Source: an uncultured Syntrophomonadaceae bacterium (lineage in GTDB: Bacteria > Bacillota > Dethiobacteria > DTU022). Taken from it: a stretch of DNA of 64,000 nucleotides. The position numbers and the translations under genes were made by a program. Location: positions 14,808 to 78,807 of the forward strand of contig CAYTER010000003.1 in the NCBI GenBank assembly GCA_964436815.1. The letters are read 5' to 3'. This document shows, one piece after another, positions 1 to 64,000 of the stretch (the stretch's first letter is position 1; every line of letters starts with the position of its first letter). Under the pieces are notes generated by a model. The model saw nothing but the letters and a program-made list of their open reading frames with translations. It made no database searches and was not told where the DNA came from.

Positions 1-1931
1 GGGTCACGAGCAGTGAAATCGTAGTGCGGCGCAGTGGTGAAGCGGATGGTCTTAACTACAGGATCAACGGCCGCACCTGTGAACGTTTCGAAGCTGAACA
101 GCAGGACTTCAGCCAGGGCCGGGGCCTCGATATATACTACCTGCAAAAGTTTAAGCGCTCCAACCAGGGTACCTGTATCAACCAACATCCAATTGTCGTC
201 CACGGTCAGCAGGTTAAAGCCGGTGAGGTCATTGCCGACGGTTCCTGCACCAGTTTTGGAGAACTGGCCCTGGGGCGCAATGTGCTGGTGGCCTTTATCC
301 CCTGGGAAGGTTACAACTACGAGGATGCGATTCTGATCAGCGAAAAACTGGTCAAAGAGGATGTTTTCACCTCGATTCATATTGAAGAATACGAATCCGA
401 AGCCCGCGATACCAAGTTGGGCCCGGAAGAGATAACCCGCGATATTCCAAATGTCGGGGAGGAAGCCTTAAAAGACTTAGATGGCCGCGGGATAATCCGC
501 ATCGGCGCCGAAGTCAGGGCCGGCGATATCCTGGTCGGCAAGGTCACCCCGAAAGGCGAAACCGAGCTGACTGCCGAAGAACGCTTACTGAGAGCTATTT
601 TCGGTGAGAAAGCCCGCGAAGTGCGTGATACTTCATTGCGTATTCCCCACGGTGAATCGGGAATTGTCGTGGATGTGAAGGTTTTTAACCGCGAAGATGG
701 CGATGAACTGTCACCCGGCGTCAATCAACTGGTCAGGGTTTATGTAGCCCAGAAACGGAAGATCTCCGAGGGGGACAAAATGGCCGGCAGGCACGGCAAC
801 AAAGGGGTCATTGCCCGCATATTGCCTGAAGAGGATATGCCTTTTCTGCCTGACGGCACCTCGCTTGATATTGTGCTTAACCCGCTTGGAGTTCCATCGC
901 GGATGAATATCGGACAGGTGCTGGAAACGCACCTTGGTTGGGCTTCAAAAACCCTGGGGCTCAAGATTGCCTCGCCCGTTTTTGACGGCGCGACCGAGGA
1001 AGATGTTTTTAACTGCCTGAAGGAGGCTTCCCTGCCGGCTAACGGAAAGACAATTCTCTTCGACGGCCGGACAGGAGAACAGTTTGATGAACCGATAACC
1101 GTCGGTTATGCCTATATGCTAAAACTGGCTCACCTGGTCGATGACAAGATTCATGCCCGTTCAACAGGCCCGTACTCACTTGTAACCCAGCAGCCGCTGG
1201 GTGGTAAAGCCCAGTTTGGCGGGCAGCGGTTTGGAGAGATGGAAGTCTGGGCTCTTGAAGCATACGGTGCGGCCTATACCCTGCAGGAAATCCTGACTGT
1301 TAAATCCGATGACGTTGTCGGCCGGGTTAAAACTTACGAAGCAATAGTCAAGGGAGAAAATATTCCTGAACCAGGAGTGCCGGAATCTTTCAAGGTTTTG
1401 GTCAAGGAACTGCAGAGCCTCTGCTTAGATGTCCGGGTGCTCAGCGATGAAACCGGCGAGGTTGAAATCAAGGAAGGTGATGATGATTCAGACTACCGCC
1501 GCCTTGATGTAAACATCGAAGGTATGGAGTCGGACGAAGATGATATCGATCGCTTTGTCTATCGCCGGGAGGAAAAGCCGGATTTGAGTACAGCTGATGA
1601 AGCGGATGACGATGAGGAATGCCTCGATGAAGAAGACGACGAAGGTGAAGAAGAAACTGAAGAACTCGATCTCGTCGAGGACGACGAAGAAGATAAAGCG
1701 CCGGTTGATCTTGTTGCTGAGACGGTACCGGCGGAAATAGATGAAGATGAAGTTGAAGAGGTTTCTTTAGATGAGCTTGAAGAAGAAGAGGCGGAAGCCG
1801 TTGATGAGGACGAAGAAGAGCTCGAGCTGAAGCCTAAGCGTTCAGCCAAGAAAAAGAAATCCAAAAGGGTTCGGGAAGAAGAGTATGAAGACTTGGGCGA
1901 CCTGGACGAGGACGAAGAAAGTATCTACTAG
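1..1931 (+). CDS. rpoB: DNA-directed RNA polymerase beta subunit, 3' partial (window starts inside the gene); ~170-aa acidic C-terminal extension
   Basis: Translation matches the conserved RpoB C-terminal half (…NQGTCINQ…[22 protein letters not shown]…[13 protein letters not shown]…[67 protein letters not shown]). The frame stays open to the TAA at 1929-1931. Confidence 0.95.
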
Positions 1932-1965
1932 TAGCACAGGATAACCCCTGGCGAAAGGAGAGATC

Positions 1966-4900
1966 TTGTTGTTGGATGTAAATAATTTTGATGCCCTGAA
2001 AATTGGTTTGGCGTCATCTGAACAAATTAGAGCCTGGTCGCGCGGTGAGGTTAAGAAACCGGAGACGATCAACTACCGAACTCTTAAGCCTGAGCGGGAA
2101 GGTCTGTTCTGCGAAAAAATATTCGGACCGCAAAAAGACTGGGAATGCCATTGCGGAAAATACAAAAGGGTTCGCTATCGCGGTATAGTCTGCGACCGGT
2201 GTGGGGTTGAGGTCACCAGGGCCAAGGTTCGTCGCGAAAGAATGGGCCACATTGAACTGGCCGCCCCGGTATCGCATATCTGGTATTTCAAGGGCATCCC
2301 CAGCCGTATGGGGCTTTTACTGGACATGTCGCCCCGCGCCCTTGAGAAGGTCCTTTACTTTGCAGCCTACGTGGTCATTGATCCCGGCGACACCTATTTA
2401 AGCAAGAAACAGCTATTAACCGAGGTTGAATACCGGGAGTATTTTGATAAATACCAGGCGCTGTTCAAGAGCGGTAAAGGGTTTAAAGCTGAAATGGGAG
2501 CTGAGGCGGTTAAAAAACTGCTGGCCGGCCTCGATCTGGACGAGATTGCCGAAGAACTGCGTGAAGAGCTGCTCAGTTCCAGCGGCCAGAAAAAAGTAAG
2601 GGCAATCCGCCGCCTTGAGGTGGTCGAAGCATTTCGCCAGTCAGGCAACAATCCTACCTGGATGATCCTTGATGCTATCCCTGTGATTCCGCCCGACCTG
2701 CGACCTATGGTGCAGCTCGACGGTGGCCGTTTTGCCACCTCCGACTTAAACGATCTCTATCGCCGGGTCATTAACCGTAATAACCGTTTAAAGCGGCTGT
2801 TAGATCTTGGCGCACCTGATATTATTGTCCGGAACGAAAAGAGAATGCTGCAGGAAGCGGTTGACGCCCTGATCGACAACGGCCGGCGCGGCCGTCCGGT
2901 AACCGGTCCGGGAAACCGCCCGCTAAAATCTTTAAGTGACATGCTCAAGGGAAAACAAGGCCGCTTTCGCCAGAACCTGCTTGGTAAACGCGTTGACTAC
3001 TCAGGCCGTTCCGTGATTGTGGTCGGTCCCGAACTTAAACTTTACCAGTGCGGATTACCGAAAGAGATGGCCTTAGAGCTCTTTAAGCCTTTTGTGATGA
3101 AGCGTTTGGTCCAGGAAGGTCTGGCGCATAATATCAAGAGCGCCAAGCGCATGGTTGAAAAAGTGCGTCCCGAAGTATGGGATGTGCTCGAAGAGGTAAT
3201 CAAGGATCATCCCGTACTGCTCAACCGGGCCCCGACCCTGCACCGCCTGGGGATTCAGGCTTTTGAGCCGGTGCTGGTTGAAGGGCGGGCAATTCAGATT
3301 CACCCGCTGGTTTGTGCTGCCTATAACGCCGATTTCGACGGCGACCAGATGGCTGTGCATGTGCCACTTTCGGCTGAAGCCCAGGCTGAAGCGCGCCTGC
3401 TGATGCTGTCGGCCCATAATATTCTTAACCCCAAAGACGGTCGTCCGGTAACCACCCCGACCCAGGACATGGTTCTCGGTTGTTACTACCTGACCCTGGA
3501 AAAAGACGGGGCACGCGGTGAAGGCAAAGTATTCGGTGATACGGAAGAAGCGGTTATGGCTTTCGAATTGGGTTACCTCGATCTGCACGCGCGTATTTTA
3601 ATCCGGGTGTCAGGTTTCAAAGGACGCGATTTTGTGCGTCGTAAAAAATATTTGCTCACAACTGTCGGCAAGGTAATCTTTAATGATGTTTTCCCGAAAG
3701 ATTTTCCTTATATGAATAATGCCGACTTTGCCAATTCACTGCCGGAGGAAAGTTTTGTACCGCTTAAAAATTTAGATCCTCAGAAGCTGTTAGCTTCACG
3801 TCCGCGCTACAAGGCGATTAAAAAAGATTTTCTCGCCGAGCTGATAGCCCGTTGTTACAGGATGTACGGCAATACCAAGACCGCGGAGATTTTAGATCAG
3901 GTTAAAAAGCTGGGCTTTCACTACGCTACGCGGGCCGGTGTTACCGTTGCGGTTGATGATATTGTCATCCCGCCGCAGAAAAAGGAGATTCTCTTATTGG
4001 CGGAGGAAAAGGTTGACAATACGGAGCAGCAGTATGCTCACGGTCTGATCACTGAAAAAGAGCGCTATGACCGGGTTATTGAGATCTGGGGCCAGGCCAA
4101 AGATGAGGTTTCAAAAGCACTGATGAGCGGCCTTGATGAACTCAACCCGATTTACATGATGGCCCACTCCGGCGCCCGCGGTAATGAATCGCAGATTACC
4201 CAGCTGGCCGGTATGCGCGGATTGATGGCTGACCCGACCGGCCGCATCATGGATATCCCGATCAAGGCCAATTTCCGCGAAGGCTTGACCGTTATTGAAT
4301 TCTTTATCTCCACTCATGGCGCCCGTAAGGGTTTGGCTGACACGGCTTTGAAGACGGCGAACTCAGGGTACCTGACCCGCCGTCTGGTTGACGTTGTGCA
4401 GGATGTAATCATCCGCGAAGACGACTGCGGAACCGGTCAGTCAATCGGTTTGAGCGAGTTTCTTGATAAGGAAGAGGACCTGGTAGATGCGGTTGTGCGC
4501 CTGGTTGGCCGTTATACCATGGAACCGGTTTATCATCCTGAAAGCGGCGAAGTGTTGATTGAAGCAGATACTTTGATCACCGAGGATTTGGCTGCCCAGG
4601 TAGCCGAGCTTGGTATAACCGAAGTACGCTTCCGCTCCGCCCTGACCTGTAAAACCCGTCACGGGGTATGTGTTAAATGTTACGGCCGTGACCTGGCCAG
4701 TGGCAATATTGTCAATGTCGGTGAAGCGGTGGGTATTATAGCTGCTCAGTCAATCGGCGAGCCCGGTACCCAGTTGACAATGAGAACATTTCATACCGGT
4801 GGAGTAGCCGGGGATGATATCACCCAGGGTCTGCCCAGGGTTGAAGAACTGTTTGAAGCGCGCAAACCAAAAGGCCAATCGCTGATTGCCGAAATTGCCG

Positions 4901-5673
4901 GCGAGGTTGAAGTTTTGGAAACACGCTACAAGCGTGAAATCCGCATTACCTCTGAACATGGCGATAACCGGGTTTATGCTATTCCTTACGGGGCGCGGAT
5001 TAAAGTTGAGAACGGTGAAAGTGTCAGCGCCGGTGACGAGCTAACTGAAGGTTCGATTAACCCCCATGAGCTGTTAAAAGTTAAAGGGGTGCGCGGTGTC
5101 CAGCTCTACCTCCTAAAAGAGGTCCAGTGGGTTTACAAGATGCAGGGTGTCGATATCAACGATAAACATATTGAAATTATCGTTCGCCAGATGCTGAAGA
5201 AAGTAAAAGTCGAAGATCCCGGTGATACCGATCTTCTGCCCGGAGGTATGTTGGACAGCTACCTTTTTGAAGAAATCAATGCTGGAACAGTAGAGGCAGG
5301 AGGTCGTCCGGCTTTAGCCCGTCCGCTCCTGCTCGGAATCACCAAAACATCACTGGCTACTGAATCGTTTCTGTCCGCCGCATCCTTCCAGGAGACAACC
5401 CGTGTGCTGACTGAGGCATCGATTAAAGGTCGTAAGGATCACCTGCTCGGCTTGAAGGAAAACGTGATCATCGGCAAACTGATTCCGGCCGGCACAGGAA
5501 TGAACCGTTACCGCAGTATCGAGGTTCATCCGGAAGGTTATGAACCGGAAGCGGAACCGGAGGAAGCACTTGAAGTAGATTTAGGTTTGGATATCGAAGA
5601 AACAGCAATTGCCGCCGCGGCCGATCAGAGGCCTGAGCGGGTTGAAGAAGATCCCGAAATCTTTGAGGATTAA
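1966..5673 (+). CDS. rpoC: DNA-directed RNA polymerase beta' subunit
   Basis: TTG start at 1966 with GGAGAG 5 nt upstream. Contains the N-terminal zinc-binding Cys motif, the NADFDGDQM catalytic loop and the conserved trigger loop/jaw regions. 1235 aa with an acidic tail. Confidence 0.96.
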
Positions 5674-5687
5674 TCAGGATCTTTTAA

Positions 5688-5716
5688 TTGACAAGGTTCT
5701 CAGACGGTGATAGAAT
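5688..5716 (+). promoter_or_regulatory. Sigma-A type promoter: TTGACA-17 bp-TAGAAT with TG extension (str operon promoter)
   Basis: TTGACA at 5688-5693, a 17-nt spacer, and tgaTAGAAT at 5708-5716. The L7Ae-like gene starts about 60 nt downstream. Confidence 0.6.
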
Positions 5717-5780
5717 CTTAAGGTGCGCCTGAAGGGCGTGCTCAATTAAGCTTGTAGATAAGGGATGGTGTAACTTCCCG

Positions 5781-6029
5781 TTGGAAGAGCTGATCAGCAG
5801 CGCCCGGCAGAAAGTGGTCGGGGCCAAGCAAACCATTAAAGCCCTTGAAAAGGGAGAAGCTCTCCATGTTTTTGTGGCTGCGGATGCAGAAGATAAGGTA
5901 ACAAGACCGGTACTCCAAATCTGCGAAACGAATGGCATCAAGCCTCATTATGTCGATACGATGCAGCAGCTAGGCAAAATGTGTGGAATAAAGGTTAAAG
6001 CAGCTGTAGCTGCCATTACAGAAGAATAA
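5781..6029 (+). CDS. ybxF: Ribosome-associated L7Ae-like protein (YbxF/RplGB family)
   Basis: 82 aa, similar to B. subtilis YbxF (…[14 protein letters not shown]…[12 protein letters not shown]) and sits in the conserved position between rpoC and rpsL. TTG start. Confidence 0.85.
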
Positions 6030-6042
6030 AGGAGGTGGACTG

Positions 6043-6420
6043 ATGCCGACAATCAACCAGTTAGTGCGGAAAGGCCGCCAGCAGATTACCAAGAAATCGT
6101 CTGCACCGGCCCTCGATCGTTCCCCGCAAAAAAGAGGAGTATGCACGAGAGTATCGACCACTACACCGAAGAAACCGAACTCTGCCCTACGTAAAATTGC
6201 CAGAGTCCGCCTGACCAATGGAGTCGAAGTGACTGCCTATATCCCCGGAATCGGGCATAACCTGCAGGAACACTCAGTGGTTCTGGTCAGGGGTGGCAGG
6301 GTTAAAGACTTGCCCGGTGTCCGCTATCACCTGGTACGGGGCGCTCTCGATTCTGCCGGCGTTGAAAACCGGTCGCAGGGACGTTCGAAGTACGGCACAA
6401 AGCGGCCGAAGAAGCAGTAA
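6043..6420 (+). CDS. rpsL: 30S ribosomal protein S12
   Basis: [12 protein letters not shown]… opening and the [10 protein letters not shown] motif. AAGGAGG RBS. Confidence 0.97.
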
Positions 6421-6915
<495 letters not shown>

Positions 6916-7012
6916 ATCTTAGCGAACAGTTATTATTAAAGATAGAGGCGCAGATTTTAAAGGTTTTTAATTTTAACAGCCGCTAATCTTCGCTTTTGAA
7001 AGGAGGGAAGAA

Positions 7013-9091
7013 ATGAGCAAGGAAGCACAGTTGGAGCAGATCAGGAATATTGGTATTGCCGCTCATATTGATGCCGGTAAGACGACCACCACAGAACGGA
7101 TTTTATTTTACACCGGTCGCCTGCACAAACTCGGTGAAGTTCATGATGGCAATGCAACCATGGACTGGATGGTTCAGGAGCAGGAACGCGGTATAACCAT
7201 TACCAGCGCTGCTACATCATGCCGGTGGAGAGAAAGTTTAATTAATATTATCGATACACCCGGACACGTGGACTTTACGGTCGAGGTTGAACGTTCACTC
7301 AGAGTGTTGGATGGCATGATTGCTATCTTCTGTGCCAAAGGTGGGGTTGAGCCTCAGTCTGAAACAGTATGGCGACAGGCAGACCGCTACCATGTCCCGC
7401 GTTTGGCCTATATCAACAAGATGGATATGGTCGGGGCCGATTTCTTTAACGTTTTACGCCAGCTGCAGGAAAGACTCCATGCTCAGGCCCTTCCCCTGCA
7501 ACTGCCAATCGGATCGGAAAGCGAGTTTTCCGGAGTAGTTGATCTGATTACCGAGCGGGCCATTGTCTATGAAGACGATCTGGGGACGCACAGCACGGAA
7601 ACTGATATCCCCGAGACCATGAAAGAACAGGTTGCCGATTACCGGGAGAAGATCCTTGAACTGGTTGCCGATTATGACGATACCGTAATGGAAAAGTATT
7701 TTAATGGTGAAAAAATCAGCCCCGAGGAATGTTACCGGGCTTTGCGCAAGGCCACTATTTATCACAACCTGGTCCCGGTGCTCTGCGGATCTTCATATAA
7801 GAATAAAGGTGTGCAGCCGCTGCTTGATGCTGTAGTACATTACCTGCCTTCACCAATCGATGTCGGCGCGGTTAAGGGGTTTAACCCGCATAACGGGGAA
7901 GAGGATTTTCGCCTGCCGGCAGTTGATGCTCCCTTCGCGGCATTGGTCTTTAAGATCATGGTTGATCCATTCGTTGGTAAACTGGCTTTTGCCCGCATTT
8001 ATTCAGGTTCCCTGGAGAAGGGCTCAGTTGTCCTTAATGCCGCTCGCCAGAAAAGACAACGCATCAGCCGTCTGATCCGGATGCATGCCAACTTCAGGGA
8101 AGAGATCGACCGGGCTCAGACTGGCGACATTCTGGCCATTATCGGGCCGAAAGAGATCAGCACCGGCGACACCCTGTGCGCTCTCGACAAACCGATCATT
8201 TTAGAAAATATTCAGTTTCCGGAACCGGTTATCTCGGTAGCCATTGAGCCGAAAACCAAGGCCGACCAGGATAAAATGTCTTTGTCCATGCAGCAGTTAG
8301 CTGAAGAAGATCCTACTTTCCAGGTTCACAGCGATCAAGATACGGGGCAGACAATTATCTCCGGTATGGGCGAGCTGCACCTGGAGATAATCGTTGACCG
8401 CCTGCTGCGTGAATTTAAGGTACAGGCCAATGTCGGTAAACCGCAGGTGGCTTATAAGGAAACAATTTTAAGCGAAACCAAAGCTGAAGGACGATTTGTC
8501 CGTCAGTCCGGAGGACGCGGCCAGTTCGGCCATGTGGTAATTGAGCTTTCGCCGCTGGAACCTGGCGGAGGTTTTGCCTTTGAGAGTAAAATTGTTGGCG
8601 GAGTTATTCCCAAAGATTTCATTCCCGCAGTGGAATCAGGTCTGAAAGAAGCGGCTCTTAACGGCATTCTAGCCGGATACCCGGTTATTGACATTAAGGC
8701 GACCCTGGTAGACGGTTCATACCATGAGGTTGACTCGTCTGAACTGGCCTTCAAAATTGCTGCTTCCAAAGCCCTGAAAGCAGCGCTTGCCAAGGCTAAG
8801 CCGGTGCTGTTGGAACCGGTAATGAAAGTGGAAGTATCTGCTCCGGAAGAATATCTGGGTGATATTATCGGTGATTTTACCGGACGGCGCGGCCGGATCC
8901 TCGGCACGGAAATGAAAAGCGGTCAGCAGGTGGTCAGGGGAGTTGTTCCCCTGAATGAAATATTTGGTTACGCCACGGAACTGCGTTCGCACACCCAGGG
9001 CCGCGGAGTTTATAATATGGAGTTTTACCGTTACGAAGAGGTACCACAGAGCATCGCTCAGAAAATAATCACTCAAAGTGTTACTTATTAA
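7013..9091 (+). CDS. fusA: Elongation factor G
   Basis: 692 aa. G domain motifs [17 protein letters not shown] and NKMD are present, with EF-G domains II-V following. Confidence 0.96.
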
Positions 9092-9110
9092 TTTTGGAGG
9101 TGTAATTTAA

Positions 9111-10313
9111 TTGGCTAAGAAGAAGTTTGAGCGGACGAAGCCGCACGTAAACGTAGGGACGATTGGTCACGTGGACCACGGCAAGACGACACTGACGGCG
9201 GCGATGACAGCATGTTTATCGAGTGCCGGACTGGCAAATAAGACCTCGTTTGACGAGATCGACAAGGCGCCGGAAGAAAAAGAAAGAGGCATAACCATTG
9301 CGACAGCGCACGTGGAATATGAAAGTGAAAACCGCCACTATGCGCACGTAGACTGCCCCGGGCACGCTGACTATGTGAAGAACATGATCACCGGAGCGGC
9401 GCAGATGGACGGAGCGATCCTGGTTGTATCGGCTGCGGACGGCCCGATGCCGCAGACCCGGGAACACATTTTACTTTCCCGTCAGGTAGGCGTTCCCTAT
9501 ATTATTGTCTTTTTGAACAAAGCCGATATGGTGGACGACCCTGAACTCTTAGAATTAGTCGAGATGGAAGTAAGAGACCTCTTAAGCGAATATGAATTCC
9601 CCGGAGACGACACCCCGGTGATTACCGGTTCAGCCCTTAAAGCAGGCGAATGCGGCTGCGGTGGTAAAGACTGCGAATGCTGCAAACCGATCTGGGACTT
9701 AGTAGACGCGCTTGACAACTATATTCCGATGCCCGAGCGTGAAAAAGACAAGCCCTTCTCCATGCCGATCGAAGACGTCTTTTCGATTACCGGCCGCGGC
9801 ACCGTGGTCACCGGCAGAGTGGAAAGAGGCCAGATTAAAGTTGGCGATGAAGTCGAAATCGTCGGTTTTGAAGAAAAGCCGCGCAAAACCGTAGCCACCG
9901 GTGTGGAAATGTTCCGCAAGCTGATGGATTACGCTGAAGCAGGCGACAACATTGGTGTCCTCTTACGCGGGATAGACCGTGAATCGGTAGAGCGGGGTCA
10001 GGTCTTGGCCAAGCCCGGCACGATCAAGCCGCACACTGACTTTAAAGCCGAAGTCTACGTGCTGAAGAAAGAAGAAGGCGGCCGCCACACCCCGTTTTTC
10101 CAGGGTTACCGTCCGCAGTTCTACTTCCGCACCACCGATGTTACCGGCAATATCAACCTGCCTGAAGGTATGGAGATGGTCATGCCCGGTGACAACGTGA
10201 ACATGGATATTCAGCTGATCACCCCGATCGCGATCGAGGAAGGCGTGCGTTTCGCGATTCGCGAAGGCGGCCGGACCGTCGGCGCCGGAGTGGTCACCGC
10301 TGTCAAAGAGTAA
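9111..10313 (+). CDS. tuf: Elongation factor Tu; Cys-rich insertion ([11 protein letters not shown]) in domain 1
   Basis: TTG start with GGAGGTG RBS. Motifs [14 protein letters not shown] and NKAD are present. 400 aa. Confidence 0.96.
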
Positions 10314-10348
10314 GCGATGCAGCAAACCAGCGATGAAGTAGAAGGTTG

Positions 10349-10373
10349 CCGGGTTACTGCCCGGGGAATTTTT
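10349..10373 (+). terminator. Weak candidate intrinsic terminator/attenuator between tuf and rpsJ
   Basis: CCGGG-ttactg-CCCGG hairpin followed by ggaaTTTTT. Confidence 0.3.
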
Positions 10374-10417
10374 ACGGAGCAGCTCTGATTGAATCAGGCG
10401 ATAAGGAGGATTCATTA

Positions 10418-10726
10418 ATGGCTAGTCAAAAAATCAGGATTAGATTAAGAGCCTTTGATCATCATTTACTGGACCAGTCTGCCGGTAAAATAGTAGAAAC
10501 GGCGCGCCGGACGGGAGCAGATGTTTCCGGGCCGGTACCTTTACCGACAGAGAGAAGCTTATATACAGTTATCAGGGCGCCGCATAAATACAAAGACTCC
10601 CGGGAGCAATTCGAAATGCGCACTCATAAGCGTCTGATTGACATTCTGGAACCAACCCCGAAAACAATCGACGCTTTGATGAGGCTTGATTTGCCTGCCG
10701 GTGTGGACATTGAGATTAAGCTCTAG
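10418..10726 (+). CDS. rpsJ: 30S ribosomal protein S10
   Basis: A canonical [15 protein letters not shown] start with AAGGAGGA 7 nt upstream. The ORF extension back to 10346 has no support. Confidence 0.95.
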
Positions 10727-10753
10727 TTGATAGGCGGGAGGTGCAATTAGAAA

Positions 10754-11383
10754 ATGACAAAAGCAATACTGGCGAAAAAAGTTGGAATGACCCAGATTTA
10801 CGACGAACAGGGACGTGTCATGCCGGTAACCGTTTTGGAGGCCGGACCCTGTCGCGTGGTCCAGGTTAAAAATGAGGAAACAGACGGCTACAACAGTATC
10901 CAGATTGGTTTTATCGATAAGAAGGAGCAGCGGGTAAACCGGCCTCTGAAAGGGCACTTTCAGAAAGCCAACCTAAAACCGCTGCGTTACCTGCGCGAAT
11001 TCAGGATTGATGATCCGGCTGCTTACAAGTCAGGTCAGGAGATCAAGGCAGATTGTTTTTCAGCCGGCGATTACGTTGATATCAGCGCTATCGCCCGGGG
11101 AAAAGGGTTTGCCGGTTCAATTAAAAAGATGGGGTTCAGCAGGGGTCCGAAAACACACGGTTCACATTATCATCGTGGTCCGGGTTCTCTGGGCGCTGTT
11201 GCTCCGGCTCGGGTCTTTAAAGGTCGCAGGTTGCCAGGACGCATGGGTGGCTGGAGACGTACAGTTCAGAGCCTGCGCGTCGTTGAAGCTGACGCCGCTA
11301 AGAATCTAATTCTGGTCAGGGGTTCCGTCCCCGGACCAAGAGGCGGCCTGGTAGAAATTAAAGAGTCGGTTAAACGCCGGTAA
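10754..11383 (+). CDS. rplC: 50S ribosomal protein L3
   Basis: MTKAILAKKVGMTQIYD… L3 signature. Confidence 0.96.
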   Translation: MTKAILAKKVGMTQIYDEQGRVMPVTVLEAGPCRVVQVKNEETDGYNSIQIGFIDKKEQRVNRPLKGHFQKANLKPLRYLREFRIDDPAAYKSGQEIKADCFSAGDYVDISAIARGKGFAGSIKKMGFSRGPKTHGSHYHRGPGSLGAVAPARVFKGRRLPGRMGGWRRTVQSLRVVEADAAKNLILVRGSVPGPRGGLVEIKESVKRR

Positions 11384-11416
11384 ACGGAAAGCCTATAGAA
11401 AGGAGAAACCCTGAAG

Positions 11417-12043
11417 ATGCCAAAACTATCGCTTTATAATAAAGACGGCGAACAGGTCGATCAAATCGAAGCACAGGATGCAATTTTTGCCGCCCCGATA
11501 AAACCGGCTGCAATGCATCAGGCAGTAGTGTCACAGGCAGCCAGAAAACGTCTCGGCACAGCATCAAGCAGAGACCGCGGTGAAATCAGAGGCGGCAGCA
11601 GTAAACCGTGGCCGCAAAAAGGGACAGGCCGTTCACGTCACGGCAGTACCAACTCGCCGATCTGGACTGGCGGCGGTGTTGCTTTCGGTCCGCAGCCGCG
11701 GGATTATGATCCGAAGATGCCGAAGAAAATGCGGCGCGCGGCACTAAAATCTGCGTTGAGCGACAAGGTCAATGAAGGCAAACTGCTTGTGGTTGATGAG
11801 TTTGTTTTCGATGCACCGCAGACAAAAATAATGGCCGGCCTGCTAAAAAAACTTAATGTCAGTGATGGGGCCCTGATTGTCAGTGATCAACCCGATCTGA
11901 ACATGATTAAAGCAGCCCGTAACCTGCCCCGGGTAAAAACTATTTTAGCCAGGCAGTTGAATGTCCTTGATGTGCTGACCTATGATCATCTGGTGATGAG
12001 CAAAGCGGCACTCAAAGAGGTCGAGGAGGTGTTCGGCGGATGA
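11417..12043 (+). CDS. rplD: 50S ribosomal protein L4
   Basis: L4 family sequence in the conserved S10 operon order. Confidence 0.95.
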
Positions 12044-12333
12044 AAGATGCAAGAGATATCATCATTCGTCCTTTGATCAGTGAGAAGTCTTCCGACCTGA
12101 TGGAGGAGCTGAAGTACACTTTCGTAGTTTCCAAAAGCGCGAATAAGATTGAAATAAAGCGTGCCCTGGAAGAGATTTTCGGCGTTAAAGTTAAGGCAGT
12201 GAATACTGCAAACTTCAAGGGCAAAAGAAAGCGACTTGGACGCTATCCGATGGGCAAACAGCCCAGCTGGAAAAAAGCGGTTATTACACTGGCCGATGGC
12301 AGCAAACCGATTGAGCTGTTTGAAAGCCGCTAA
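12040..12333 (+). CDS. rplW: 50S ribosomal protein L23
   Basis: 97 aa L23 that overlaps the rplD stop (ATGA). Confidence 0.95.
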
Positions 12334-12352
12334 GAGAAGGAGGGAGCATTAA

Positions 12353-13183
12353 ATGGCAGTTAAACGTTTTAAACCCACTTCGCCGGGGCGGCGGTTTGCT
12401 ACCGTATCGACTTTTGAAGAGATCACCAAAACGGAACCGGAGAAATCGCTACTGGCCCCCTTGAGCAAGAAAGCCGGTCGCAATAACTATGGTCGAATCA
12501 CTGTCCGTCACCAGGGCGGGGGTCATAAGCGCGCCTACCGGATTATTGACTTTAAAAGGAACAAGGACGATATTCCGGCAAAAGTTGCCGGTATTGAATA
12601 CGACCCGAACCGCACGGCAAATATTGCCCTGCTTCATTATAGCGACGGCGAAAAACGCTACATTCTGGCCCCCCTGGGCTTGCGTGTCGGTCAAACCGTT
12701 GTGTCGGGGATAAAAGTTGAAGTAAGGCCGGGTAATGCCATGCCGCTTCGTTCAATACCGACGGGCACCTTTGTCCATAATATTGAAATGAAACTCGGCC
12801 ATGGCGGGCAGTTAGCCCGTTCGGCGGGCGCTGCGGCTCAGCTGGCAGCCAAGGAAGGCGAAACAGCCTTTATCCGCCTGCCTTCCGGAGAACTCCGCCT
12901 GGTTCCGATCGACTGCCGGGCAACGGTTGGTCAGATCGGTAATATTGAACATGAAAACCTGACAATCGGCAAAGCCGGTCGCAGCCGCTGGCTGGGCCGC
13001 AGGCCGACAGTGCGCGGTTCGGTTATGAACCCCTGCGACCATCCCCACGGTGGTGGCGAAGGAAGAGCGCCGATTGGGCTAAAACGACCGGTTACCCCCT
13101 GGGGTAAACCGACTCTCGGGTATAAAACCCGTAAGAAAAACAAAGCTTCGGATAAGCTCATTATCCGCCGCCGTAAGAAGTAG
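12353..13183 (+). CDS. rplB: 50S ribosomal protein L2
   Basis: 276 aa with the GGGHKR and SAGA motifs of uL2. Confidence 0.96.
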
Positions 13184-13255
13184 CCGCGATCAGGATCGGT
13201 TCTGCCATGTTCGGCAGAAGGTTCTGGTTTCGTCTGAAAGGGAGGTAGTCATAAA

Positions 13256-13540
13256 TTGTCGCGTTCACTGAAAAAAGGCCCCTATATTGAGGCCAGCTTA
13301 ATGAAGAAAATTGAGCAGATGAACGAAAAGGGAGATAAAAAGGTTATTAAAACCTGGTCCCGCCGTTCGACCATCTTCCCCGATATGGTCGGTCATACTA
13401 TTGCCGTTCATGACGGTCGCAGGCATGTGCCGATATATATCAGTGAAGATATGGTCGGTCATAAACTGGGAGAATTTGCCCCAACCCGGACATTCAGGGG
13501 GCACGGTCACCATACCGAACGCTCTACCTCTTTGAAGTAG
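13256..13540 (+). CDS. rpsS: 30S ribosomal protein S19
   Basis: TTG start with AAGGGAGG RBS. S19 family sequence (…HNGKKHVPIYI…-like). Confidence 0.94.
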
Positions 13541-13563
13541 GGCTTAAGGAGGCACGATATTTG

Positions 13564-13905
13564 ATGGAAGCAAGAGCTCAGGCACGCTACGTGCGTCTGG
13601 CGCCGCGAAAGGCGAGAGATGTAGTAAATTTAATTCGCAATAAGGATGTAGATGAAGCGATCAGCATCCTGCGCTACACTCCCCGCCGCGCTGCAGAACC
13701 AGTGGCAAAAGTGGTAAAATCAGCGGCAGCCAATGCTGAGAATAACCTGGAAATGAAACGTGGTCTCTTATACATCGACCAGGCCTATGTCGATGAGGGC
13801 CCGACCCTGAAACGTGTTCAACCGCGGGCCAGGGGCAGACGTTTTCTGATTTTAAAAAGGACCAGCCATATTACGGTTGTAGTCAAAGAAAGAAAGGGGG
13901 TCTAG
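13564..13905 (+). CDS. rplV: 50S ribosomal protein L22
   Basis: An [18 protein letters not shown]… L22 N-terminus begins at 13564. TTG at 13561 is an alternative start. Confidence 0.94.
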
Positions 13906-13907
13906 TT

Positions 13908-14588
13908 GTGGGACAAAAAGTCAGCCCCATCGGATTTCGAATCGGTGTAATACGCGACTGGGATGCACGCTGGTTTGCCGGTAAAAATTATAAGGAACTG
14001 CTGCATGAAGATCTGCAGATCAGGGATTATATCCAGAAAAACCTGGCTATAGCTTCTGTTTCGCGGATCGAGATTGAACGCGCTGCCAATAACCTGCGTA
14101 TTAATATCCATACTGCCAAGCCCGGCATGGTTATCGGCCGTGGCGGCACCGGTGTTGAAAACTTGCGTAAAACGCTCGAAGAGATGTCCGGTAAGAAAGT
14201 ACACTTAAATATTATTGAAATTAAGAAACCCGAGCTTGACGCATTTTTGGTGGCCGAAAGCGTTGCTTTGCAGCTTGAAAGGCGTATCGCCTTCAGGAGA
14301 GCGATGAAGCAGGCGGTCTTTCGCACCATGCGCAATGGAGCACAGGGGATTAAAATTGCCTGCAGCGGTAGACTGGGCGGTTCAGAGATGGCTCGTAATG
14401 AGACTTATAACGAAGGAACCGTGCCACTGCAGACTCTACGCGCCGACATCGATTATGGTTTTGCTGAAGCAAAAACCACCTACGGCAGGATCGGCGTAAA
14501 GGTTTGGATCTACAAAGGTGAGATACTGCCTTCCAAACCGAGTAAAGAACAACCTGCGGAGGAGGTAGAAACCAATGTTAATGCCTAA
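13908..14588 (+). CDS. rpsC: 30S ribosomal protein S3
   Basis: GTG start. KH domain and the S3 C-terminal domain are present. Confidence 0.95.
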
Positions 14589-15003
14589 GCGGGTTAAGTT
14601 CCGCCGTCAGCATCGCGGCCGGATGAAAGGCAAAGCGAAGGGCGGCACAGTAGTGCAATTCGGCGAATTCGGCATGATGGCTTTGGAGCCTTCGTGGATT
14701 AGCAGCCAGCAGATCGAAGCAGCCCGTATTGCCATGACCAGGTTTATCAAAAGGGGCGGTAAAGTTTGGATCCGGATTTTCCCTGATAAACCGGTTACAG
14801 AGAAACCAGCCGAAACCAGGATGGGTAAAGGTAAAGGTTCTCCCGAGTACTGGGTAGCCGTAGTCAAGCCGGGTCGGATCATGTTTGAACTGGCCGGTGT
14901 TAATGAAGAGATTGCCAAAGAGGCAATGCGTCTGGCAGCTAATAAACTGCCAATCAAGACCAAGTTTGTGAAAAGAACTGAAGCGGGTGGTGTATCCGAA
15001 TGA
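14575..15003 (+). CDS. rplP: 50S ribosomal protein L16
   Basis: A canonical [11 protein letters not shown] start. Confidence 0.96.
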
Positions 15004-15191
15004 AAATAACAGAGGTTCGTGAACTAAATGAGCAGGAGCTGGAAGAAAAAGAAAAAGCCCTGAAAGAGGAGCTTTTCAACCTGCGTTTCCAGGAAGCCAC
15101 CGGTCAGTTGGAAAATGTGATGCGTATTAAAGAGGTCCGCCGCGGCATTGCCCGGGTAAAAACTGTGCTCAGGGAACGGGCCCTTAGCTGA
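15000..15191 (+). CDS. rpmC: 50S ribosomal protein L29
   Basis: 63 aa L29. Confidence 0.94.
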
Positions 15192-15219
15192 ATCTGATGA
15201 TGAAGGGAGGCCCATCGAT

Positions 15220-15477
15220 TTGCAGACTGTAAAAGGAAAAGTTCGCAGCGGCAAGGTGGTCAGCGACAAGATGGATAAAACCAGAGTTGTTCTGGTTGAA
15301 AGAACAACCAAGCATCCACTCTACGGCAAGATCATCCGCCGGTCGAAGAAGTTTAAGTTTCATGATGAGAATAATGAATCCCGAGTAGGAGATATCGTTA
15401 AGATCATGGAAACCAGGCCGCTTAGCAAGGATAAAAGGTGGCGCCTGGTGGAGATTGTTCAGCGGTCGCAGCTGTAG
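15220..15477 (+). CDS. rpsQ: 30S ribosomal protein S17
   Basis: TTG start. [10 protein letters not shown] motif. Confidence 0.94.
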
Positions 15478-15527
15478 ATTCTCTCTCCGGATAGCCTGCC
15501 GGAAGGGGAATGAAAGGAGAGGCAAAG

Positions 15528-15896
15528 ATGATTCAAAGCGAGACAATCTTAAACGTAGCTGACAACTCGGGAGCCAAAAAGATCCTTTGTATCAGGGTCT
15601 TGGGTGGATCGAAGCGCAAATCAGGCCGTATCGGTGATCTAATTGTAGCTTCAGTAAAAGAAGCCACCCCGGGTGGAGTTGTTAAAAAAGGAGAAGTGGT
15701 CAGGGCTGTGATCGTGCGGACCAAGAGTCGGCTCAACCGCAAGGACGGCTCGCATATCCACTTCGACGATAATGCAGCAGTGATTATCAATGAACAGAAT
15801 AATCCGCGCGGGACCCGTATTTTCGGGCCTGTTGCCCGTGAGCTGAGAGAAAAGGAATTTATGAAAATTGTTTCCCTCGCCCCGGAAGTGATTTAG
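15528..15896 (+). CDS. rplN: 50S ribosomal protein L14
   Basis: A canonical [17 protein letters not shown] start at 15528 with GGAGAGG RBS. Confidence 0.95.
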
Positions 15897-15940
15897 TGGT
15901 TCATTTTGGAGGTGGCAAAGAACCGGTGGAAGTGAAAAAG

Positions 15941-16255
15941 ATGTCTGTTCGACGGGGAGATAAGGTGTTAGTTCTCTCCGGGAAAGATAAAGGTAAAAAA
16001 GGCAAGATCATTGCCACTTTTCCCCGTATGGGCAAGGTTAAGGTGGAAGGTGTCAATATGATCAAAAAGCACGCCAAACCAACCCGCAAGGTCCCCCAGG
16101 GTGGAATCAGGGAGATGGAAGCGGCCATGCCGGCGTCTAAGGTGATGGTAATTTGCCCGGCATGCAGCAAACCGTCGCGGATCGCCAAGAAAGTTCTTCC
16201 TGATGAACGCCGGGTTCGCATCTGTCGGAAGTGCGGCGAATCGCTGGATAAGTAA
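15941..16255 (+). CDS. rplX: 50S ribosomal protein L24 (uL24) with a C-terminal CxxC…CxxC zinc-ribbon-like extension
   Basis: The [24 protein letters not shown] domain starts at ATG 15941. The C-terminal region reads …CPACSKP…CRKCG. Confidence 0.92.
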
Positions 16256-16275
16256 GGAGGGTTAAAGCAGAGAAG

Positions 16276-16818
16276 ATGTCACGAATGAAGCAGAAATATC
16301 TTGAAGAAGTTAGACCCGCCCTCGTCAAGCGGTTTGCCTATAAAAGCATTCTACAGGCTCCGCGGATCGATAAAGTTGTGATCAACATGGGATTGGGTGA
16401 AGGGAAAGAAAACCCGAAAATACTGGATGCAGCGGTTAACGACCTTTCGATTATTGCCGGTCAGCGACCGGTTATAACCAGGGCGCGTCGTTCAGTGGCC
16501 AGTTTTAAAGTCCGTGAAGGGATGCCGATCGGCTGTAAACTTACCCTGCGCGGTATCCGGATGTATGACTTTCTGGACAAATTTTTTAATATTGCCTTGC
16601 CCAGGGTCAGGGATTTCCGGGGTATATCACCCCATTCGTTTGACGGCCGTGGTAACTTTACCATCGGTATCAAGGAACAGTTGATTTTTCCCGAAATTGA
16701 ATACAGTCAAGTGGAAAAAGTTCTCGGTATGGACATTACTATCGTGACCACCGCCGGAACTGATGAAGAAGCCCGCGAACTTCTGACCCTGATGGGGTTG
16801 CCTTTTAAAACGGCCTAA
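16276..16818 (+). CDS. rplE: 50S ribosomal protein L5
   Basis: [12 protein letters not shown]… shows high similarity to Bacillus L5. Confidence 0.96.
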
Positions 16819-16853
16819 GCAGAAGCGATCGCGCAAGTTTAAGGAGGGAAAGG

Positions 16854-17039
16854 ATGGCCAAGAAATCGTTAATCGCCAAGGCCAAAAGAGAGCCAAAATT
16901 CTCAGTCCGCCATTATAATCGCTGCCATATCTGCGGCCGACCGAGGGCTTATTTGCGTAAATTCGGCCTGTGCCGCCTTTGCTTTCGTCATCTGGCCAAC
17001 GAGGGAAAAATACCTGGAATCAAAAAAGCCAGCTGGTAG
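16854..17039 (+). CDS. rpsN: 30S ribosomal protein S14 type Z (zinc-binding)
   Basis: 61 aa with CxxC…CxxC. Confidence 0.95.
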
Positions 17040-17068
17040 GATGATGAAAGAATGAGAGGAGGTTGTGA

Positions 17069-17470
17069 TTGCCAATGATGACAGATCCGATTGCCGATAT
17101 GCTGACAAGAGTGCGTAATGCCAATAATGTCAGGCATAAATCAGTAGAAATCCCTGCTTCGAACGTCAAGCGTTCAATCGCGGCGATCATGAAGCAGGAA
17201 GGGTTCATCAAGGATTACGAACTGATCAAAGATAACAAGCAGGGCATTTTACGACTGCATCTGAAATACGGGCCGAATCAGGAAAGAATAATCAGCGGCC
17301 TGAAGAGGATCAGCAAACCCGGATTAAGGGTTTACGTGAAAAAGGATGAACTGCCCAAGGTCCTTGGCGGGTTGGGAATAGCAGTTATCTCAACTTCGCA
17401 GGGATTGATGAGCGATCGCCAGGCCCGTGAAACGGGTAGTGGCGGAGAAGTTTTATGCTATATCTGGTAG
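17069..17470 (+). CDS. rpsH: 30S ribosomal protein S8
   Basis: TTG at 17069 with GGAGG 6 nt upstream. A conserved [13 protein letters not shown]-terminus begins at 17075, which is an alternative start. Confidence 0.94.
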
Positions 17471-17490
17471 CATAGCGAGGAGGTTTAGCC

Positions 17491-18027
17491 ATGTCTCGAA
17501 CCGGTAGAAAACCTGTCATCGTGCCCGACAAAGTCGATGTACAGATTGACGGTTACAATATTACGGTTAAAGGCCCGAAAGGGCAGCTATCACGGGAGCT
17601 CCCCCGTGAAATGATTATCGAACGGGAAGATGGCCAGATTCTGGTTAAAAGACCAACTGACAGCCCACCGCACAGGGCTTTACACGGTCTGACCCGCACC
17701 CTGATCGACAATATGGTTGTCGGTGTAACCGAAGGTTTCAGCCGCAACCTTGAATTGGTTGGTGTCGGTTATAAGGCCGCCCTGCAGGGCAAGAAGCTGG
17801 TTCTCAACGTGGGATATTCTCATCCTGTTGAATTCGATCCCGGAACCGATATGGAAATCGAAGTCCCCAGCCCGACTAAAATTGTGGTCAAAGGTATCGA
17901 TAAGCAAAAGGTCGGTAATCTGGCAGCAGTGATCCGCAGAACATTCCCGCCGGAGCCGTACAAGGGTAAGGGGATTCGATATGAAAATGAAACAGTCCGC
18001 CAGAAAGTCGGTAAAGCGGGCAAATAG
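17491..18027 (+). CDS. rplF: 50S ribosomal protein L6
   Basis: 178 aa L6. Confidence 0.95.
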
Positions 18028-18047
18028 TCGCCTGGAGGTGAATTTTA

Positions 18048-18416
18048 ATGGATAAGGCAAATTTACGATTTATCAGCCGGAGAAAGCGTCACCAAAGGGT
18101 CCGCAACAAGATCAGCGGCACTGCGGAGCGCCCGCGTCTTAACGTGTTCCGCAGCAGCAAACATATTTATGCCCAGGTGATCGATGATCATTCCGGACAC
18201 ACCCTGGTTGCCGCCTCCAGCCTTGATCCGACGCTGCGTGCTGAAATCCCTAACGGGGGTAATAAGGAAGCAGCAAGGAAAGTAGGAGCTCTAGTAGCCC
18301 AACGCGCAGTTGATAAAGGGATTAAAGAAGTTGTATTTGACCGTGGTGGATACCTTTATCACGGCCGGGTTAAAGAGCTGGCGGAAGGCGCCCGCGAGAA
18401 CGGGTTAAACTTTTAG
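18048..18416 (+). CDS. rplR: 50S ribosomal protein L18
   Basis: L18 family (RKRHQRVR…[10 protein letters not shown]). Confidence 0.95.
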
Positions 18417-18425
18417 AAAGGGGGA

Positions 18426-18932
18426 ATGGCAAGGGTGTCAAAGATCGAACCATCACAGGAGTTAGTTGAAAAGGTCGTCCAGGTAAACCGGGTTGCCAAG
18501 GTCGTAAAGGGCGGACGTCGGTTTAGCTTTAGCGCGCTGGTCGTAGTCGGTGATCAGAACGGAGTAGTCGGTTCTGGTATGGGCAAAGCCGGTGAAGTGC
18601 CCGAGGCGATTCGTAAAGGGATCGAAGAAGCGAAGAAAAATCTGATCCGTGTCCCGATGGCCGGGACAACCATCACCCATCCGATTATTGGACGTTTCGG
18701 AGCCGGAAGGGTTATGCTTAAACCTGCTTCCGAAGGTACAGGTGTGATTGCCGGCGGTCCGGTCCGGGCGGTATTGGAACTGGCCGGAGTCCGGGATATC
18801 CTCACCAAATCTCTCGGCTCATCTAATGCGATCAATATTGTCGGAGCTACGATTGAAGGATTGAAATCGCTGAAACGGGCGGAAGAAGTAAGCGCGGTGC
18901 GCGGAATAGAACTTGAAAAGCTGCTCGGTTAA
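18426..18932 (+). CDS. rpsE: 30S ribosomal protein S5
   Basis: S5 dsRBD and C-terminal domain ([14 protein letters not shown]). Confidence 0.95.
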
Positions 18933-18946
18933 GGAGAATTAAAGTT

Positions 18947-19132
18947 ATGGCAAAGAAAATATCAATAACCCTTGTTCGCAGCCCGCTGTCCTGCAAACCC
19001 AGCCATCGCCGTACGGTGAAGGCCCTCGGTTTGAAGAAAGTTGGCCAGACAGTCATCCACGATGCAACTGATCCGATCAGGGGTATGGCCAAAACCATAA
19101 ATTATCTGGTTAATGTTGAAGAAGTCAAGTAA
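18947..19132 (+). CDS. rpmD: 50S ribosomal protein L30
   Basis: 61 aa L30. Confidence 0.93.
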   Translation: MAKKISITLVRSPLSCKPSHRRTVKALGLKKVGQTVIHDATDPIRGMAKTINYLVNVEEVK

Positions 19133-19164
19133 TTAGAAGCGTGGCATTATGGGAGGTGTAACCG

Positions 19165-19605
19165 ATGCGTTTACACGAATTAAGGCCTCCTGAGGGAGCC
19201 AGTAAAGCGCCTAAACGTAAAGGAAGAGGTATGTCTTCGGGGCTGGGCAAAACTGCCGGCCGCGGCCAGAAAGGGCAGAAATCACGGACGGGTTCCGGCA
19301 TTCGCCGCGGATTTGAAGGTGGACAGATGCCTTATTTCCAGCGCCTGCCGAAGCGGGGATTTACCAATATCTTTAAGCAGAGATGGAACATTGTTAATGT
19401 CAGTGACCTGACTGCTTTTGAGGCGGGAACTGTTATTACCCAGGAAATACTCCTGGAAGCAGGTTTAATCAGAAACTTGCGCGATCCGCTTAAAGTTTTA
19501 GGTAACGGTGAGTTGGATCGCAAATTGGAGATCAAAGCTCATCGTTTCAGTAAGCAAGCGGTTGAAAAAATTGAAACAGCCGGTGGGAAGGCAGAGGTGA
19601 TCTAA
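19165..19605 (+). CDS. rplO: 50S ribosomal protein L15
   Basis: 146 aa L15 with a Gly/Lys/Arg-rich N-terminus. Confidence 0.95.
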
Positions 19606-19606
19606 G

Positions 19607-20863
19607 TTGCTGGAAACAGTACGCACTGCATGGCGGATTAAAGAATTAAGACAACGTATCCTATTTACCCTGGCCATGTTTGTGGTCTTCCGGGTCGGTT
19701 CGGCTATCCCCGTTCCCGGGGTTGATCCTTCCCGCCTGGCGGAGTTTTTCCAGTCGGATACAATCTTTGGCTTTGTCAATATTATCGGCGGCGGCAACTT
19801 GGAGAACTTTACTATATTTGCCCTGGGGATTATGCCGTATATTAACGCTTCGATTATCATGAACCTGTTGACAATCGTTATCCCCAAGCTGAAAGAGTGG
19901 AGTCAGGAAGGCCCCGAAGGGCGTAAGAAAATATCGCAGATCACCCGTTACGGAACGGTGGTGATTGCCGTGATTCAGGCCCTTGGGCTTTCAACTTTAA
20001 TTGCCGGCGAAGCGGTTCTTGACAGGACAGTTCTTTCTTATGTTACGATCATCATTTCGATGACAGCCGGAACAGCATTCCTGATGTGGATGGGTGAACT
20101 GATTACCGAGAAGGGGATTGGCAACGGTATATCGCTGATCATCTTTGCCGGAATCGTAGCCGGATTCCCGATCGGGGTGGCGATGGCAGCCGAACAGTAT
20201 CGTTTTGGACAGATCAACATGCTGATCATCGGTGTCGTTCTCCTGGTCCTGCTGGGTCTGATAGTGGGCATTATCGGCCTCGATCAGGGGCAACGCCGGA
20301 TCAATGTTCAGTATAGTAAGCGCGTGGTCGGCCGGAAGATGTACGGCGGTCAGGCAACGCACATTCCGATGAAAGTAAACCAGGCCGGGGTTATTCCGGT
20401 AATCTTTGCCTCGGTGCTGCTCAGTTTTCCGCAGACGATGGTCAGCTTTATACAGCATCCGATTGCCCAGAGGCTGGCCGACATGCTTAGATGGGGCAGC
20501 AACCTGAACCTGGTTTTATATATTGTCCTGATTATACTCTTTACCTATTTCTACACCGCGGTGCAGTTTGATCCGTTCCAGGTGGCCAGCAACATCAAGA
20601 AGTATGGCGGATTTATTCCGGGCCTGCGACCGGGACGTCCGACTGCCGAGTATCTGGCCCGGGTAACATCAAGACTGACGACAGCCGGAGCATTCTCTCT
20701 TGCTTTTATTGCCGTCTTCCCGATTGTTCTGGAGAGGATTACCGGCATGAATATTGTTTTTGGTGGAACGGGCCTGATTATTGTGGTCGGTGTTGTGCTT
20801 GAAACCTTTAAACAGATTGAGAGCCATATGCTGATGCGCAGTTATCGCGGCTTCATGAAATAG
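19607..20863 (+). CDS. secY: Preprotein translocase subunit SecY
   Basis: TTG start. 418 aa with 10 TM segments and the SecY signature. Confidence 0.95.
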   Translation: MLETVRTAWRIKELRQRILFTLAMFVVFRVGSAIPVPGVDPSRLAEFFQSDTIFGFVNIIGGGNLENFTIFALGIMPYINASIIMNLLTIVIPKLKEWSQEGPEGRKKISQITRYGTVVIAVIQALGLSTLIAGEAVLDRTVLSYVTIIISMTAGTAFLMWMGELITEKGIGNGISLIIFAGIVAGFPIGVAMAAEQYRFGQINMLIIGVVLLVLLGLIVGIIGLDQGQRRINVQYSKRVVGRKMYGGQATHIPMKVNQAGVIPVIFASVLLSFPQTMVSFIQHPIAQRLADMLRWGSNLNLVLYIVLIILFTYFYTAVQFDPFQVASNIKKYGGFIPGLRPGRPTAEYLARVTSRLTTAGAFSLAFIAVFPIVLERITGMNIVFGGTGLIIVVGVVLETFKQIESHMLMRSYRGFMK

Positions 20864-20872
20864 AGACTATCT

Positions 20873-21628
20873 ATGATTAAGTTAAAATCGAAACGGGAAA
20901 TCAGTTTAATGAGGGAAGCAGGCAAGATTGTTGCCTCGGTGCTTGCAGAGCTTGAAAAAGTAATCAAAGCCGGCATAACCACCGCAATGCTGGACAAGAT
21001 TGCTGAAAAAGAGATTCGCAGGCATAAAGCAGAGCCGGCTTTCCTCGGGTACCATAATTTCCCCGCATCGATTTGCACCTCTGTTAATGAACAGGTGGTG
21101 CATGGCATACCCGGGTTGCGCAGGCTTGAAGAGGGCGATATAATCAGCATTGATGTCGGGGTTCGCCTCAAAGGCTACTACGGCGATGCTGCCGCTACTT
21201 TTCCGGTAGGCGTGATTGATCAAAAAGCCCGGAAATTGATTGATGTTACCAGAACCTCTTTGCAGAAGGCTGTTGAGGCGATGCGCTCCGGCGCCAGACT
21301 CTCCGATCTTTCTCATGCGGTCCAGACTTACGTTGAGGAGCACTCCCTAGCGGTAGTGCGTAACTACGTCGGTCATGGGATCGGGGAAGAGATGCATGAA
21401 GAGCCGCAGGTGCCAAATTTCGGGTTGCCGGGACGCGGCCCCGTATTGCAACCGGGAATAGTGCTCGCCATCGAGCCGATGGTTAACATCGGCACCTGGG
21501 AAGTACAGGTGCTGGAAGATCAGTGGACAGTTGTAACTGCCGACGGTAGCCTTTCCGCTCATTTTGAGCATACGGTGGCACTGGGTGAAAACGGACCCGA
21601 AGTACTGACCTCTTCCAACCTTGGTTAA
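20873..21628 (+). CDS. map: Methionine aminopeptidase type I
   Basis: 251 aa MetAP1 with metal-binding D, D, H, E, E residues. It directly follows secY with no adk gene between them. Confidence 0.94.
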   Translation: MIKLKSKREISLMREAGKIVASVLAELEKVIKAGITTAMLDKIAEKEIRRHKAEPAFLGYHNFPASICTSVNEQVVHGIPGLRRLEEGDIISIDVGVRLKGYYGDAAATFPVGVIDQKARKLIDVTRTSLQKAVEAMRSGARLSDLSHAVQTYVEEHSLAVVRNYVGHGIGEEMHEEPQVPNFGLPGRGPVLQPGIVLAIEPMVNIGTWEVQVLEDQWTVVTADGSLSAHFEHTVALGENGPEVLTSSNLG

Positions 21629-21641
21629 AGGGGGAGAAGCA

Positions 21642-21929
21642 ATGGTTGAGCTAAAACCGGGACAGCTGGTCCGTTCTCTGGCCGGACGGGATAAAGGTAA
21701 ACACTACCTGGTTCTTCAGGAGCTGGATTCGCGAAATGTGCTCCTGGTTGACGGGCGCAGCCGAACCCTGGCCAAACCGAAGAAGAAGAATAAGGCTCAC
21801 CTTCAGCACTATGATCGCAGAGCCGATCTGGGAGAACAGGACGGAACGGAAAAATTCAGCGACAGTCTCTTAATCAGGTTACTGAAAGAAATGGTTCCGG
21901 TTGAGGGTTTTCCCGACAAGGAGGTTTAA
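21642..21929 (+). CDS. KOW domain-containing RNA-binding protein
   Basis: A 95-aa product starting at ATG 21642 with a GGGGGAG RBS. It sits in the Clostridia-typical position between map and infA. Confidence 0.8.
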
Positions 21930-21936
21930 AGTCAGA

Positions 21937-22158
21937 ATGAGCAAGAAAAAAGATGTGGTTGAAGTTGAAGGCACGGTAGTAGAACCGTTACCTAATGCCA
22001 TGTTCAGGGTCGAACTCAAAAATGGACACCGGGTTTTGGCTCATGTATCCGGCAAAATCAGGATGAACTTTATCCGTATCCTGCCGGGTGACCGTGTGTT
22101 GGTAGAATTATCGCCTTACGATTTAACTCGGGGGCGCATTACCTATCGTTACAAGTAA
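21937..22158 (+). CDS. infA: Translation initiation factor IF-1
   Basis: [16 protein letters not shown]…RITYRYK is nearly identical to known IF-1. The ORF extension to 21901 has no support. Confidence 0.95.
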
Positions 22159-22173
22159 GGAGGCTGATCAGCT

Positions 22174-22287
22174 ATGAAGGTGAGGCCCTCAGTAAAAAAA
22201 ATGTGCGAGAAATGTAAAATCATCAGGCGTAAGGGCAGAGTTGTGATTATCTGCCAGAATCCTAAACATAAACAACGTCAGGGTTAA
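22174..22287 (+). CDS. rpmJ: 50S ribosomal protein L36 (zinc-binding C+ form)
   Basis: A 37-aa product, [37 protein letters not shown], too short for the ORF track. AAGGAGG RBS. Confidence 0.93.
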
Positions 22288-22326
22288 CGCCAGGGAGGGC
22301 ATTAAAACTAAGGAGGTGTTACTCGA

Positions 22327-22698
22327 TTGGCCAGAATTTCAGGTGTAGACTTACCGCGTGACAAGAGAGTGGAAGTTGCGCTGAGCTATATTTACGGCAT
22401 CGGCAGCAACCGGGCGCGTGATATTCTTGAGCATACCGGGGTCAATCCCGATACGCGGGTCAAGGATTTGACAGAAGACGAACTGGGCCGCTTGCGCGAG
22501 TATATCGACAAGAACTATTCTGTCGAAGGTGATTTAAGGCGGGAAGTGGCTCTTAACATCAAGCGTTTAGTTGAAATTGGCTGCTATCGCGGCATCAGAC
22601 ATCGTCGCGGGATGCCGGTCCGGGGGCAGAAAACCAAGAATAACGCCCGCACCCGTAAAGGACCCCGTAAGACTGTTGGTGTCCGCCGTAAGAGCTAA
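22327..22698 (+). CDS. rpsM: 30S ribosomal protein S13
   Basis: TTG start with [22 protein letters not shown]… N-terminus. Confidence 0.95.
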
Positions 22699-22730
22699 GC
22701 AGATGCCAGGAAGGGAGGAAGTAGCGAAAA

Positions 22731-23123
22731 TTGGTCAAGAAAAAAGTTACCCGCACCAAGCGGCGTGAAAGAAAAAATATTGAGCGCGGAGTTGCGCATA
22801 TTAAGTCTACTTTTAACAATACTTTTATCAGTATTACAGATGTTGACGGTAATGCCATCTCCTGGTCCAGCGCCGGTAATGTCGGTTACAAGGGTTCCCG
22901 TAAATCGACGCCGTTTGCTGCCCAGCTGGCTGCTGAAGCAGCGGCCAAGGTGGCCATGGAGCACGGCATGAGACAGGTTGAGGTCTTTGTCAAAGGCCCG
23001 GGAGCCGGTCGTGAAGCGGCGATCCGCTCACTGCAGGCCACAGGTCTCGAAGTCAATGCCATCAAAGATGTAACGCCTATACCGCACAATGGCTGCCGCC
23101 CACCAAAGAGGCGGAGAGTTTAA
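22731..23123 (+). CDS. rpsK: 30S ribosomal protein S11
   Basis: TTG start. The C-terminal [13 protein letters not shown] is the canonical S11 C-terminus. Confidence 0.95.
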
Positions 23124-23159
23124 TATTTATTTTTAAAGGAGGTGTAACATTAAACTAAA

Positions 23160-23786
23160 ATGGGACGCCACACTGAAGCAGTATGCCGTTTATGCCGCAG
23201 AGAAAAAGATAAGCTTTACCTGAAAGGGGATCGCTGTTATACCGATAAATGTGCTGTTGTTCGCCATGCTTATCCGCCTGGAGAGCACGGCCAGGGACGC
23301 CAGAAATTTTCCGAATACGGACAGCAGCTGCGCGAAAAACAGAAAGCCCGCCGGATTTACGGGGTGTTCGAAAGACAGTTCCGTCGCTATTTCAAGGAGG
23401 CTGATCGCCGTCGTGGAGTTACCGGTGAAATTCTTCTGCAGTTACTGGAAAGCCGTCTGGATAGTGTAGTTTATCGCATGGGACTGGCCAGGTCGCGCTC
23501 GGAAGCAAGGCAGCTTATTAATCATGGTCATTTTCAGGTCAACGGCCGGAAGGTTGATATTCCTTCATTCCTGACCAGGATCGGCGATGAGGTTGCCGTG
23601 CGCGAGAAAAGCAGGGCTAAGCCGGTGTTCAAGCAGATTATCGAGGAACACGACCAGCAGGGAATAGTGGACTGGCTGGAAGTAGATTATGAAAAATTGC
23701 AGGGTAAAGTGATCAGGATTCCACAGCGTGAAGAAATCGATGTGCCGGTAACCGAGCACCTGATCGTTGAACTTTATTCCCGTTAA
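23160..23786 (+). CDS. rpsD: 30S ribosomal protein S4 (Thermus-type with N-terminal Cys4 zinc finger)
   Basis: [23 protein letters not shown] motif, then the S4 domain. Confidence 0.95.
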
Positions 23787-23838
23787 GTAATCTGTTAACC
23801 CTCAATATATCAAGCGAGGAGGGTAAATCTGAAGAGCT

Positions 23839-24786
23839 ATGATAGAAATTGAAAAGCCGAAAATAGAACTCGAAGAGAAAGACGAACAGAATAATTACGG
23901 ACGTTTTGTCGTAGAGCCCCTGGAGAGAGGCTATGGAACAACGTTGGGTAATGCCCTGCGCCGGATCCTCCTGTCCTCACTGCCGGGTGCGGCCATAACC
24001 AATGTCAAGTTTGACGGTGCCCTGCATGAATTTTCCAATCTGCCGGGTGTGCTGGAAGATACCATTGAGATTATTCTTAATCTGAAAGCCATCTCGCTGA
24101 AAATTCACAGCGATGATCCGCAGACCCTGGTAGTAGAAACAGAGCGGGCCGGTGCAATTAAAGCCAAAGACATCAAGATTCCTTCGGATGTTGAAATTCT
24201 TAATGAAGATCAGCTCATCTGCACGCTTGAGGAAAACGGCCGCCTTTACATGGAGATGACTGCCGTTAACGGACGCGGTTATGTGCCGGCGGAGCGCAAT
24301 AAGCTGCCACAGCAGCCAATCGGCGTTATTCCTGTCGATTCCATGTTTTCACCAATCCGTAAAGTTAATTACCAGGTTGAGAATACCAGGGTTGGTCAGA
24401 AAACTGACTATGATAAACTGACTATTGAAGTCTGGACCGACGGCAGTATCAGGCCGGATGAAGCGATCAGCCTGGCAGCTAAAGTATTAAGTACCCACAT
24501 CGCCCTTTTTGTTAACCTGACTGAACAGGTTGATGATGTTGAAATCGCTTCTGATCGTCATGAAGAGGAACGAGAGCGGATCATGGACTTAACGATCGAA
24601 GAGCTTGATCTTTCGGTTCGTTCTTACAACTGCCTGAAACGGGCTGGGATTAACACTGTCGGCGAGCTGGTTCGCAAGACCGAAGACGAAATGATGAAAG
24701 TACGCAACCTGGGCAAGAAATCGCTGGAAGAAGTTGAACATAAGCTTGATGAGCTGGGTTTCAGCTTCAACAAGAGCGGAGAGTAA
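23839..24786 (+). CDS. rpoA: DNA-directed RNA polymerase alpha subunit
   Basis: 315 aa with alpha NTD and CTD (…[19 protein letters not shown]…). Confidence 0.96.
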
Positions 24787-24808
24787 GCCTGCAAGGAGGA
24801 TAATAAGC

Positions 24809-25153
24809 ATGCCATACCAGAAGCTGAGTCGAAAAAGCGGCCCCAGGCGAGCCCTGTTGCGCGGCCTGGTTACTTCATTTTTAAAAGCGGGTAAGATCGA
24901 GACTACAGCAGCAAGAGCTGCGGCAATCCGTCCGATTGCCGAAAAGATGGTCACTCTGGCTAAAAGAGGCGATCTGCACTCCCGCCGCCAGGCCTTAGCT
25001 TACCTGCTGGACGAAGATGTAGTTACCAAGCTTTTTGAAAAGATCGGCCCCAAGCTGGAAGCACGTGAAGGCGGTTATACCCGCACCGTGCCGATCGGGC
25101 CCCGCAGGGGCGATAGCGCCCCGATGGTAATCCTGGAACTGCTGTCAGAATAA
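24809..25153 (+). CDS. rplQ: 50S ribosomal protein L17
   Basis: A conserved [18 protein letters not shown] start at ATG 24809 with CAAGGAGGA 8 nt upstream. The upstream ORF extension is not supported. Confidence 0.94.
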
Positions 25154-25155
25154 AA

Positions 25156-26004
25156 ATGGCAGTTGCAAAACCTGAAATTATTATTCAAGCAAGAAAGCTT
25201 GGTTACAGTTATGCAGGAGAGGATGGAATTCGCTCTCCTGCCCTGACCGGTGTCGATCTTGAGATAGGTAAAGGTGAATACCTTGCTCTTCTCGGACCAA
25301 ACGGCTCCGGAAAAACGACATTGCTGAAACTCTTTAATGCCCTGCTAATTCCCTCACAAGGAGAGGTTTTGGTTAAGGGCATTTCCACCTTTGAAACAGA
25401 TTTACTTGATCAGGTCCGTCAAACCTGCGGGATGATTTTTCAAAACCCCGACAATCAGATCGTCGCAACTACCGTTGAAGAGGATATCGCCTTCGGGTTG
25501 GAAAACCTTGCTTTACCGACAGCCGAGATCCGTTTACGGGTGGATCAGGTCGCGGAAAGGCTCGGTCTTTCTGCATTGCTGCAGCATCCACCGCATCTGT
25601 TATCTGGTGGAGAAAAACAGAGAACTGCAATTGCCGGGATTTTAGCCATGCACCCGGACTGTATCCTGATGGATGAGCCGACGGCAATGCTCGATCCGGC
25701 CGGCCGGCGGGATGTGCTGAATACTGTGCGTGATCTGAATCAGAGAGAATCAATTGCCGTGGTTCACGTAACCCACAGCCCTGAAGAAGCGGCGTTGGCC
25801 GATCGGGTCGTTGTCCTTGAGAGAGGCAGGATTGTTGCTGACGGAAAGCCGGAAAAGATATTAACTGATCTTAATGCGCTGCATAAACTTGGCCTGCAGG
25901 GGACGGTTGCAGCCGAACTGGCGCAACTGCTGAGGCAGGACGGTTTTGATTTGCCGCCAAATATCCTAAGTAACCGGGAGTTGGTAGAGAATCTGTGTTT
26001 ATAG
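25156..26004 (+). CDS. ecfA1: Energy-coupling factor transporter ATPase EcfA1
   Basis: Walker A GPNGSGKTT, the LSGGEKQR signature, Walker B and H-loop. Confidence 0.9.
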   Translation: MAVAKPEIIIQARKLGYSYAGEDGIRSPALTGVDLEIGKGEYLALLGPNGSGKTTLLKLFNALLIPSQGEVLVKGISTFETDLLDQVRQTCGMIFQNPDNQIVATTVEEDIAFGLENLALPTAEIRLRVDQVAERLGLSALLQHPPHLLSGGEKQRTAIAGILAMHPDCILMDEPTAMLDPAGRRDVLNTVRDLNQRESIAVVHVTHSPEEAALADRVVVLERGRIVADGKPEKILTDLNALHKLGLQGTVAAELAQLLRQDGFDLPPNILSNRELVENLCL

Positions 26005-26855
26005 GAACAGATAAAGTATCCCATATCTATATGCCGGGAACCCCTTTTGCCGCCGAAGCACTCAGCGAGGTTTCTTTTAAACTGGAAAAGGGTAGCTTTA
26101 CCCTGCTAATCGGTCCCAGTGGATCGGGAAAAACCACACTCATTCAGCATCTAAATGGCCTGCTTAAGCCAACGGATGGAGAAGTTTATTTTGAAGATCG
26201 GCGGATCGGAGCTGAAAAAAATTCGCTGTTAGCTTTAAGGAGAAGGGTCGGCCTTGTCTTCCAGATGCCTGAAGACCAGTTTTTTTCTGAAACTGTATAC
26301 GATGAAGTAGCTTTTGCTCCCCGTAACCTCGGCTGTAATGAAGTGGAAGTCGAGTTGAGAGTATCGAAAGCCATGGCCAGGGTTGGTCTGTCAGAGGCAG
26401 ATTTGCTGAAAAGGCATCCTTTCCAGCTCAGCGCCGGACAGAAGAGGTTAATCGCATTCGCCGCAGTTCTTGCTATTGAACCCGAAGTGCTTATTTTAGA
26501 TGAGCCGGCAGCGGGGCTCGATCCGCAGGGAAAACAAAAACTTTTTACCCTGCTGGCCAGGCTGAACTGTGAAGAAAATTTGACAATCCTGGTTTCTACT
26601 CACCACTTAGACGAGATTGCCGCACTTGCCGATCATGTGCTGGTTTTAAACCGCGGCAGGCAGGTGATGTTCGGCACAACAGATCAGGTGCTGGCCAGGC
26701 GGGATGAATTAAATGCGCTTGGTTTGGCTTTACCTCAGGTTACAGAAATCATGATCGAACTGGCAGCCAGAGGCCTGCCGGTTAGCTGCAGCTGTTACTC
26801 GCTCCGGGAAGCGAGGGATGAGCTTATAAAACTGAAAAGGTCTGATCCAAGATGA
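25995..26855 (+). CDS. ecfA2: Energy-coupling factor transporter ATPase EcfA2
   Basis: GTG start that overlaps the ecfA1 stop. Walker A GPSGSGKTT and the LSAGQKRL signature. Confidence 0.9.
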   Translation: MFIGTDKVSHIYMPGTPFAAEALSEVSFKLEKGSFTLLIGPSGSGKTTLIQHLNGLLKPTDGEVYFEDRRIGAEKNSLLALRRRVGLVFQMPEDQFFSETVYDEVAFAPRNLGCNEVEVELRVSKAMARVGLSEADLLKRHPFQLSAGQKRLIAFAAVLAIEPEVLILDEPAAGLDPQGKQKLFTLLARLNCEENLTILVSTHHLDEIAALADHVLVLNRGRQVMFGTTDQVLARRDELNALGLALPQVTEIMIELAARGLPVSCSCYSLREARDELIKLKRSDPR

Positions 26856-27655
26856 GCCGGAGCATAACCCTCGGCCACTACTTGCCGGGAGACTCGTTTA
26901 TCCATAATCTTAATCCGCGGATTAAGGTTCCGGTGCTGATCATTTTACTGGCCATATTGTTTCTGTTCGAATCGTTTAGCGGCCTCCTGGGAATTCTGGC
27001 ATTTGCGCTGCTAATGATCATTTTGGCGCGGGTCCCTCTGAGTTATTTTGTCAGAGGCCTAAGACCAATTCTTTATATTGCCCTTTTTGCCCTGATCATC
27101 TTCCTCTTTTTTACCAAGGGCGGGGTAGTTCTTTTCAGATTAGGGCCAGTGACCATTGAGTCCGATGGTCTATGGGAAGGTCTTTTTGTCATAACCCGCC
27201 TGGTTACCCTGGTTCTGTTTTCGCTCTTGTTGACTCTGACCACCACCCCACTATCCCTGACCCACGGGCTGGGCTATTTTTTAAAACCTTTCAGCCGCTT
27301 AGGTCTGCCAACGGAAGAAGTTGTGATGATCATGGCCATTGCCCTGCGTTTCATACCGACATTGATTGAAGAAAGCCAACGGTTAATGCGGGCGCAGGTT
27401 TCCAGGGGAGCTGATTTTGAAACAGGTTCTGTTTTTCGCAAGGCTAAAAATATGGTGCCGCTGATTGTCCCGTTATTCGTAAGTGCTTTCAGAAGAGCAG
27501 ACGAGCTGGCACTGGCTATGGAAGCTCGCGGTTACAGGCTTGGTGCCAGACGTACCAGGCTGAAAGATGATCATATTAATACCCGGGACTGGCTTGTTCT
27601 GGTTATTGTCCTGTTAAGCCTGGTTGTGGTTTTATATTTTAAATATATTAGGTGA
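26852..27655 (+). CDS. ecfT: Energy-coupling factor transporter transmembrane subunit EcfT
   Basis: Polytopic membrane protein that overlaps the ecfA2 stop. CbiQ/EcfT family. Confidence 0.88.
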   Translation: MSRSITLGHYLPGDSFIHNLNPRIKVPVLIILLAILFLFESFSGLLGILAFALLMIILARVPLSYFVRGLRPILYIALFALIIFLFFTKGGVVLFRLGPVTIESDGLWEGLFVITRLVTLVLFSLLLTLTTTPLSLTHGLGYFLKPFSRLGLPTEEVVMIMAIALRFIPTLIEESQRLMRAQVSRGADFETGSVFRKAKNMVPLIVPLFVSAFRRADELALAMEARGYRLGARRTRLKDDHINTRDWLVLVIVLLSLVVVLYFKYIR

Positions 27656-27665
27656 GGCAGCAGTC

Positions 27666-28412
27666 ATGCAAAACATCATGATCCGGATCAGTTACGATGG
27701 AACCGGCTACAGCGGATTTCAAATCCAGGCCAATGCACGAACGATCCAGGAAGAAATTGAAAAAGCCCTGGCTGTGATCTACAAACAGCCGGTCAGGATA
27801 GCCGGTGCAGGTAGAACGGATGCCGGCGTCCATGCCCGCGGTCAGGCGGCCAACTACCTGGCGCCATTTAAGATTGAGACTGACAAACTGCCTCTGGCGC
27901 TTAACTCTCTCTTGCCCGAGGCGATTGTAGTCACCGGTGCCAGAGAAGTAGCCAAAGCTTTTCATGCCCGTTTTGATGCAGATGGTAAAATATACAGTTA
28001 CACGATCGATTTGGCTCAATACCCACAGGTTCTAAAACGCCTCTATAGCTGGCATCTACCTGATCCCCTGGATCTAGAGGCCCTGGCCGAAGCAGCGAAA
28101 AAGTTTGAAGGTGAACATGATTTTGCTCCTTTTCGGGCTGCCGGAAGCCCAATAACCGATACAACCCGTGTCCTCAGGCGGGTTCAGCCTGTTTATTTGC
28201 CGGAAGAAAGATTACTGACGATCTTTTTTGAAGGCAGCGGCTTCCTTTATCGCATGGCTCGGCTGATTACCGGCACCCTGGTCAGGGTTGGGAAGAAGGA
28301 GCTGGAGATTAGGCGGGCAGAGTTAGCGCTAAAAGGACTTGATCAGGCAGCAGTCGGACCGACTGCTCCAGCCCGGGGTTTATGCCTCGAAGGGGTTATT
28401 TATAATCAATAG
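27666..28412 (+). CDS. truA: tRNA pseudouridine(38-40) synthase TruA
   Basis: MQNIMIRISYDGTGYSGFQIQ… with catalytic Asp in RTDAGVHA. Start at ATG 27666 with AGGTGAGG RBS. Confidence 0.92.
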   Translation: MQNIMIRISYDGTGYSGFQIQANARTIQEEIEKALAVIYKQPVRIAGAGRTDAGVHARGQAANYLAPFKIETDKLPLALNSLLPEAIVVTGAREVAKAFHARFDADGKIYSYTIDLAQYPQVLKRLYSWHLPDPLDLEALAEAAKKFEGEHDFAPFRAAGSPITDTTRVLRRVQPVYLPEERLLTIFFEGSGFLYRMARLITGTLVRVGKKELEIRRAELALKGLDQAAVGPTAPARGLCLEGVIYNQ

Positions 28413-28467
28413 CAATTTTTGAAGATATTTAACAGATCCGATCAGCAAAAAAAGGCGTACCCCAGCC

Positions 28468-28496
28468 TTGACAGGGCTGGTTCGGTATATTAGAAT
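28468..28496 (+). promoter_or_regulatory. Sigma-A type promoter TTGACA-17-TAGAAT for rplM-rpsI
   Basis: TTGACA at 28468-28473, a 17-nt spacer, TAGAAT at 28491-28496, about 45 nt before rplM. A short hairpin ccagcc/ggctgg overlaps the -35. Confidence 0.55.
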
Positions 28497-28540
28497 GTAG
28501 GTTGTGGCTTTATCGGATGAGATTAAAGGAGAGGGTATAA

Positions 28541-29011
28541 ATGCGGACTACATACATGGCTAAACCCCATGAAATAAAACGCCGCTGGTATATAATTGAT
28601 GCCGCGGGACACCCATTGGGCAGGATTGCAACAGAAGCTGCCCGATTATTAAGGGGAAAACACAAACCGGAATTTACTCCCCATTTGGATACCGGCGATC
28701 ATGTTGTTATTCTGAATGCCGGTCAGGTCGTATTAACGGGGCGTAAGCTGGAGCAAAAATTTTATTACAGGCATTCCGGTTATCCTGGCGGTTTGAAAAA
28801 GGTCGATTATGCCACACTGATGGATAAAAAACCCGAACAGGCTGTTTATATGGCTGTACGCGGGATGCTGCCCCATAATAAACTGGGGCGGGCGATGCTT
28901 AAAAAGCTTCGTGTATATAGAGACGACCAGCACTCGCACCAGGCTCAGAACCCTCAAACCTGGGAAGGCAAAGTGACTGATGTTCAGACGGAAGGAGGTC
29001 CTGACTCTTGA
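28541..29011 (+). CDS. rplM: 50S ribosomal protein L13
   Basis: [21 protein letters not shown]… L13 signature. Confidence 0.95.
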
Positions 29012-29400
29012 GTGAAGTACAATACTTAGGCACAGGACGCCGCAAGGAATCGGTAGCAAGGGTTCGCCTGTTACCAGGCAGCGGTCGTATTGTGATTAAC
29101 GGCAAAGAGATGGATCAGTATTTTGGCCTCGAAACCCTTAAGCTTATTGTCAGGCAACCCCTGGTTACCACTGAAACCGATGGCCGTTTTGATGTAATTG
29201 CCAAGGTTGAGGGCGGAGGATTCTCCGGCCAGGCCGGAGCTATCAGGCACGGTATAGCCCGCGCTTTGTTGCAGGCTGACGGCGAATACAGGCCGGCTCT
29301 TAAAAAGAATGGCTACTTAACCCGCGATCCGCGGATGAAAGAAAGAAAGAAATACGGCTTGAAGAAAGCCCGCCGCGCACCTCAGTTTTCCAAGCGGTAA
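29008..29400 (+). CDS. rpsI: 30S ribosomal protein S9
   Basis: TTG start with GAAGGAGG RBS. The C-terminal …[12 protein letters not shown] is canonical S9. Confidence 0.95.
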
Positions 29401-29425
29401 TTTCCTGAAAATTATTTTGTGTTCG

Positions 29426-29469
29426 AACCCGCTTCAGGGATAGGTTAACTAATCGTGAAGCGGGTTTTT
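29426..29469 (+). terminator. Rho-independent terminator after rpsI
   Basis: An 11-bp stem AACCCGCTTCA…TGAAGCGGGTT followed by TTTTT. Confidence 0.8.
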
Positions 29470-29535
29470 CGTACTTATGACACCAGTAAGCTATGTTCAT
29501 GATTATTGGCAGAGTTCTCAGGAGTGGATTTAGTG

Positions 29536-30408
29536 ATGAAAGAAATCAGACCGGGAATCTGGTTCGTCGAGGGGGAAAATCGCGGGCGCTACCCATATGC
29601 CCATTCCCTGTTTATAGAAGGGGAGGAGAGTCTGCTGATTGATACCGGAGTTGGTCCGGCGCTCGAAGCCCTGGCGCCGAAGACCAGGCAGGTGGTTTTG
29701 AGCCATTTTCACCGTGATCATGTTGCCCGCAACCATATTTTTGCGGATGCCCGGTTTGCCATGCATCGGGCTGATGCCCCCGGGGTCGAAACAGCCGAAG
29801 GTTTTTACAGCCTGAGCGGTTTGAATCAATTTAATATTGAAGCCTATTGGAAGATCGTAAATCAGATTAAATTTAAGCCAACCAAAATTGATCGTTACCT
29901 TGAAGAGGGCGACTTGCTCGATACCGGTCAAATCACCGTTAAGATATTACACCTGCCCGGGCATACTCCCGGTCATTGTGGTTACCTGGTTGAAAAATAC
30001 GGCTTCATTTTTGCCACCGACATTGACTTAACCGATTTTGGTCCCTGGTATGGCAATCCCGGTTCTGATCCCGGGCAGTTTAGGAGTTCAATCCAAAAGA
30101 TTCGGGCTTTAAAACCGGAGATGATCGCTACCGGTCACAGCACCCCGACGATAAAAGAGATTGACCGGAAACTGGCGAGATACGAAGAATTCCTGGATCG
30201 GCGTGATCAGAAAATCATGGGAGCCCTGAAAGCGAAGCCGCTGACCCTGGCAGAGCTGACCGATAAGAAGTATATATACAGAAGGCATTTCGGGCAGGAA
30301 GTCCTGCGCTATTTTGAAGAACAGATGGTCCTCAAGCACTTAAATAACCTGGTTGCGCAGGGGCTGGTTGTTAACCCGGCAGAAAACCTCTATGCCCTTA
30401 GAACATAG
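29536..30408 (+). CDS. MBL-fold metallo-hydrolase
   Basis: HFHRDH (HxHxDH) motif. About 290 aa. Start at ATG 29536 with AGGAGTGG RBS; GTG 29533 and TTG 29506 are alternatives. Confidence 0.8.
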   Translation: MKEIRPGIWFVEGENRGRYPYAHSLFIEGEESLLIDTGVGPALEALAPKTRQVVLSHFHRDHVARNHIFADARFAMHRADAPGVETAEGFYSLSGLNQFNIEAYWKIVNQIKFKPTKIDRYLEEGDLLDTGQITVKILHLPGHTPGHCGYLVEKYGFIFATDIDLTDFGPWYGNPGSDPGQFRSSIQKIRALKPEMIATGHSTPTIKEIDRKLARYEEFLDRRDQKIMGALKAKPLTLAELTDKKYIYRRHFGQEVLRYFEEQMVLKHLNNLVAQGLVVNPAENLYALRT

Positions 30409-30433
30409 GCTTAATACAGCACTGGCGGGCAAG

Positions 30434-30462
30434 TTGTCAAACGCGGAAAACTAAATTATAAT
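30434..30462 (+). promoter_or_regulatory. Promoter TTGTCA-17-TATAAT upstream of the pcrB-like gene
   Basis: TTGTCA at 30434-30439, a 17-nt spacer, TATAAT at 30457-30462. A roughly 100-nt leader contains an AACAG…CTGTT hairpin. Confidence 0.5.
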
Positions 30463-30568
30463 AGCCTTAGTTATCAGTAATAAAACAGGAGGAGAAACTG
30501 TTTCCTGAAGAACTTGCCGATAATATTTTATGCAGTTAATGTCTTGGCGATAAGAGAAGGTAGTAACC

Positions 30569-31303
30569 ATGAAAATTAAATCATACCTGGATCAGAAATT
30601 AAATGAAGGAGCAGTTCATGTCACTCTTATTGATCCGGCTCGTCAGGCCCCCGAAGCAGCCGGTAGATTAGCCGAAACAGCCCAGGAAGTGGGCAGTGAC
30701 CTGATTTTTGTCGGTGGCTCTTCCGGGGTTAACCAGAACACGCTATCGGAAACAGCTGAATTTGTTAAGCAGAGATCCTCTTTGCCGGTAATCTTTTTCC
30801 CGACAGGAAGCGACTCGATCAGTTTAAACCTCGATGCTTTTTTATTCCTCAGCCTTCTAAACTCGCGCAATTCGAAGTTTATCAGCGGGACACAGGCCAA
30901 AGTGGCGCCGGTTTTAAAAAGACTTGACGTTGAAGTTCTCTCGGTCGGCTTTATCCTTGTTGAACCGGGGATGAAACTGGGTGAAATCGGTGAGGCTGAT
31001 TTGGTGGCCCGCGATAATTTCTGGCAGGCAATCGGTTATGCCCTTACTGCCCAGTATATGGGGATGTCCTATGTCTACCTGGAAGCAGGTAACGGAGCTG
31101 CGCAACCGGTTCCGGCCGGGATGATCCGGGCTGTCAAAAGAGAGATTAACGTACCTTTGATCGTTGGCGGTGGAATCCGTACCGCCATAGATGCCCGTCG
31201 TGTCAGACAGGCTGGCGCCGATATCGTAGTTACCGGAACGGTTATCGAAACTGCCGGTTACCGCGAACGCTTGCGTTCGATCCTCAGCGCGCTCAAAGAC
31301 TAG
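30569..31303 (+). CDS. pcrB: (Hepta/geranylgeranyl)prenylglyceryl phosphate synthase, PcrB/GGGPS family TIM barrel
   Basis: 244 aa with FVGGSSGV and LIVGGGIRT glycerol-phosphate binding motifs typical of PcrB/GGGPS. Confidence 0.8.
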   Translation: MKIKSYLDQKLNEGAVHVTLIDPARQAPEAAGRLAETAQEVGSDLIFVGGSSGVNQNTLSETAEFVKQRSSLPVIFFPTGSDSISLNLDAFLFLSLLNSRNSKFISGTQAKVAPVLKRLDVEVLSVGFILVEPGMKLGEIGEADLVARDNFWQAIGYALTAQYMGMSYVYLEAGNGAAQPVPAGMIRAVKREINVPLIVGGGIRTAIDARRVRQAGADIVVTGTVIETAGYRERLRSILSALKD

Positions 31304-32217
31304 TGCCTGGCACATTCTCCCCCGCGCCCGCTTACCGTTTCCAGGGCATGATCAATAACCGGGGTTAATACTGCCAGGCATTCAGCTACCGCTTTCGGAC
31401 TACCCGGTAAATTGACGATCAAGGTTTTAGCGCTGATCCCGGCGACCCCCCGGGATAACATCGCCTTCGGGGTCGCTGCCGCAGTTTCCCGGCGTATAGC
31501 CTCGGCTATACCGGGCACCAGGCGATCGACCACCTCTAATGTCGCTTCAGGAGTAACATCACGGGGGCTCATACCGGTGCCGCCAGTTGTAAATACAGCA
31601 TCCAGTTCCTTTTGGACCATGGCTCTCATGGTCGTAGCCAGTTGATTCTTTTCATCGGGAACAATAACGGATTCAACCACATCACCCCATGGTAGCAGGA
31701 TTTCTGCGATTGCCGGACCGCTTAAATCTTCACGCTCACCGCAAGATCCCTTATCACTGGCAGTGATTACGCCGAAGCGGTAAGCAGGTCGGATTTCAAG
31801 CGGGTCGCCAACCTTGACCTTTCCCTCAAGCAATACTTCAGCAAAAATGCCCTCACGCGGCATCACACAATCGCCGGCCTGGTAATAGATTGCACAGCGG
31901 TTGTGGCATTCCTTGCCGATTTGAGTCACCCGTAAAATTGCTTTATTGCCGGCCTGCAGCCGGGTACCTACCGGCAGGCTGACGAGGTCGATACCCCTGG
32001 TGGTCAGGTTTTCAGCAAAATCACCCGGCCCAACATCCAGTCCCTTTTCGATCATCTTTGCAATGCTCTCTTCAGCCAATAGACTGACCTGACGATGGGC
32101 GAAACCGGCATGGGCATCGTTTTCGAGCCCTAAATTCTTTAAAAGCAGCGCTTCGCCTACGTTAGATTTGCGTTCGCCTTTTTTGGCACTGGTGCAAACT
32201 GCGATTATTTCAGCCAT
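31300..32217 (-). CDS. mogA: MOSC domain fused to MogA/MoaB-type molybdopterin adenylyltransferase domain
   Basis: The N-terminal half resembles the MOSC beta-barrel with a conserved Cys (…KECHNRCAIY). The C-terminal half has MogA motifs (GVITASDKGS…TTGGTGMSPRD). Its stop overlaps the pcrB stop (CTAG). Confidence 0.8.
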   Translation of the reverse strand: MAEIIAVCTSAKKGERKSNVGEALLLKNLGLENDAHAGFAHRQVSLLAEESIAKMIEKGLDVGPGDFAENLTTRGIDLVSLPVGTRLQAGNKAILRVTQIGKECHNRCAIYYQAGDCVMPREGIFAEVLLEGKVKVGDPLEIRPAYRFGVITASDKGSCGEREDLSGPAIAEILLPWGDVVESVIVPDEKNQLATTMRAMVQKELDAVFTTGGTGMSPRDVTPEATLEVVDRLVPGIAEAIRRETAAATPKAMLSRGVAGISAKTLIVNLPGSPKAVAECLAVLTPVIDHALETVSGRGGECARH

Positions 32218-33215
32218 TAGATCTGCTCCCGGCGGTAGTGCCCTGAGCGTCCTCCCTTCTTCTCCAGCAACCGTATATTGCCGATAATCATCTTTTTATC
32301 AACTGCTTTGCACATATCGTAAATGGTTAAAGCGGCAACGCTTACTCCGGTCAGCGCTTCCATTTCCACCCCGGTCTGACCGGTTAATTTAACCCGGACC
32401 CCAATCTCAATTTTGGGTTCGGGCTGGTCGATTAGATTAAAATCAACCTCGACCCCGGAAATACCGAGTGGATGAGCCATCGGGATCAGGCGTCCGGTTT
32501 CTTTAACTGCCTGCACAGCCGCTACCTGGGCTACAGCCAGAACATCCCCTTTGGCCATTTGACCGGATCTGATCTTTTGTAGAGTCCCGGCAGTCATCAA
32601 AATTTCACCGCGGGCATAGGCTTCGCGCAAGCTCATTTCTTTCGCCGAAACATCAACCATTCGAGGCCTGCCGGATTGATCAAAGTGAGTTAATTCATTG
32701 TTATGCATGTTATTTCCCCTCCTGTCCGGAAAGAAAAGGCTAATTATTAAGTCAGCCTGGGCTTGTGGGTCGTTTAAGTCAATGATAGGCAGTTCAGACG
32801 GGATATTTTTAAGATCGCTGAATAGCGCCACGGTATTCTCCGGCAAAAGCGGCTGCGTGCTAATCGCACTGCGGACTATTTCAATCTTAGGATTAGCGCT
32901 TTTTTTATGACCCTCGATGACAATCAGGTCCAAGTCGCGAAGCAGACCGGCGGCCTGATCAACCCCGCTGGCCAGTTCAGATTTACCATGCAGCAGAAAT
33001 CCGTTGGGAGTAGTAAAGCCGGCTACTTCGGCACCTGCCTGGGCATAACGCCAGCTGTCCTTACCGGGCAGGTCGAGATCATGATGATGCAGGTTTCCCT
33101 TAAGGGCGGCAACCCGCAGTCCTCTTAGTTTTAGTTCGGGCAGCAGTTTTTCAATCACCGTGGTCTTACCGGTGTCTGATTGAGCGGCCACCAAATTTAT
33201 AACCACCGGGGTCAT
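32217..33215 (-). CDS. moaC: MobB (MGD synthesis GTP-binding protein) fused to MoaC (cyclic pyranopterin monophosphate synthase)
   Basis: The N-terminus has a P-loop SDTGKTT (MobB). The C-terminal ~160 aa match MoaC (…GRPRMVDVSAK…MAHPLGISGVEVDF…ALTIYDMCKA). Confidence 0.82.
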   Translation of the reverse strand: MTPVVINLVAAQSDTGKTTVIEKLLPELKLRGLRVAALKGNLHHHDLDLPGKDSWRYAQAGAEVAGFTTPNGFLLHGKSELASGVDQAAGLLRDLDLIVIEGHKKSANPKIEIVRSAISTQPLLPENTVALFSDLKNIPSELPIIDLNDPQAQADLIISLFFPDRRGNNMHNNELTHFDQSGRPRMVDVSAKEMSLREAYARGEILMTAGTLQKIRSGQMAKGDVLAVAQVAAVQAVKETGRLIPMAHPLGISGVEVDFNLIDQPEPKIEIGVRVKLTGQTGVEMEALTGVSVAALTIYDMCKAVDKKMIIGNIRLLEKKGGRSGHYRREQI

Positions 33216-33219
33216 CTGA

Positions 33220-34215
33220 TTAACCTCCCGTTTTGGACATAGTGCGCATGGCGCCCGGCTTAATGGATCCGCAGGAACCGTCGGCAGCCATCTGATGTTC
33301 GACCGGCTTACCGCTCAAAACCGTTTTGATCAACTCTTTTAAGGCATCGTGGTCGTTGATGACCGGTTTAACCGAATACTCGTCCTGCCAATATAGGCAG
33401 GCTTTCAGGTTACCCTCCGCAGTCAGACGCAGCCGGTTGCATTTATCACAGAAATGCCTGCTAATCGGGTGAATCAGGCCGATGGTTCCTCTGCCGCCTT
33501 TGATCGTATAAGATTCAGCCGGTCCGGCTCCACCGGGAAGCGGAGCGGGAGATAACGGCAATCCGGCATTTAATGCGGTTTCTTCGACAAAAGTGAGGGG
33601 CAGGTAATGGTCAAGGTATTTCTGATCGTGATCGCCAATCGGCATGTATTCAATAAAGCGGACATGCAGCGGTTTTTCTAAGGTCAGCCTGATAAAATCC
33701 ATCACTTCGTTGTCATTTATACCTTTCATCAGGACGATATTGATCTTAACCGGGTGCAATCCAAGGGCGAGAGCTGCTTCAATTCCGGCTAAAACCTGTT
33801 CCAGCTCACCGCAGCGGGTGGTTTGGCGATATACTTCAGGTTTTAAACTGTCCAGGCTGATATTGACGCGATCCAGGCCGGCTTCTTTTAGGGCAGCTGC
33901 CTGCTGAGGCAGTAGAATGCCATTCGTGGTCAGAGCCAGGTCCTTGATTCCGGGGATAGCTTTAATTTTGTCAACCAGGTCGGCTAAATTTTTACGGACT
34001 AAGGGTTCGCCACCGGTCAGGCGTATTTTTGAGATACCGAGCTCCGCTCCTGCCCGGACCACAGCGGTGATTTCCTCATAGCTGAGAATATCCCGATGTG
34101 ATACCTGGGCGATGCCGTCCTCTCCCATGCAGTAAAGACAACGCAGGTTACAGCGGTCAGTAACCGATATCCTTAAATAATCGTGAGTTCTTCCGTGTTG
34201 ATCGATAAGTGTCAT
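33220..34215 (-). CDS. moaA: GTP 3',8-cyclase MoaA (radical SAM)
   Basis: CNLRCLYC radical-SAM motif, plus the C-terminal Cys cluster CDKCNRLRLTAEGNLKAC. Confidence 0.92.
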   Translation of the reverse strand: MTLIDQHGRTHDYLRISVTDRCNLRCLYCMGEDGIAQVSHRDILSYEEITAVVRAGAELGISKIRLTGGEPLVRKNLADLVDKIKAIPGIKDLALTTNGILLPQQAAALKEAGLDRVNISLDSLKPEVYRQTTRCGELEQVLAGIEAALALGLHPVKINIVLMKGINDNEVMDFIRLTLEKPLHVRFIEYMPIGDHDQKYLDHYLPLTFVEETALNAGLPLSPAPLPGGAGPAESYTIKGGRGTIGLIHPISRHFCDKCNRLRLTAEGNLKACLYWQDEYSVKPVINDHDALKELIKTVLSGKPVEHQMAADGSCGSIKPGAMRTMSKTGG

Positions 34216-34225
34216 CGCGGTCTCC

Positions 34226-36139
34226 TTAAACCTTTTCTATTCCGGTTATGGTGCCTGCTTCACGCATACTGTAACCTCCGAGGGCTTCAACCTTGTTTTG
34301 AAATGCCGGATCAGCGATAATCCTGAGCAGCGATGAAGCTTCCGGACTTTTTAAAAAATCATTGTTTAGCAGCAGGTCATACCTTTCTTCGACCAGCGGT
34401 ATAAAATCAAGGTTAAAAGCCCTGGCGGCGGACAGGATGCCAAGACCAGCTGAAGCTGTTCCGGCGGCCACAGCGGCAGCAACATTAAGATGAGTATATT
34501 CTTCCCGTTCATAGCCTTTGATCTGGGCCGGGTTTAAACCTGCTTCTTTCAGAAGGTGATCGAATAGCAGACGCGTACCGGCGCCCCTCTGGCGGTTAAT
34601 GAAACCATTAGTCGTCTGTGCCAGGTCGCTAATCGATTTGATTCCTTCCGGATTTCCTGCCGGGACGATCCAACCCTGCATCCTGTATGCCAGGTTAACC
34701 AGGCTAAGATCATGATCCGGCAACATTTTCCTGATGTACGGGATATTGTAATCACCGGTTTCCGGATCAAAGAGATGGACTCCGGCCAGGTGTGCCTGAC
34801 CCTTGCCAATAGCCATTATCCCTCCCATACTGCCCAGATGAGCTGAAGAAAGATTAAGGCTTGAATCTTCCTGCTTAAGAGCCGTGGCCAGCAAATCGAT
34901 GATCAAATCGTGGCTTCCGGCTGCCAGTAAATTATGGCGCAGTTCGCTTTCCGGTTTGTAGAGCTCAACCTCAACCTCTTCATCTTGCTCATATCCCAGT
35001 GAGTTTTCGGGGATGACCAGCAGGCCATCAGCCCTCACCAGGGACATGGTTACGCCGGCGCCACGGGTCAGCGGATTGGCTAGATAACGGTTATTCACGT
35101 AGCCGATAGTCATCCGTACATGTTCCTCAACTCCCATTTCTGATACAACGCGGCGGCCGAGAGTTACTTTCAGCCGGGGGCGCTCAGGAACAGGCAGGCC
35201 AAGGTAACGGCAGATCAGCGGCAGAGCGAACCACTCAAGACTTAAGTAAGCAGATACAGGGTAACCGGGCAGTCCGATTACCGGTTTGTTCTTAACCCGG
35301 CCAAGGATTGTTGGCTTTCCGGGCCTGGTAGCCACCCCATGTAAAAAAACTTCACCCAATTCCTCAATCACCATTGAGGTATAATCCTTTTCTCCGGCCG
35401 ACGACCCGGCATTTATGATCACAATATCGGCAGAATCCAAGGCGTCCAGCAGGGCCTGCTTTATTTTCTCCGGTTCATCCGGCACTATGGGTTTAACCAG
35501 AGGAACAGCACCCCACTGCTCTAAATAAGCAGCGATTACTGTGCTATTGAAGTCGGGCACCTGCCCGTGCTCTCGCCTGTCACTTGGTCCTATAAGGTCG
35601 GAGCCGCTGGGGATAACTGCAACTACCGGTTTTGCCAGAACCTTTATTTCGGTATCCCCCCCAGCCAGTATAGCGCCAAGATCCGGTGGTTTCAGCAGGT
35701 GACAACCAGGAACAATCAGCTCACCGGCCACAATATCCTCACCCACGGCGCGCACATGCTGCCAGGGAGTGGCCGGAGACAGCAGCTCCGCCCTGCCATC
35801 AGTCAACATGTGCAGGTCTTCTATCTTTGCCACGGCATTGAAACCCGGCGGCAGAGGATTGCCGGTGTTTACTGGTATAAAGCCCTGCTGCGGTTCGAGC
35901 GCCAGCGGATTTTGATCGGATGCGCTGAAAGTATCTTCGGCTTTGACGGCGATACCATCCATGGCAGCAGAATGGAAGGCCGGCATTGATAACCGGGCAA
36001 AAACCGGTTCTGCCGTAACCCGATCCAGAGCTTCACCCACAGGGATAGTTTCCACCCGGCGGGGTATGCCGGTTCTTTCCAGGAAGATCTTTAACGCTTC
36101 TGGTCTCGCTGTGTTACTGAGATAAACTTTGCGCATCAC
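34226..36139 (-). CDS. moeA: Molybdopterin molybdo/tungsto-transferase MoeA fused to a C-terminal periplasmic-binding-protein-like (PBP-like) domain
   Basis: The N-terminal ~400 aa have the MoeA fold (…GLPGYPVSAYLS…). The C-terminal ~230 aa have PBP-like/substrate-binding features (…LAYRMQGWIVPAGNPEGIKSISDL…). Confidence 0.8.
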   Translation of the reverse strand: MMRKVYLSNTARPEALKIFLERTGIPRRVETIPVGEALDRVTAEPVFARLSMPAFHSAAMDGIAVKAEDTFSASDQNPLALEPQQGFIPVNTGNPLPPGFNAVAKIEDLHMLTDGRAELLSPATPWQHVRAVGEDIVAGELIVPGCHLLKPPDLGAILAGGDTEIKVLAKPVVAVIPSGSDLIGPSDRREHGQVPDFNSTVIAAYLEQWGAVPLVKPIVPDEPEKIKQALLDALDSADIVIINAGSSAGEKDYTSMVIEELGEVFLHGVATRPGKPTILGRVKNKPVIGLPGYPVSAYLSLEWFALPLICRYLGLPVPERPRLKVTLGRRVVSEMGVEEHVRMTIGYVNNRYLANPLTRGAGVTMSLVRADGLLVIPENSLGYEQDEEVEVELYKPESELRHNLLAAGSHDLIIDLLATALKQEDSSLNLSSAHLGSMGGIMAIGKGQAHLAGVHLFDPETGDYNIPYIRKMLPDHDLSLVNLAYRMQGWIVPAGNPEGIKSISDLAQTTNGFINRQRGAGTRLLFDHLLKEAGLNPAQIKGYEREEYTHLNVAAAVAAGTASAGLGILSAARAFNLDFIPLVEERYDLLLNNDFLKSPEASSLLRIIADPAFQNKVEALGGYSMREAGTITGIEKV

Positions 36140-36154
36140 AAACCTCCACTATGC

Positions 36155-37387
36155 TTACTCCCATAAATAAACCTCGACAGTCTCCCCGGCGCTTAACCCT
36201 TCCTTCTCCGGGGGCACAACCAGCAGTCCGTCTGCGGCGGCCAGGGTCCGCAGCATCCCTGAACGGCCAAAGACCGGGACTGCGCTAAGTCCTCCGGTGG
36301 ACGGGTCTGGTTCCAGTTTAATCCTTATGTAATCAGTACGCCCGGTCCGGGAAGCCACATTGCGGGCCAGGCTGGCCTTTAAGGTCGGGGTCAGCCTTTT
36401 TTTAAGGCGTCCGGAAAGTTGCTCGATGATCGCCCGTCCGAAAAGGGAAAAGATATTGAGGGCAGAAACCGGATGGCCTGGTAATCCAAGCACAGGTTTC
36501 TCGCCGCATTTTGCGACTAAAGTCGGTTTGCCGGGCTGGATGGCAATGCCTTCGATCAGCAGCCCCGGTTGACCCAGCTCTTGCATGGTGCGGGCAGTAA
36601 AATCGCGGCTGCCGACAGAGCTGCCGCCGGAAAAAACTAAAAAATCAACTTTGACCAATAGTTCACGGCTTTTTGCCAGAAAAACATCAAATTGATCAGG
36701 CAGGATGCCACCATACCTGAAACCAGCCCCGTATTGTTCGGCCAGGTAAAGCAGAGCTGGAGCGTTACTGTCCCTGATTTGCCCGGGCTTAAGTTCCCCT
36801 GATTCGTAAGGAACCAATTCATCGCCACTGGAAAAAAAACCGACCAGCGGCTTCCGGTGAACGGCTACCGCTGACGAACCGATTGAAGCGAGCAGGCCAA
36901 TCTCAGGCGCCCGAAGGAAATGTCCCGCTTCAAATACGACGTCTCCGGCTTTTAAGTCCTCGCCACGGTGAATGACATTTTCACCGGGGGCAACCTGCCG
37001 GTAACTGTTGACAATATTACCGGCCACTTCAGTATCTTCAATCATGATTACAGCATCGGCATTATCTGGCAGCATCCCACCGGTGTGAACCAGGCAGCAT
37101 TGCCCGTCAGAAATGGGAGGAGCGCTTTTGCCCATCAGCACTTCTCCGACCAGTTCAAACATGGCCGGCATACTTTCACTGGCACCGAAAGTTTCGCGGG
37201 CGTTCACAGCATAACCGTCAACTGTTGAGCGGTTAAAACCGGGCACATCTTCCGGTGACCTGATCTTTTCAGCCAGATAGCGCCCTCCGGCCTGTTCAAT
37301 AACAATTATTTCAGCGGGCAGGGCTTTAAACTCACTGGCAATAAGCTTATTAACAGCAACCGGGTCGCTTACCCGCATTAATTTCAT
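36155..37387 (-). CDS. moeA: Molybdopterin molybdotransferase MoeA (second paralog, stand-alone)
   Basis: 410 aa with MoeA domains (…GLPGHPVSALNIF…). It is the first gene of the operon and has a GAGGTG RBS. Confidence 0.88.
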   Translation of the reverse strand: MKLMRVSDPVAVNKLIASEFKALPAEIIVIEQAGGRYLAEKIRSPEDVPGFNRSTVDGYAVNARETFGASESMPAMFELVGEVLMGKSAPPISDGQCCLVHTGGMLPDNADAVIMIEDTEVAGNIVNSYRQVAPGENVIHRGEDLKAGDVVFEAGHFLRAPEIGLLASIGSSAVAVHRKPLVGFFSSGDELVPYESGELKPGQIRDSNAPALLYLAEQYGAGFRYGGILPDQFDVFLAKSRELLVKVDFLVFSGGSSVGSRDFTARTMQELGQPGLLIEGIAIQPGKPTLVAKCGEKPVLGLPGHPVSALNIFSLFGRAIIEQLSGRLKKRLTPTLKASLARNVASRTGRTDYIRIKLEPDPSTGGLSAVPVFGRSGMLRTLAAADGLLVVPPEKEGLSAGETVEVYLWE

Positions 37388-37407
37388 TTTTGCACCTCAC
37401 AGAATAG

Positions 37408-37563
37408 AAAAAGCCGTGCTTCCGTATCAAGGAAAGCATGGCCCTCTAGGCATTATCTCCTTTCCAAGAACGGGAGGCGGGGGGATTTCTCCCCCAACCC
37501 TGGCCTGCCACCGTAGCCGGATTGGGCTGTAGGTGGAAAGGCTCGGAGTTAGTTATTATTGTA
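37408..37563 (-). ncRNA. Candidate Moco/Tuco riboswitch (aptamer ~37450-37560) with terminator-type expression platform (37408-37443) in the 5' leader of the moeA operon
   Basis: A ~175-nt structured leader sits between an extended -10 promoter and moeA. It contains AACUCCGAGCCUUUCC…GGAAAGGAG long-range pairing, a GGGGGA-GAAA-UCCCCC tetraloop hairpin, a CCACC…AGCC-caaucc-GGCU…GGUGG hairpin and a CCUCCC element. It ends with GCCAUGCUUUCC-uugauac-GGAAGCACGGC followed by UUUUU. Its position upstream of Moco biosynthesis genes matches the known Moco RNA motif context. Confidence 0.5.
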
Positions 37564-37570
37564 CGACCTG

Positions 37571-37605
37571 ATTATATCATAATCGCCCGCAGATAACCAT
37601 GATTT
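37571..37605 (-). promoter_or_regulatory. Extended -10 promoter (TGaTATAAT) for the Moco biosynthesis operon
   Basis: The minus strand reads …atggttatctgcgggcgattaTGaTATAATcaggtcg. The -35 is weak (TGGTTA). Confidence 0.45.
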
Positions 37606-37649
37606 GATTATCCGTACCATAGGCCGGATCAAATTATCTGATGCGATCA

Positions 37650-39584
37650 TCAAAGCAAATTGTAATAAAAAAGCAGCCAAACGATGATTAGTGAACCGGC
37701 TGTGATTAACGAATAGTGCAGCCGGCCGCTTACGTTCCAGTACTTCTTATACCAGCTTAGAACGGTTAAGATGACCATCAGCCCGGAGGCAATTGTAATC
37801 AGCAGGGGCAGGATCATCAGGGAGTTAAAAGCCTCTGTCTCGCCGAAGAAGATTTGAGGCACGCCGAAAGCCGGGTTGATGTCACCCATGACTCTTAAAA
37901 AGCCCAGAACAAAGCTCAAGGAAAGAACACCACAGCTAACAGCAACCAGGCGGGCGAAAAGGGAAAGGATCGGTGCTTTGAACCCTTCACGCCTGAAGAT
38001 GCGACCTATCGAGGAGATTAGCCAGCCAACGGCAGCCGAAAGCAGCAGAATTAAAGCTATTCCCAGCAATACCCCTGTCGCAGCGCTGGTTCCATACCAG
38101 GGTGCTTTGATAAATGGCATTGGCCCTGCCGGGCTCATCAGGATACGTCCGTCTTCCTGCTGAACAAATACAACTACCTTTGAAAATCTTGTGCCGGAAG
38201 TCTCACGATTGTGAAACACACCGGGATCAACCTCGGCAAACTGCATGGTCATGCCATATAAATTTACAACCAGATAACCTTCGTCATTTAAAGTCACCCT
38301 GGCAGTCTGCAAGAGAGAAAGCATTTTTTCCATGGTTGAATAATTAGTGCGAGCCGGCAGGTATTCACCGATTAGCTGCATTAGCGCTTCCCGCCGATTT
38401 TCAAGCGGTTTTGGTTCCGGAGGTTGTTTTTCCGGATAATAGCGGTCCATAAAAAGTTGAACCAGGTTAGCCCACTCGGTCCCTAATCCTCCGTTATAGG
38501 AGACAAAGATCCCCAGGTCGAGTTCGGGAATCAGGTACAATCCGGTATTGAAAAGCAGGGTATTACCGCTGTGGCCGATTGCCCGATAACCGTTAAAGGT
38601 CTCTTCGATAAAACCGTGGGCCATCCCGATCTGGGCTGGATGGTGAGTAAAAAGGCGGCTGTGCATTGTTTCAGCGGTTTGCTTCTGTAAAATCAGGTTA
38701 TCACCGTAACGCCCGTCATTAAGGTGAGCAATCATAAACTTGGCCATATCTTCAGCCGTGCTGCTCATACTGCCGGCCGGCAGGGCAGATATGTACTCAA
38801 AGCTACCCTGATAATAGCGGCCTCCCTGGTAACCGTAGCCTTCAGCCATTCTTCCGGTAAGGGCTGCAGGCAGCGGTTGGATGACTGTGCTGTTTTTCAT
38901 ATCCAGGGGAGCGAAAATATTGATCTCAACGTATTCAGCAAATGGCAGCCCGGATACCCGCTGGACAATATAACCGGCTAAAGCTGCCCCATAATTGGAA
39001 TAGGCCATGATCGTTCCCGGCTCATAAATCCGGGCCGGGATGTTATGCTTCAAGTATTCTTCAAGTGTAACCACCTGGTCTGGTTCGAGTACAAATAGGC
39101 CTTCCCCCTGATCTTCGAACCCCGGTGTATGGGTCAGCAGGTGCGCCAGGGTTACCGGTTCGGCTTGGGTGCCCCGGGGAGAGTTGATCAGTCCGGTGGG
39201 AATTTCAAAATCGATGTAGCTGTTTACATCCGCATTCAGGTCAAGTTTTCCTGCTTCAACCAACTGCATTACTGCAGTCCAGGTAATTAATTTTGCCGTT
39301 GAACCGATCCGGAAAAGGGTCTGTCGCGGGTCGACCGGAATCTGTTTTTCCAAATCAGCGTATCCGTAACCTTTAAGCAGGATTATATCTTCTCCCTGGA
39401 CTACAGAGAGAGTCACACCGGGGATGTGTTGTTCATCCATCTGGGTTTTTATCACGCCATCGAGATAAGCTTCGAGCAACAGCGGATCAAGTTTCTCAGT
39501 TTCTGCGGCAATGGCGTTGCTGCCTGGTACGGCACAAAATAAGATAATCATGATTAACATGATTGATTTAAAAAGATTCTTCAT
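37650..39584 (-). CDS. Serine hydrolase (beta-lactamase/class C-like) with N-terminal signal peptide and C-terminal 4-TM membrane domain
   Basis: S-x-x-K motif in RIGSTAKL, a YxN-like region and a ~350-aa beta-lactamase fold. The C-terminal ~150 aa contain four hydrophobic helices. Confidence 0.8.
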   Translation of the reverse strand: MKNLFKSIMLIMIILFCAVPGSNAIAAETEKLDPLLLEAYLDGVIKTQMDEQHIPGVTLSVVQGEDIILLKGYGYADLEKQIPVDPRQTLFRIGSTAKLITWTAVMQLVEAGKLDLNADVNSYIDFEIPTGLINSPRGTQAEPVTLAHLLTHTPGFEDQGEGLFVLEPDQVVTLEEYLKHNIPARIYEPGTIMAYSNYGAALAGYIVQRVSGLPFAEYVEINIFAPLDMKNSTVIQPLPAALTGRMAEGYGYQGGRYYQGSFEYISALPAGSMSSTAEDMAKFMIAHLNDGRYGDNLILQKQTAETMHSRLFTHHPAQIGMAHGFIEETFNGYRAIGHSGNTLLFNTGLYLIPELDLGIFVSYNGGLGTEWANLVQLFMDRYYPEKQPPEPKPLENRREALMQLIGEYLPARTNYSTMEKMLSLLQTARVTLNDEGYLVVNLYGMTMQFAEVDPGVFHNRETSGTRFSKVVVFVQQEDGRILMSPAGPMPFIKAPWYGTSAATGVLLGIALILLLSAAVGWLISSIGRIFRREGFKAPILSLFARLVAVSCGVLSLSFVLGFLRVMGDINPAFGVPQIFFGETEAFNSLMILPLLITIASGLMVILTVLSWYKKYWNVSGRLHYSLITAGSLIIVWLLFYYNLL

Positions 39585-39727
39585 TACGTCACCTCCAACA
39601 TATTAATGTTCAATTTTTTTGGTACCAATACCTTTACCCTGGTGATCAGTTGCCGGCCTTGCGACTTCCTGCCGGGCAGATGATTATAGGATATAATGAA
39701 CTTTAATTCTAGAAGCGGAGGTTTCAG

Positions 39728-40273
39728 ATGCGCAGATGCCTGACTAGACCTTTTTTATGGATGACTGTCATATTGATTATTCTGGTCTTCCTGAGCGGTT
39801 GTATCTTCTTTCCGGCGCAGACGGCCGATGGACTTGAGCTGACCAGGGTCAGGGTAACCAGGGTTGTTGATGGCGATACGATTTATATCCGTTTCAACAC
39901 AGGGGTTGAGGAAAAACTGCGTCTGATTGGGGTTGACGCCCCTGAAATCAACCACCCGACTAAGGGAGAAGAGTTTTTCGGGATTGAGGCGGCCGAATAT
40001 ACCGATAATAACCTGAATAGTACCGTTGTTTGGGTCGAGTTTGATCTTGGAGAACGCGATCAGTATGGCCGCATGCTGGCCTATATCTGGCTGGAAAAAC
40101 CGGAGCAGGTTAATGAAGCAGAAATCCGGAAGAAAATGTTCAATGCCCGCCTGCTCCTTGACGGTTATGCCAGGCAGGTGATTTTTCAACCCAATATAAA
40201 GTATGTCGAATACTTTTCGGCATTTGTGGCTGAAGCTCGCCAGGCAAAAAGAGGTCTGTGGGCTGAAGATTAA
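39728..40273 (+). CDS. Thermonuclease (SNase-like) family lipoprotein
   Basis: LSGC lipobox, then the SNase fold (…VVDGDTIY…RLIGVDAPE…YGRMLAYIW…). Confidence 0.8.
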   Translation: MRRCLTRPFLWMTVILIILVFLSGCIFFPAQTADGLELTRVRVTRVVDGDTIYIRFNTGVEEKLRLIGVDAPEINHPTKGEEFFGIEAAEYTDNNLNSTVVWVEFDLGERDQYGRMLAYIWLEKPEQVNEAEIRKKMFNARLLLDGYARQVIFQPNIKYVEYFSAFVAEARQAKRGLWAED

Positions 40274-40314
40274 AATTCTGAAGATCGATTATTATATATG
40301 TTGTTTACCATTAA

Positions 40315-40809
40315 TTACCTCAACCGGTTCTCGATTTCTTCCAGCGATTGATTAATTGAACTGACTGTCTCCGGGGGCAGTGAAATCTCAACCGGTATAA
40401 CTGCCTGTAAATGGTATTCTGTTGAGATAGGCAGGTTAAGCCGGACCGGGATCTCAACTACAGTGTTTACCGGAATAGTGCCGCGAATTGGAACAGCGAT
40501 CTGCTGCGACCCGACCAGCGGTAAATTAACTGCAGTATTGACGATTGTGTCCAGCTCATAGTTAAAGGACAGCGGGAAAGTGATCGTTTCATTGATTGGC
40601 ACCACGAGATCAAGGGGTAAAACCTGGTCGACCTGGACTTCCATGTTAAATGAATCGGCGCTGATCCGGCCAAACCCCTCACGGGCGCTGGCAACGGTGT
40701 CCAAAGCTCCGGAGCGCACATTTGAAAGGCTGTAAATGATTAATAAATTCAGCAGCAGTGACAGGGTCAGGCCTGCCGCCAGGATAATGATCGCAGTTTT
40801 TTGCTTCAT
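40315..40809 (-). CDS. Hypothetical membrane-anchored protein (N-terminal TM, beta-rich repeats)
   Basis: Start at ATG 40809 with GGAGG 7 nt upstream. An N-terminal TM helix and repeated (I/L)P(V/I)xT-like segments. No family recognised. Confidence 0.5.
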   Translation of the reverse strand: MKQKTAIIILAAGLTLSLLLNLLIIYSLSNVRSGALDTVASAREGFGRISADSFNMEVQVDQVLPLDLVVPINETITFPLSFNYELDTIVNTAVNLPLVGSQQIAVPIRGTIPVNTVVEIPVRLNLPISTEYHLQAVIPVEISLPPETVSSINQSLEEIENRLR

Positions 40810-41101
40810 ATTGTATTCCTCCAGTCTTTTACCCCTGCCAAACAGGATTAAACCCACAGCTAGAAGATCAATTTTAGCAGGCTGTTAATCAACAATAACA
40901 TTTTACCGGCAGGCAGGCAAAGACCCTGCCTGATCATTTATTGAAGCAGCCGGCAGGAATTGAACAGTTGAATAGTAAATATTAAATAAAATCCGAAAAA
41001 TGCCTTTTTCTTTACCCCTTAAAACACGCAGTGATTAAAGAGTGGGTTGAAGAACAGGCATCCCAAATGGGGCAGGCAGATTATTAAGGGGAGGTAAGCC
41101 A

Positions 41102-41965
41102 GTGAAAATTGGAGAGGTTAAAAAAATCTGTGTCACCGGTGCCGGCAACATGGGGCACCAGATTGCCTTGCTCTGCGCCCTTTCAGGTTTCGAAACATTC
41201 TGTTTTGATGTCAGTGCCGAGCAGGTCGGCAAGGCGGAAGCCTTTGCCAATCAATACCTGCCGGAGAGAGTGTCCAAGGGCAAGCTGAGCCAGGAACAGG
41301 CCGAGGCAGCTGCCGGCAGGATTAAATTTACTACCGTTCTGGAACATGCAGCCTCCGAAGCAGATTTTGTAATCGAAGCGATTATTGAAAAGTTGCAGCC
41401 GAAGCGGGAACTCTTTGAAAAGCTGGGACAGCTCTGCCCGCCTCACGCGATACTGGCCACCAACAGTTCATTTATAGTCAGTTCGCAGCTTGCCGATGTA
41501 ACCGGCCGTCCGGGCCAGGTTTGCAACATGCACTTTTTTAACCCCGCTTTGGTAATGAAATGCGTTGAAGTGGTTAAGGGTCCCCACACTACTGCAGAAA
41601 CAGCCTCGACAACTATGGAACTTGCCCACCGGTTGGGCAAAACGCCGGTTCTCCTGCAGAAAGAAATCTACGGTTTTCTGGTTAACCGCATCCTGGCCAA
41701 AATTACCGAGGAGGCTTTGTTCCTTCTCGATACGGGAGTAGCGTCGGCAGAAGACATAGACAGCGCAGTGGTCAATGCCCTTGGCCATCCCCTCGGTCCA
41801 TTCCGGTTGATGGATTTGACCGGTGTTGACCTCACTTACCATATTAATATGGAACGATACATGGAAACGCTCGACCCGAAAGAGAAGCCTTCACCCACCA
41901 TCGTTGAAAAATATGTTAAGGGCGAATGGGGGCGCAAGAAAGGCAAAGGCTTCTACCAGTACTGA
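41102..41965 (+). CDS. hbd: 3-hydroxyacyl-CoA / 3-hydroxybutyryl-CoA dehydrogenase
   Basis: GTG start with GGGGAGG RBS. N-terminal Rossmann motif VTGAGNMG. 287 aa HCDH family. Confidence 0.88.
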   Translation: MKIGEVKKICVTGAGNMGHQIALLCALSGFETFCFDVSAEQVGKAEAFANQYLPERVSKGKLSQEQAEAAAGRIKFTTVLEHAASEADFVIEAIIEKLQPKRELFEKLGQLCPPHAILATNSSFIVSSQLADVTGRPGQVCNMHFFNPALVMKCVEVVKGPHTTAETASTTMELAHRLGKTPVLLQKEIYGFLVNRILAKITEEALFLLDTGVASAEDIDSAVVNALGHPLGPFRLMDLTGVDLTYHINMERYMETLDPKEKPSPTIVEKYVKGEWGRKKGKGFYQY

Positions 41966-41979
41966 TCAAAGGAGAAATG

Positions 41980-42810
41980 ATGACCAAATCATTGGCGAAA
42001 GCGGAAAAAGCATATAAAAATATGGAGTTCTTGAACAGCCATGATGCCAGGGTGATTCGCATCCTGGCTGAGTACCTTGAACCACAATGGCGGCTGCGTA
42101 ATGCCGGGGTGGAAGATACGGTTGTCTTTTTCGGTTCAGCCCGTACCAAGCCGTTGCAGGAGGCGAAGGCGATCCTTGCCGAACTGGAAAAAGAAGCTGT
42201 TAATTCTTCAGACACAGCCAGGGTTGAGCTGCAGCAGAAATTGGAGGAAGCCCGCAACGAGCTTTTTATTTCCAGGTACTATCAGGATGCAGTGGATCTG
42301 GCCGCAAAGATTACTATCTGGTCAAAAGGGCTCGGTTCGCATCACCGCTTTATTATCTGTTCCGGTGGTGGTTTCGGGATGATGGAAGCTGCCAATAAGG
42401 GAGCAGCAGAGGCAGGCGGCAAGTCGATTGGCTTAAATATCAGTATACCTTTAGAACAGGTTCCCAATCAGCACATTACACCTGAGCTGAACTTTGAATT
42501 TCATTATTTTTTCATGCGCAAGTATTGGTTTATATACATGGCTAAAGCCCTGGTCATTTTTCCCGGTGGTTTCGGAACATTAGATGAGCTTTTCGAGGTT
42601 TTGACCCTGATTCAGACTAAAAAACTGGAAAAAGTGCTGCCGATCGTTGTCTATGGATCCGAGTACTGGAACCAGGTGATTAACTTTGAAACCCTGGCCA
42701 AATACGGAACGATCAGCCGGGAGGATTTAAACCTGCTTCACTTCAGCGATTCAGTGGATGATGCATTTGACTATCTGAAAGGGGAGTTAACCAGGCTTTA
42801 CCTTGGTTGA
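41980..42810 (+). CDS. LOG-family protein (TIGR00730 Rossmann-fold nucleotide 5'-monophosphate nucleosidase)
   Basis: PGGFGTLDEL motif, the GGGxGxMEA region, and a ~90-aa N-terminal extension. Start at ATG 41980 with AAAGGAG RBS. Confidence 0.8.
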   Translation: MTKSLAKAEKAYKNMEFLNSHDARVIRILAEYLEPQWRLRNAGVEDTVVFFGSARTKPLQEAKAILAELEKEAVNSSDTARVELQQKLEEARNELFISRYYQDAVDLAAKITIWSKGLGSHHRFIICSGGGFGMMEAANKGAAEAGGKSIGLNISIPLEQVPNQHITPELNFEFHYFFMRKYWFIYMAKALVIFPGGFGTLDELFEVLTLIQTKKLEKVLPIVVYGSEYWNQVINFETLAKYGTISREDLNLLHFSDSVDDAFDYLKGELTRLYLG

Positions 42811-42853
42811 GTTACTGTTTACCTTCGCTTGTAATAAAAATTAGCGGTAAAAG

Positions 42854-42892
42854 CACTCCTCATCTACCGGCGTTGCGGGGAGTGTTTTTTAT
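42854..42892 (+). terminator. Rho-independent terminator after the LOG-family gene
   Basis: CACTCCTC…GGGGAGTG stem followed by TTTTTTATTT. Confidence 0.7.
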
Positions 42893-42970
42893 TTATTGGC
42901 ACGGTTGATTTTTGCTGAACCTGGTGAAATAATAAAGCCGGAAATCAGTTTGGATGAATGGAGCAGGAGA

Positions 42971-43540
42971 ATGGAATATATCCTTAGTTTTCTGATTGGC
43001 ATCAGTTTAAGCGCTACCAGTGGCTTCAGGGTGTTTGTGCCTCTTTTGGTAATCAGCATTGCGTCGTTAGCCGGTTGGCTGGAGTTAAACCCGGTTTTTG
43101 CCTGGGTAGGAACCTATCCGGCCCTGGTTGCCCTTGGTGTCGCAGCACTGCTGGAAGTTGCCGGCTATTATTTCCCTTACATTGATAATTTACTCAGCAG
43201 CATTGCAGTTCCGGTCAGCCTGGTTGCCGGGACATTAATCACTGCCGCTGTATTGGTGGACTTTCCTCCGGTTCTGGCCTGGGCGCTGGCAATTATCGCC
43301 GGCGGGGGAGCTGCTCTCGGCGGAAGCGTGATCAGCAACTCGATTCATACCGGATCGACAATGACCACCGCCGGCGCAGGTAATCCCCTGGTTTCTTTAA
43401 TCGAATCGTTTTTTTCTGTTTTCATGTCTCTGCTGGCCGTATTGCTGCCGGTTATTGCGTTTTCATTCTTTGCGTTAATCCTTTGGTTCGTATATAAATT
43501 TTTTCGAAGAGGTAAACACACCAGGCCTGATCTGCAATAA
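42971..43540 (+). CDS. Integral membrane protein (DUF4126-like, Gly/Ala-rich TM helices)
   Basis: 189 aa from ATG 42971, with GGAG 7 nt upstream and 4-5 TM helices. The upstream TTG extension has no support. Confidence 0.6.
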   Translation: MEYILSFLIGISLSATSGFRVFVPLLVISIASLAGWLELNPVFAWVGTYPALVALGVAALLEVAGYYFPYIDNLLSSIAVPVSLVAGTLITAAVLVDFPPVLAWALAIIAGGGAALGGSVISNSIHTGSTMTTAGAGNPLVSLIESFFSVFMSLLAVLLPVIAFSFFALILWFVYKFFRRGKHTRPDLQ

Positions 43541-43566
43541 AAACAGCCTCTCCTGACGAGAGGCTG
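43537..43566. terminator. Hairpin terminator, likely bidirectional, with a T-tract for the convergent minus-strand gene
   Basis: CAGCCTCTC-ctgac-GAGAGGCTG, a 9-bp stem. On the minus strand it is followed by TTTTTATT. It overlaps the stop codon of the plus-strand gene. Confidence 0.6.
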
Positions 43567-43593
43567 CCGTACGTTAATTTAGGTTAGTTGCTT

Positions 43594-43887
43594 TCAGGAT
43601 ATGATCATTTTAAAAATATAAATTACAAATAATACTGTCAATAAACTGCTGAAAATTCTTAACTTCTGAGCAAAATTGCTCTTTACCTCCGATGTGTTTC
43701 GTTTAGAGGGAACAGCCTGAAATTTATAGATATTTAAAGGTTTATAGCTTTTATTTGGTGTTCCTTTTGAAAATAGTTCTTCAAAAGCGCTCGTATCAAC
43801 TTCAGGCCGGCGAACTTCAATGCCAAAAAGCTCCAAATCATCTAATGTTTGATGCTGGTCTTCTGAAACCTTTTTACTGCAATCCAT
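43594..43887 (-). CDS. Small hypothetical protein with C-terminal transmembrane tail anchor
   Basis: 97 aa with a GGAGGG RBS. The hydrophilic N-terminal ~75 aa are followed by a hydrophobic C-terminal helix (LLTVLFVIYIFKMII). No recognised family. Confidence 0.45.
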   Translation of the reverse strand: MDCSKKVSEDQHQTLDDLELFGIEVRRPEVDTSAFEELFSKGTPNKSYKPLNIYKFQAVPSKRNTSEVKSNFAQKLRIFSSLLTVLFVIYIFKMIIS

Positions 43888-44490
43888 CAAAAAAGGCCCT
43901 CCTTCCGGGGGACCGACAAAGAAAAATTTATAAACTGTCTCGGTAGCCAGGCTGCCGTAGCTTTTTTAGCTTTAGGTCCTTGGCTTTGCGTCCCTGCCTT
44001 TAAACAGGTTTGCCTTTGTCGGTCAGGTGTGTTGTTGTCATGAATCCTAGGAGTAGCTCTTAACACCTAATAATTTCTCCGTAACCACCGTCCTTATATC
44101 TCAGTTTTTAAGCTTTATATTTATCATAGCGATATTTGACATAATGTCAAGGACATTTTTGTTTTATGTTTAAAAATTTAATAGTATCTTTCAGGGATGT
44201 TTATTGTTGATCCGGTCATAGTGCAGAATTATTAAGGGGATCAACAGGTTAATATTGAAGCTCCGATAATAGTTGAATTAAAACAAGCTGTGGAAAAAGA
44301 ACTAAACCATCTGTAAAATTAGAATCTGCTTATTGGGATAAAAGATATATAGAATATCACGTTATATAAAGATCCGGACAATTTAACGCGAAAGACTTTG
44401 AAGGGTCTGAAATGAAAGATAGCGGTGTTAGGCAGATGTGATGTGCTCTTTCCTGCAATTGCTAGACGAGATCCCGATAAATCAATATAA

Positions 44491-44519
44491 TTGACATAGT
44501 AAATAGAATATTATAGAAT
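44491..44519 (+). promoter_or_regulatory. Sigma-A type promoter TTGACA-17-TAGAAT upstream of the GntR-family gene
   Basis: TTGACA at 44491-44496, a 17-nt spacer, TAGAAT at 44514-44519, about 35-45 nt before the start codon. Confidence 0.55.
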
Positions 44520-44562
44520 TTATCTTGTAATGACAGGATAACAACATGAAGGGATGAATTTA

Positions 44563-45390
44563 ATGGAAGGCAAAAATAGTAGCAGATATATCGACAAAAA
44601 TAGTGTTATTCCATATTATTACCAGCTAAAAGAACAATTAAAATCATTTTTTGAAGAAAACAATATGAAAGAAGGTGAGCAGATACAGTCAGAAGCTGAG
44701 TTGTGCAGGACTTATGGTGTAAGTCGGACTGTGGTGAGACAGGCAATTGCTGATCTGGTTAATGAGGGTTTGCTTTTCCGTCAGAAGGGTAAAGGAACTT
44801 TTATTGCAAAACCAAAAATTATTGGTAGTCTAATGCAAAATTTGAATGGTTTTTATAAAGATATGATGGTTAAAGAATTCAAAACAAAATCTGAAATCCT
44901 TGATTTTTCTATAGTTGCTGCACCAAAGAAGATCGCCTACAGACTCCAGCGTGAAGAGGGAGAGAAATTATTTAAAATTGACCGACTTCGCTTTGTCAAC
45001 GATGAACCAATTGTTTGTGTTATATCTTACATCCCCTTTAGTCTCTGCCCCGAACTAATTAATGAAGACCTAACCAATCAATCACTCTACGCAGTAATGG
45101 AGGAAAAGTATAATTTAAAAATTGCTTCTAGCCGCCGATCGATTGAAGCAGTTGGGGCGACTGAGGAAATCGCTGCCCTTCTGGGCATTGAACACTGCGC
45201 ACCAATATTTTTACTCAAAAGTATTAGTTATCTGGAAAACGGAATGCCGGTTGAATATTACGAAGCAAAGCACCGGGGTGATCGAATGGGTTTCGAAGTT
45301 GAAATAATTAATCAAAAAAAATCAAACCATCTCGACAGTGTTGATCTGAGTTTTCAAGTAATGAACCTTTCAGGACACAAGCAAGTATAG
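44563..45390 (+). CDS. GntR-family transcriptional regulator, HutC subfamily (UTRA effector domain)
   Basis: N-terminal wHTH (…LCRTYGVSRTVVRQAIADLVNEGLL…) and a C-terminal UTRA-like domain. Start at ATG 44563 (SD AAGGGA 9 nt upstream); ATG 44554 is an alternative. Confidence 0.85.
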   Translation: MEGKNSSRYIDKNSVIPYYYQLKEQLKSFFEENNMKEGEQIQSEAELCRTYGVSRTVVRQAIADLVNEGLLFRQKGKGTFIAKPKIIGSLMQNLNGFYKDMMVKEFKTKSEILDFSIVAAPKKIAYRLQREEGEKLFKIDRLRFVNDEPIVCVISYIPFSLCPELINEDLTNQSLYAVMEEKYNLKIASSRRSIEAVGATEEIAALLGIEHCAPIFLLKSISYLENGMPVEYYEAKHRGDRMGFEVEIINQKKSNHLDSVDLSFQVMNLSGHKQV

Positions 45391-45510
45391 ATAGTAGCAC
45401 CAAGCTGGTATCGCAAAGGGGGTGCTCGATGAATTAGTGATGGGTAGATAAGAGTTTAAGAACAACTAAGTTAGTTGGGCAGTAAGTATCATAAAGAGGA
45501 GGAGAATAGT

Positions 45511-46680
45511 GTGAAAAGAAAGTGCAATATTTTAATGCTGATTTTTGTTGTTATGATATCCGGGTTTCTGGTAATCGGCTGTGCGCCGAGTACCCCTGCC
45601 GAACCACCGGCAGAGGATGGTGAGTTAGTTTTAGAGAAAATAGTTATTGGCTGGACTCCCCCCGACATAACAGGGGTGTTCCAGACTGCAACTGAGTACT
45701 TCGAGCTGGCTGCTGAAGATGCCGGTAAAAGTGGTATTGAGGTTGAGGTGATTTCACGCTCCCCAGCTACCCACGTTGCTTTTGCCGACCAGGTAGCCAT
45801 TATTGAAGATTACATTACCATGGGTGTTGATGTAATCGCTATTTCGCCCACTGAGGTAGAAGTAGTCAAACCAGCGCTCCAGCAGGCTAACGCTGCGGGG
45901 ATCCCTATTATTATGGTTAACCTGTTAGAGCCAATTGATGGCGTGGATATCGCCTGTTATATCGGGTTCGACAACTTTGATGGCGCAGCCATCACAGCCT
46001 ATTCATTAGTAGATTACTTCGGTGGTCCCGGGGTCTTAGGTGAGGGTGATAAAGTTGACGCGACACCTGAAACTTATCTTGACCTGGCCTGGTGGGAAGA
46101 TGTTTATGCCGGTGTTGATCCTGCAGCATCGGGTATCGAAGCGCGCGGTGCGATTATTGAAGGCGTAGCTGGAGGCTTTTTCTCCGTTACCCGTGTGGAA
46201 GGCTTCCGCTCAGTAATCGACGAGTACCCGGGTATAGTTGAAGTAATGGAGCCAATTCCAGCTGACTGGAACAGAGAAAAAGGTATTGCAGCTGCAGAAG
46301 ATATCCTGGCAGCCAACCCTGAAGGAACCCTGGACTGGATCTGGGCAGCCTCTAATGAAATGGGTATGGGAGCCAGGCTTGCCTGTGAATCTGCAGGCAG
46401 GACCGAAGTTGCAGTATTTACAAATGACGTAACACCAGAATCAGTTCTTGAATTTATCAATAAAGATCGCATAGTGGCAGAAACAACTCACGGCTTTCCT
46501 GATTGGGGATGGTTTGGAACGAAGTATGCTGTAATGTTGGCACTTGGGTTGGATGTACCGCAATTTGAAGACATTCGCCCACGTACTGCTTACAAAGATA
46601 ACAGCTTCATGTTCTACCCAGAACCTGTATTACCACCAATTGATTGGGATGAAATTTTGGTCAATGCAGGTTTGAAGTAA
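45511..46680 (+). CDS. Sugar ABC transporter substrate-binding lipoprotein (CUT2/RbsB-like type I PBP)
   Basis: GTG start with AAGAGGAGGAG RBS and a VIGC lipobox. Periplasmic sugar-binding fold, about 390 aa. Confidence 0.82.
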   Translation: MKRKCNILMLIFVVMISGFLVIGCAPSTPAEPPAEDGELVLEKIVIGWTPPDITGVFQTATEYFELAAEDAGKSGIEVEVISRSPATHVAFADQVAIIEDYITMGVDVIAISPTEVEVVKPALQQANAAGIPIIMVNLLEPIDGVDIACYIGFDNFDGAAITAYSLVDYFGGPGVLGEGDKVDATPETYLDLAWWEDVYAGVDPAASGIEARGAIIEGVAGGFFSVTRVEGFRSVIDEYPGIVEVMEPIPADWNREKGIAAAEDILAANPEGTLDWIWAASNEMGMGARLACESAGRTEVAVFTNDVTPESVLEFINKDRIVAETTHGFPDWGWFGTKYAVMLALGLDVPQFEDIRPRTAYKDNSFMFYPEPVLPPIDWDEILVNAGLK

Positions 46681-46891
46681 CCAACGGTAAGGGGGGGGGA
46701 TAATCTACCCCCCTCCCTTACACTACCTGCCACTCAGCTTGATAGCTGAGTTTAGCAGCATACACATGTTTATTGTACATCAAATTTATTATCTTAAAAA
46801 GACCATCATAAAAACACATGCTATTACATAATGTTATAGTAACAGCCTTGCAGTTCACATATCAGCAAGTTTGTGCAAAGGAGAGTCGGGT

Positions 46892-48397
46892 ATGGTTCAA
46901 ACACCGCTACTCGAGCTGAAGGGTTTAAATAAAAGCTATCCTGGTGTTCAGGCTTTAAAGGGAGTTGATTTCGATCTACATTCCGGTGAAGTGCACTTTT
47001 TGCTTGGTGAAAATGGAGCCGGAAAGTCTACATTGCTGAAAATTCTAAGTGGTTCAGTACAAAAAGACAGCGGTACAATTCTGCTTGAAGGAGTTCCAAT
47101 CGAGATTAACAACCCGGCTGATTCGCGACATCATAAGATTGCCATGGTTTATCAAGAACTGAGTTTACTACCATCTCTTACAGCAGCAGAAAATATATTC
47201 CTGGGTGAGCTTCCCCTAAAGAGATGGAGTAAAACTGTTGATTGGAAAAAAGTTTACAACGAAACAGAGGCCGCATTAAAAACAGTCGGATTAAATATAA
47301 CGCCACAGAAATTGGTTAATGAACTTTCTGTTGGCGAGAAACAACTGGTGGAGATAGCCAAAGCAATGTCACGAAAAGCTCGGATTCTGCTTCTTGACGA
47401 ACCGACTTCTGCGTTGACAGGAGAAGAATCTGACAAGCTTTTTACTCTGATAAAAGAGTTACAGGCAAAAGGTATTGCCATCCTCTATATCTCCCATCGC
47501 TTGGCTGAATTGCCCAAAATAGCTCAGCGGGTTACTGTTCTCCGCGATGGCGAAAAGATGGGGACCTTTCCTGTAGACGATGTTGAAGAAAAAGATCTGA
47601 TCAGAATGATGGTGGGTCGGGAAATTGAAGAAAAATATCCAAAAGAAAAAATTGCAATCGGAGAGCCTCTGCTGGAGGTAATCAACCTTAACCTGAAAAA
47701 CCGTATCAAGGGTTTAAACCTGACGGTGAGAAATGGAGAAATTGTCGGTGTTTTCGGGTTAATGGGTGCAGGAAGAACCTCACTGGCCAATGTTCTCTTT
47801 GGTATTGAAAAACCGGACAGTGGGCTAGTCAAAGTTAACGGCAGTAATGTTAGCATTAATAACCCCTGGGATGCAATTCGTGCTGGTTTTGGGTATATCA
47901 CGGAAGATCGGCGCGGCAGTTTAGCTCCGCGTATGAGCATAGCGGCAAATATAACCCTGCCCAATCTCAAGCGCCTTTTATTGTGGGGTTTCCTGAGCTT
48001 ATTTAAAGAAAAGCTCCTGGTTCAGAACTTTGTAGACGAGTTGAAGATCGCCACACCGAACTTGCAGCAGCTCTGTGAGTTTCTTAGCGGGGGTAATCAG
48101 CAAAAGGTAGTGCTGGCACGCTGGATTTGTGCGAATTCAAAGATTTTGTTATTGGATGAGCCGACAAGAGGTATAGATGTTGGCTCAAAAGTTGAAGTAT
48201 ACCGCTTAATGGGTCGGTTAGCGAAAGAGAATGCGGCTATATTGATGTTCAGTTCAGAGCTTCCTGAAGTAATGGCTGTCAGCGATCGCATACTGGTAAT
48301 GTGTGAAGGAGAAATTGCTGCATCTTTCAATCAAAATGAGACAACCCCGGATGAAATCATGTTGTATGCAACGGGACGGAGGAAAGCGTGTGGATAA
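46892..48397 (+). CDS. Sugar ABC transporter ATP-binding protein with duplicated ABC domains (RbsA/MglA/XylG-like)
   Basis: Two nucleotide-binding domains (GENGAGKST; LSGGNQQK; LDEPT). Start at ATG 46892 with AAAGGAGAG RBS. Confidence 0.88.
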   Translation: MVQTPLLELKGLNKSYPGVQALKGVDFDLHSGEVHFLLGENGAGKSTLLKILSGSVQKDSGTILLEGVPIEINNPADSRHHKIAMVYQELSLLPSLTAAENIFLGELPLKRWSKTVDWKKVYNETEAALKTVGLNITPQKLVNELSVGEKQLVEIAKAMSRKARILLLDEPTSALTGEESDKLFTLIKELQAKGIAILYISHRLAELPKIAQRVTVLRDGEKMGTFPVDDVEEKDLIRMMVGREIEEKYPKEKIAIGEPLLEVINLNLKNRIKGLNLTVRNGEIVGVFGLMGAGRTSLANVLFGIEKPDSGLVKVNGSNVSINNPWDAIRAGFGYITEDRRGSLAPRMSIAANITLPNLKRLLLWGFLSLFKEKLLVQNFVDELKIATPNLQQLCEFLSGGNQQKVVLARWICANSKILLLDEPTRGIDVGSKVEVYRLMGRLAKENAAILMFSSELPEVMAVSDRILVMCEGEIAASFNQNETTPDEIMLYATGRRKACG

Positions 48398-49436
48398 TAA
48401 TAAAATAGCTCAAGTAACTGCTCTACAGGAAAAGTTGAAAGTAAAGCTAACTGCCTCAGACTATTTGCGAAAAGCAGTAGCCATGGGTGGCCCGGTTATT
48501 GCTCTAGCGTTGCTGATGACCTATTTTAGTATAGCTTCGCCTTTCTTTGCCACCAGCGGAAATATCATCAATATTACCCGTCAATCTTCCATAAATATAA
48601 TGTTAGCTACCGGTCAGAGTTTAGTGATTCTATCAGGTGGTATCGATCTTTCGGTCGGAGCGATAATGGCGCTGGCTGCTTCTGTTTCAACTGTTGCCAT
48701 GACCTATCATGGTATCAATGTTTGGCTGGGTATGCTGCTTAGTCTGGGTGTAGGATCTTTTGCCGGTTTCATAAACGGGTTGGTTATAGCCAAAGGTAAG
48801 GTGCCTGACTTTATCGCCACCCTTGGTATGATGACCGTAGCACGAGGAGTGGCCTTGCTTGTCACCGGTGGCCTTCCTGTTCCGTCGCATCGGATTGCCC
48901 ATGAAGTTGTAGCTCACATCCCCGATCAATTGTTATGGCTTGGCGGAGGCAAACTTTTTGGTATACCAACCGCACTGCTGGCAGCTATTGGGATTGTTCT
49001 TTTAGGCTGGTTCATCACCCGTTATACAAGATTGGGACGTTCATTATATGCAGTAGGCGGAAACAAAGAAGCAGCCCGAGTATCCGGAATAAACATTGAA
49101 CGCACCAAAATAGCCGTCTATACCATATCCGGGGCTTTTGCCGGAATAGCAGCTTTAGTCCTGACGGGACGTATGAACTCCGCCAATGCACTAATGGGTG
49201 AAGGAGCAGAGCTGCAGTCTATTGCAGCTGTGGTTATCGGTGGTTCTAATCTATACGGTGGTGAAGGCGGTGTCGGAGGCACCCTAGTCGGAGCGCTTAT
49301 TATGGGTGTTCTGAATAATGGTTTGAACCTGATTAATGTTTCTGCATTCTGGCAGAGAGTTATTCTGGGTTCAGTACTGATCACTGTAGTAATCTTTGAT
49401 CAATGGCGTCGCCGGCGTCTTTCGGTTACACACTAG
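48390..49436 (+). CDS. Sugar ABC transporter permease (RbsC/XylH-like, BPD type-2)
   Basis: GTG start that overlaps the ATPase stop, with CGGAGG RBS. About 10 TM helices. Confidence 0.85.
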   Translation: MDNNKIAQVTALQEKLKVKLTASDYLRKAVAMGGPVIALALLMTYFSIASPFFATSGNIINITRQSSINIMLATGQSLVILSGGIDLSVGAIMALAASVSTVAMTYHGINVWLGMLLSLGVGSFAGFINGLVIAKGKVPDFIATLGMMTVARGVALLVTGGLPVPSHRIAHEVVAHIPDQLLWLGGGKLFGIPTALLAAIGIVLLGWFITRYTRLGRSLYAVGGNKEAARVSGINIERTKIAVYTISGAFAGIAALVLTGRMNSANALMGEGAELQSIAAVVIGGSNLYGGEGGVGGTLVGALIMGVLNNGLNLINVSAFWQRVILGSVLITVVIFDQWRRRRLSVTH

Positions 49437-49488
49437 CAAGGGTAAGCGACATTTGACAGCAAAGCTATTATTCCAGGGAGGTTCGGTA

Positions 49489-50250
49489 ATGAATTTTAAC
49501 GGCAAAGTAGTTATTGTTACCGGCAGTGGAGAAGGCATTGGCCGTGCGACTGCCATTGCTTTTGCCCAAAAAGGAGCCCGCGTGGCAATTGCTGACGCCG
49601 CTCCTCTGAAGGGAAAAGATACTGTTGCATTAATTGAAGCCAGTGGTGGCGAGGCAATGTTTGTTGAAGTGGATGTTTCCAATAATGAAAGTGTAGGCCA
49701 AATGGTTGGTAATGTGATTCAAGTTTTTGGTACTATAAATATCCTTGTCAATAATGCTGGTATACACGCTCAGGGTGATGTGGTGAAAACTTCTGAAGAT
49801 GCATGGGATAAGATTATGGCCGTGAATCTGAAAGGAGTTTACCTATGTTCACATCATGTGATCCCGGTGATGATTGAAAAAGGAAGCGGTGTGATCGTTA
49901 ACGTTGCTTCAGAAGCGGGAATGGTCGGCATAAAAGGACAGGTGGCTTATAACGTATCCAAGGCGGGTGTAATTTCTCTTACTCAAAGCATGGCCGTTGA
50001 TTTTGCTGCCAGAGGAATCCGGGTAAATGCTGTCTCGCCCGGAACAACAGAGACACCCTTGGTAATGAAAATACTGGATGAAGCGGATAATCCTGAAGAA
50101 ATCCGCAAGAATCTTGAAGGGTCTCGTCCCTTAAATAGGCTTGGCAGAATGGATGAAATAGCTGCAGCAATCATGGCAATGGCTTCAGAAGAGTTGGGCT
50201 ATGCTACAGGTTCTGTTTTGACAATTGATGGTGGTTATACAGCCCAGTAA
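49489..50250 (+). CDS. SDR-family oxidoreductase (KduD / gluconate 5-dehydrogenase-like)
   Basis: TGSGEGIG Rossmann motif, NNAG, and the catalytic YxxxK (YNVSK). Confidence 0.85.
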   Translation: MNFNGKVVIVTGSGEGIGRATAIAFAQKGARVAIADAAPLKGKDTVALIEASGGEAMFVEVDVSNNESVGQMVGNVIQVFGTINILVNNAGIHAQGDVVKTSEDAWDKIMAVNLKGVYLCSHHVIPVMIEKGSGVIVNVASEAGMVGIKGQVAYNVSKAGVISLTQSMAVDFAARGIRVNAVSPGTTETPLVMKILDEADNPEEIRKNLEGSRPLNRLGRMDEIAAAIMAMASEELGYATGSVLTIDGGYTAQ

Positions 50251-50292
50251 CCATCATCATATTCAGTTCACATCAGGCTGGAGGGTTTGTGT

Positions 50293-51165
50293 ATGTTCAA
50301 ATATGCAGTGAGTAACTGGATCTATGGCGAGGAAGAATTGGAGACGACCTGTAAAAGACTGCATCGTTTTGGGTATGATGCGATAGAGCTGGTAGGAGAG
50401 CCTGAACGATACAATCTGGATCAAATAAAAAGACTAACACTAAAATATAATTTAGAGGTTTCTTCTGTTTTAAGCTGGTGCCTTTGGCCTTTGGAAGATC
50501 GGGATCTGGCGCATCCAAACCATGAATATCGTGCACAGGCAGTAAATTATATCATGCGTAATGTTGATCTGGCGGTAGAGGTTGGTGCACCGATTGTGAT
50601 TATAATTCCAGCACCATCAGGGAGACCGGCACCACATCGAAATCCGACCGTAGCGGCAGATTGGCAAAATGCAGCGAAGGAAGAATGGGAGCTGGCGGTC
50701 ATTTCTGTTCGAGAAGTTGCTTCGTATGCACAGAAGAATAATATTTCTATATCGGTCGAGCCAATAAATCGGTTTGAGACATTTCTGATCAATAGCGTTG
50801 ATCAGGGGTTAAATTTTGTTGAAGATGTAGGTTTTAGAAATGTAAAGCTCCACCTGGATACATTTCACATGAATATCGAAGATGTCAATCTGGGCCAAGC
50901 CATAGTGAAAGCAGGATCGCTTTTAACAAGTATGCACCTGTCTGACAGCAACAGATGTGCTATTGGGCGGGGGCATATTGATTTCAAACAAATTATGAAG
51001 AGTTTAGCAGAAATTAATTTTCAGGGTTCATTAATTCTGGAGCCTCTTCCTCTTCATCCCAATCCATTTATTGCTGCCGATCTTGAAGAATTTCGTTCAA
51101 CCTGGGATAGCGACCTTGAAAGTAGCATCGGTGTACTGAGAGAATTGGAATCATGCTGCAGCTGA
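50293..51165 (+). CDS. Sugar phosphate isomerase/epimerase (xylose isomerase-like TIM barrel; Hyi/IolE-like), paralog 1
   Basis: AP-endonuclease-2/XI-like TIM barrel (…EPINRFETFLIN…HLDTFHMNIED…). Start at ATG 50293 with GGAGGG RBS. Confidence 0.8.
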   Translation: MFKYAVSNWIYGEEELETTCKRLHRFGYDAIELVGEPERYNLDQIKRLTLKYNLEVSSVLSWCLWPLEDRDLAHPNHEYRAQAVNYIMRNVDLAVEVGAPIVIIIPAPSGRPAPHRNPTVAADWQNAAKEEWELAVISVREVASYAQKNNISISVEPINRFETFLINSVDQGLNFVEDVGFRNVKLHLDTFHMNIEDVNLGQAIVKAGSLLTSMHLSDSNRCAIGRGHIDFKQIMKSLAEINFQGSLILEPLPLHPNPFIAADLEEFRSTWDSDLESSIGVLRELESCCS

Positions 51166-51188
51166 AATAAAAGGTTAGGAGGATTTTC

Positions 51189-53009
51189 ATGTTTAGTGGA
51201 GCATACTTGCAGAAAATTTTACGGATTAATTTAACTACTGAGCAATATTCTGAAGAAGTTGTGCCCGAGGAACTATACCGCAGATATCTTGGTGGACGGG
51301 GGATCGCAGCATATTACTACTACCAAGAAATTGGCGCCGATACCGATCCCCTTTCTGAAGATAACAAACTGATCTTTTTCACCGGCCCACTGACCGGATT
51401 ACCGCTTCCCTCAACCACAAAGTTTCAGTGTGCTACCCGCTCGCCGGAGACAGGCGTCTACCTGTGTAGCAACAGTGGTGGAGAAGTTGGCCCTTATTTA
51501 AAACGCAAGGGTTATGACGGTTTAGTCATTGAAGGGCGGGCGAAGCGCCTGCTCTATCTGGTGATCAGTCAGGATGGGGTTGAATTCAAGGATGCTGCTG
51601 GAATGAAAGAGCTTAAGACTAGTGTAATGATAAAAACGGTCCGCGAGCAATTAGGGCAACCAAGGTTAGCGGTAATGGTTGCCGGACCTGCTGCTTTTAA
51701 CGGCGTCCACTATGCAAATATCATGGTTAAAGATCGGAGTTTTGGCCGTGGCGGAGCGGGTGCGGTGATGGCTTCAAAGAATTTAAAAGCAGTTGCAGTC
51801 AGCCCTTCTGGTGTTATACCGGTAGCTGATGCTGAACGAATAAAGGCTATTAATCCAGAAGCAGTGATTAAAGCTAAAGAAGGTAAGCGCGAACATAATC
51901 TATATGGTACCAACCAGTATACTGAAGTAATGAACGAACTGGGTTGTTACTCTGTAAAAAACTTTACCACGGGCAAGCTGAAGGGTTATGAAACCCTAAG
52001 CAAAGACTATGTAACTGAACATTACAAAGAGAAGAGCATTGCCTGTTTCCGCTGCCCGGTGGCCTGTGCTCAGCTATGTACAGTAAAAGAAAATGGACCC
52101 TATAAAGGGATGCGTTCTGATCCTGAGTATGAAACAGTTGGAACCCTGGGGGGTGTGTGTGGTGTAACTGACTTTGCTGCAGTTATTGCCGGTAACTACC
52201 TCTGTGATGAGTATGGCATTGATACAATGACAGTGGGCGATATAATTGGTTATGCCATGGAGTGTTTTGAAACAGGCCTGTTCAGTCTGGATGATACCGG
52301 AGGCCTCGAACTTCGTTTCGGCGATGGTGATGCTATGGTTGAAATGATCAGGCAGATTGGAGAAGGTGTAGGTTTTGGAGCAGTCTTAGGGAAAGGTTTT
52401 CGTTTAATGGCTAAAGATTACCCCCAGACAATTAATAAAATGATGCATGTTAAATGGATGCCTTTTGCTGCATATGAGCCTCGCGGTTTTTATGGAATGG
52501 CTTTAGCCTACGGCACATCCAGCCGGGGTGCCTGCCATAATGTTGGGGGTTGGACTATTCGTGACGAACTCCTTACAAAGAATTACGATCGTTTTTCCCT
52601 TCATGGTAAAGGAGAACTTGTTAAACGACTCCAGGACACAAGGGCTTATATTGACTGCCTGGGTATTTGTACAGTTGTTCGCAGCGCTCTTGGCTTTACC
52701 GATACCCCGGAAGGAGACGTGCTCCAAGCTGCAACTGGAGTAAACTTTACACCGGATCTGATGAAGATCGGCGAGAGGATAAATACACTTGAACGTTTGA
52801 TTTTAATTCGGGAGGGTATTGGCCGTGGAAATGACTATCCACCGGAAAGGACATTAAGCGAGCCGCTTCCAGAAGGGCCGGCAAAGGGGAAAATTCTAAC
52901 CAGGGAAATGTATGATCTCATGCTTGATGAATATTACCGACTGAGACTCTGGGATAAAAATGGAATACCTACCAAAAAAGGACTCAAAGCTCAGGAGGTC
53001 TTATTTTGA
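51189..53009 (+). CDS. aor: Aldehyde:ferredoxin oxidoreductase (tungsten-containing AOR family)
   Basis: 606 aa with the AFOR N- and C-domains and the Cys-x2-Cys-x3-Cys [4Fe-4S] motif (CFRCPVAC). AGGAGG RBS. Confidence 0.88.
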   Translation: MFSGAYLQKILRINLTTEQYSEEVVPEELYRRYLGGRGIAAYYYYQEIGADTDPLSEDNKLIFFTGPLTGLPLPSTTKFQCATRSPETGVYLCSNSGGEVGPYLKRKGYDGLVIEGRAKRLLYLVISQDGVEFKDAAGMKELKTSVMIKTVREQLGQPRLAVMVAGPAAFNGVHYANIMVKDRSFGRGGAGAVMASKNLKAVAVSPSGVIPVADAERIKAINPEAVIKAKEGKREHNLYGTNQYTEVMNELGCYSVKNFTTGKLKGYETLSKDYVTEHYKEKSIACFRCPVACAQLCTVKENGPYKGMRSDPEYETVGTLGGVCGVTDFAAVIAGNYLCDEYGIDTMTVGDIIGYAMECFETGLFSLDDTGGLELRFGDGDAMVEMIRQIGEGVGFGAVLGKGFRLMAKDYPQTINKMMHVKWMPFAAYEPRGFYGMALAYGTSSRGACHNVGGWTIRDELLTKNYDRFSLHGKGELVKRLQDTRAYIDCLGICTVVRSALGFTDTPEGDVLQAATGVNFTPDLMKIGERINTLERLILIREGIGRGNDYPPERTLSEPLPEGPAKGKILTREMYDLMLDEYYRLRLWDKNGIPTKKGLKAQEVLF

Positions 53010-53266
53010 TTGTCATTTCAGTTAAATACACTGGTTTGCTCAGGAGTGAAGCCGGTAACAGCGAAGAAAAATGGCCGCTAAAAGAAGGTGCCACTCTGGA
53101 AAAGCTACTGGCAGAAGTTGCATTGAAGTACAATGTGCAATTAGATGACCACGCTAAGTTTATTATTGTCTTTAACGACCATGGTATCAAATTTGAACAG
53201 TGGTCTAAACAGGTTCTCCGGAATAATGATCAGGTGCTTATCCTACCGTCAATTTCGGGAGGTTGA
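53006..53266 (+). CDS. MoaD/ThiS-family ubiquitin-like sulfur-carrier protein (C-terminal Gly-Gly)
   Basis: 86 aa ending …ISGG. TTG start with CAGGAGG RBS, overlapping the aor stop. Confidence 0.75.
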   Translation: MIVISVKYTGLLRSEAGNSEEKWPLKEGATLEKLLAEVALKYNVQLDDHAKFIIVFNDHGIKFEQWSKQVLRNNDQVLILPSISGG

Positions 53267-53268
53267 GA

Positions 53269-54273
53269 ATGGTAAAAAACAGAGTGCTGATTACCCCTCG
53301 CTCGTTTGCCCGTTTAAACGATAAACCGTTAATTTACTTACAAGAAGCTGGTTGTCTGATTGAAAGAAATAATAAGCAGGCGCCTTATAGCGAAGAAGAG
53401 TTGGCAGAGGCAATATCAGGAGTTGATGCCTTGCTTGTAGGCCTTGATCCTGTAACGGAAAAAGTGCTGGCAGCTGCACCAAGGCTTAAAGTAGTATCCA
53501 AATATGGCGCCGGCTTAGATAATATAGACCTTGCTGCAGCAACACATTATGGTGTAGTTGTTACTTATACCCCCGGAGCAAATACCGAAGCGGTTGCAGA
53601 TCTAACCTTTGGACTGATGCTGGCGGTTGGCAGGCGAATTGTTGAAGCGCACGAAGCAGTCAAATCAGGTTTATGGGAGCCATTTTTAGGCGTGGACTTA
53701 TGGGGCAAAACCCTGGGTATTATTGGCACAGGACGGATCGGCAGAGCGGTAGCCTCTAGGGCCAGGGGTTTTAATATGCAGATTCTTTCCTATGACTGTA
53801 ATCCTGATCACAGTTGGGCTGAAAACTGTGGAGCCAGTTGTGTCAGTCTAGAAGATGTAATGAGGCAAAGTGATTTTGTAACGGTTCACCTGCCCTTAAC
53901 AGAAGAAACAGGGGGTTTAATTGGTAGTGAGTTGTTAAGGCTAATGAAACCTTCAGCCATTCTGGTAAATACATCAAGGGGTGGAATTGTAGATGAAACC
54001 GCCCTGGTTGAAATACTGAAACAGGGTAAAATATTCGGGGCTGCGTTGGATGTTTATAGCATAGAACCACTTGAAAACAAAGATTTATTATCTTCGCCGA
54101 GACTTATAACCACACCCCACATCAGTGCGCACAGTAGCGATGCTCTTCTTGAAATGGGTATGATGGCAGTAGAGAACCTGACCCGGGTGCTTCGAAATTT
54201 GCGGCCAGAACATGTGGCTAATCCGGCAGTGTACAACACAATCAAGGAAGGTGAAAGCAGTGAAGGCAAATGA
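53269..54273 (+). CDS. D-isomer-specific 2-hydroxyacid dehydrogenase (glycerate/hydroxypyruvate/phosphoglycerate dehydrogenase family)
   Basis: NAD-binding GIIGTGRIGRAV and the catalytic R/E/H residues. ATG 53269 with GGGAGG RBS. Confidence 0.85.
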   Translation: MVKNRVLITPRSFARLNDKPLIYLQEAGCLIERNNKQAPYSEEELAEAISGVDALLVGLDPVTEKVLAAAPRLKVVSKYGAGLDNIDLAAATHYGVVVTYTPGANTEAVADLTFGLMLAVGRRIVEAHEAVKSGLWEPFLGVDLWGKTLGIIGTGRIGRAVASRARGFNMQILSYDCNPDHSWAENCGASCVSLEDVMRQSDFVTVHLPLTEETGGLIGSELLRLMKPSAILVNTSRGGIVDETALVEILKQGKIFGAALDVYSIEPLENKDLLSSPRLITTPHISAHSSDALLEMGMMAVENLTRVLRNLRPEHVANPAVYNTIKEGESSEGK

Positions 54274-55279
54274 TTTGGTTGGCGTGGGAGTAATTGGAAC
54301 GGGACGAGCTGGTATGGTTCATATAGCTAACTTTGCAGAGAATGTGCCTCGTGCCCGTTTAGTAGCAGTTTGCGATTTAGATGAAAAAAGCGTACAGGAA
54401 ACGGCCAATAAATGGAATGCAGATCCATATACAAACCCCGAAGATTTTTTAATGCACCCTTTACTTGATGCTGTGGTTATTGCCGCGCCAACCTTTGTCC
54501 ATGCAGAACTGGTTATTGCAGCTGCAGAAGCGAAAAAGGCAATTCTCTGTGAGAAACCTTTAACTATAACTGAAGAAGAAGCAGCGAGAATGGATAAAGC
54601 GGTGAAACAAAACAAAGTGCCCTTTTTGATGGGTTTTATGCGCCGCTTCGATCAAAGTTTTATTCGTGCACGGGAGATAATACAAAGTGGTGACATCGGA
54701 GAACCTTTGATGATTAAATCAACCGGTAAAGGTCCTGGTCTTCCGCCAGCTTGGAATCTTGATATTGATAGAAGTAATGGTATGTTGGCAGAAGTAAACA
54801 GCCATGATTTTGATTGTGTCCGTTTTTTATCCGGTGAGGAGTATAAGTGGGTATTTGCCACTGCCCGTAACAATAAATGTCCGGATTATAAGACGGAATA
54901 CCCTCAATTTTACGATACTGCTATCGTTACTTTCGGCATGACCGGTAAAGTGATAGGTACTATTGACGGCTCTTGCCCGGCTGACTACGGCTATGATGCC
55001 AGGGTTGAAATCCAGGGCGCTGATGGCGTTCTTTTTATTGGCAACATAGCTAAAAAGGGAGTCGTTGTTGGTCGCAAGGGTAAAGGTGTGGCAGAAGAGA
55101 TCGTTGACAGCTGGCGCTCACTTTTTCGCGAGGCTTACCTGGCGGAAGATCGCTGCCTTATCAATTCTTTGCTAAAGGGAATAGAACCGCCTTCGACTCT
55201 AAAAGATGGCTGGCAGGCGTTAAAGGCAGTTCGAGCTTCAAACCGTTCGATTCGCAGTGGAAAGGTTGAAGAGGTATGA
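54260..55279 (+). CDS. Gfo/Idh/MocA-family oxidoreductase (sugar / inositol dehydrogenase-like)
   Basis: N-terminal Rossmann motif VGVIGTGRAG and the EKP motif (LCEKPL). GTG start at 54260; GTG 54251 is an alternative. Confidence 0.82.
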   Translation: MKANDLVGVGVIGTGRAGMVHIANFAENVPRARLVAVCDLDEKSVQETANKWNADPYTNPEDFLMHPLLDAVVIAAPTFVHAELVIAAAEAKKAILCEKPLTITEEEAARMDKAVKQNKVPFLMGFMRRFDQSFIRAREIIQSGDIGEPLMIKSTGKGPGLPPAWNLDIDRSNGMLAEVNSHDFDCVRFLSGEEYKWVFATARNNKCPDYKTEYPQFYDTAIVTFGMTGKVIGTIDGSCPADYGYDARVEIQGADGVLFIGNIAKKGVVVGRKGKGVAEEIVDSWRSLFREAYLAEDRCLINSLLKGIEPPSTLKDGWQALKAVRASNRSIRSGKVEEV

Positions 55280-55296
55280 ATGAAGGAATAGAAAAA

Positions 55297-56358
55297 ATGA
55301 AAGCAGCAGTATTTTGTGACGGAATTATTAAAGTTAAAAATATTCCCCGGCCACAGCCAAAAGAAAACGAAATGGTTATAAAAGTGGAAGCTGCAGCTAT
55401 ATGCGCTACCGATCTGAAGATTTGGAAAAGAGGGCACCGCAATATTGCCTCTGGAAGTGAGACTATTCTGGGTCATGAGGTGGTCGGTATTGTATTTGAG
55501 GTTGGCTCAGAGATCGATAATAATTGGTTAGGGAAAAGAGTTGTCATACCACCCAATGTAGGTTGTGGCTTTTGTCCGGCCTGTGAGGCAGGATGGGATA
55601 GTTATTGTCCCACGTACAAAGCCTATGGCGTCGGCCTGCCGGGAAGCTTTGCTGAATATATGTTGGTAAGAGCACCGTCAGATAGATCGGAAACGCTGAT
55701 CACTGTAGCGGGTCATATCCCTACAAAAATTGCAGTTTTGGCCGAAGCAGTATCCTGTTGTTACCGCGGCTTGTATGATTGTAACCTGAAGCCTGAAGAA
55801 AAAGTTTTAATTATGGGAGCAGGCCCAATGGGGATACTTAGCGTCGTTACTGCCAAAGCAATGGGTGCTTCAACAATTATAAGCGCTGATTTTCTTGAAG
55901 AACGCAGGGATGCAAGCGAAAAATTTGGCACAACGTATGCTTTGAATCCGGCAGAAGATCATTTTGTCGAAGCAGTGAAAGAAGTAAGCGATGGCTGGGG
56001 CGTTGATGTGGTCATGGTCACTGCTCCTTTCGCAAAGGCGCAACTCCAGGGTATCATGGCTGCTGCTGTGGGAGGTCGGATTAATCTTTTTGCCGGACTT
56101 TCTCCGGATGATCGATTTGATGATTTTCCCTCAAACCTGGTTCACTACCGTGGTTTGAAAGTTCTCGGAAGCACAGGGACTACTTCGCAAGTCATGCAGA
56201 CTGTGGTAAATATGATGACTGAAGGGCATCTTGAGATCTTGCAAGAGGCGGTAACAGCAGTTTATGCGTTAGAAGATATGGAAAAAGCGTTAGATAAGGC
56301 CGGAAGCGGTAAGGAAATAAAAGTTATGGTAGTGCCTGACAGTAAGATGATAGTGTAA
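55297..56358 (+). CDS. Zinc-dependent alcohol/polyol dehydrogenase (MDR family, sorbitol/threonine DH-like)
   Basis: GHEVVG zinc motif, structural-zinc Cys cluster (CGFCPACEAGWDSYC) and GAGPMG Rossmann. Start at ATG 55297; ATG 55276 is the longest-ORF alternative. Confidence 0.85.
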   Translation: MKAAVFCDGIIKVKNIPRPQPKENEMVIKVEAAAICATDLKIWKRGHRNIASGSETILGHEVVGIVFEVGSEIDNNWLGKRVVIPPNVGCGFCPACEAGWDSYCPTYKAYGVGLPGSFAEYMLVRAPSDRSETLITVAGHIPTKIAVLAEAVSCCYRGLYDCNLKPEEKVLIMGAGPMGILSVVTAKAMGASTIISADFLEERRDASEKFGTTYALNPAEDHFVEAVKEVSDGWGVDVVMVTAPFAKAQLQGIMAAAVGGRINLFAGLSPDDRFDDFPSNLVHYRGLKVLGSTGTTSQVMQTVVNMMTEGHLEILQEAVTAVYALEDMEKALDKAGSGKEIKVMVVPDSKMIV

Positions 56359-56395
56359 CAAACTATTTCCTGTTTGTATTAGGAGAGGATCAAAT

Positions 56396-57943
56396 ATGGG
56401 CAAGACTTATTTACTGGGGATTGATTTAGGCACCATGGGAACTAAGGCAGCTCTTTACGATCTGGAAGGTAAAGCCCTGGCAGAGGCGTACGAGGAATCA
56501 ATACTTCGCTATCCGAAAATAGGCTTTGTAGAACAAGATTTTGAAGAAATATATAGCTCAGCAGTTAATTGTATTAAAGAAGTGTTAGAGAAAAGCGGCA
56601 TCGAAAGTGGTGATGTGGCGGCGCTAGCGTTCAGCAGTCAAATGTCAGGTATAGGGATGATTGATAAAGATTGGACACCGGCAGCCCATTATGACAGCTG
56701 GCTCGATACACGTTGTGAGTCAGCTTTCTCCTTAATGGAGCCTTTTTGCAATGATTTTACGGCAAGTAGTGGCTGTCCGCCTACATACGCTCATGCAGCG
56801 AAAATTATCTGGTGGAAGAATAACCAACCGGAAGTATTTAAAAACACAGCTCGATTTATAGTGCCCCTTGCCTACGTTGCAGGTAAGATGGCTGGATTAA
56901 AAGCTGAAGAAGCCTATATTGACCTCACATGCCTGCATTTCTCAGGGTTTAGCAATACCGGGGAGTCGAAGTGGTCAGAAGAGTTGCTTAATAAATTTGA
57001 AATACCAGCAGAGAAAATGCCGCGAATAATATCTCCGACAGAGATTATCGGAAAAGTTAATCGTGGAGCGGCTCGGGCAACCGGTTTAAAAGAAGGCACA
57101 CCAATTGCTGCCGGGGCAGGGGATCAGGCAGCAGCATCTTTAGGCGCAGGAGTGGTTGAACCGGGAGATGTTTTTGATAGTGCCGGGACCGCATCCGTAT
57201 TTTCTGTCTGTGTAAAAAGTTTTTTGCCTGACGTTAGGAATAAAGTTGTCCTGGCAACTCATGGTGTCATACCCGGCACTTACTATGCCCTTTCATTTAT
57301 CAACGGTGGCGGTTTAAATTTACGATGGTTCCGTGATACTTTTGGTCTTCAGGAAAAAAACGAGGCAGCGTCAACCGGTAAAGAAGTTTATCAGATATTT
57401 GATCAAATGGCTGCTCAATCCCCTGCAGGTTCAGGGGGCACAATATTTATTCCTCACCTGCAAGGCAGAGTTGTTCCACCGGATGCTTCTTTACGAGGTC
57501 TCTGGGCTGGCTTCACCTGGTCGCATAACCGTGGCCACCTGTTCAGGGCGATGATGGAAGGTGTCGCTTATGAGTACGCATACTATTTGCAGATAGAAAA
57601 AGAGCTTCACCCTGAACTTGAATGTCGGGAAGTAAGGGTGATAGGTGGTGGTGCGTCAAGCGATCTGTGGAATCAGATCAAAAGTGATGTTTTAGATATA
57701 CCATATTGCCGAATAAACCGATCTGAGGTCGGAACCTGGGGATGTGCTATGATTGCCGGCAAAGCTGTTGGGATTTTTGACGATTTAAGAATAGTTGCTA
57801 AAGAATCAACGCAGATCAGCCACCGACTTGATCCGCGACCTCACTATTCCCAGTTTTACCAGCCTTATGTAGACATTTACAGGCAGATTATCGAGGGATA
57901 CGCTGAAATTTTTAATGGTTTAAATGAGCTGCCTTTGGAGTAA
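56396..57943 (+). CDS. FGGY-family carbohydrate kinase (xylulokinase/glycerol kinase-like)
   Basis: N-terminal LGIDLGTMGTKAAL and C-terminal GGGASSDLWNQI FGGY signatures. Confidence 0.88.
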   Translation: MGKTYLLGIDLGTMGTKAALYDLEGKALAEAYEESILRYPKIGFVEQDFEEIYSSAVNCIKEVLEKSGIESGDVAALAFSSQMSGIGMIDKDWTPAAHYDSWLDTRCESAFSLMEPFCNDFTASSGCPPTYAHAAKIIWWKNNQPEVFKNTARFIVPLAYVAGKMAGLKAEEAYIDLTCLHFSGFSNTGESKWSEELLNKFEIPAEKMPRIISPTEIIGKVNRGAARATGLKEGTPIAAGAGDQAAASLGAGVVEPGDVFDSAGTASVFSVCVKSFLPDVRNKVVLATHGVIPGTYYALSFINGGGLNLRWFRDTFGLQEKNEAASTGKEVYQIFDQMAAQSPAGSGGTIFIPHLQGRVVPPDASLRGLWAGFTWSHNRGHLFRAMMEGVAYEYAYYLQIEKELHPELECREVRVIGGGASSDLWNQIKSDVLDIPYCRINRSEVGTWGCAMIAGKAVGIFDDLRIVAKESTQISHRLDPRPHYSQFYQPYVDIYRQIIEGYAEIFNGLNELPLE

Positions 57944-57987
57944 TCATCAACAATTAAGGGGATAAAACAGAGAGAAGGTGCAAAAAC

Positions 57988-58641
57988 ATGATCTCCAAGG
58001 TAAAAAATTTTAATCGTATTTATAAAGCCGGAATTATAGCTGTTGTTAGAGCTGATTCGTTCGAACAGGCGCTGGCGACATCAGAAGCCTTAAAAAATGG
58101 CGGAGTAGATGTTATTGAGATTACTCTGACTGTTCCCGGCGCTATAGATGTAATTAAAGAGCTGGCAAAAACATATCGGCACGGTGAAATACTACTTGGG
58201 GCAGGAACGGTACTCGATTCTGAGACCGCCCGCATCTCTCTGATGGCAGGAGCTGAATTTATTGTCAGCCCGTCTCTTAATCTAGATGTAATAAAGCTTT
58301 GCAATCGCTATCAAAAAATTTGTATGCCTGGATGCATGACAGTTACAGAGATTGTTTCTGCACTTGATGCCGGCGCGGATTTAATTAAACTTTTTCCTGG
58401 TAATTTTTTTGGCCCTTCAATAATAAAGACTTTAAAAGGGCCTTTACCCCAGGCTGATTTTGTTCCTACCGGAGGTGTTACCCTTGAGAATATTCAGGAT
58501 TGGATTAACAACGGATGCATTGCAGTTGGTATTGGAGGCGAGCTGACCAAAGGTGCTGCTGATGGGGATTACCATCGAATCACAGAAACAGCCCGACAAT
58601 TTGTAGAGCAAATCCGTGCAGTACGCCATTTAGAAGGATAA
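57988..58641 (+). CDS. eda: KDPG/KHG aldolase (Eda family)
   Basis: 217 aa TIM-barrel aldolase with Schiff-base lysine context (…DLIKLFPG…). Confidence 0.88.
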   Translation: MISKVKNFNRIYKAGIIAVVRADSFEQALATSEALKNGGVDVIEITLTVPGAIDVIKELAKTYRHGEILLGAGTVLDSETARISLMAGAEFIVSPSLNLDVIKLCNRYQKICMPGCMTVTEIVSALDAGADLIKLFPGNFFGPSIIKTLKGPLPQADFVPTGGVTLENIQDWINNGCIAVGIGGELTKGAADGDYHRITETARQFVEQIRAVRHLEG

Positions 58642-58665
58642 TAATGCCAGGAGGTTTGAGAGTTG

Positions 58666-59538
58666 ATGAAATATGCTATCAGCAGTTGGATTTATGGAGA
58701 CGAGAGTTTAGAGTTAATTTTTATGCGACTGGCAAGATACGGATACGATGCAGTTGAGCTGGAAGGTGAACCGGATAAGTACGATGTAAAAGAAATCTTA
58801 GAGTTATGTCGCCGGTACAGCATTTCTATATCAGGAATTGCCGGGATGTATCCATGGCCGACTGGGGAGAGGGACCTAGCTTCACCAGATCCAGAGATTA
58901 GAAAAAAGGCAGTAAAGTATTTGCTTTCCTGCATTGATTTTGCCCATGATCTGTCAGCACCGCTGGTGATAGTAGTCCCTTCTGCTGTGGGGAAAACCAT
59001 GCCTTTTCCAATCTTGAACGGAGAAGCGGATATATCAGCATGGGATGAAACGGTAGATAGGGAATGGGCTTATGCACAGGATTCAGTTGGTAAATGTTCT
59101 GAAGCTGCCAGCGAAAAAGGAATCATTCTGGCTGTCGAACCAATTAACCGATACGAAACTTTTCTTATTAATACCTGTAGCCAAGGTTTGCAGTTTATTT
59201 CACCATTTGACAAGAAAACTGTAAAAATTCATCTTGATACATTTCATATGAATATAGAGGAAAAAAGCCTGAATCAGGCTATCCTTGAGGCAGGAGACTT
59301 GCTTGCTAATCTACACGTAGCTGACAGTAATCGTCAGGCGGTTGGAAAAGGACACACAGATTTCAACGAAATAATTCGCAGTCTCAAAAGTATAAGTTAT
59401 ACAGGAGTTATTTCTTTGGAACCACTTCCGCCGGTTCCTAATCCTTATGTGGCCATGAAACTTGATCGCTATAAAGATATGCGAGATGATATAGCTCGTG
59501 AAAGTATCGAAACGCTGAAGAAAATCGCAGGATATTAG
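58666..59538 (+). CDS. Sugar phosphate isomerase/epimerase (xylose isomerase-like TIM barrel), paralog 2
   Basis: Clear paralog of 50293-51165 (MKYAISSWIYG…EPINRYETFLIN…HLDTFHMNIEE). Confidence 0.8.
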   Translation: MKYAISSWIYGDESLELIFMRLARYGYDAVELEGEPDKYDVKEILELCRRYSISISGIAGMYPWPTGERDLASPDPEIRKKAVKYLLSCIDFAHDLSAPLVIVVPSAVGKTMPFPILNGEADISAWDETVDREWAYAQDSVGKCSEAASEKGIILAVEPINRYETFLINTCSQGLQFISPFDKKTVKIHLDTFHMNIEEKSLNQAILEAGDLLANLHVADSNRQAVGKGHTDFNEIIRSLKSISYTGVISLEPLPPVPNPYVAMKLDRYKDMRDDIARESIETLKKIAGY

Positions 59539-59591
59539 ATAAGCACTTGCTGATTATTCAGAGGTTAATTAAGCATATAGGAGGTTTTGCT

Positions 59592-60161
59592 ATGCAAGAA
59601 ATAAAAATTATGGATCCTTTTTTCGTGGAAATTAGCTGTGAAGACGGTAACGTATCGCCTCCGGCAAGACTAATTAGGCGCAGGCTTAGCGATCTGGCTG
59701 GTCTGTTTTATGATCAGGATGCTTATAACAGTGCTCTGGCAGATGACGACCCAGTTCTCTATGAGGTTTATGAGGTTCGGGTGCCGGAAGAAGAAGGTCA
59801 TCTTCTATCATGTACAACAGTTATTTACCCAGGGAAAGTAGGAAAAGAATACTATTTTACCAAAGGACATTTCCACGTTCTAGAAAACCGGGCTGAAATA
59901 TATACATGTTTACGGGGGCAGGGTTATCTTTTAATGACCACCAGAGCTGGCAGAAGTCACAGCATAGCCATGAGGCCAGGAGTTTCTGCCTATATTCCGC
60001 CATACTGGTCACACCGTACACTAAACTGTGGAGAAGAACCCTTTATTTTTTATGGAGTATGGCCGGGAGATGCTGGTCATGATTATGAAAGTATTGTAGA
60101 GCAAGAGTTTCCACTGCGAGTTTTTGAAGAAAATGGGCAGCCGGCAGTTAAAAAATCATAG
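59592..60161 (+). CDS. Cupin-type glucose-6-phosphate isomerase family protein (archaeal-type cPGI)
   Basis: 189 aa from ATG 59592 with GGAGGT RBS. His/Glu metal-site motif TKGHFHxxxxxxE…YIPPYWSHRT, as in archaeal cupin PGIs. Confidence 0.75.
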   Translation: MQEIKIMDPFFVEISCEDGNVSPPARLIRRRLSDLAGLFYDQDAYNSALADDDPVLYEVYEVRVPEEEGHLLSCTTVIYPGKVGKEYYFTKGHFHVLENRAEIYTCLRGQGYLLMTTRAGRSHSIAMRPGVSAYIPPYWSHRTLNCGEEPFIFYGVWPGDAGHDYESIVEQEFPLRVFEENGQPAVKKS

Positions 60162-60434
60162 ATGATAGTTTGAACATCAAAACATTTTAATACATGCTAT
60201 TATAGAAAAGGTTTTGGATTTCATCACTTTACCTACCCAACAATTGCTTGATGCGATCAATCCGGCAGCTTAATTTGTTATTTACTGTTTCGGATGTTAT
60301 AGTACATAAAAAGTACTCAATCTGCATAAATCCTTATATTAGATAGAGCAGGATTCCGTCAATATTTCAAGTAAAATTTGCAATTGCGAACAGGCAATTA
60401 CTCCTTTTAACGTACAATAAAAGGAGGCAGGGTC

Positions 60435-61904
60435 TTGCGAGATCTTTTATTGGACGGAGAAAGGTTTCTTAATGCCCTCCGTGAAGCGGTTTTCAGACTT
60501 AAAGCCAACAGAATCACTATTAACCGCATCAACTTTTTCCCTGTTCCCGACGGCGATACAGGCAATAATATGCTGGCTACAATCGAAGCAGCTTTACTTG
60601 AGGCCGAAAACTGCGGCAGTACCCTTTTGGGAGAACTGGCCGAAGCTGCAGCCGATGGAGCGCGGGGCAGCTCTTCAGGCAGCTCAGGGGCAATACTTTC
60701 GCAGTACCTGGCTGGTTGGGCTTCAGTACTATCTGGAATTGAAACAGCTGCGGCGGAAATTATTGCCCGGGCATTATGTGAAGGAGCAAAGAGAGCATAC
60801 CGGGCGGTTGTAAAACCGGTTGAAGGAACGATTCTGACTGTGGCCCGGGAAGCGGCTCAGGCAGCGGAAAACACTGCTTTAGATCATAATGTTACAGCAA
60901 CTCTCTTTGCTGCCCATCAGCAAGCTAAAAAAACCCTGATTAACACCAGCAAAGTCGTATCGACGCTGAACTCTCAAAAAGTGGTTGATGCCGGAGGGCT
61001 CGGCCTTTTTATTTTCTTCTCGGCTTTACTTTCTGCAATGGGTAAAGAGGTGCGAGAGGAACAGTTTGCCGGTCTGATGGAGTTTACTCTCAATCATCAT
61101 GAGCAGCTAATGCAAATAGATGATCCTTATGATGTGGAGCTGACCATAGATTCAAAAGAACTTGATGAAGAGGCGATCAAGCGACTGCTGGATCAGGAAG
61201 GCTCAGAATTAATCGTGCAGGCAAATAATCAATGCTGTCATATCCACATCCATACCCGACAGCCGCTTGAGGTTCTCGAAAAAGCCGCGCAGCAAGCCCC
61301 GGTTTCGGGAGTTGTGATCCGGGACATGCGCAGGCAGTTTAATGCAGCTCATGGGGATTCAGATTCTAAAGGATTGGTTGCTTTAGCTCTGGGAGTTAAT
61401 CCTGGTTTTCTGGCACTCTTCAGCCTGGCCGGAGCGGAAGTAGCCCTGAGCCTGACAGAAACGAAGAAGATTAATCGCTTTATTGAAGAGCTGGGCGTTG
61501 AACGGGTTATCCTGCTCAGTCCGGAACCGTTAGATCATCTTAAACCAATTATTGCGAATGCCAACCTGATCGTAGTAGATGATGAGGCAAGGATTCTGGC
61601 AGCATTACTGGCAGTTTCAGACGGAGAGGCTATAAACCCCGGATCCCTGGTTCAAACAGCCCACGAGCTGCGGGTTGCAAAAATAGTAAAAGTTAGAGAT
61701 AGCATTATGCCGAGTATGGTCAAAACAATCAAGGCTTTGGGACCTGCACCGGGAGACTTGCTTACCCTGTACTACGGTAGAAATCTCTCGCGGGTAAAAA
61801 TAGAAGAGAGTCTGCCTGAGTTGGAAGAGAAGTTGCCTTTACTGGGCGGGATTGAGATTTATTTCGGCGGCCAGGTAGAGCCGTTGATCATTACCCTTGA
61901 GTAG
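60435..61904 (+). CDS. DAK2 domain-containing protein (YloV/FakA-like fatty-acid kinase catalytic subunit)
   Basis: TTG start with AAAGGAGG RBS. Dak2 motif FPVPDGDTGNNM. 489 aa. Confidence 0.8.
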   Translation: MRDLLLDGERFLNALREAVFRLKANRITINRINFFPVPDGDTGNNMLATIEAALLEAENCGSTLLGELAEAAADGARGSSSGSSGAILSQYLAGWASVLSGIETAAAEIIARALCEGAKRAYRAVVKPVEGTILTVAREAAQAAENTALDHNVTATLFAAHQQAKKTLINTSKVVSTLNSQKVVDAGGLGLFIFFSALLSAMGKEVREEQFAGLMEFTLNHHEQLMQIDDPYDVELTIDSKELDEEAIKRLLDQEGSELIVQANNQCCHIHIHTRQPLEVLEKAAQQAPVSGVVIRDMRRQFNAAHGDSDSKGLVALALGVNPGFLALFSLAGAEVALSLTETKKINRFIEELGVERVILLSPEPLDHLKPIIANANLIVVDDEARILAALLAVSDGEAINPGSLVQTAHELRVAKIVKVRDSIMPSMVKTIKALGPAPGDLLTLYYGRNLSRVKIEESLPELEEKLPLLGGIEIYFGGQVEPLIITLE

Positions 61905-62002
61905 CGGTCATTGAACTTTGAATATGAGAGGAAAGTATTCTTGCATTTAATCAATCATGAATCATTTTCCATTCCTGAATTCAAGCTTGGAGGAGTGAAC
62001 CT

Positions 62003-62872
62003 GTGAACAGAATCGGTATTGTCACCGACAGCTGTGCCATTTTATCACCGGCTTTTATCAAAGAAAATCCGGTAACTGTTGCCCCATTAACCCTTAACTG
62101 GGAAGGCAGGGAATACCGGGACGGGATCGATCTTGCGGCAGAAGAATTTTATGAGAAACTAAAAAGTTGCACTGAACTTCCTTCAACCTCGCATGTTAAA
62201 GAAATATATTTTATTGCTGCTGCTGAGTTGTTAGTAGAAAGAGGTTATCATGAAGTTATATTTCTCCCGATGGCAAAAAACCTTGGTTTTACTTACCAGG
62301 CAGCATTGAATGCCTGTTCTGAACTGCTTGAAAATAAAACAGTCGAACAGGCGGTTGTGATTGACAGCCAGGCAGCTGCCGGTTCACTATATTTGTTGGT
62401 CCATTATGCCTGCAGCCTGGTCAGGGAAGGGTTAAGTCTGCCCGCAGTAGTGAAGAAGATAGAATCGGCAACAGCCGGATTGCGTCTTTATGCAACATTT
62501 GAAACCCTGGAGTACCTGGTCCGGGGAGGCCGGGTCGGCAAAGCTGCCATGTTGGTAGCCAGTGCCGCCAATATCAAGCCCCTGATTTGTCTGAAGGATG
62601 GAGAGGTATTACCGGCCGGTCAAACCCTGGGACGTAGCAGGTCGATCAAGCTGATCCTCAAACATGTCGCTGAGGAGCTCGATCAGACCACAAAACACCC
62701 CCTGATGGTAATGCATGCTGCCGCCGCGGCGGAAGCTGAAAAAATCGCCGGTTTGTTGAACAACAACTATCCGGACAGGGAAATCCTGATCAACTATTTC
62801 AGTCCGGTTATGGGCACGCATACCGGTCCGGGTTTGATTGCCGTTAGTTTTTGGGCAAAAGGATCGGATTAG
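62003..62872 (+). CDS. DegV-family fatty-acid-binding protein (FakB-like)
   Basis: IGIVTDSCAIL N-terminus and DegV fold. 289 aa. Confidence 0.85.
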   Translation: MNRIGIVTDSCAILSPAFIKENPVTVAPLTLNWEGREYRDGIDLAAEEFYEKLKSCTELPSTSHVKEIYFIAAAELLVERGYHEVIFLPMAKNLGFTYQAALNACSELLENKTVEQAVVIDSQAAAGSLYLLVHYACSLVREGLSLPAVVKKIESATAGLRLYATFETLEYLVRGGRVGKAAMLVASAANIKPLICLKDGEVLPAGQTLGRSRSIKLILKHVAEELDQTTKHPLMVMHAAAAAEAEKIAGLLNNNYPDREILINYFSPVMGTHTGPGLIAVSFWAKGSD

Positions 62873-62957
62873 CCCAGGCTCAAACTAGAATAAACTTTGA
62901 AAATACTTTTTTAAACAACATGGTGAACTCGCAGATCTTAAAGGAGGATGAGCAGGG

Positions 62958-63419
62958 GTGCCGCAAGTGGAACTGAATACCGAAGCGCCGGATTTTATAC
63001 TCGATGATTTTCGCGGTAAAGCATTCCGGCTTTCGGATTACCGGGGCGAAAAAAATATTTTACTGGTGCTAAACCGTGGGTTTTTTTGACCTTTCTGCCG
63101 CGCGCACCTGGCGCAGTTGCGCCGCGATCATGATCAGTTTGCTGAACGAGATACCCTGGTTGTTACTATCGGCCCGGAAGGAAGTAAAGCCTTCAGCCGC
63201 TACTGGGAAGAAAACGATCTGCCCTTCATCGGCCTGCCGGATGAGCATCACCGGGTATTAAAACTTTATGGACAACAGGTTAAACTGTTTAAATTCGGAC
63301 GCCAACCGGCCCAGATGTTGATCGATAAAAATGGCCTGCTGCGTTATGTTCATTATGGGCATTCGATGCAGGACATTCCTTCTACAAAAGAGATGACTGA
63401 TCTGCTGGATAACCTTTAA
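62958..63419 (+). CDS. Peroxiredoxin-like (AhpC/TSA / redoxin) thiol peroxidase, candidate selenoprotein with in-frame UGA (Sec) at 63087-63089
   Basis: GTG start with AAGGAGG RBS. The N-terminal 43 codons (…APDFILDDFRGKAFRLSDYRGEKNILLVLNRGFF) and the C-terminal 110 codons (PFCRAHLAQL…) are both Prx-like and share one frame. Only a single TGA interrupts them, at the catalytic Cys position (FF-U-PFC). A GC-rich hairpin follows 6-38 nt downstream. Confidence 0.6.
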
Positions 63420-63498
63420 ACCGGGTTCATACAGTGATTTAATATCAGTCCTGATTGGCAACAACTGCCCATCAGGCACTAATAGGGGGTAAGAAAAG

Positions 63499-63852
63499 AT
63501 GAAAATTGCCAAACTGATTGCCTGGCTGGGGTTTCTGGGGATGACTGCTGTTTTGTTGAATGGATTTATAAACGGCAGCTTTGGCGCTGACGGAGCTGAA
63601 CTGATGGCCAACCCCTGGGGAATTGTATCAATTGTTGATCTTTACGCCGGTTTTGCCCTCTTTTCGCTCTGGATTGCCTTCCGTGAAAAAAAACTGGCCA
63701 GTGCAGTGATCTGGATTATGCTGATGCTGGTGCTCGGATTTTTTGCCGGCAGCCTGTATGTTTTAATAAACCTGCATCGAAGCCGGGGCGACTGGCTTGA
63801 ATTTTTCCTCGGTGGTCGAAAGGATGCGTTGATTTCCAATCTTGGCCATTAA
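63499..63852 (+). CDS. Small integral membrane protein (DUF1475-like)
   Basis: 117 aa with 3-4 TM helices and an AAGAAAAG-like weak RBS. Family assignment is tentative. Confidence 0.55.
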   Translation: MKIAKLIAWLGFLGMTAVLLNGFINGSFGADGAELMANPWGIVSIVDLYAGFALFSLWIAFREKKLASAVIWIMLMLVLGFFAGSLYVLINLHRSRGDWLEFFLGGRKDALISNLGH

Positions 63853-63915
63853 TTGATACAGTATGATATGATAACAGGCAGATTGAAGTAGACCTTTTCA
63901 ACAGGGAGTGAAGAA

Positions 63916-64000
63916 ATGGCAAAGGTAGCAATAGTCTGCGACAGCTCGGCCAGTATCCCCGAATATTTGCAATCTGATCTTAAAATCAGGGTGGTACCGA
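63916..64000 (+). CDS. DegV-family protein, 5' partial (runs off window end)
   Basis: MAKVAIVCDSSASIPEYLQSDLKIRVVP matches the DegV N-terminus. GGGAGTG RBS. Confidence 0.7.
   Translation, partial: MAKVAIVCDSSASIPEYLQSDLKIRVVP

What the first reader, a model, noticed from the sequence alone, without database searches (positions are those of the whole stretch)
62958..63419. Peroxiredoxin-like gene interrupted by a single in-frame UGA at the peroxidatic-Cys position: candidate selenoprotein with a downstream SECIS-like hairpin
Reading from GTG 62958, a typical Prx/redoxin N-terminus (APDFILDDFRGKAFRLSDYRGEKNILLVLNRGFF) runs into TGA at 63087-63089. It then continues in the same frame as PFCRAHLAQLRRDHDQF…, which is the 100-aa ORF at 63117. 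AhpC/TSA proteins have F-x-F-x-C-P at this point. Here it reads F-F-U-P-F-C, a U-x-x-C redox motif. A GC-rich stem-loop (ctgccgcgcgcacctggcgcagttgcgccgcg, 63096-63127) starts 7 nt after the UGA, which is the usual spacing for a bacterial SECIS. Conservation on both sides of one stop, at exactly the redox-active residue, is the classic selenoprotein signature and gene callers would miss it.
Basis: partly seen in the sequence, partly recalled or inferred. Interest (0 to 1): 0.8.

Follow-up and report, generated by a model that had tools for sequence, protein, structure and literature searches.

The report
Missed selenoprotein gene, peroxiredoxin-like UxxC type
This is a real but ordinary case: a small redox-enzyme gene whose in-frame "stop" codon almost certainly encodes selenocysteine, belonging to a selenoprotein family predicted since 2004 that gene callers still cut in two.

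Summary
GTG 62958 to TAA 63419 is one 153-codon AhpC/TSA-fold gene with a single in-frame TGA at 63087-63089.

All 52 close homologues found in genomes of at least six phyla carry TGA at the same codon. A few database homologues carry Cys there.

A 6-bp hairpin with an AGUU loop (63109-63124, 20-35 nt after the UGA) is conserved. It shows compensatory GC/AU swaps. Only three codons in the whole gene are frozen to a single synonymous codon, and all three lie in this stretch. TGA is an ordinary stop in 12 of 59 window genes.

- **Position of Sec.** Sec is not at the peroxidatic-Cys position. It aligns with the Thr of the peroxiredoxin TxxC motif, and Cys47 aligns with the peroxidatic Cys. The site is a thioredoxin-like UxxC.
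- **Which hairpin.** The conserved SECIS is the overlapping smaller hairpin.

This matches the published, experimentally untested family "Prx-like thiol:disulfide oxidoreductase" (PF00578, UxxC).

I could not test for selenocysteine machinery in the source genome. The window and all fetched flanks contain none.

Verdict: a new member of a known kind, of modest interest.

The parts
62943..62947 (+). Shine-Dalgarno-like GGAGG, 10 nt upstream of the GTG start
   Evidence: Read directly from the sequence. The start at GTG 62958 gives an N-terminus MPQVELN..., which matches the homologues' MPQVELH.../MAQVELN....
62958..63419 (+). Full-length coding sequence: 153 codons plus stop, a Prx-like (AhpC/TSA fold) protein with Sec at codon 44
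   Evidence: Translation. Pfam AhpC-TSA spans residues 7-131 across the TGA, E 1.1e-20. Homologues are 47-76% identical over the full length. A sister strain keeps the frame and the TGA, with 11 synonymous and 5 non-synonymous differences.
63087..63089 (+). In-frame UGA, the predicted selenocysteine codon (residue 44), followed by C
   Evidence: TGA at the aligned codon in 52 of 52 close homologues from genome contigs. TGC in Cys forms L064, L065 and L066. TGA is a normal stop for 12 of 59 window genes, and none of those stops is followed by C.
63096..63098 (+). Cys47 codon (TGC), the second residue of the U-P-F-C motif and the position that aligns with the peroxidatic Cys of AhpE/BCP
   Evidence: PDB alignments. 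Invariant Cys in 45 database homologues. The codon is frozen as TGC in 53 of 53 genes.
63096..63106 (+). Possible small upstream hairpin (U-A, G-C, C-G around a 5-nt loop); tentative
   Evidence: Alignment columns 10-12 pair with 18-20 in 42-45 of 45 distinct sequences, but without covariation. The synonymous or variable third positions C12 and G18 are conserved although the residue encoded at codon 49 (alignment columns 16-18) varies.
63109..63124 (+). Conserved SECIS core: a 6-bp stem UGGCGC/GCGCCG with an AGUU tetraloop (63115-63118). The loop begins 25 nt after the UGA.
   Evidence: 98.5% of cells are paired across 45 distinct sequences. Two pairs switch GC to AU and CG to UA in 13 distinct sequences. 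All slid-register controls collapse to 19-58% paired. Loop and closing codons CAG and TTG are invariant, with 1 of 2 and 1 of 6 synonymous codons used.
63117..63119 (+). TTG (Leu54) inside the SECIS loop, used by gene callers as a false start for the truncated 100-aa 'redoxin' ORF
   Evidence: ORF list. Database entry P0009 is exactly this 100-aa fragment.

Best explanation
62958-63419 is a single gene for a cytosolic, 153-residue protein with a peroxiredoxin (BCP-like) fold. Its active site is a thioredoxin-type U44-P-F-C47 motif at the N-terminus of the first long helix.

**How the UGA is read (shown by comparison, biochemistry inferred).** The UGA at 63087-63089 is decoded as selenocysteine. 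The ribosome reaches the UGA, and the mRNA hairpin at 63109-63124 (AGUU loop) recruits SelB carrying GTP and Sec-tRNA(Sec). Sec is then inserted instead of terminating translation.

**What the protein does (inferred).** Sec44 sits at the exposed helix N-cap and acts as the nucleophile. It attacks a substrate disulfide, or possibly a peroxide or sulfenic acid. Cys47 resolves the intermediate to an intramolecular selenenylsulfide. A thioredoxin-like reductant then reduces that bond.

The gene belongs to the published, computationally predicted family 'Prx-like thiol:disulfide oxidoreductase' (PF00578, UxxC). Automatic annotation splits it into a 43-aa and a 100-aa ORF.
For: - **One domain across the stop.** Pfam AhpC-TSA covers 7-131, E 1.1e-20.
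- **The TGA is ancestral, not a lesion.** It is at the same codon in 52 of 52 close homologues from Chloroflexota, Bacillota, Smithella/Syntrophaceae, Actinobacteria, Acidobacteriota and Calditrichaceae. Of 45 full-length database proteins, 38 show W at the site (code-4 reading of TGA) and 5 show Cys.
- **Standard code.** TGA ends 12 of 59 confident genes in the window.
- **The RNA element.**
  - The core helix at columns 23-28/33-38 is paired in 98.5% of cells, against 19-58% in slid controls.
  - Two adjacent pairs change on both sides in 13 distinct sequences. This couples Ala-Arg codons (GCG...CGC) with Met-His codons (AUG...CAU).
  - Of 53 conserved degenerate codons, only TGC47, CAG53 and TTG54 are fixed to one codon. 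Elsewhere the top-codon fraction is 0.23-0.78.
  - The distant Cys form L066 has lost the hairpin, with 2 of 6 pairs left. The recent Cys form L064/L065 still has it as a relic. Zhang et al. 2006 describe the same pattern in other families (PMC1794560).
- **Purifying selection in this lineage.** A sister strain at 96.5% nucleotide identity keeps the TGA. It has 4 synonymous and 2 non-synonymous changes before the TGA, 7 and 3 after it, and none between 63087 and 63130.
- **Active-site geometry and fold.**
  - U44 aligns with Thr, and C47 with the peroxidatic Cys, of AhpE and Bcp1.
  - In the AlphaFold model of the natural Cys form (pLDDT 88), the helix starts at residue 45.
  - The best structural matches are BCP/PrxQ (TM 0.87), AhpE (0.83) and ResA (0.71-0.76).
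- **Literature.** Prx-like UxxC selenoproteins are explicitly distinguished from TxxU peroxiredoxins (PMC1088965, PMC2398784, PMC9312934, PMC13188914).
Against: - **No machinery seen.** No selA, selB, selD or tRNA-Sec is in the 64-kb window, in 20 kb of the sister contig or in any fetched flank. The source genome is an uncultured Bacillota MAG that is not in the genome collection. Sec machinery in this organism therefore remains untested.
- **The conserved hairpin is not the favoured fold here.** In this sequence alone it has only about 1.5% ensemble probability. A competing helix (63099-63106 with 63118-63126) is more stable: the 60-nt stretch folds at -17.2 kcal/mol with the competing helix and -13.5 with the conserved hairpin enforced.
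- **No support from single-sequence folding or Rfam.** The region's folding energy is not better than shuffles. No Rfam SECIS model matches.
- **Weak independence of the covariation.** The compensatory AU variants are confined to Bacillota and may reflect a single event.
- **No functional data.** There is no biochemical information for any member of the family. No conserved gene neighbourhood hints at a substrate.
Confidence: 0.82

Rival explanations
1. One reading: a true selenoperoxiredoxin. Sec44 is the peroxidatic residue that reduces peroxides, and the protein works as a BCP/AhpC-type peroxidase.
For: The overall fold is closest to BCP/PrxQ peroxiredoxins (TM 0.87). PDB sequence hits are led by AhpE and Bcp. 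An invariant Arg115 in G-R-x-P-A-Q lies near the position of the catalytic Arg of Prx. Sec reacts readily with peroxides (general knowledge). A UxxC site could support peroxidase chemistry even though it is not the canonical one.
Against: U44 aligns with the Thr, not the Cys, of the Prx P-x3-T-x2-C signature. The signature Pro is replaced by the invariant Arg40, and the Thr by Sec. Known Sec-peroxiredoxins are TxxU, as in L053, L054 and L056 here (TPG-U) and in PMC1088965 and PMC9312934. Scores against NCBIfam peroxiredoxin equivalogs are far below their cut-offs: 39.8 against 140, 28.2 against 260, and 21.8 against 270.
Confidence: 0.2
2. A relic gene. The family is a genuine selenoprotein family, but this genome has lost the Sec machinery. 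Translation then stops at 63089 and the locus is non-functional.
For: No sel genes or tRNA-Sec appear in the window or the sister flank. In this sequence the conserved hairpin is out-competed by an alternative fold.
Against: Both halves remain intact and change mostly at synonymous sites between two strains. The TGA and the 44 nt after it are unchanged. Loss of the trait is normally followed by Sec-to-Cys conversion or decay (PMC1794560), and neither is seen. The 64-kb window covers only part of the source genome, so the absence of sel genes here carries almost no weight.
Confidence: 0.08
3. A nonsense-mutation pseudogene or a sequencing error, with no recoding at all.
For: A single in-frame stop is what a recent lesion would look like in one sequence.
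Against: The same TGA is found in 52 of 52 homologues across phyla. It is also in six independent assemblies of this and the sister strain. Only the segment after the stop shows frozen synonymous sites and a covarying hairpin.
Confidence: 0.01
4. UGA is read as Trp or Gly (reassigned code), or there are two separate products: a 43-aa peptide plus a 100-aa protein started at TTG 63117.
For: Many database entries translate the site as W. Gene callers report the 100-aa ORF.
Against: TGA terminates 12 of 59 window genes. The homologues come from many phyla that use the standard code. TTG 63117 has no ribosome-binding site and lies in the hairpin loop. A 100-aa fragment would lack beta-strands 1-3 and the whole UxxC site. 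Cys, not Trp, replaces the residue in natural variants.
Confidence: 0.02

Closest known systems
Prx-like thiol:disulfide oxidoreductase selenoprotein family (PF00578, UxxC/UxxU). Kryukov & Gladyshev 2004 is cited as its source in PMC9312934 and PMC13188914. It is 'Prx-like 1' in the GOS analysis (PMC2398784).
   Same: AhpC/TSA (PF00578) domain. Sec is the first residue of a thioredoxin-like UxxC motif rather than TxxU. A bacterial SECIS-type hairpin with a G in a small apical loop follows shortly after the UGA. Cys homologues exist. The family occurs in anaerobes, including Syntrophaceae and Syntrophomonadaceae (PMC1794560).
   Different: I could not retrieve the family's reference sequence (WP_010940744.1), so orthology with the Geobacter proteins is not shown. 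The subfamily here has its own signature: N-R-G-F-x-U-P-F-C, G-R-x-P-A-Q and H-Y-G-H-S-M-x-D-I-P. It is almost always the Sec form. No member has been tested experimentally.
Sec-containing peroxiredoxin (PrxU/BCP type, TxxU), for example from Eubacterium acidaminophilum.
   Same: Same fold superfamily (TM up to 0.87 to BCP). Both are small cytosolic redox proteins with one in-frame UGA in the first-helix active site.
   Different: In PrxU, Sec replaces the peroxidatic Cys itself (TPG-U). Here Sec is three residues earlier, at the Thr position, and the Cys is kept. The Prx Pro and Thr are replaced by Arg and Sec. The NCBIfam peroxi_PrxU score is 21.8 against a cut-off of 270.
SelL / SelL-related redox proteins (NCBIfam NF040769)
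   Same: Best NCBIfam match (E 2e-18). These are Prx-like proteins with a Sec-containing CxxC-type motif.
   Different: The score of 66.6 is below the family cut-off of 120, and the match covers only residues 9-105. This protein is therefore not a member.
ResA/TlpA-type thiol-disulfide oxidoreductases (CxxC, AhpC/TSA-Redoxin fold)
   Same: A CxxC-type motif at the same structural position. There is detectable sequence and structural similarity.
   Different: Those proteins are membrane-anchored and extracytoplasmic. This one has no hydrophobic N-terminal segment and resembles BCP more closely than ResA (TM 0.87 against 0.71-0.76). Its score is below the family cut-off (41.9 against 170).
Bacterial SECIS elements (E. 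coli fdhF type; bSECIS consensus of Zhang & Gladyshev)
   Same: The hairpin lies inside the coding sequence just 3' of the UGA and has a small apical loop containing G-U. [quoted passage not shown]
   Different: The core is very short: 6 bp plus a tetraloop. The mini-helix starts 19 nt after the UGA, against 11 nt in fdhF (recalled from memory, not tested here). No Rfam model covers it. SelB binding is inferred.

Membership tests
Bacterial selenoprotein gene (UGA-Sec recoding) | In-frame UGA conserved at the same codon in homologues, with coding conservation on both sides | tested here: met
   52 of 52 close homologues carry it. The Pfam domain spans the stop.
Bacterial selenoprotein gene (UGA-Sec recoding) | Homologues with Cys at the Sec position | tested here: met
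   P0007, P0033, P0044, P0045 and P0050 have Cys. TGC was verified in the DNA of L064, L065 and L066.
Bacterial selenoprotein gene (UGA-Sec recoding) | SECIS hairpin shortly downstream of the UGA, with a small apical loop containing G | tested here: met
   63109-63124 has an AGUU loop. It is supported by covariation and by frozen synonymous sites. Caveat: it is not the MFE fold of this single sequence.
Bacterial selenoprotein gene (UGA-Sec recoding) | selA, selB, selC (tRNA-Sec) and selD present in the same genome | not testable with these tools
   None are in the window or in any fetched locus. The source genome is not in the searchable genome collection. Only +/-10 kb of related contigs can be read.
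Bacterial selenoprotein gene (UGA-Sec recoding) | Selenium demonstrated in the protein | not testable with these tools
   This needs 75Se labelling or mass spectrometry.
Bacterial selenoprotein gene (UGA-Sec recoding) | UGA is otherwise a stop codon in the organism | tested here: met
   12 of 59 window genes end in TGA.
Prx-like thiol:disulfide oxidoreductase selenoprotein (PF00578, UxxC) | PF00578 AhpC/TSA domain | tested here: met
   E 1.1e-20 and 74.3 bits, against a cut-off of 26.
Prx-like thiol:disulfide oxidoreductase selenoprotein (PF00578, UxxC) | Sec as the first residue of a thioredoxin-like UxxC motif (not TxxU) | tested here: met
   U44-P-F-C47. U aligns with the Prx Thr and C47 with the Prx peroxidatic Cys. 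The helix begins at residue 45.
Prx-like thiol:disulfide oxidoreductase selenoprotein (PF00578, UxxC) | Sequence relationship to the family's reference protein (WP_010940744.1, Geobacter sulfurreducens) | not tested
   The reference sequence could not be fetched with the available tools.
Peroxiredoxin proper (Prx; BCP/AhpE/AhpC) | Active-site signature P-x3-T/S-x2-C(peroxidatic) | tested here: not met
   The site reads R40-x3-U44-x2-C47. Pro is replaced by the invariant Arg and Thr by Sec.
Peroxiredoxin proper (Prx; BCP/AhpE/AhpC) | Score above the curated family cut-offs | tested here: not met
   BCP NF006960 scores 39.8 against 140, PrxQ 28.2 against 260 and PrxU 21.8 against 270.
Peroxiredoxin proper (Prx; BCP/AhpE/AhpC) | Prx fold | tested here: met
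   Foldseek TM is 0.81-0.88 to BCP structures and 0.83 to AhpE.
SelL-related redox protein (NF040769) | Score at or above the curated cut-off | tested here: not met
   66.6 bits against a cut-off of 120.

The most novel reading that the evidence does not exclude
This may be more than another Prx-like UxxC selenoprotein. The subfamily (N-R-G-F-x-U-P-F-C ... G-R-x-P-A-Q ... H-Y-G-H-S-M-x-D-I-P) could be a distinct, almost obligately Sec-dependent cytosolic enzyme on a BCP scaffold. Two of the four peroxiredoxin catalytic residues (Pro, Thr) have been replaced by Arg and Sec, while the peroxidatic-position Cys and an Arg are kept. That would be a hybrid selenenylsulfide catalytic centre with an unknown substrate. 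In addition, its SECIS visibly dictates protein sequence: residues 52 and 55 switch together between Ala/Arg and Met/His to keep two base pairs.
Probability: 0.3. Interest if true: 0.5.

Novelty: new member of a known kind. Interest (0 to 1): 0.3.

Why it matters
**Annotation.** This gene and most of its thousands of relatives sit in databases as 100-110-aa 'redoxin domain' fragments, or as full-length proteins with a spurious Trp at the catalytic position. NCBIfam has no model that passes its cut-off for the subfamily.

**Biology.** The gene marks the source organism, an uncultured Bacillota lineage, as a probable selenium user. It also adds a clean example of a coding-region SECIS that constrains both synonymous sites and amino-acid choice.

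It does not change what is known about selenoprotein families. The class has been described since 2004-2005 and is still listed as 'predicted with high confidence' in 2026 (PMC13188914). The open question it makes approachable is biochemical: what a UxxC site on a peroxiredoxin scaffold actually reduces.

Tried and rejected
- **Rfam.** At gathering thresholds over the whole window, and at E up to 10 over 63040-63200, there is no SECIS family hit, only two chance matches.
- **Single-sequence folding.** It gives no support: z -0.05. It also favours a non-conserved alternative helix.
- **Sec machinery.**
  - ARAGORN finds no tRNA in the window or in 56 loci.
  - Pfam scans of 20 window proteins find Moco biosynthesis genes, a tungsten aldehyde oxidoreductase and transporters, but no SelA, SelB or SelD.
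  - tblastn with E. coli SelA, SelB and SelD against the window and all loci finds only the EF-Tu paralogue.
- **Source organism.** Exact look-ups returned no names or accessions. The best named SecY hits say only 'Firmicutes/Bacillota bacterium'. The source genome is not in genome contigs (best hit 64% identity). I did not walk along the 361-kb sister contig, because the look-up cap allows about 140 kb with a low chance of success.
- **Other selenoprotein candidates.** A scan of all six frames for ORF pairs split by TGA found none convincing.
- **Gene neighbourhood.** Clustering 713 flanking ORFs from 53 loci found no recurrent neighbour. The only large cluster is the antisense shadow of the gene itself. 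A DegV neighbour appears in only 4 loci.
- **Rejected readings.** Pseudogene, reassigned genetic code, and two separate ORFs. See the rival explanations.

Full report
**1. What is in the sequence**

From GTG 62958 the + strand reads VPQVELNTEAPDFILDDFRGKAFRLSDYRGEKNILLVLNRGFF. It then meets TGA at 63087-63089 and continues in frame as PFCRAHLAQLRRDHDQF... to TAA 63417-63419. A GGAGG lies 10 nt upstream of the GTG.

Mechanical ORF calling gives a 43-aa ORF (62958-63089) and a 100-aa ORF that starts at TTG 63117. With the TGA read as Cys, the 153-residue product matches Pfam AhpC-TSA over residues 7-131 (profile 2-124 of 124, E 1.1e-20) and Redoxin (E 9.8e-15). One domain therefore runs straight across the stop.

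**2. The TGA is ancestral and conserved**

A search of one genome per species found 57 loci. Fifty-two of them encode close homologues (48-64% identity over the full length). They come from Chloroflexota/Anaerolineae, Bacillota/Clostridia, Smithella and other Deltaproteobacteria, Actinobacteria/Coriobacteriia, Acidobacteriota and Calditrichaceae. All 52 have TGA at the aligned codon.

In the protein database, most of the best hits are fragments of about 100-113 aa that cover only the C-terminal 59-69% of the query. Full-length hits come mostly from short contigs. Of 45 full-length hits, 38 have W at the site, which is TGA translated under code 4. Five have Cys, one Arg and one Leu.

In the window itself TGA is a normal terminator for 12 of 59 confident genes. 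None of those stops is followed by C, whereas the in-frame TGA is. A reassigned code and a recent nonsense mutation are therefore excluded.

**3. The RNA element**

I aligned 60 nt from the UGA for the window plus 49 homologues; the alignment is gapless. It shows a hairpin at columns 23-28 and 33-38 with the invariant loop AGUU. In the window this is 63109-63124, with the loop at 63115-63118.

- 98.5% of cells in the core helix are paired. Sliding the 3' arm by 1-3 columns drops the pairing of the whole tested structure to 19-58%.
- Two adjacent pairs switch GC to AU and CG to UA in 13 distinct sequences, with G-U intermediates in 6.
- The switch couples amino acids. Met-Ala-Gln-Leu-Arg (AUG GCG CAG UUG CGC) becomes Met-Met-Gln-Leu-His (AUG AUG CAG UUG CAU). 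All AU variants are Bacillota, so this may be a single evolutionary event.

As an independent control I examined all 53 codon positions where the amino acid is at least 85% conserved and degenerate, across 53 genes. Fifty of them use every or several synonymous codons (top-codon fraction 0.23-0.78). Only three are frozen to one codon: Cys47 TGC, Gln53 CAG and Leu54 TTG, the last being 1 of 6 Leu codons. All three lie 10-33 nt after the UGA.

TGC, together with the conserved G at column 18, could form a second small hairpin at 63096-63106. That hairpin has no covariation and remains tentative.

The Cys forms behave as expected for a SECIS:
- A distant Cys form (L066, 47% identity, TGC) keeps only 2 of the 6 pairs and a different peptide.
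- A recent Cys form (L064/L065, TGC) still has the whole hairpin as a relic. Zhang et al. 2006 describe this pattern in other families (PMC1794560).

Caveats on the RNA element:
The 60-nt stretch folds at -17.2 kcal/mol with that helix and -13.5 with the conserved hairpin enforced. That helix excludes the conserved hairpin, which has about 1.5% ensemble probability in isolation.
- The region does not fold better than shuffles, z -0.05.
- Rfam has no matching model.

Support for the SECIS is therefore comparative, not thermodynamic.

**4. Evidence that the gene is alive in this lineage**

Six independent assemblies carry this gene or a sister-strain version. The sister version (L061-L063) differs at 16 of 462 nt, and the TGA is kept. 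Changes are 4 synonymous and 2 non-synonymous in the 43 codons before the TGA, and 7 and 3 after it. There are none between 63087 and 63130.

**5. Where Sec sits, and what the protein is**

phmmer alignments to solved structures place residue 44 (U) opposite the Thr of the peroxiredoxin T-x-x-C motif. They place Cys47 opposite the peroxidatic Cys:
- AhpE reads ...FFPLAFTGICQGELDQLR, against ...LNRGFFUPFCRAHLAQLR here.
- Bcp1 reads DTPGS, where the peroxidatic position is Ser.

The peroxiredoxin signature P-x3-T-x2-C is thus R40-x3-U44-x2-C47 here, and R40 and C47 are invariant. True Sec-peroxiredoxins picked up in the same scan carry TPG-U, that is, Sec at the peroxidatic position (L053, L054, L056).

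An AlphaFold2 model of the natural Cys form P0007 (62% identical to the window protein; pLDDT 88, pTM 0.86) starts the first long helix at residue 45. Residue 44 is therefore the helix N-cap, as for the nucleophilic Cys of CxxC proteins. Foldseek ranks BCP/PrxQ structures first (TM 0.81-0.88), then AhpE (0.83) and ResA (0.71-0.76).

NCBIfam gives no match above its cut-offs. The best is 'SelL-related redox protein', at 66.6 against 120. There is no N-terminal hydrophobic segment, so the protein is cytosolic.

The site is a thioredoxin-like UxxC on a peroxiredoxin scaffold.

**6. Comparison with what is known**

This combination is exactly what the literature calls a Prx-like protein or Prx-like thiol:disulfide oxidoreductase.
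- The GOS analysis lists Prx-like 1 (pfam00578, UxxC) with 225 sequences (PMC2398784).
- Reviews from 2022 and 2026 list it as predicted with high confidence (PMC9312934, PMC13188914).
- It was reported in Geobacter, Syntrophus aciditrophicus and Desulfotalea, with a 'distant' form in Syntrophomonas wolfei (PMC1794560).

No member has been characterised biochemically. I could not fetch the reference sequence, so whether this subfamily is orthologous to the Geobacter proteins is open.

**7. Mechanism**

Shown by comparison: conserved UGA, SECIS, Cys alternates, UxxC at a helix N-cap on a BCP-like fold.

Inferred:
- SelB carrying GTP and Sec-tRNA(Sec) binds the 63109-63124 hairpin while the ribosome has the UGA in the A site, and Sec is inserted.
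- Sec44 then acts as the nucleophile, and Cys47 resolves the intermediate to a selenenylsulfide.
- A thioredoxin-type reductant reduces that bond.

I put disulfide (or sulfenate) reduction at about 60%, peroxidase chemistry at about 20-25%, and the rest unknown. Gene context gives no help. Neighbours are not conserved. Here the gene sits between DegV genes and a DUF1475 gene.

**8. What could not be done**

The key refutation test, Sec machinery in the same genome, could not be run.
- The window has no tRNA.
- Pfam scans and tblastn with E. coli SelA, SelB and SelD found no sel genes. The only hit was SelB to its paralogue EF-Tu.
- The organism is an uncultured Bacillota known only from MAGs and metagenomes, and it is absent from the searchable genome collection.

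Because the window is only 64 kb, this absence means little.

**9. Verdict**

This is a genuine selenoprotein gene that annotation misses. It is very likely functional and belongs to a known predicted family: a new member of a known kind. Its placement of Sec and its choice of hairpin are not. Interest is modest, at 0.3.

Noticed in passing
window 44153-60394: A 16.2-kb block with lower G+C (0.42-0.45 against about 0.50). It carries a GntR/UTRA regulator, a sugar-type ABC transporter, an SDR, a xylose-isomerase-like TIM-barrel protein and a tungsten-type aldehyde:ferredoxin oxidoreductase (51189-53009), among others. The sister contig L061 lacks it and has about 190 bp in its place, which makes it a strain-variable island.
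   Followed up: partly
window 43939-44024 (-), with ORF 43594-43890 (-): A c-di-GMP-I riboswitch (78 bits) lies directly upstream of a 98-aa ORF with no Pfam hit on record for its 97-aa counterpart in the sister contig. The C-terminus of the ORF is hydrophobic. The riboswitch sits at the left edge of the variable island and is shared with the sister strain.
   Followed up: no
window 37441-37560 (-), with genes 37387..31300 (-): A Moco/tungsten-cofactor riboswitch (76.8 bits) heads an operon. The operon holds moeA, a moeA-PBP fusion, moaA, a mobB-moaC fusion and a MOSC/MoCF protein. Together with the AOR gene in the island, this suggests molybdenum or tungsten enzymes are important in this organism.
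   Followed up: no
L053 (~3130), L054, L056 (Evansella clarkii NZ_KV917376.1): The same scan picked up a different selenoprotein type: BCP/PrxQ peroxiredoxins with TGA at the true peroxidatic position (..YFYPKDNTPG-U-T..). One is in a cultured Bacillus-group species. L055 is the Cys counterpart (TPGC).
   Followed up: no
L064/L065 (ERZ27247850 k141_1080407; JGI 3300027896): A Sec-to-Cys convert of the family (TGC) still carries the complete SECIS hairpin. It lies next to a reverse-transcriptase (RVT_1) gene, a DSBA gene and a C_GCAxxG_C_C gene. The last is listed as a selenoprotein family in PMC9312934, where a 'DsbA-like' family is also mentioned.
   Followed up: no
database proteins P0001-P0045: 38 of 45 full-length database entries for this family carry Trp at the catalytic position, because TGA was translated under code 4 on short contigs. 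One has Arg and one has Leu. This is a systematic annotation artefact that would mislead profile building.
   Followed up: partly
window 10325-10404 (+) and 1-29400: An S10-Clostridia ribosomal-protein leader lies at the head of the S10/spc/alpha cluster, with its score just at threshold (35.5 against 35.1). The first 29 kb holds the canonical rpoB-rpoC-rpsL-fusA-tuf ribosomal-protein region, with steady positive GC skew.
   Followed up: no
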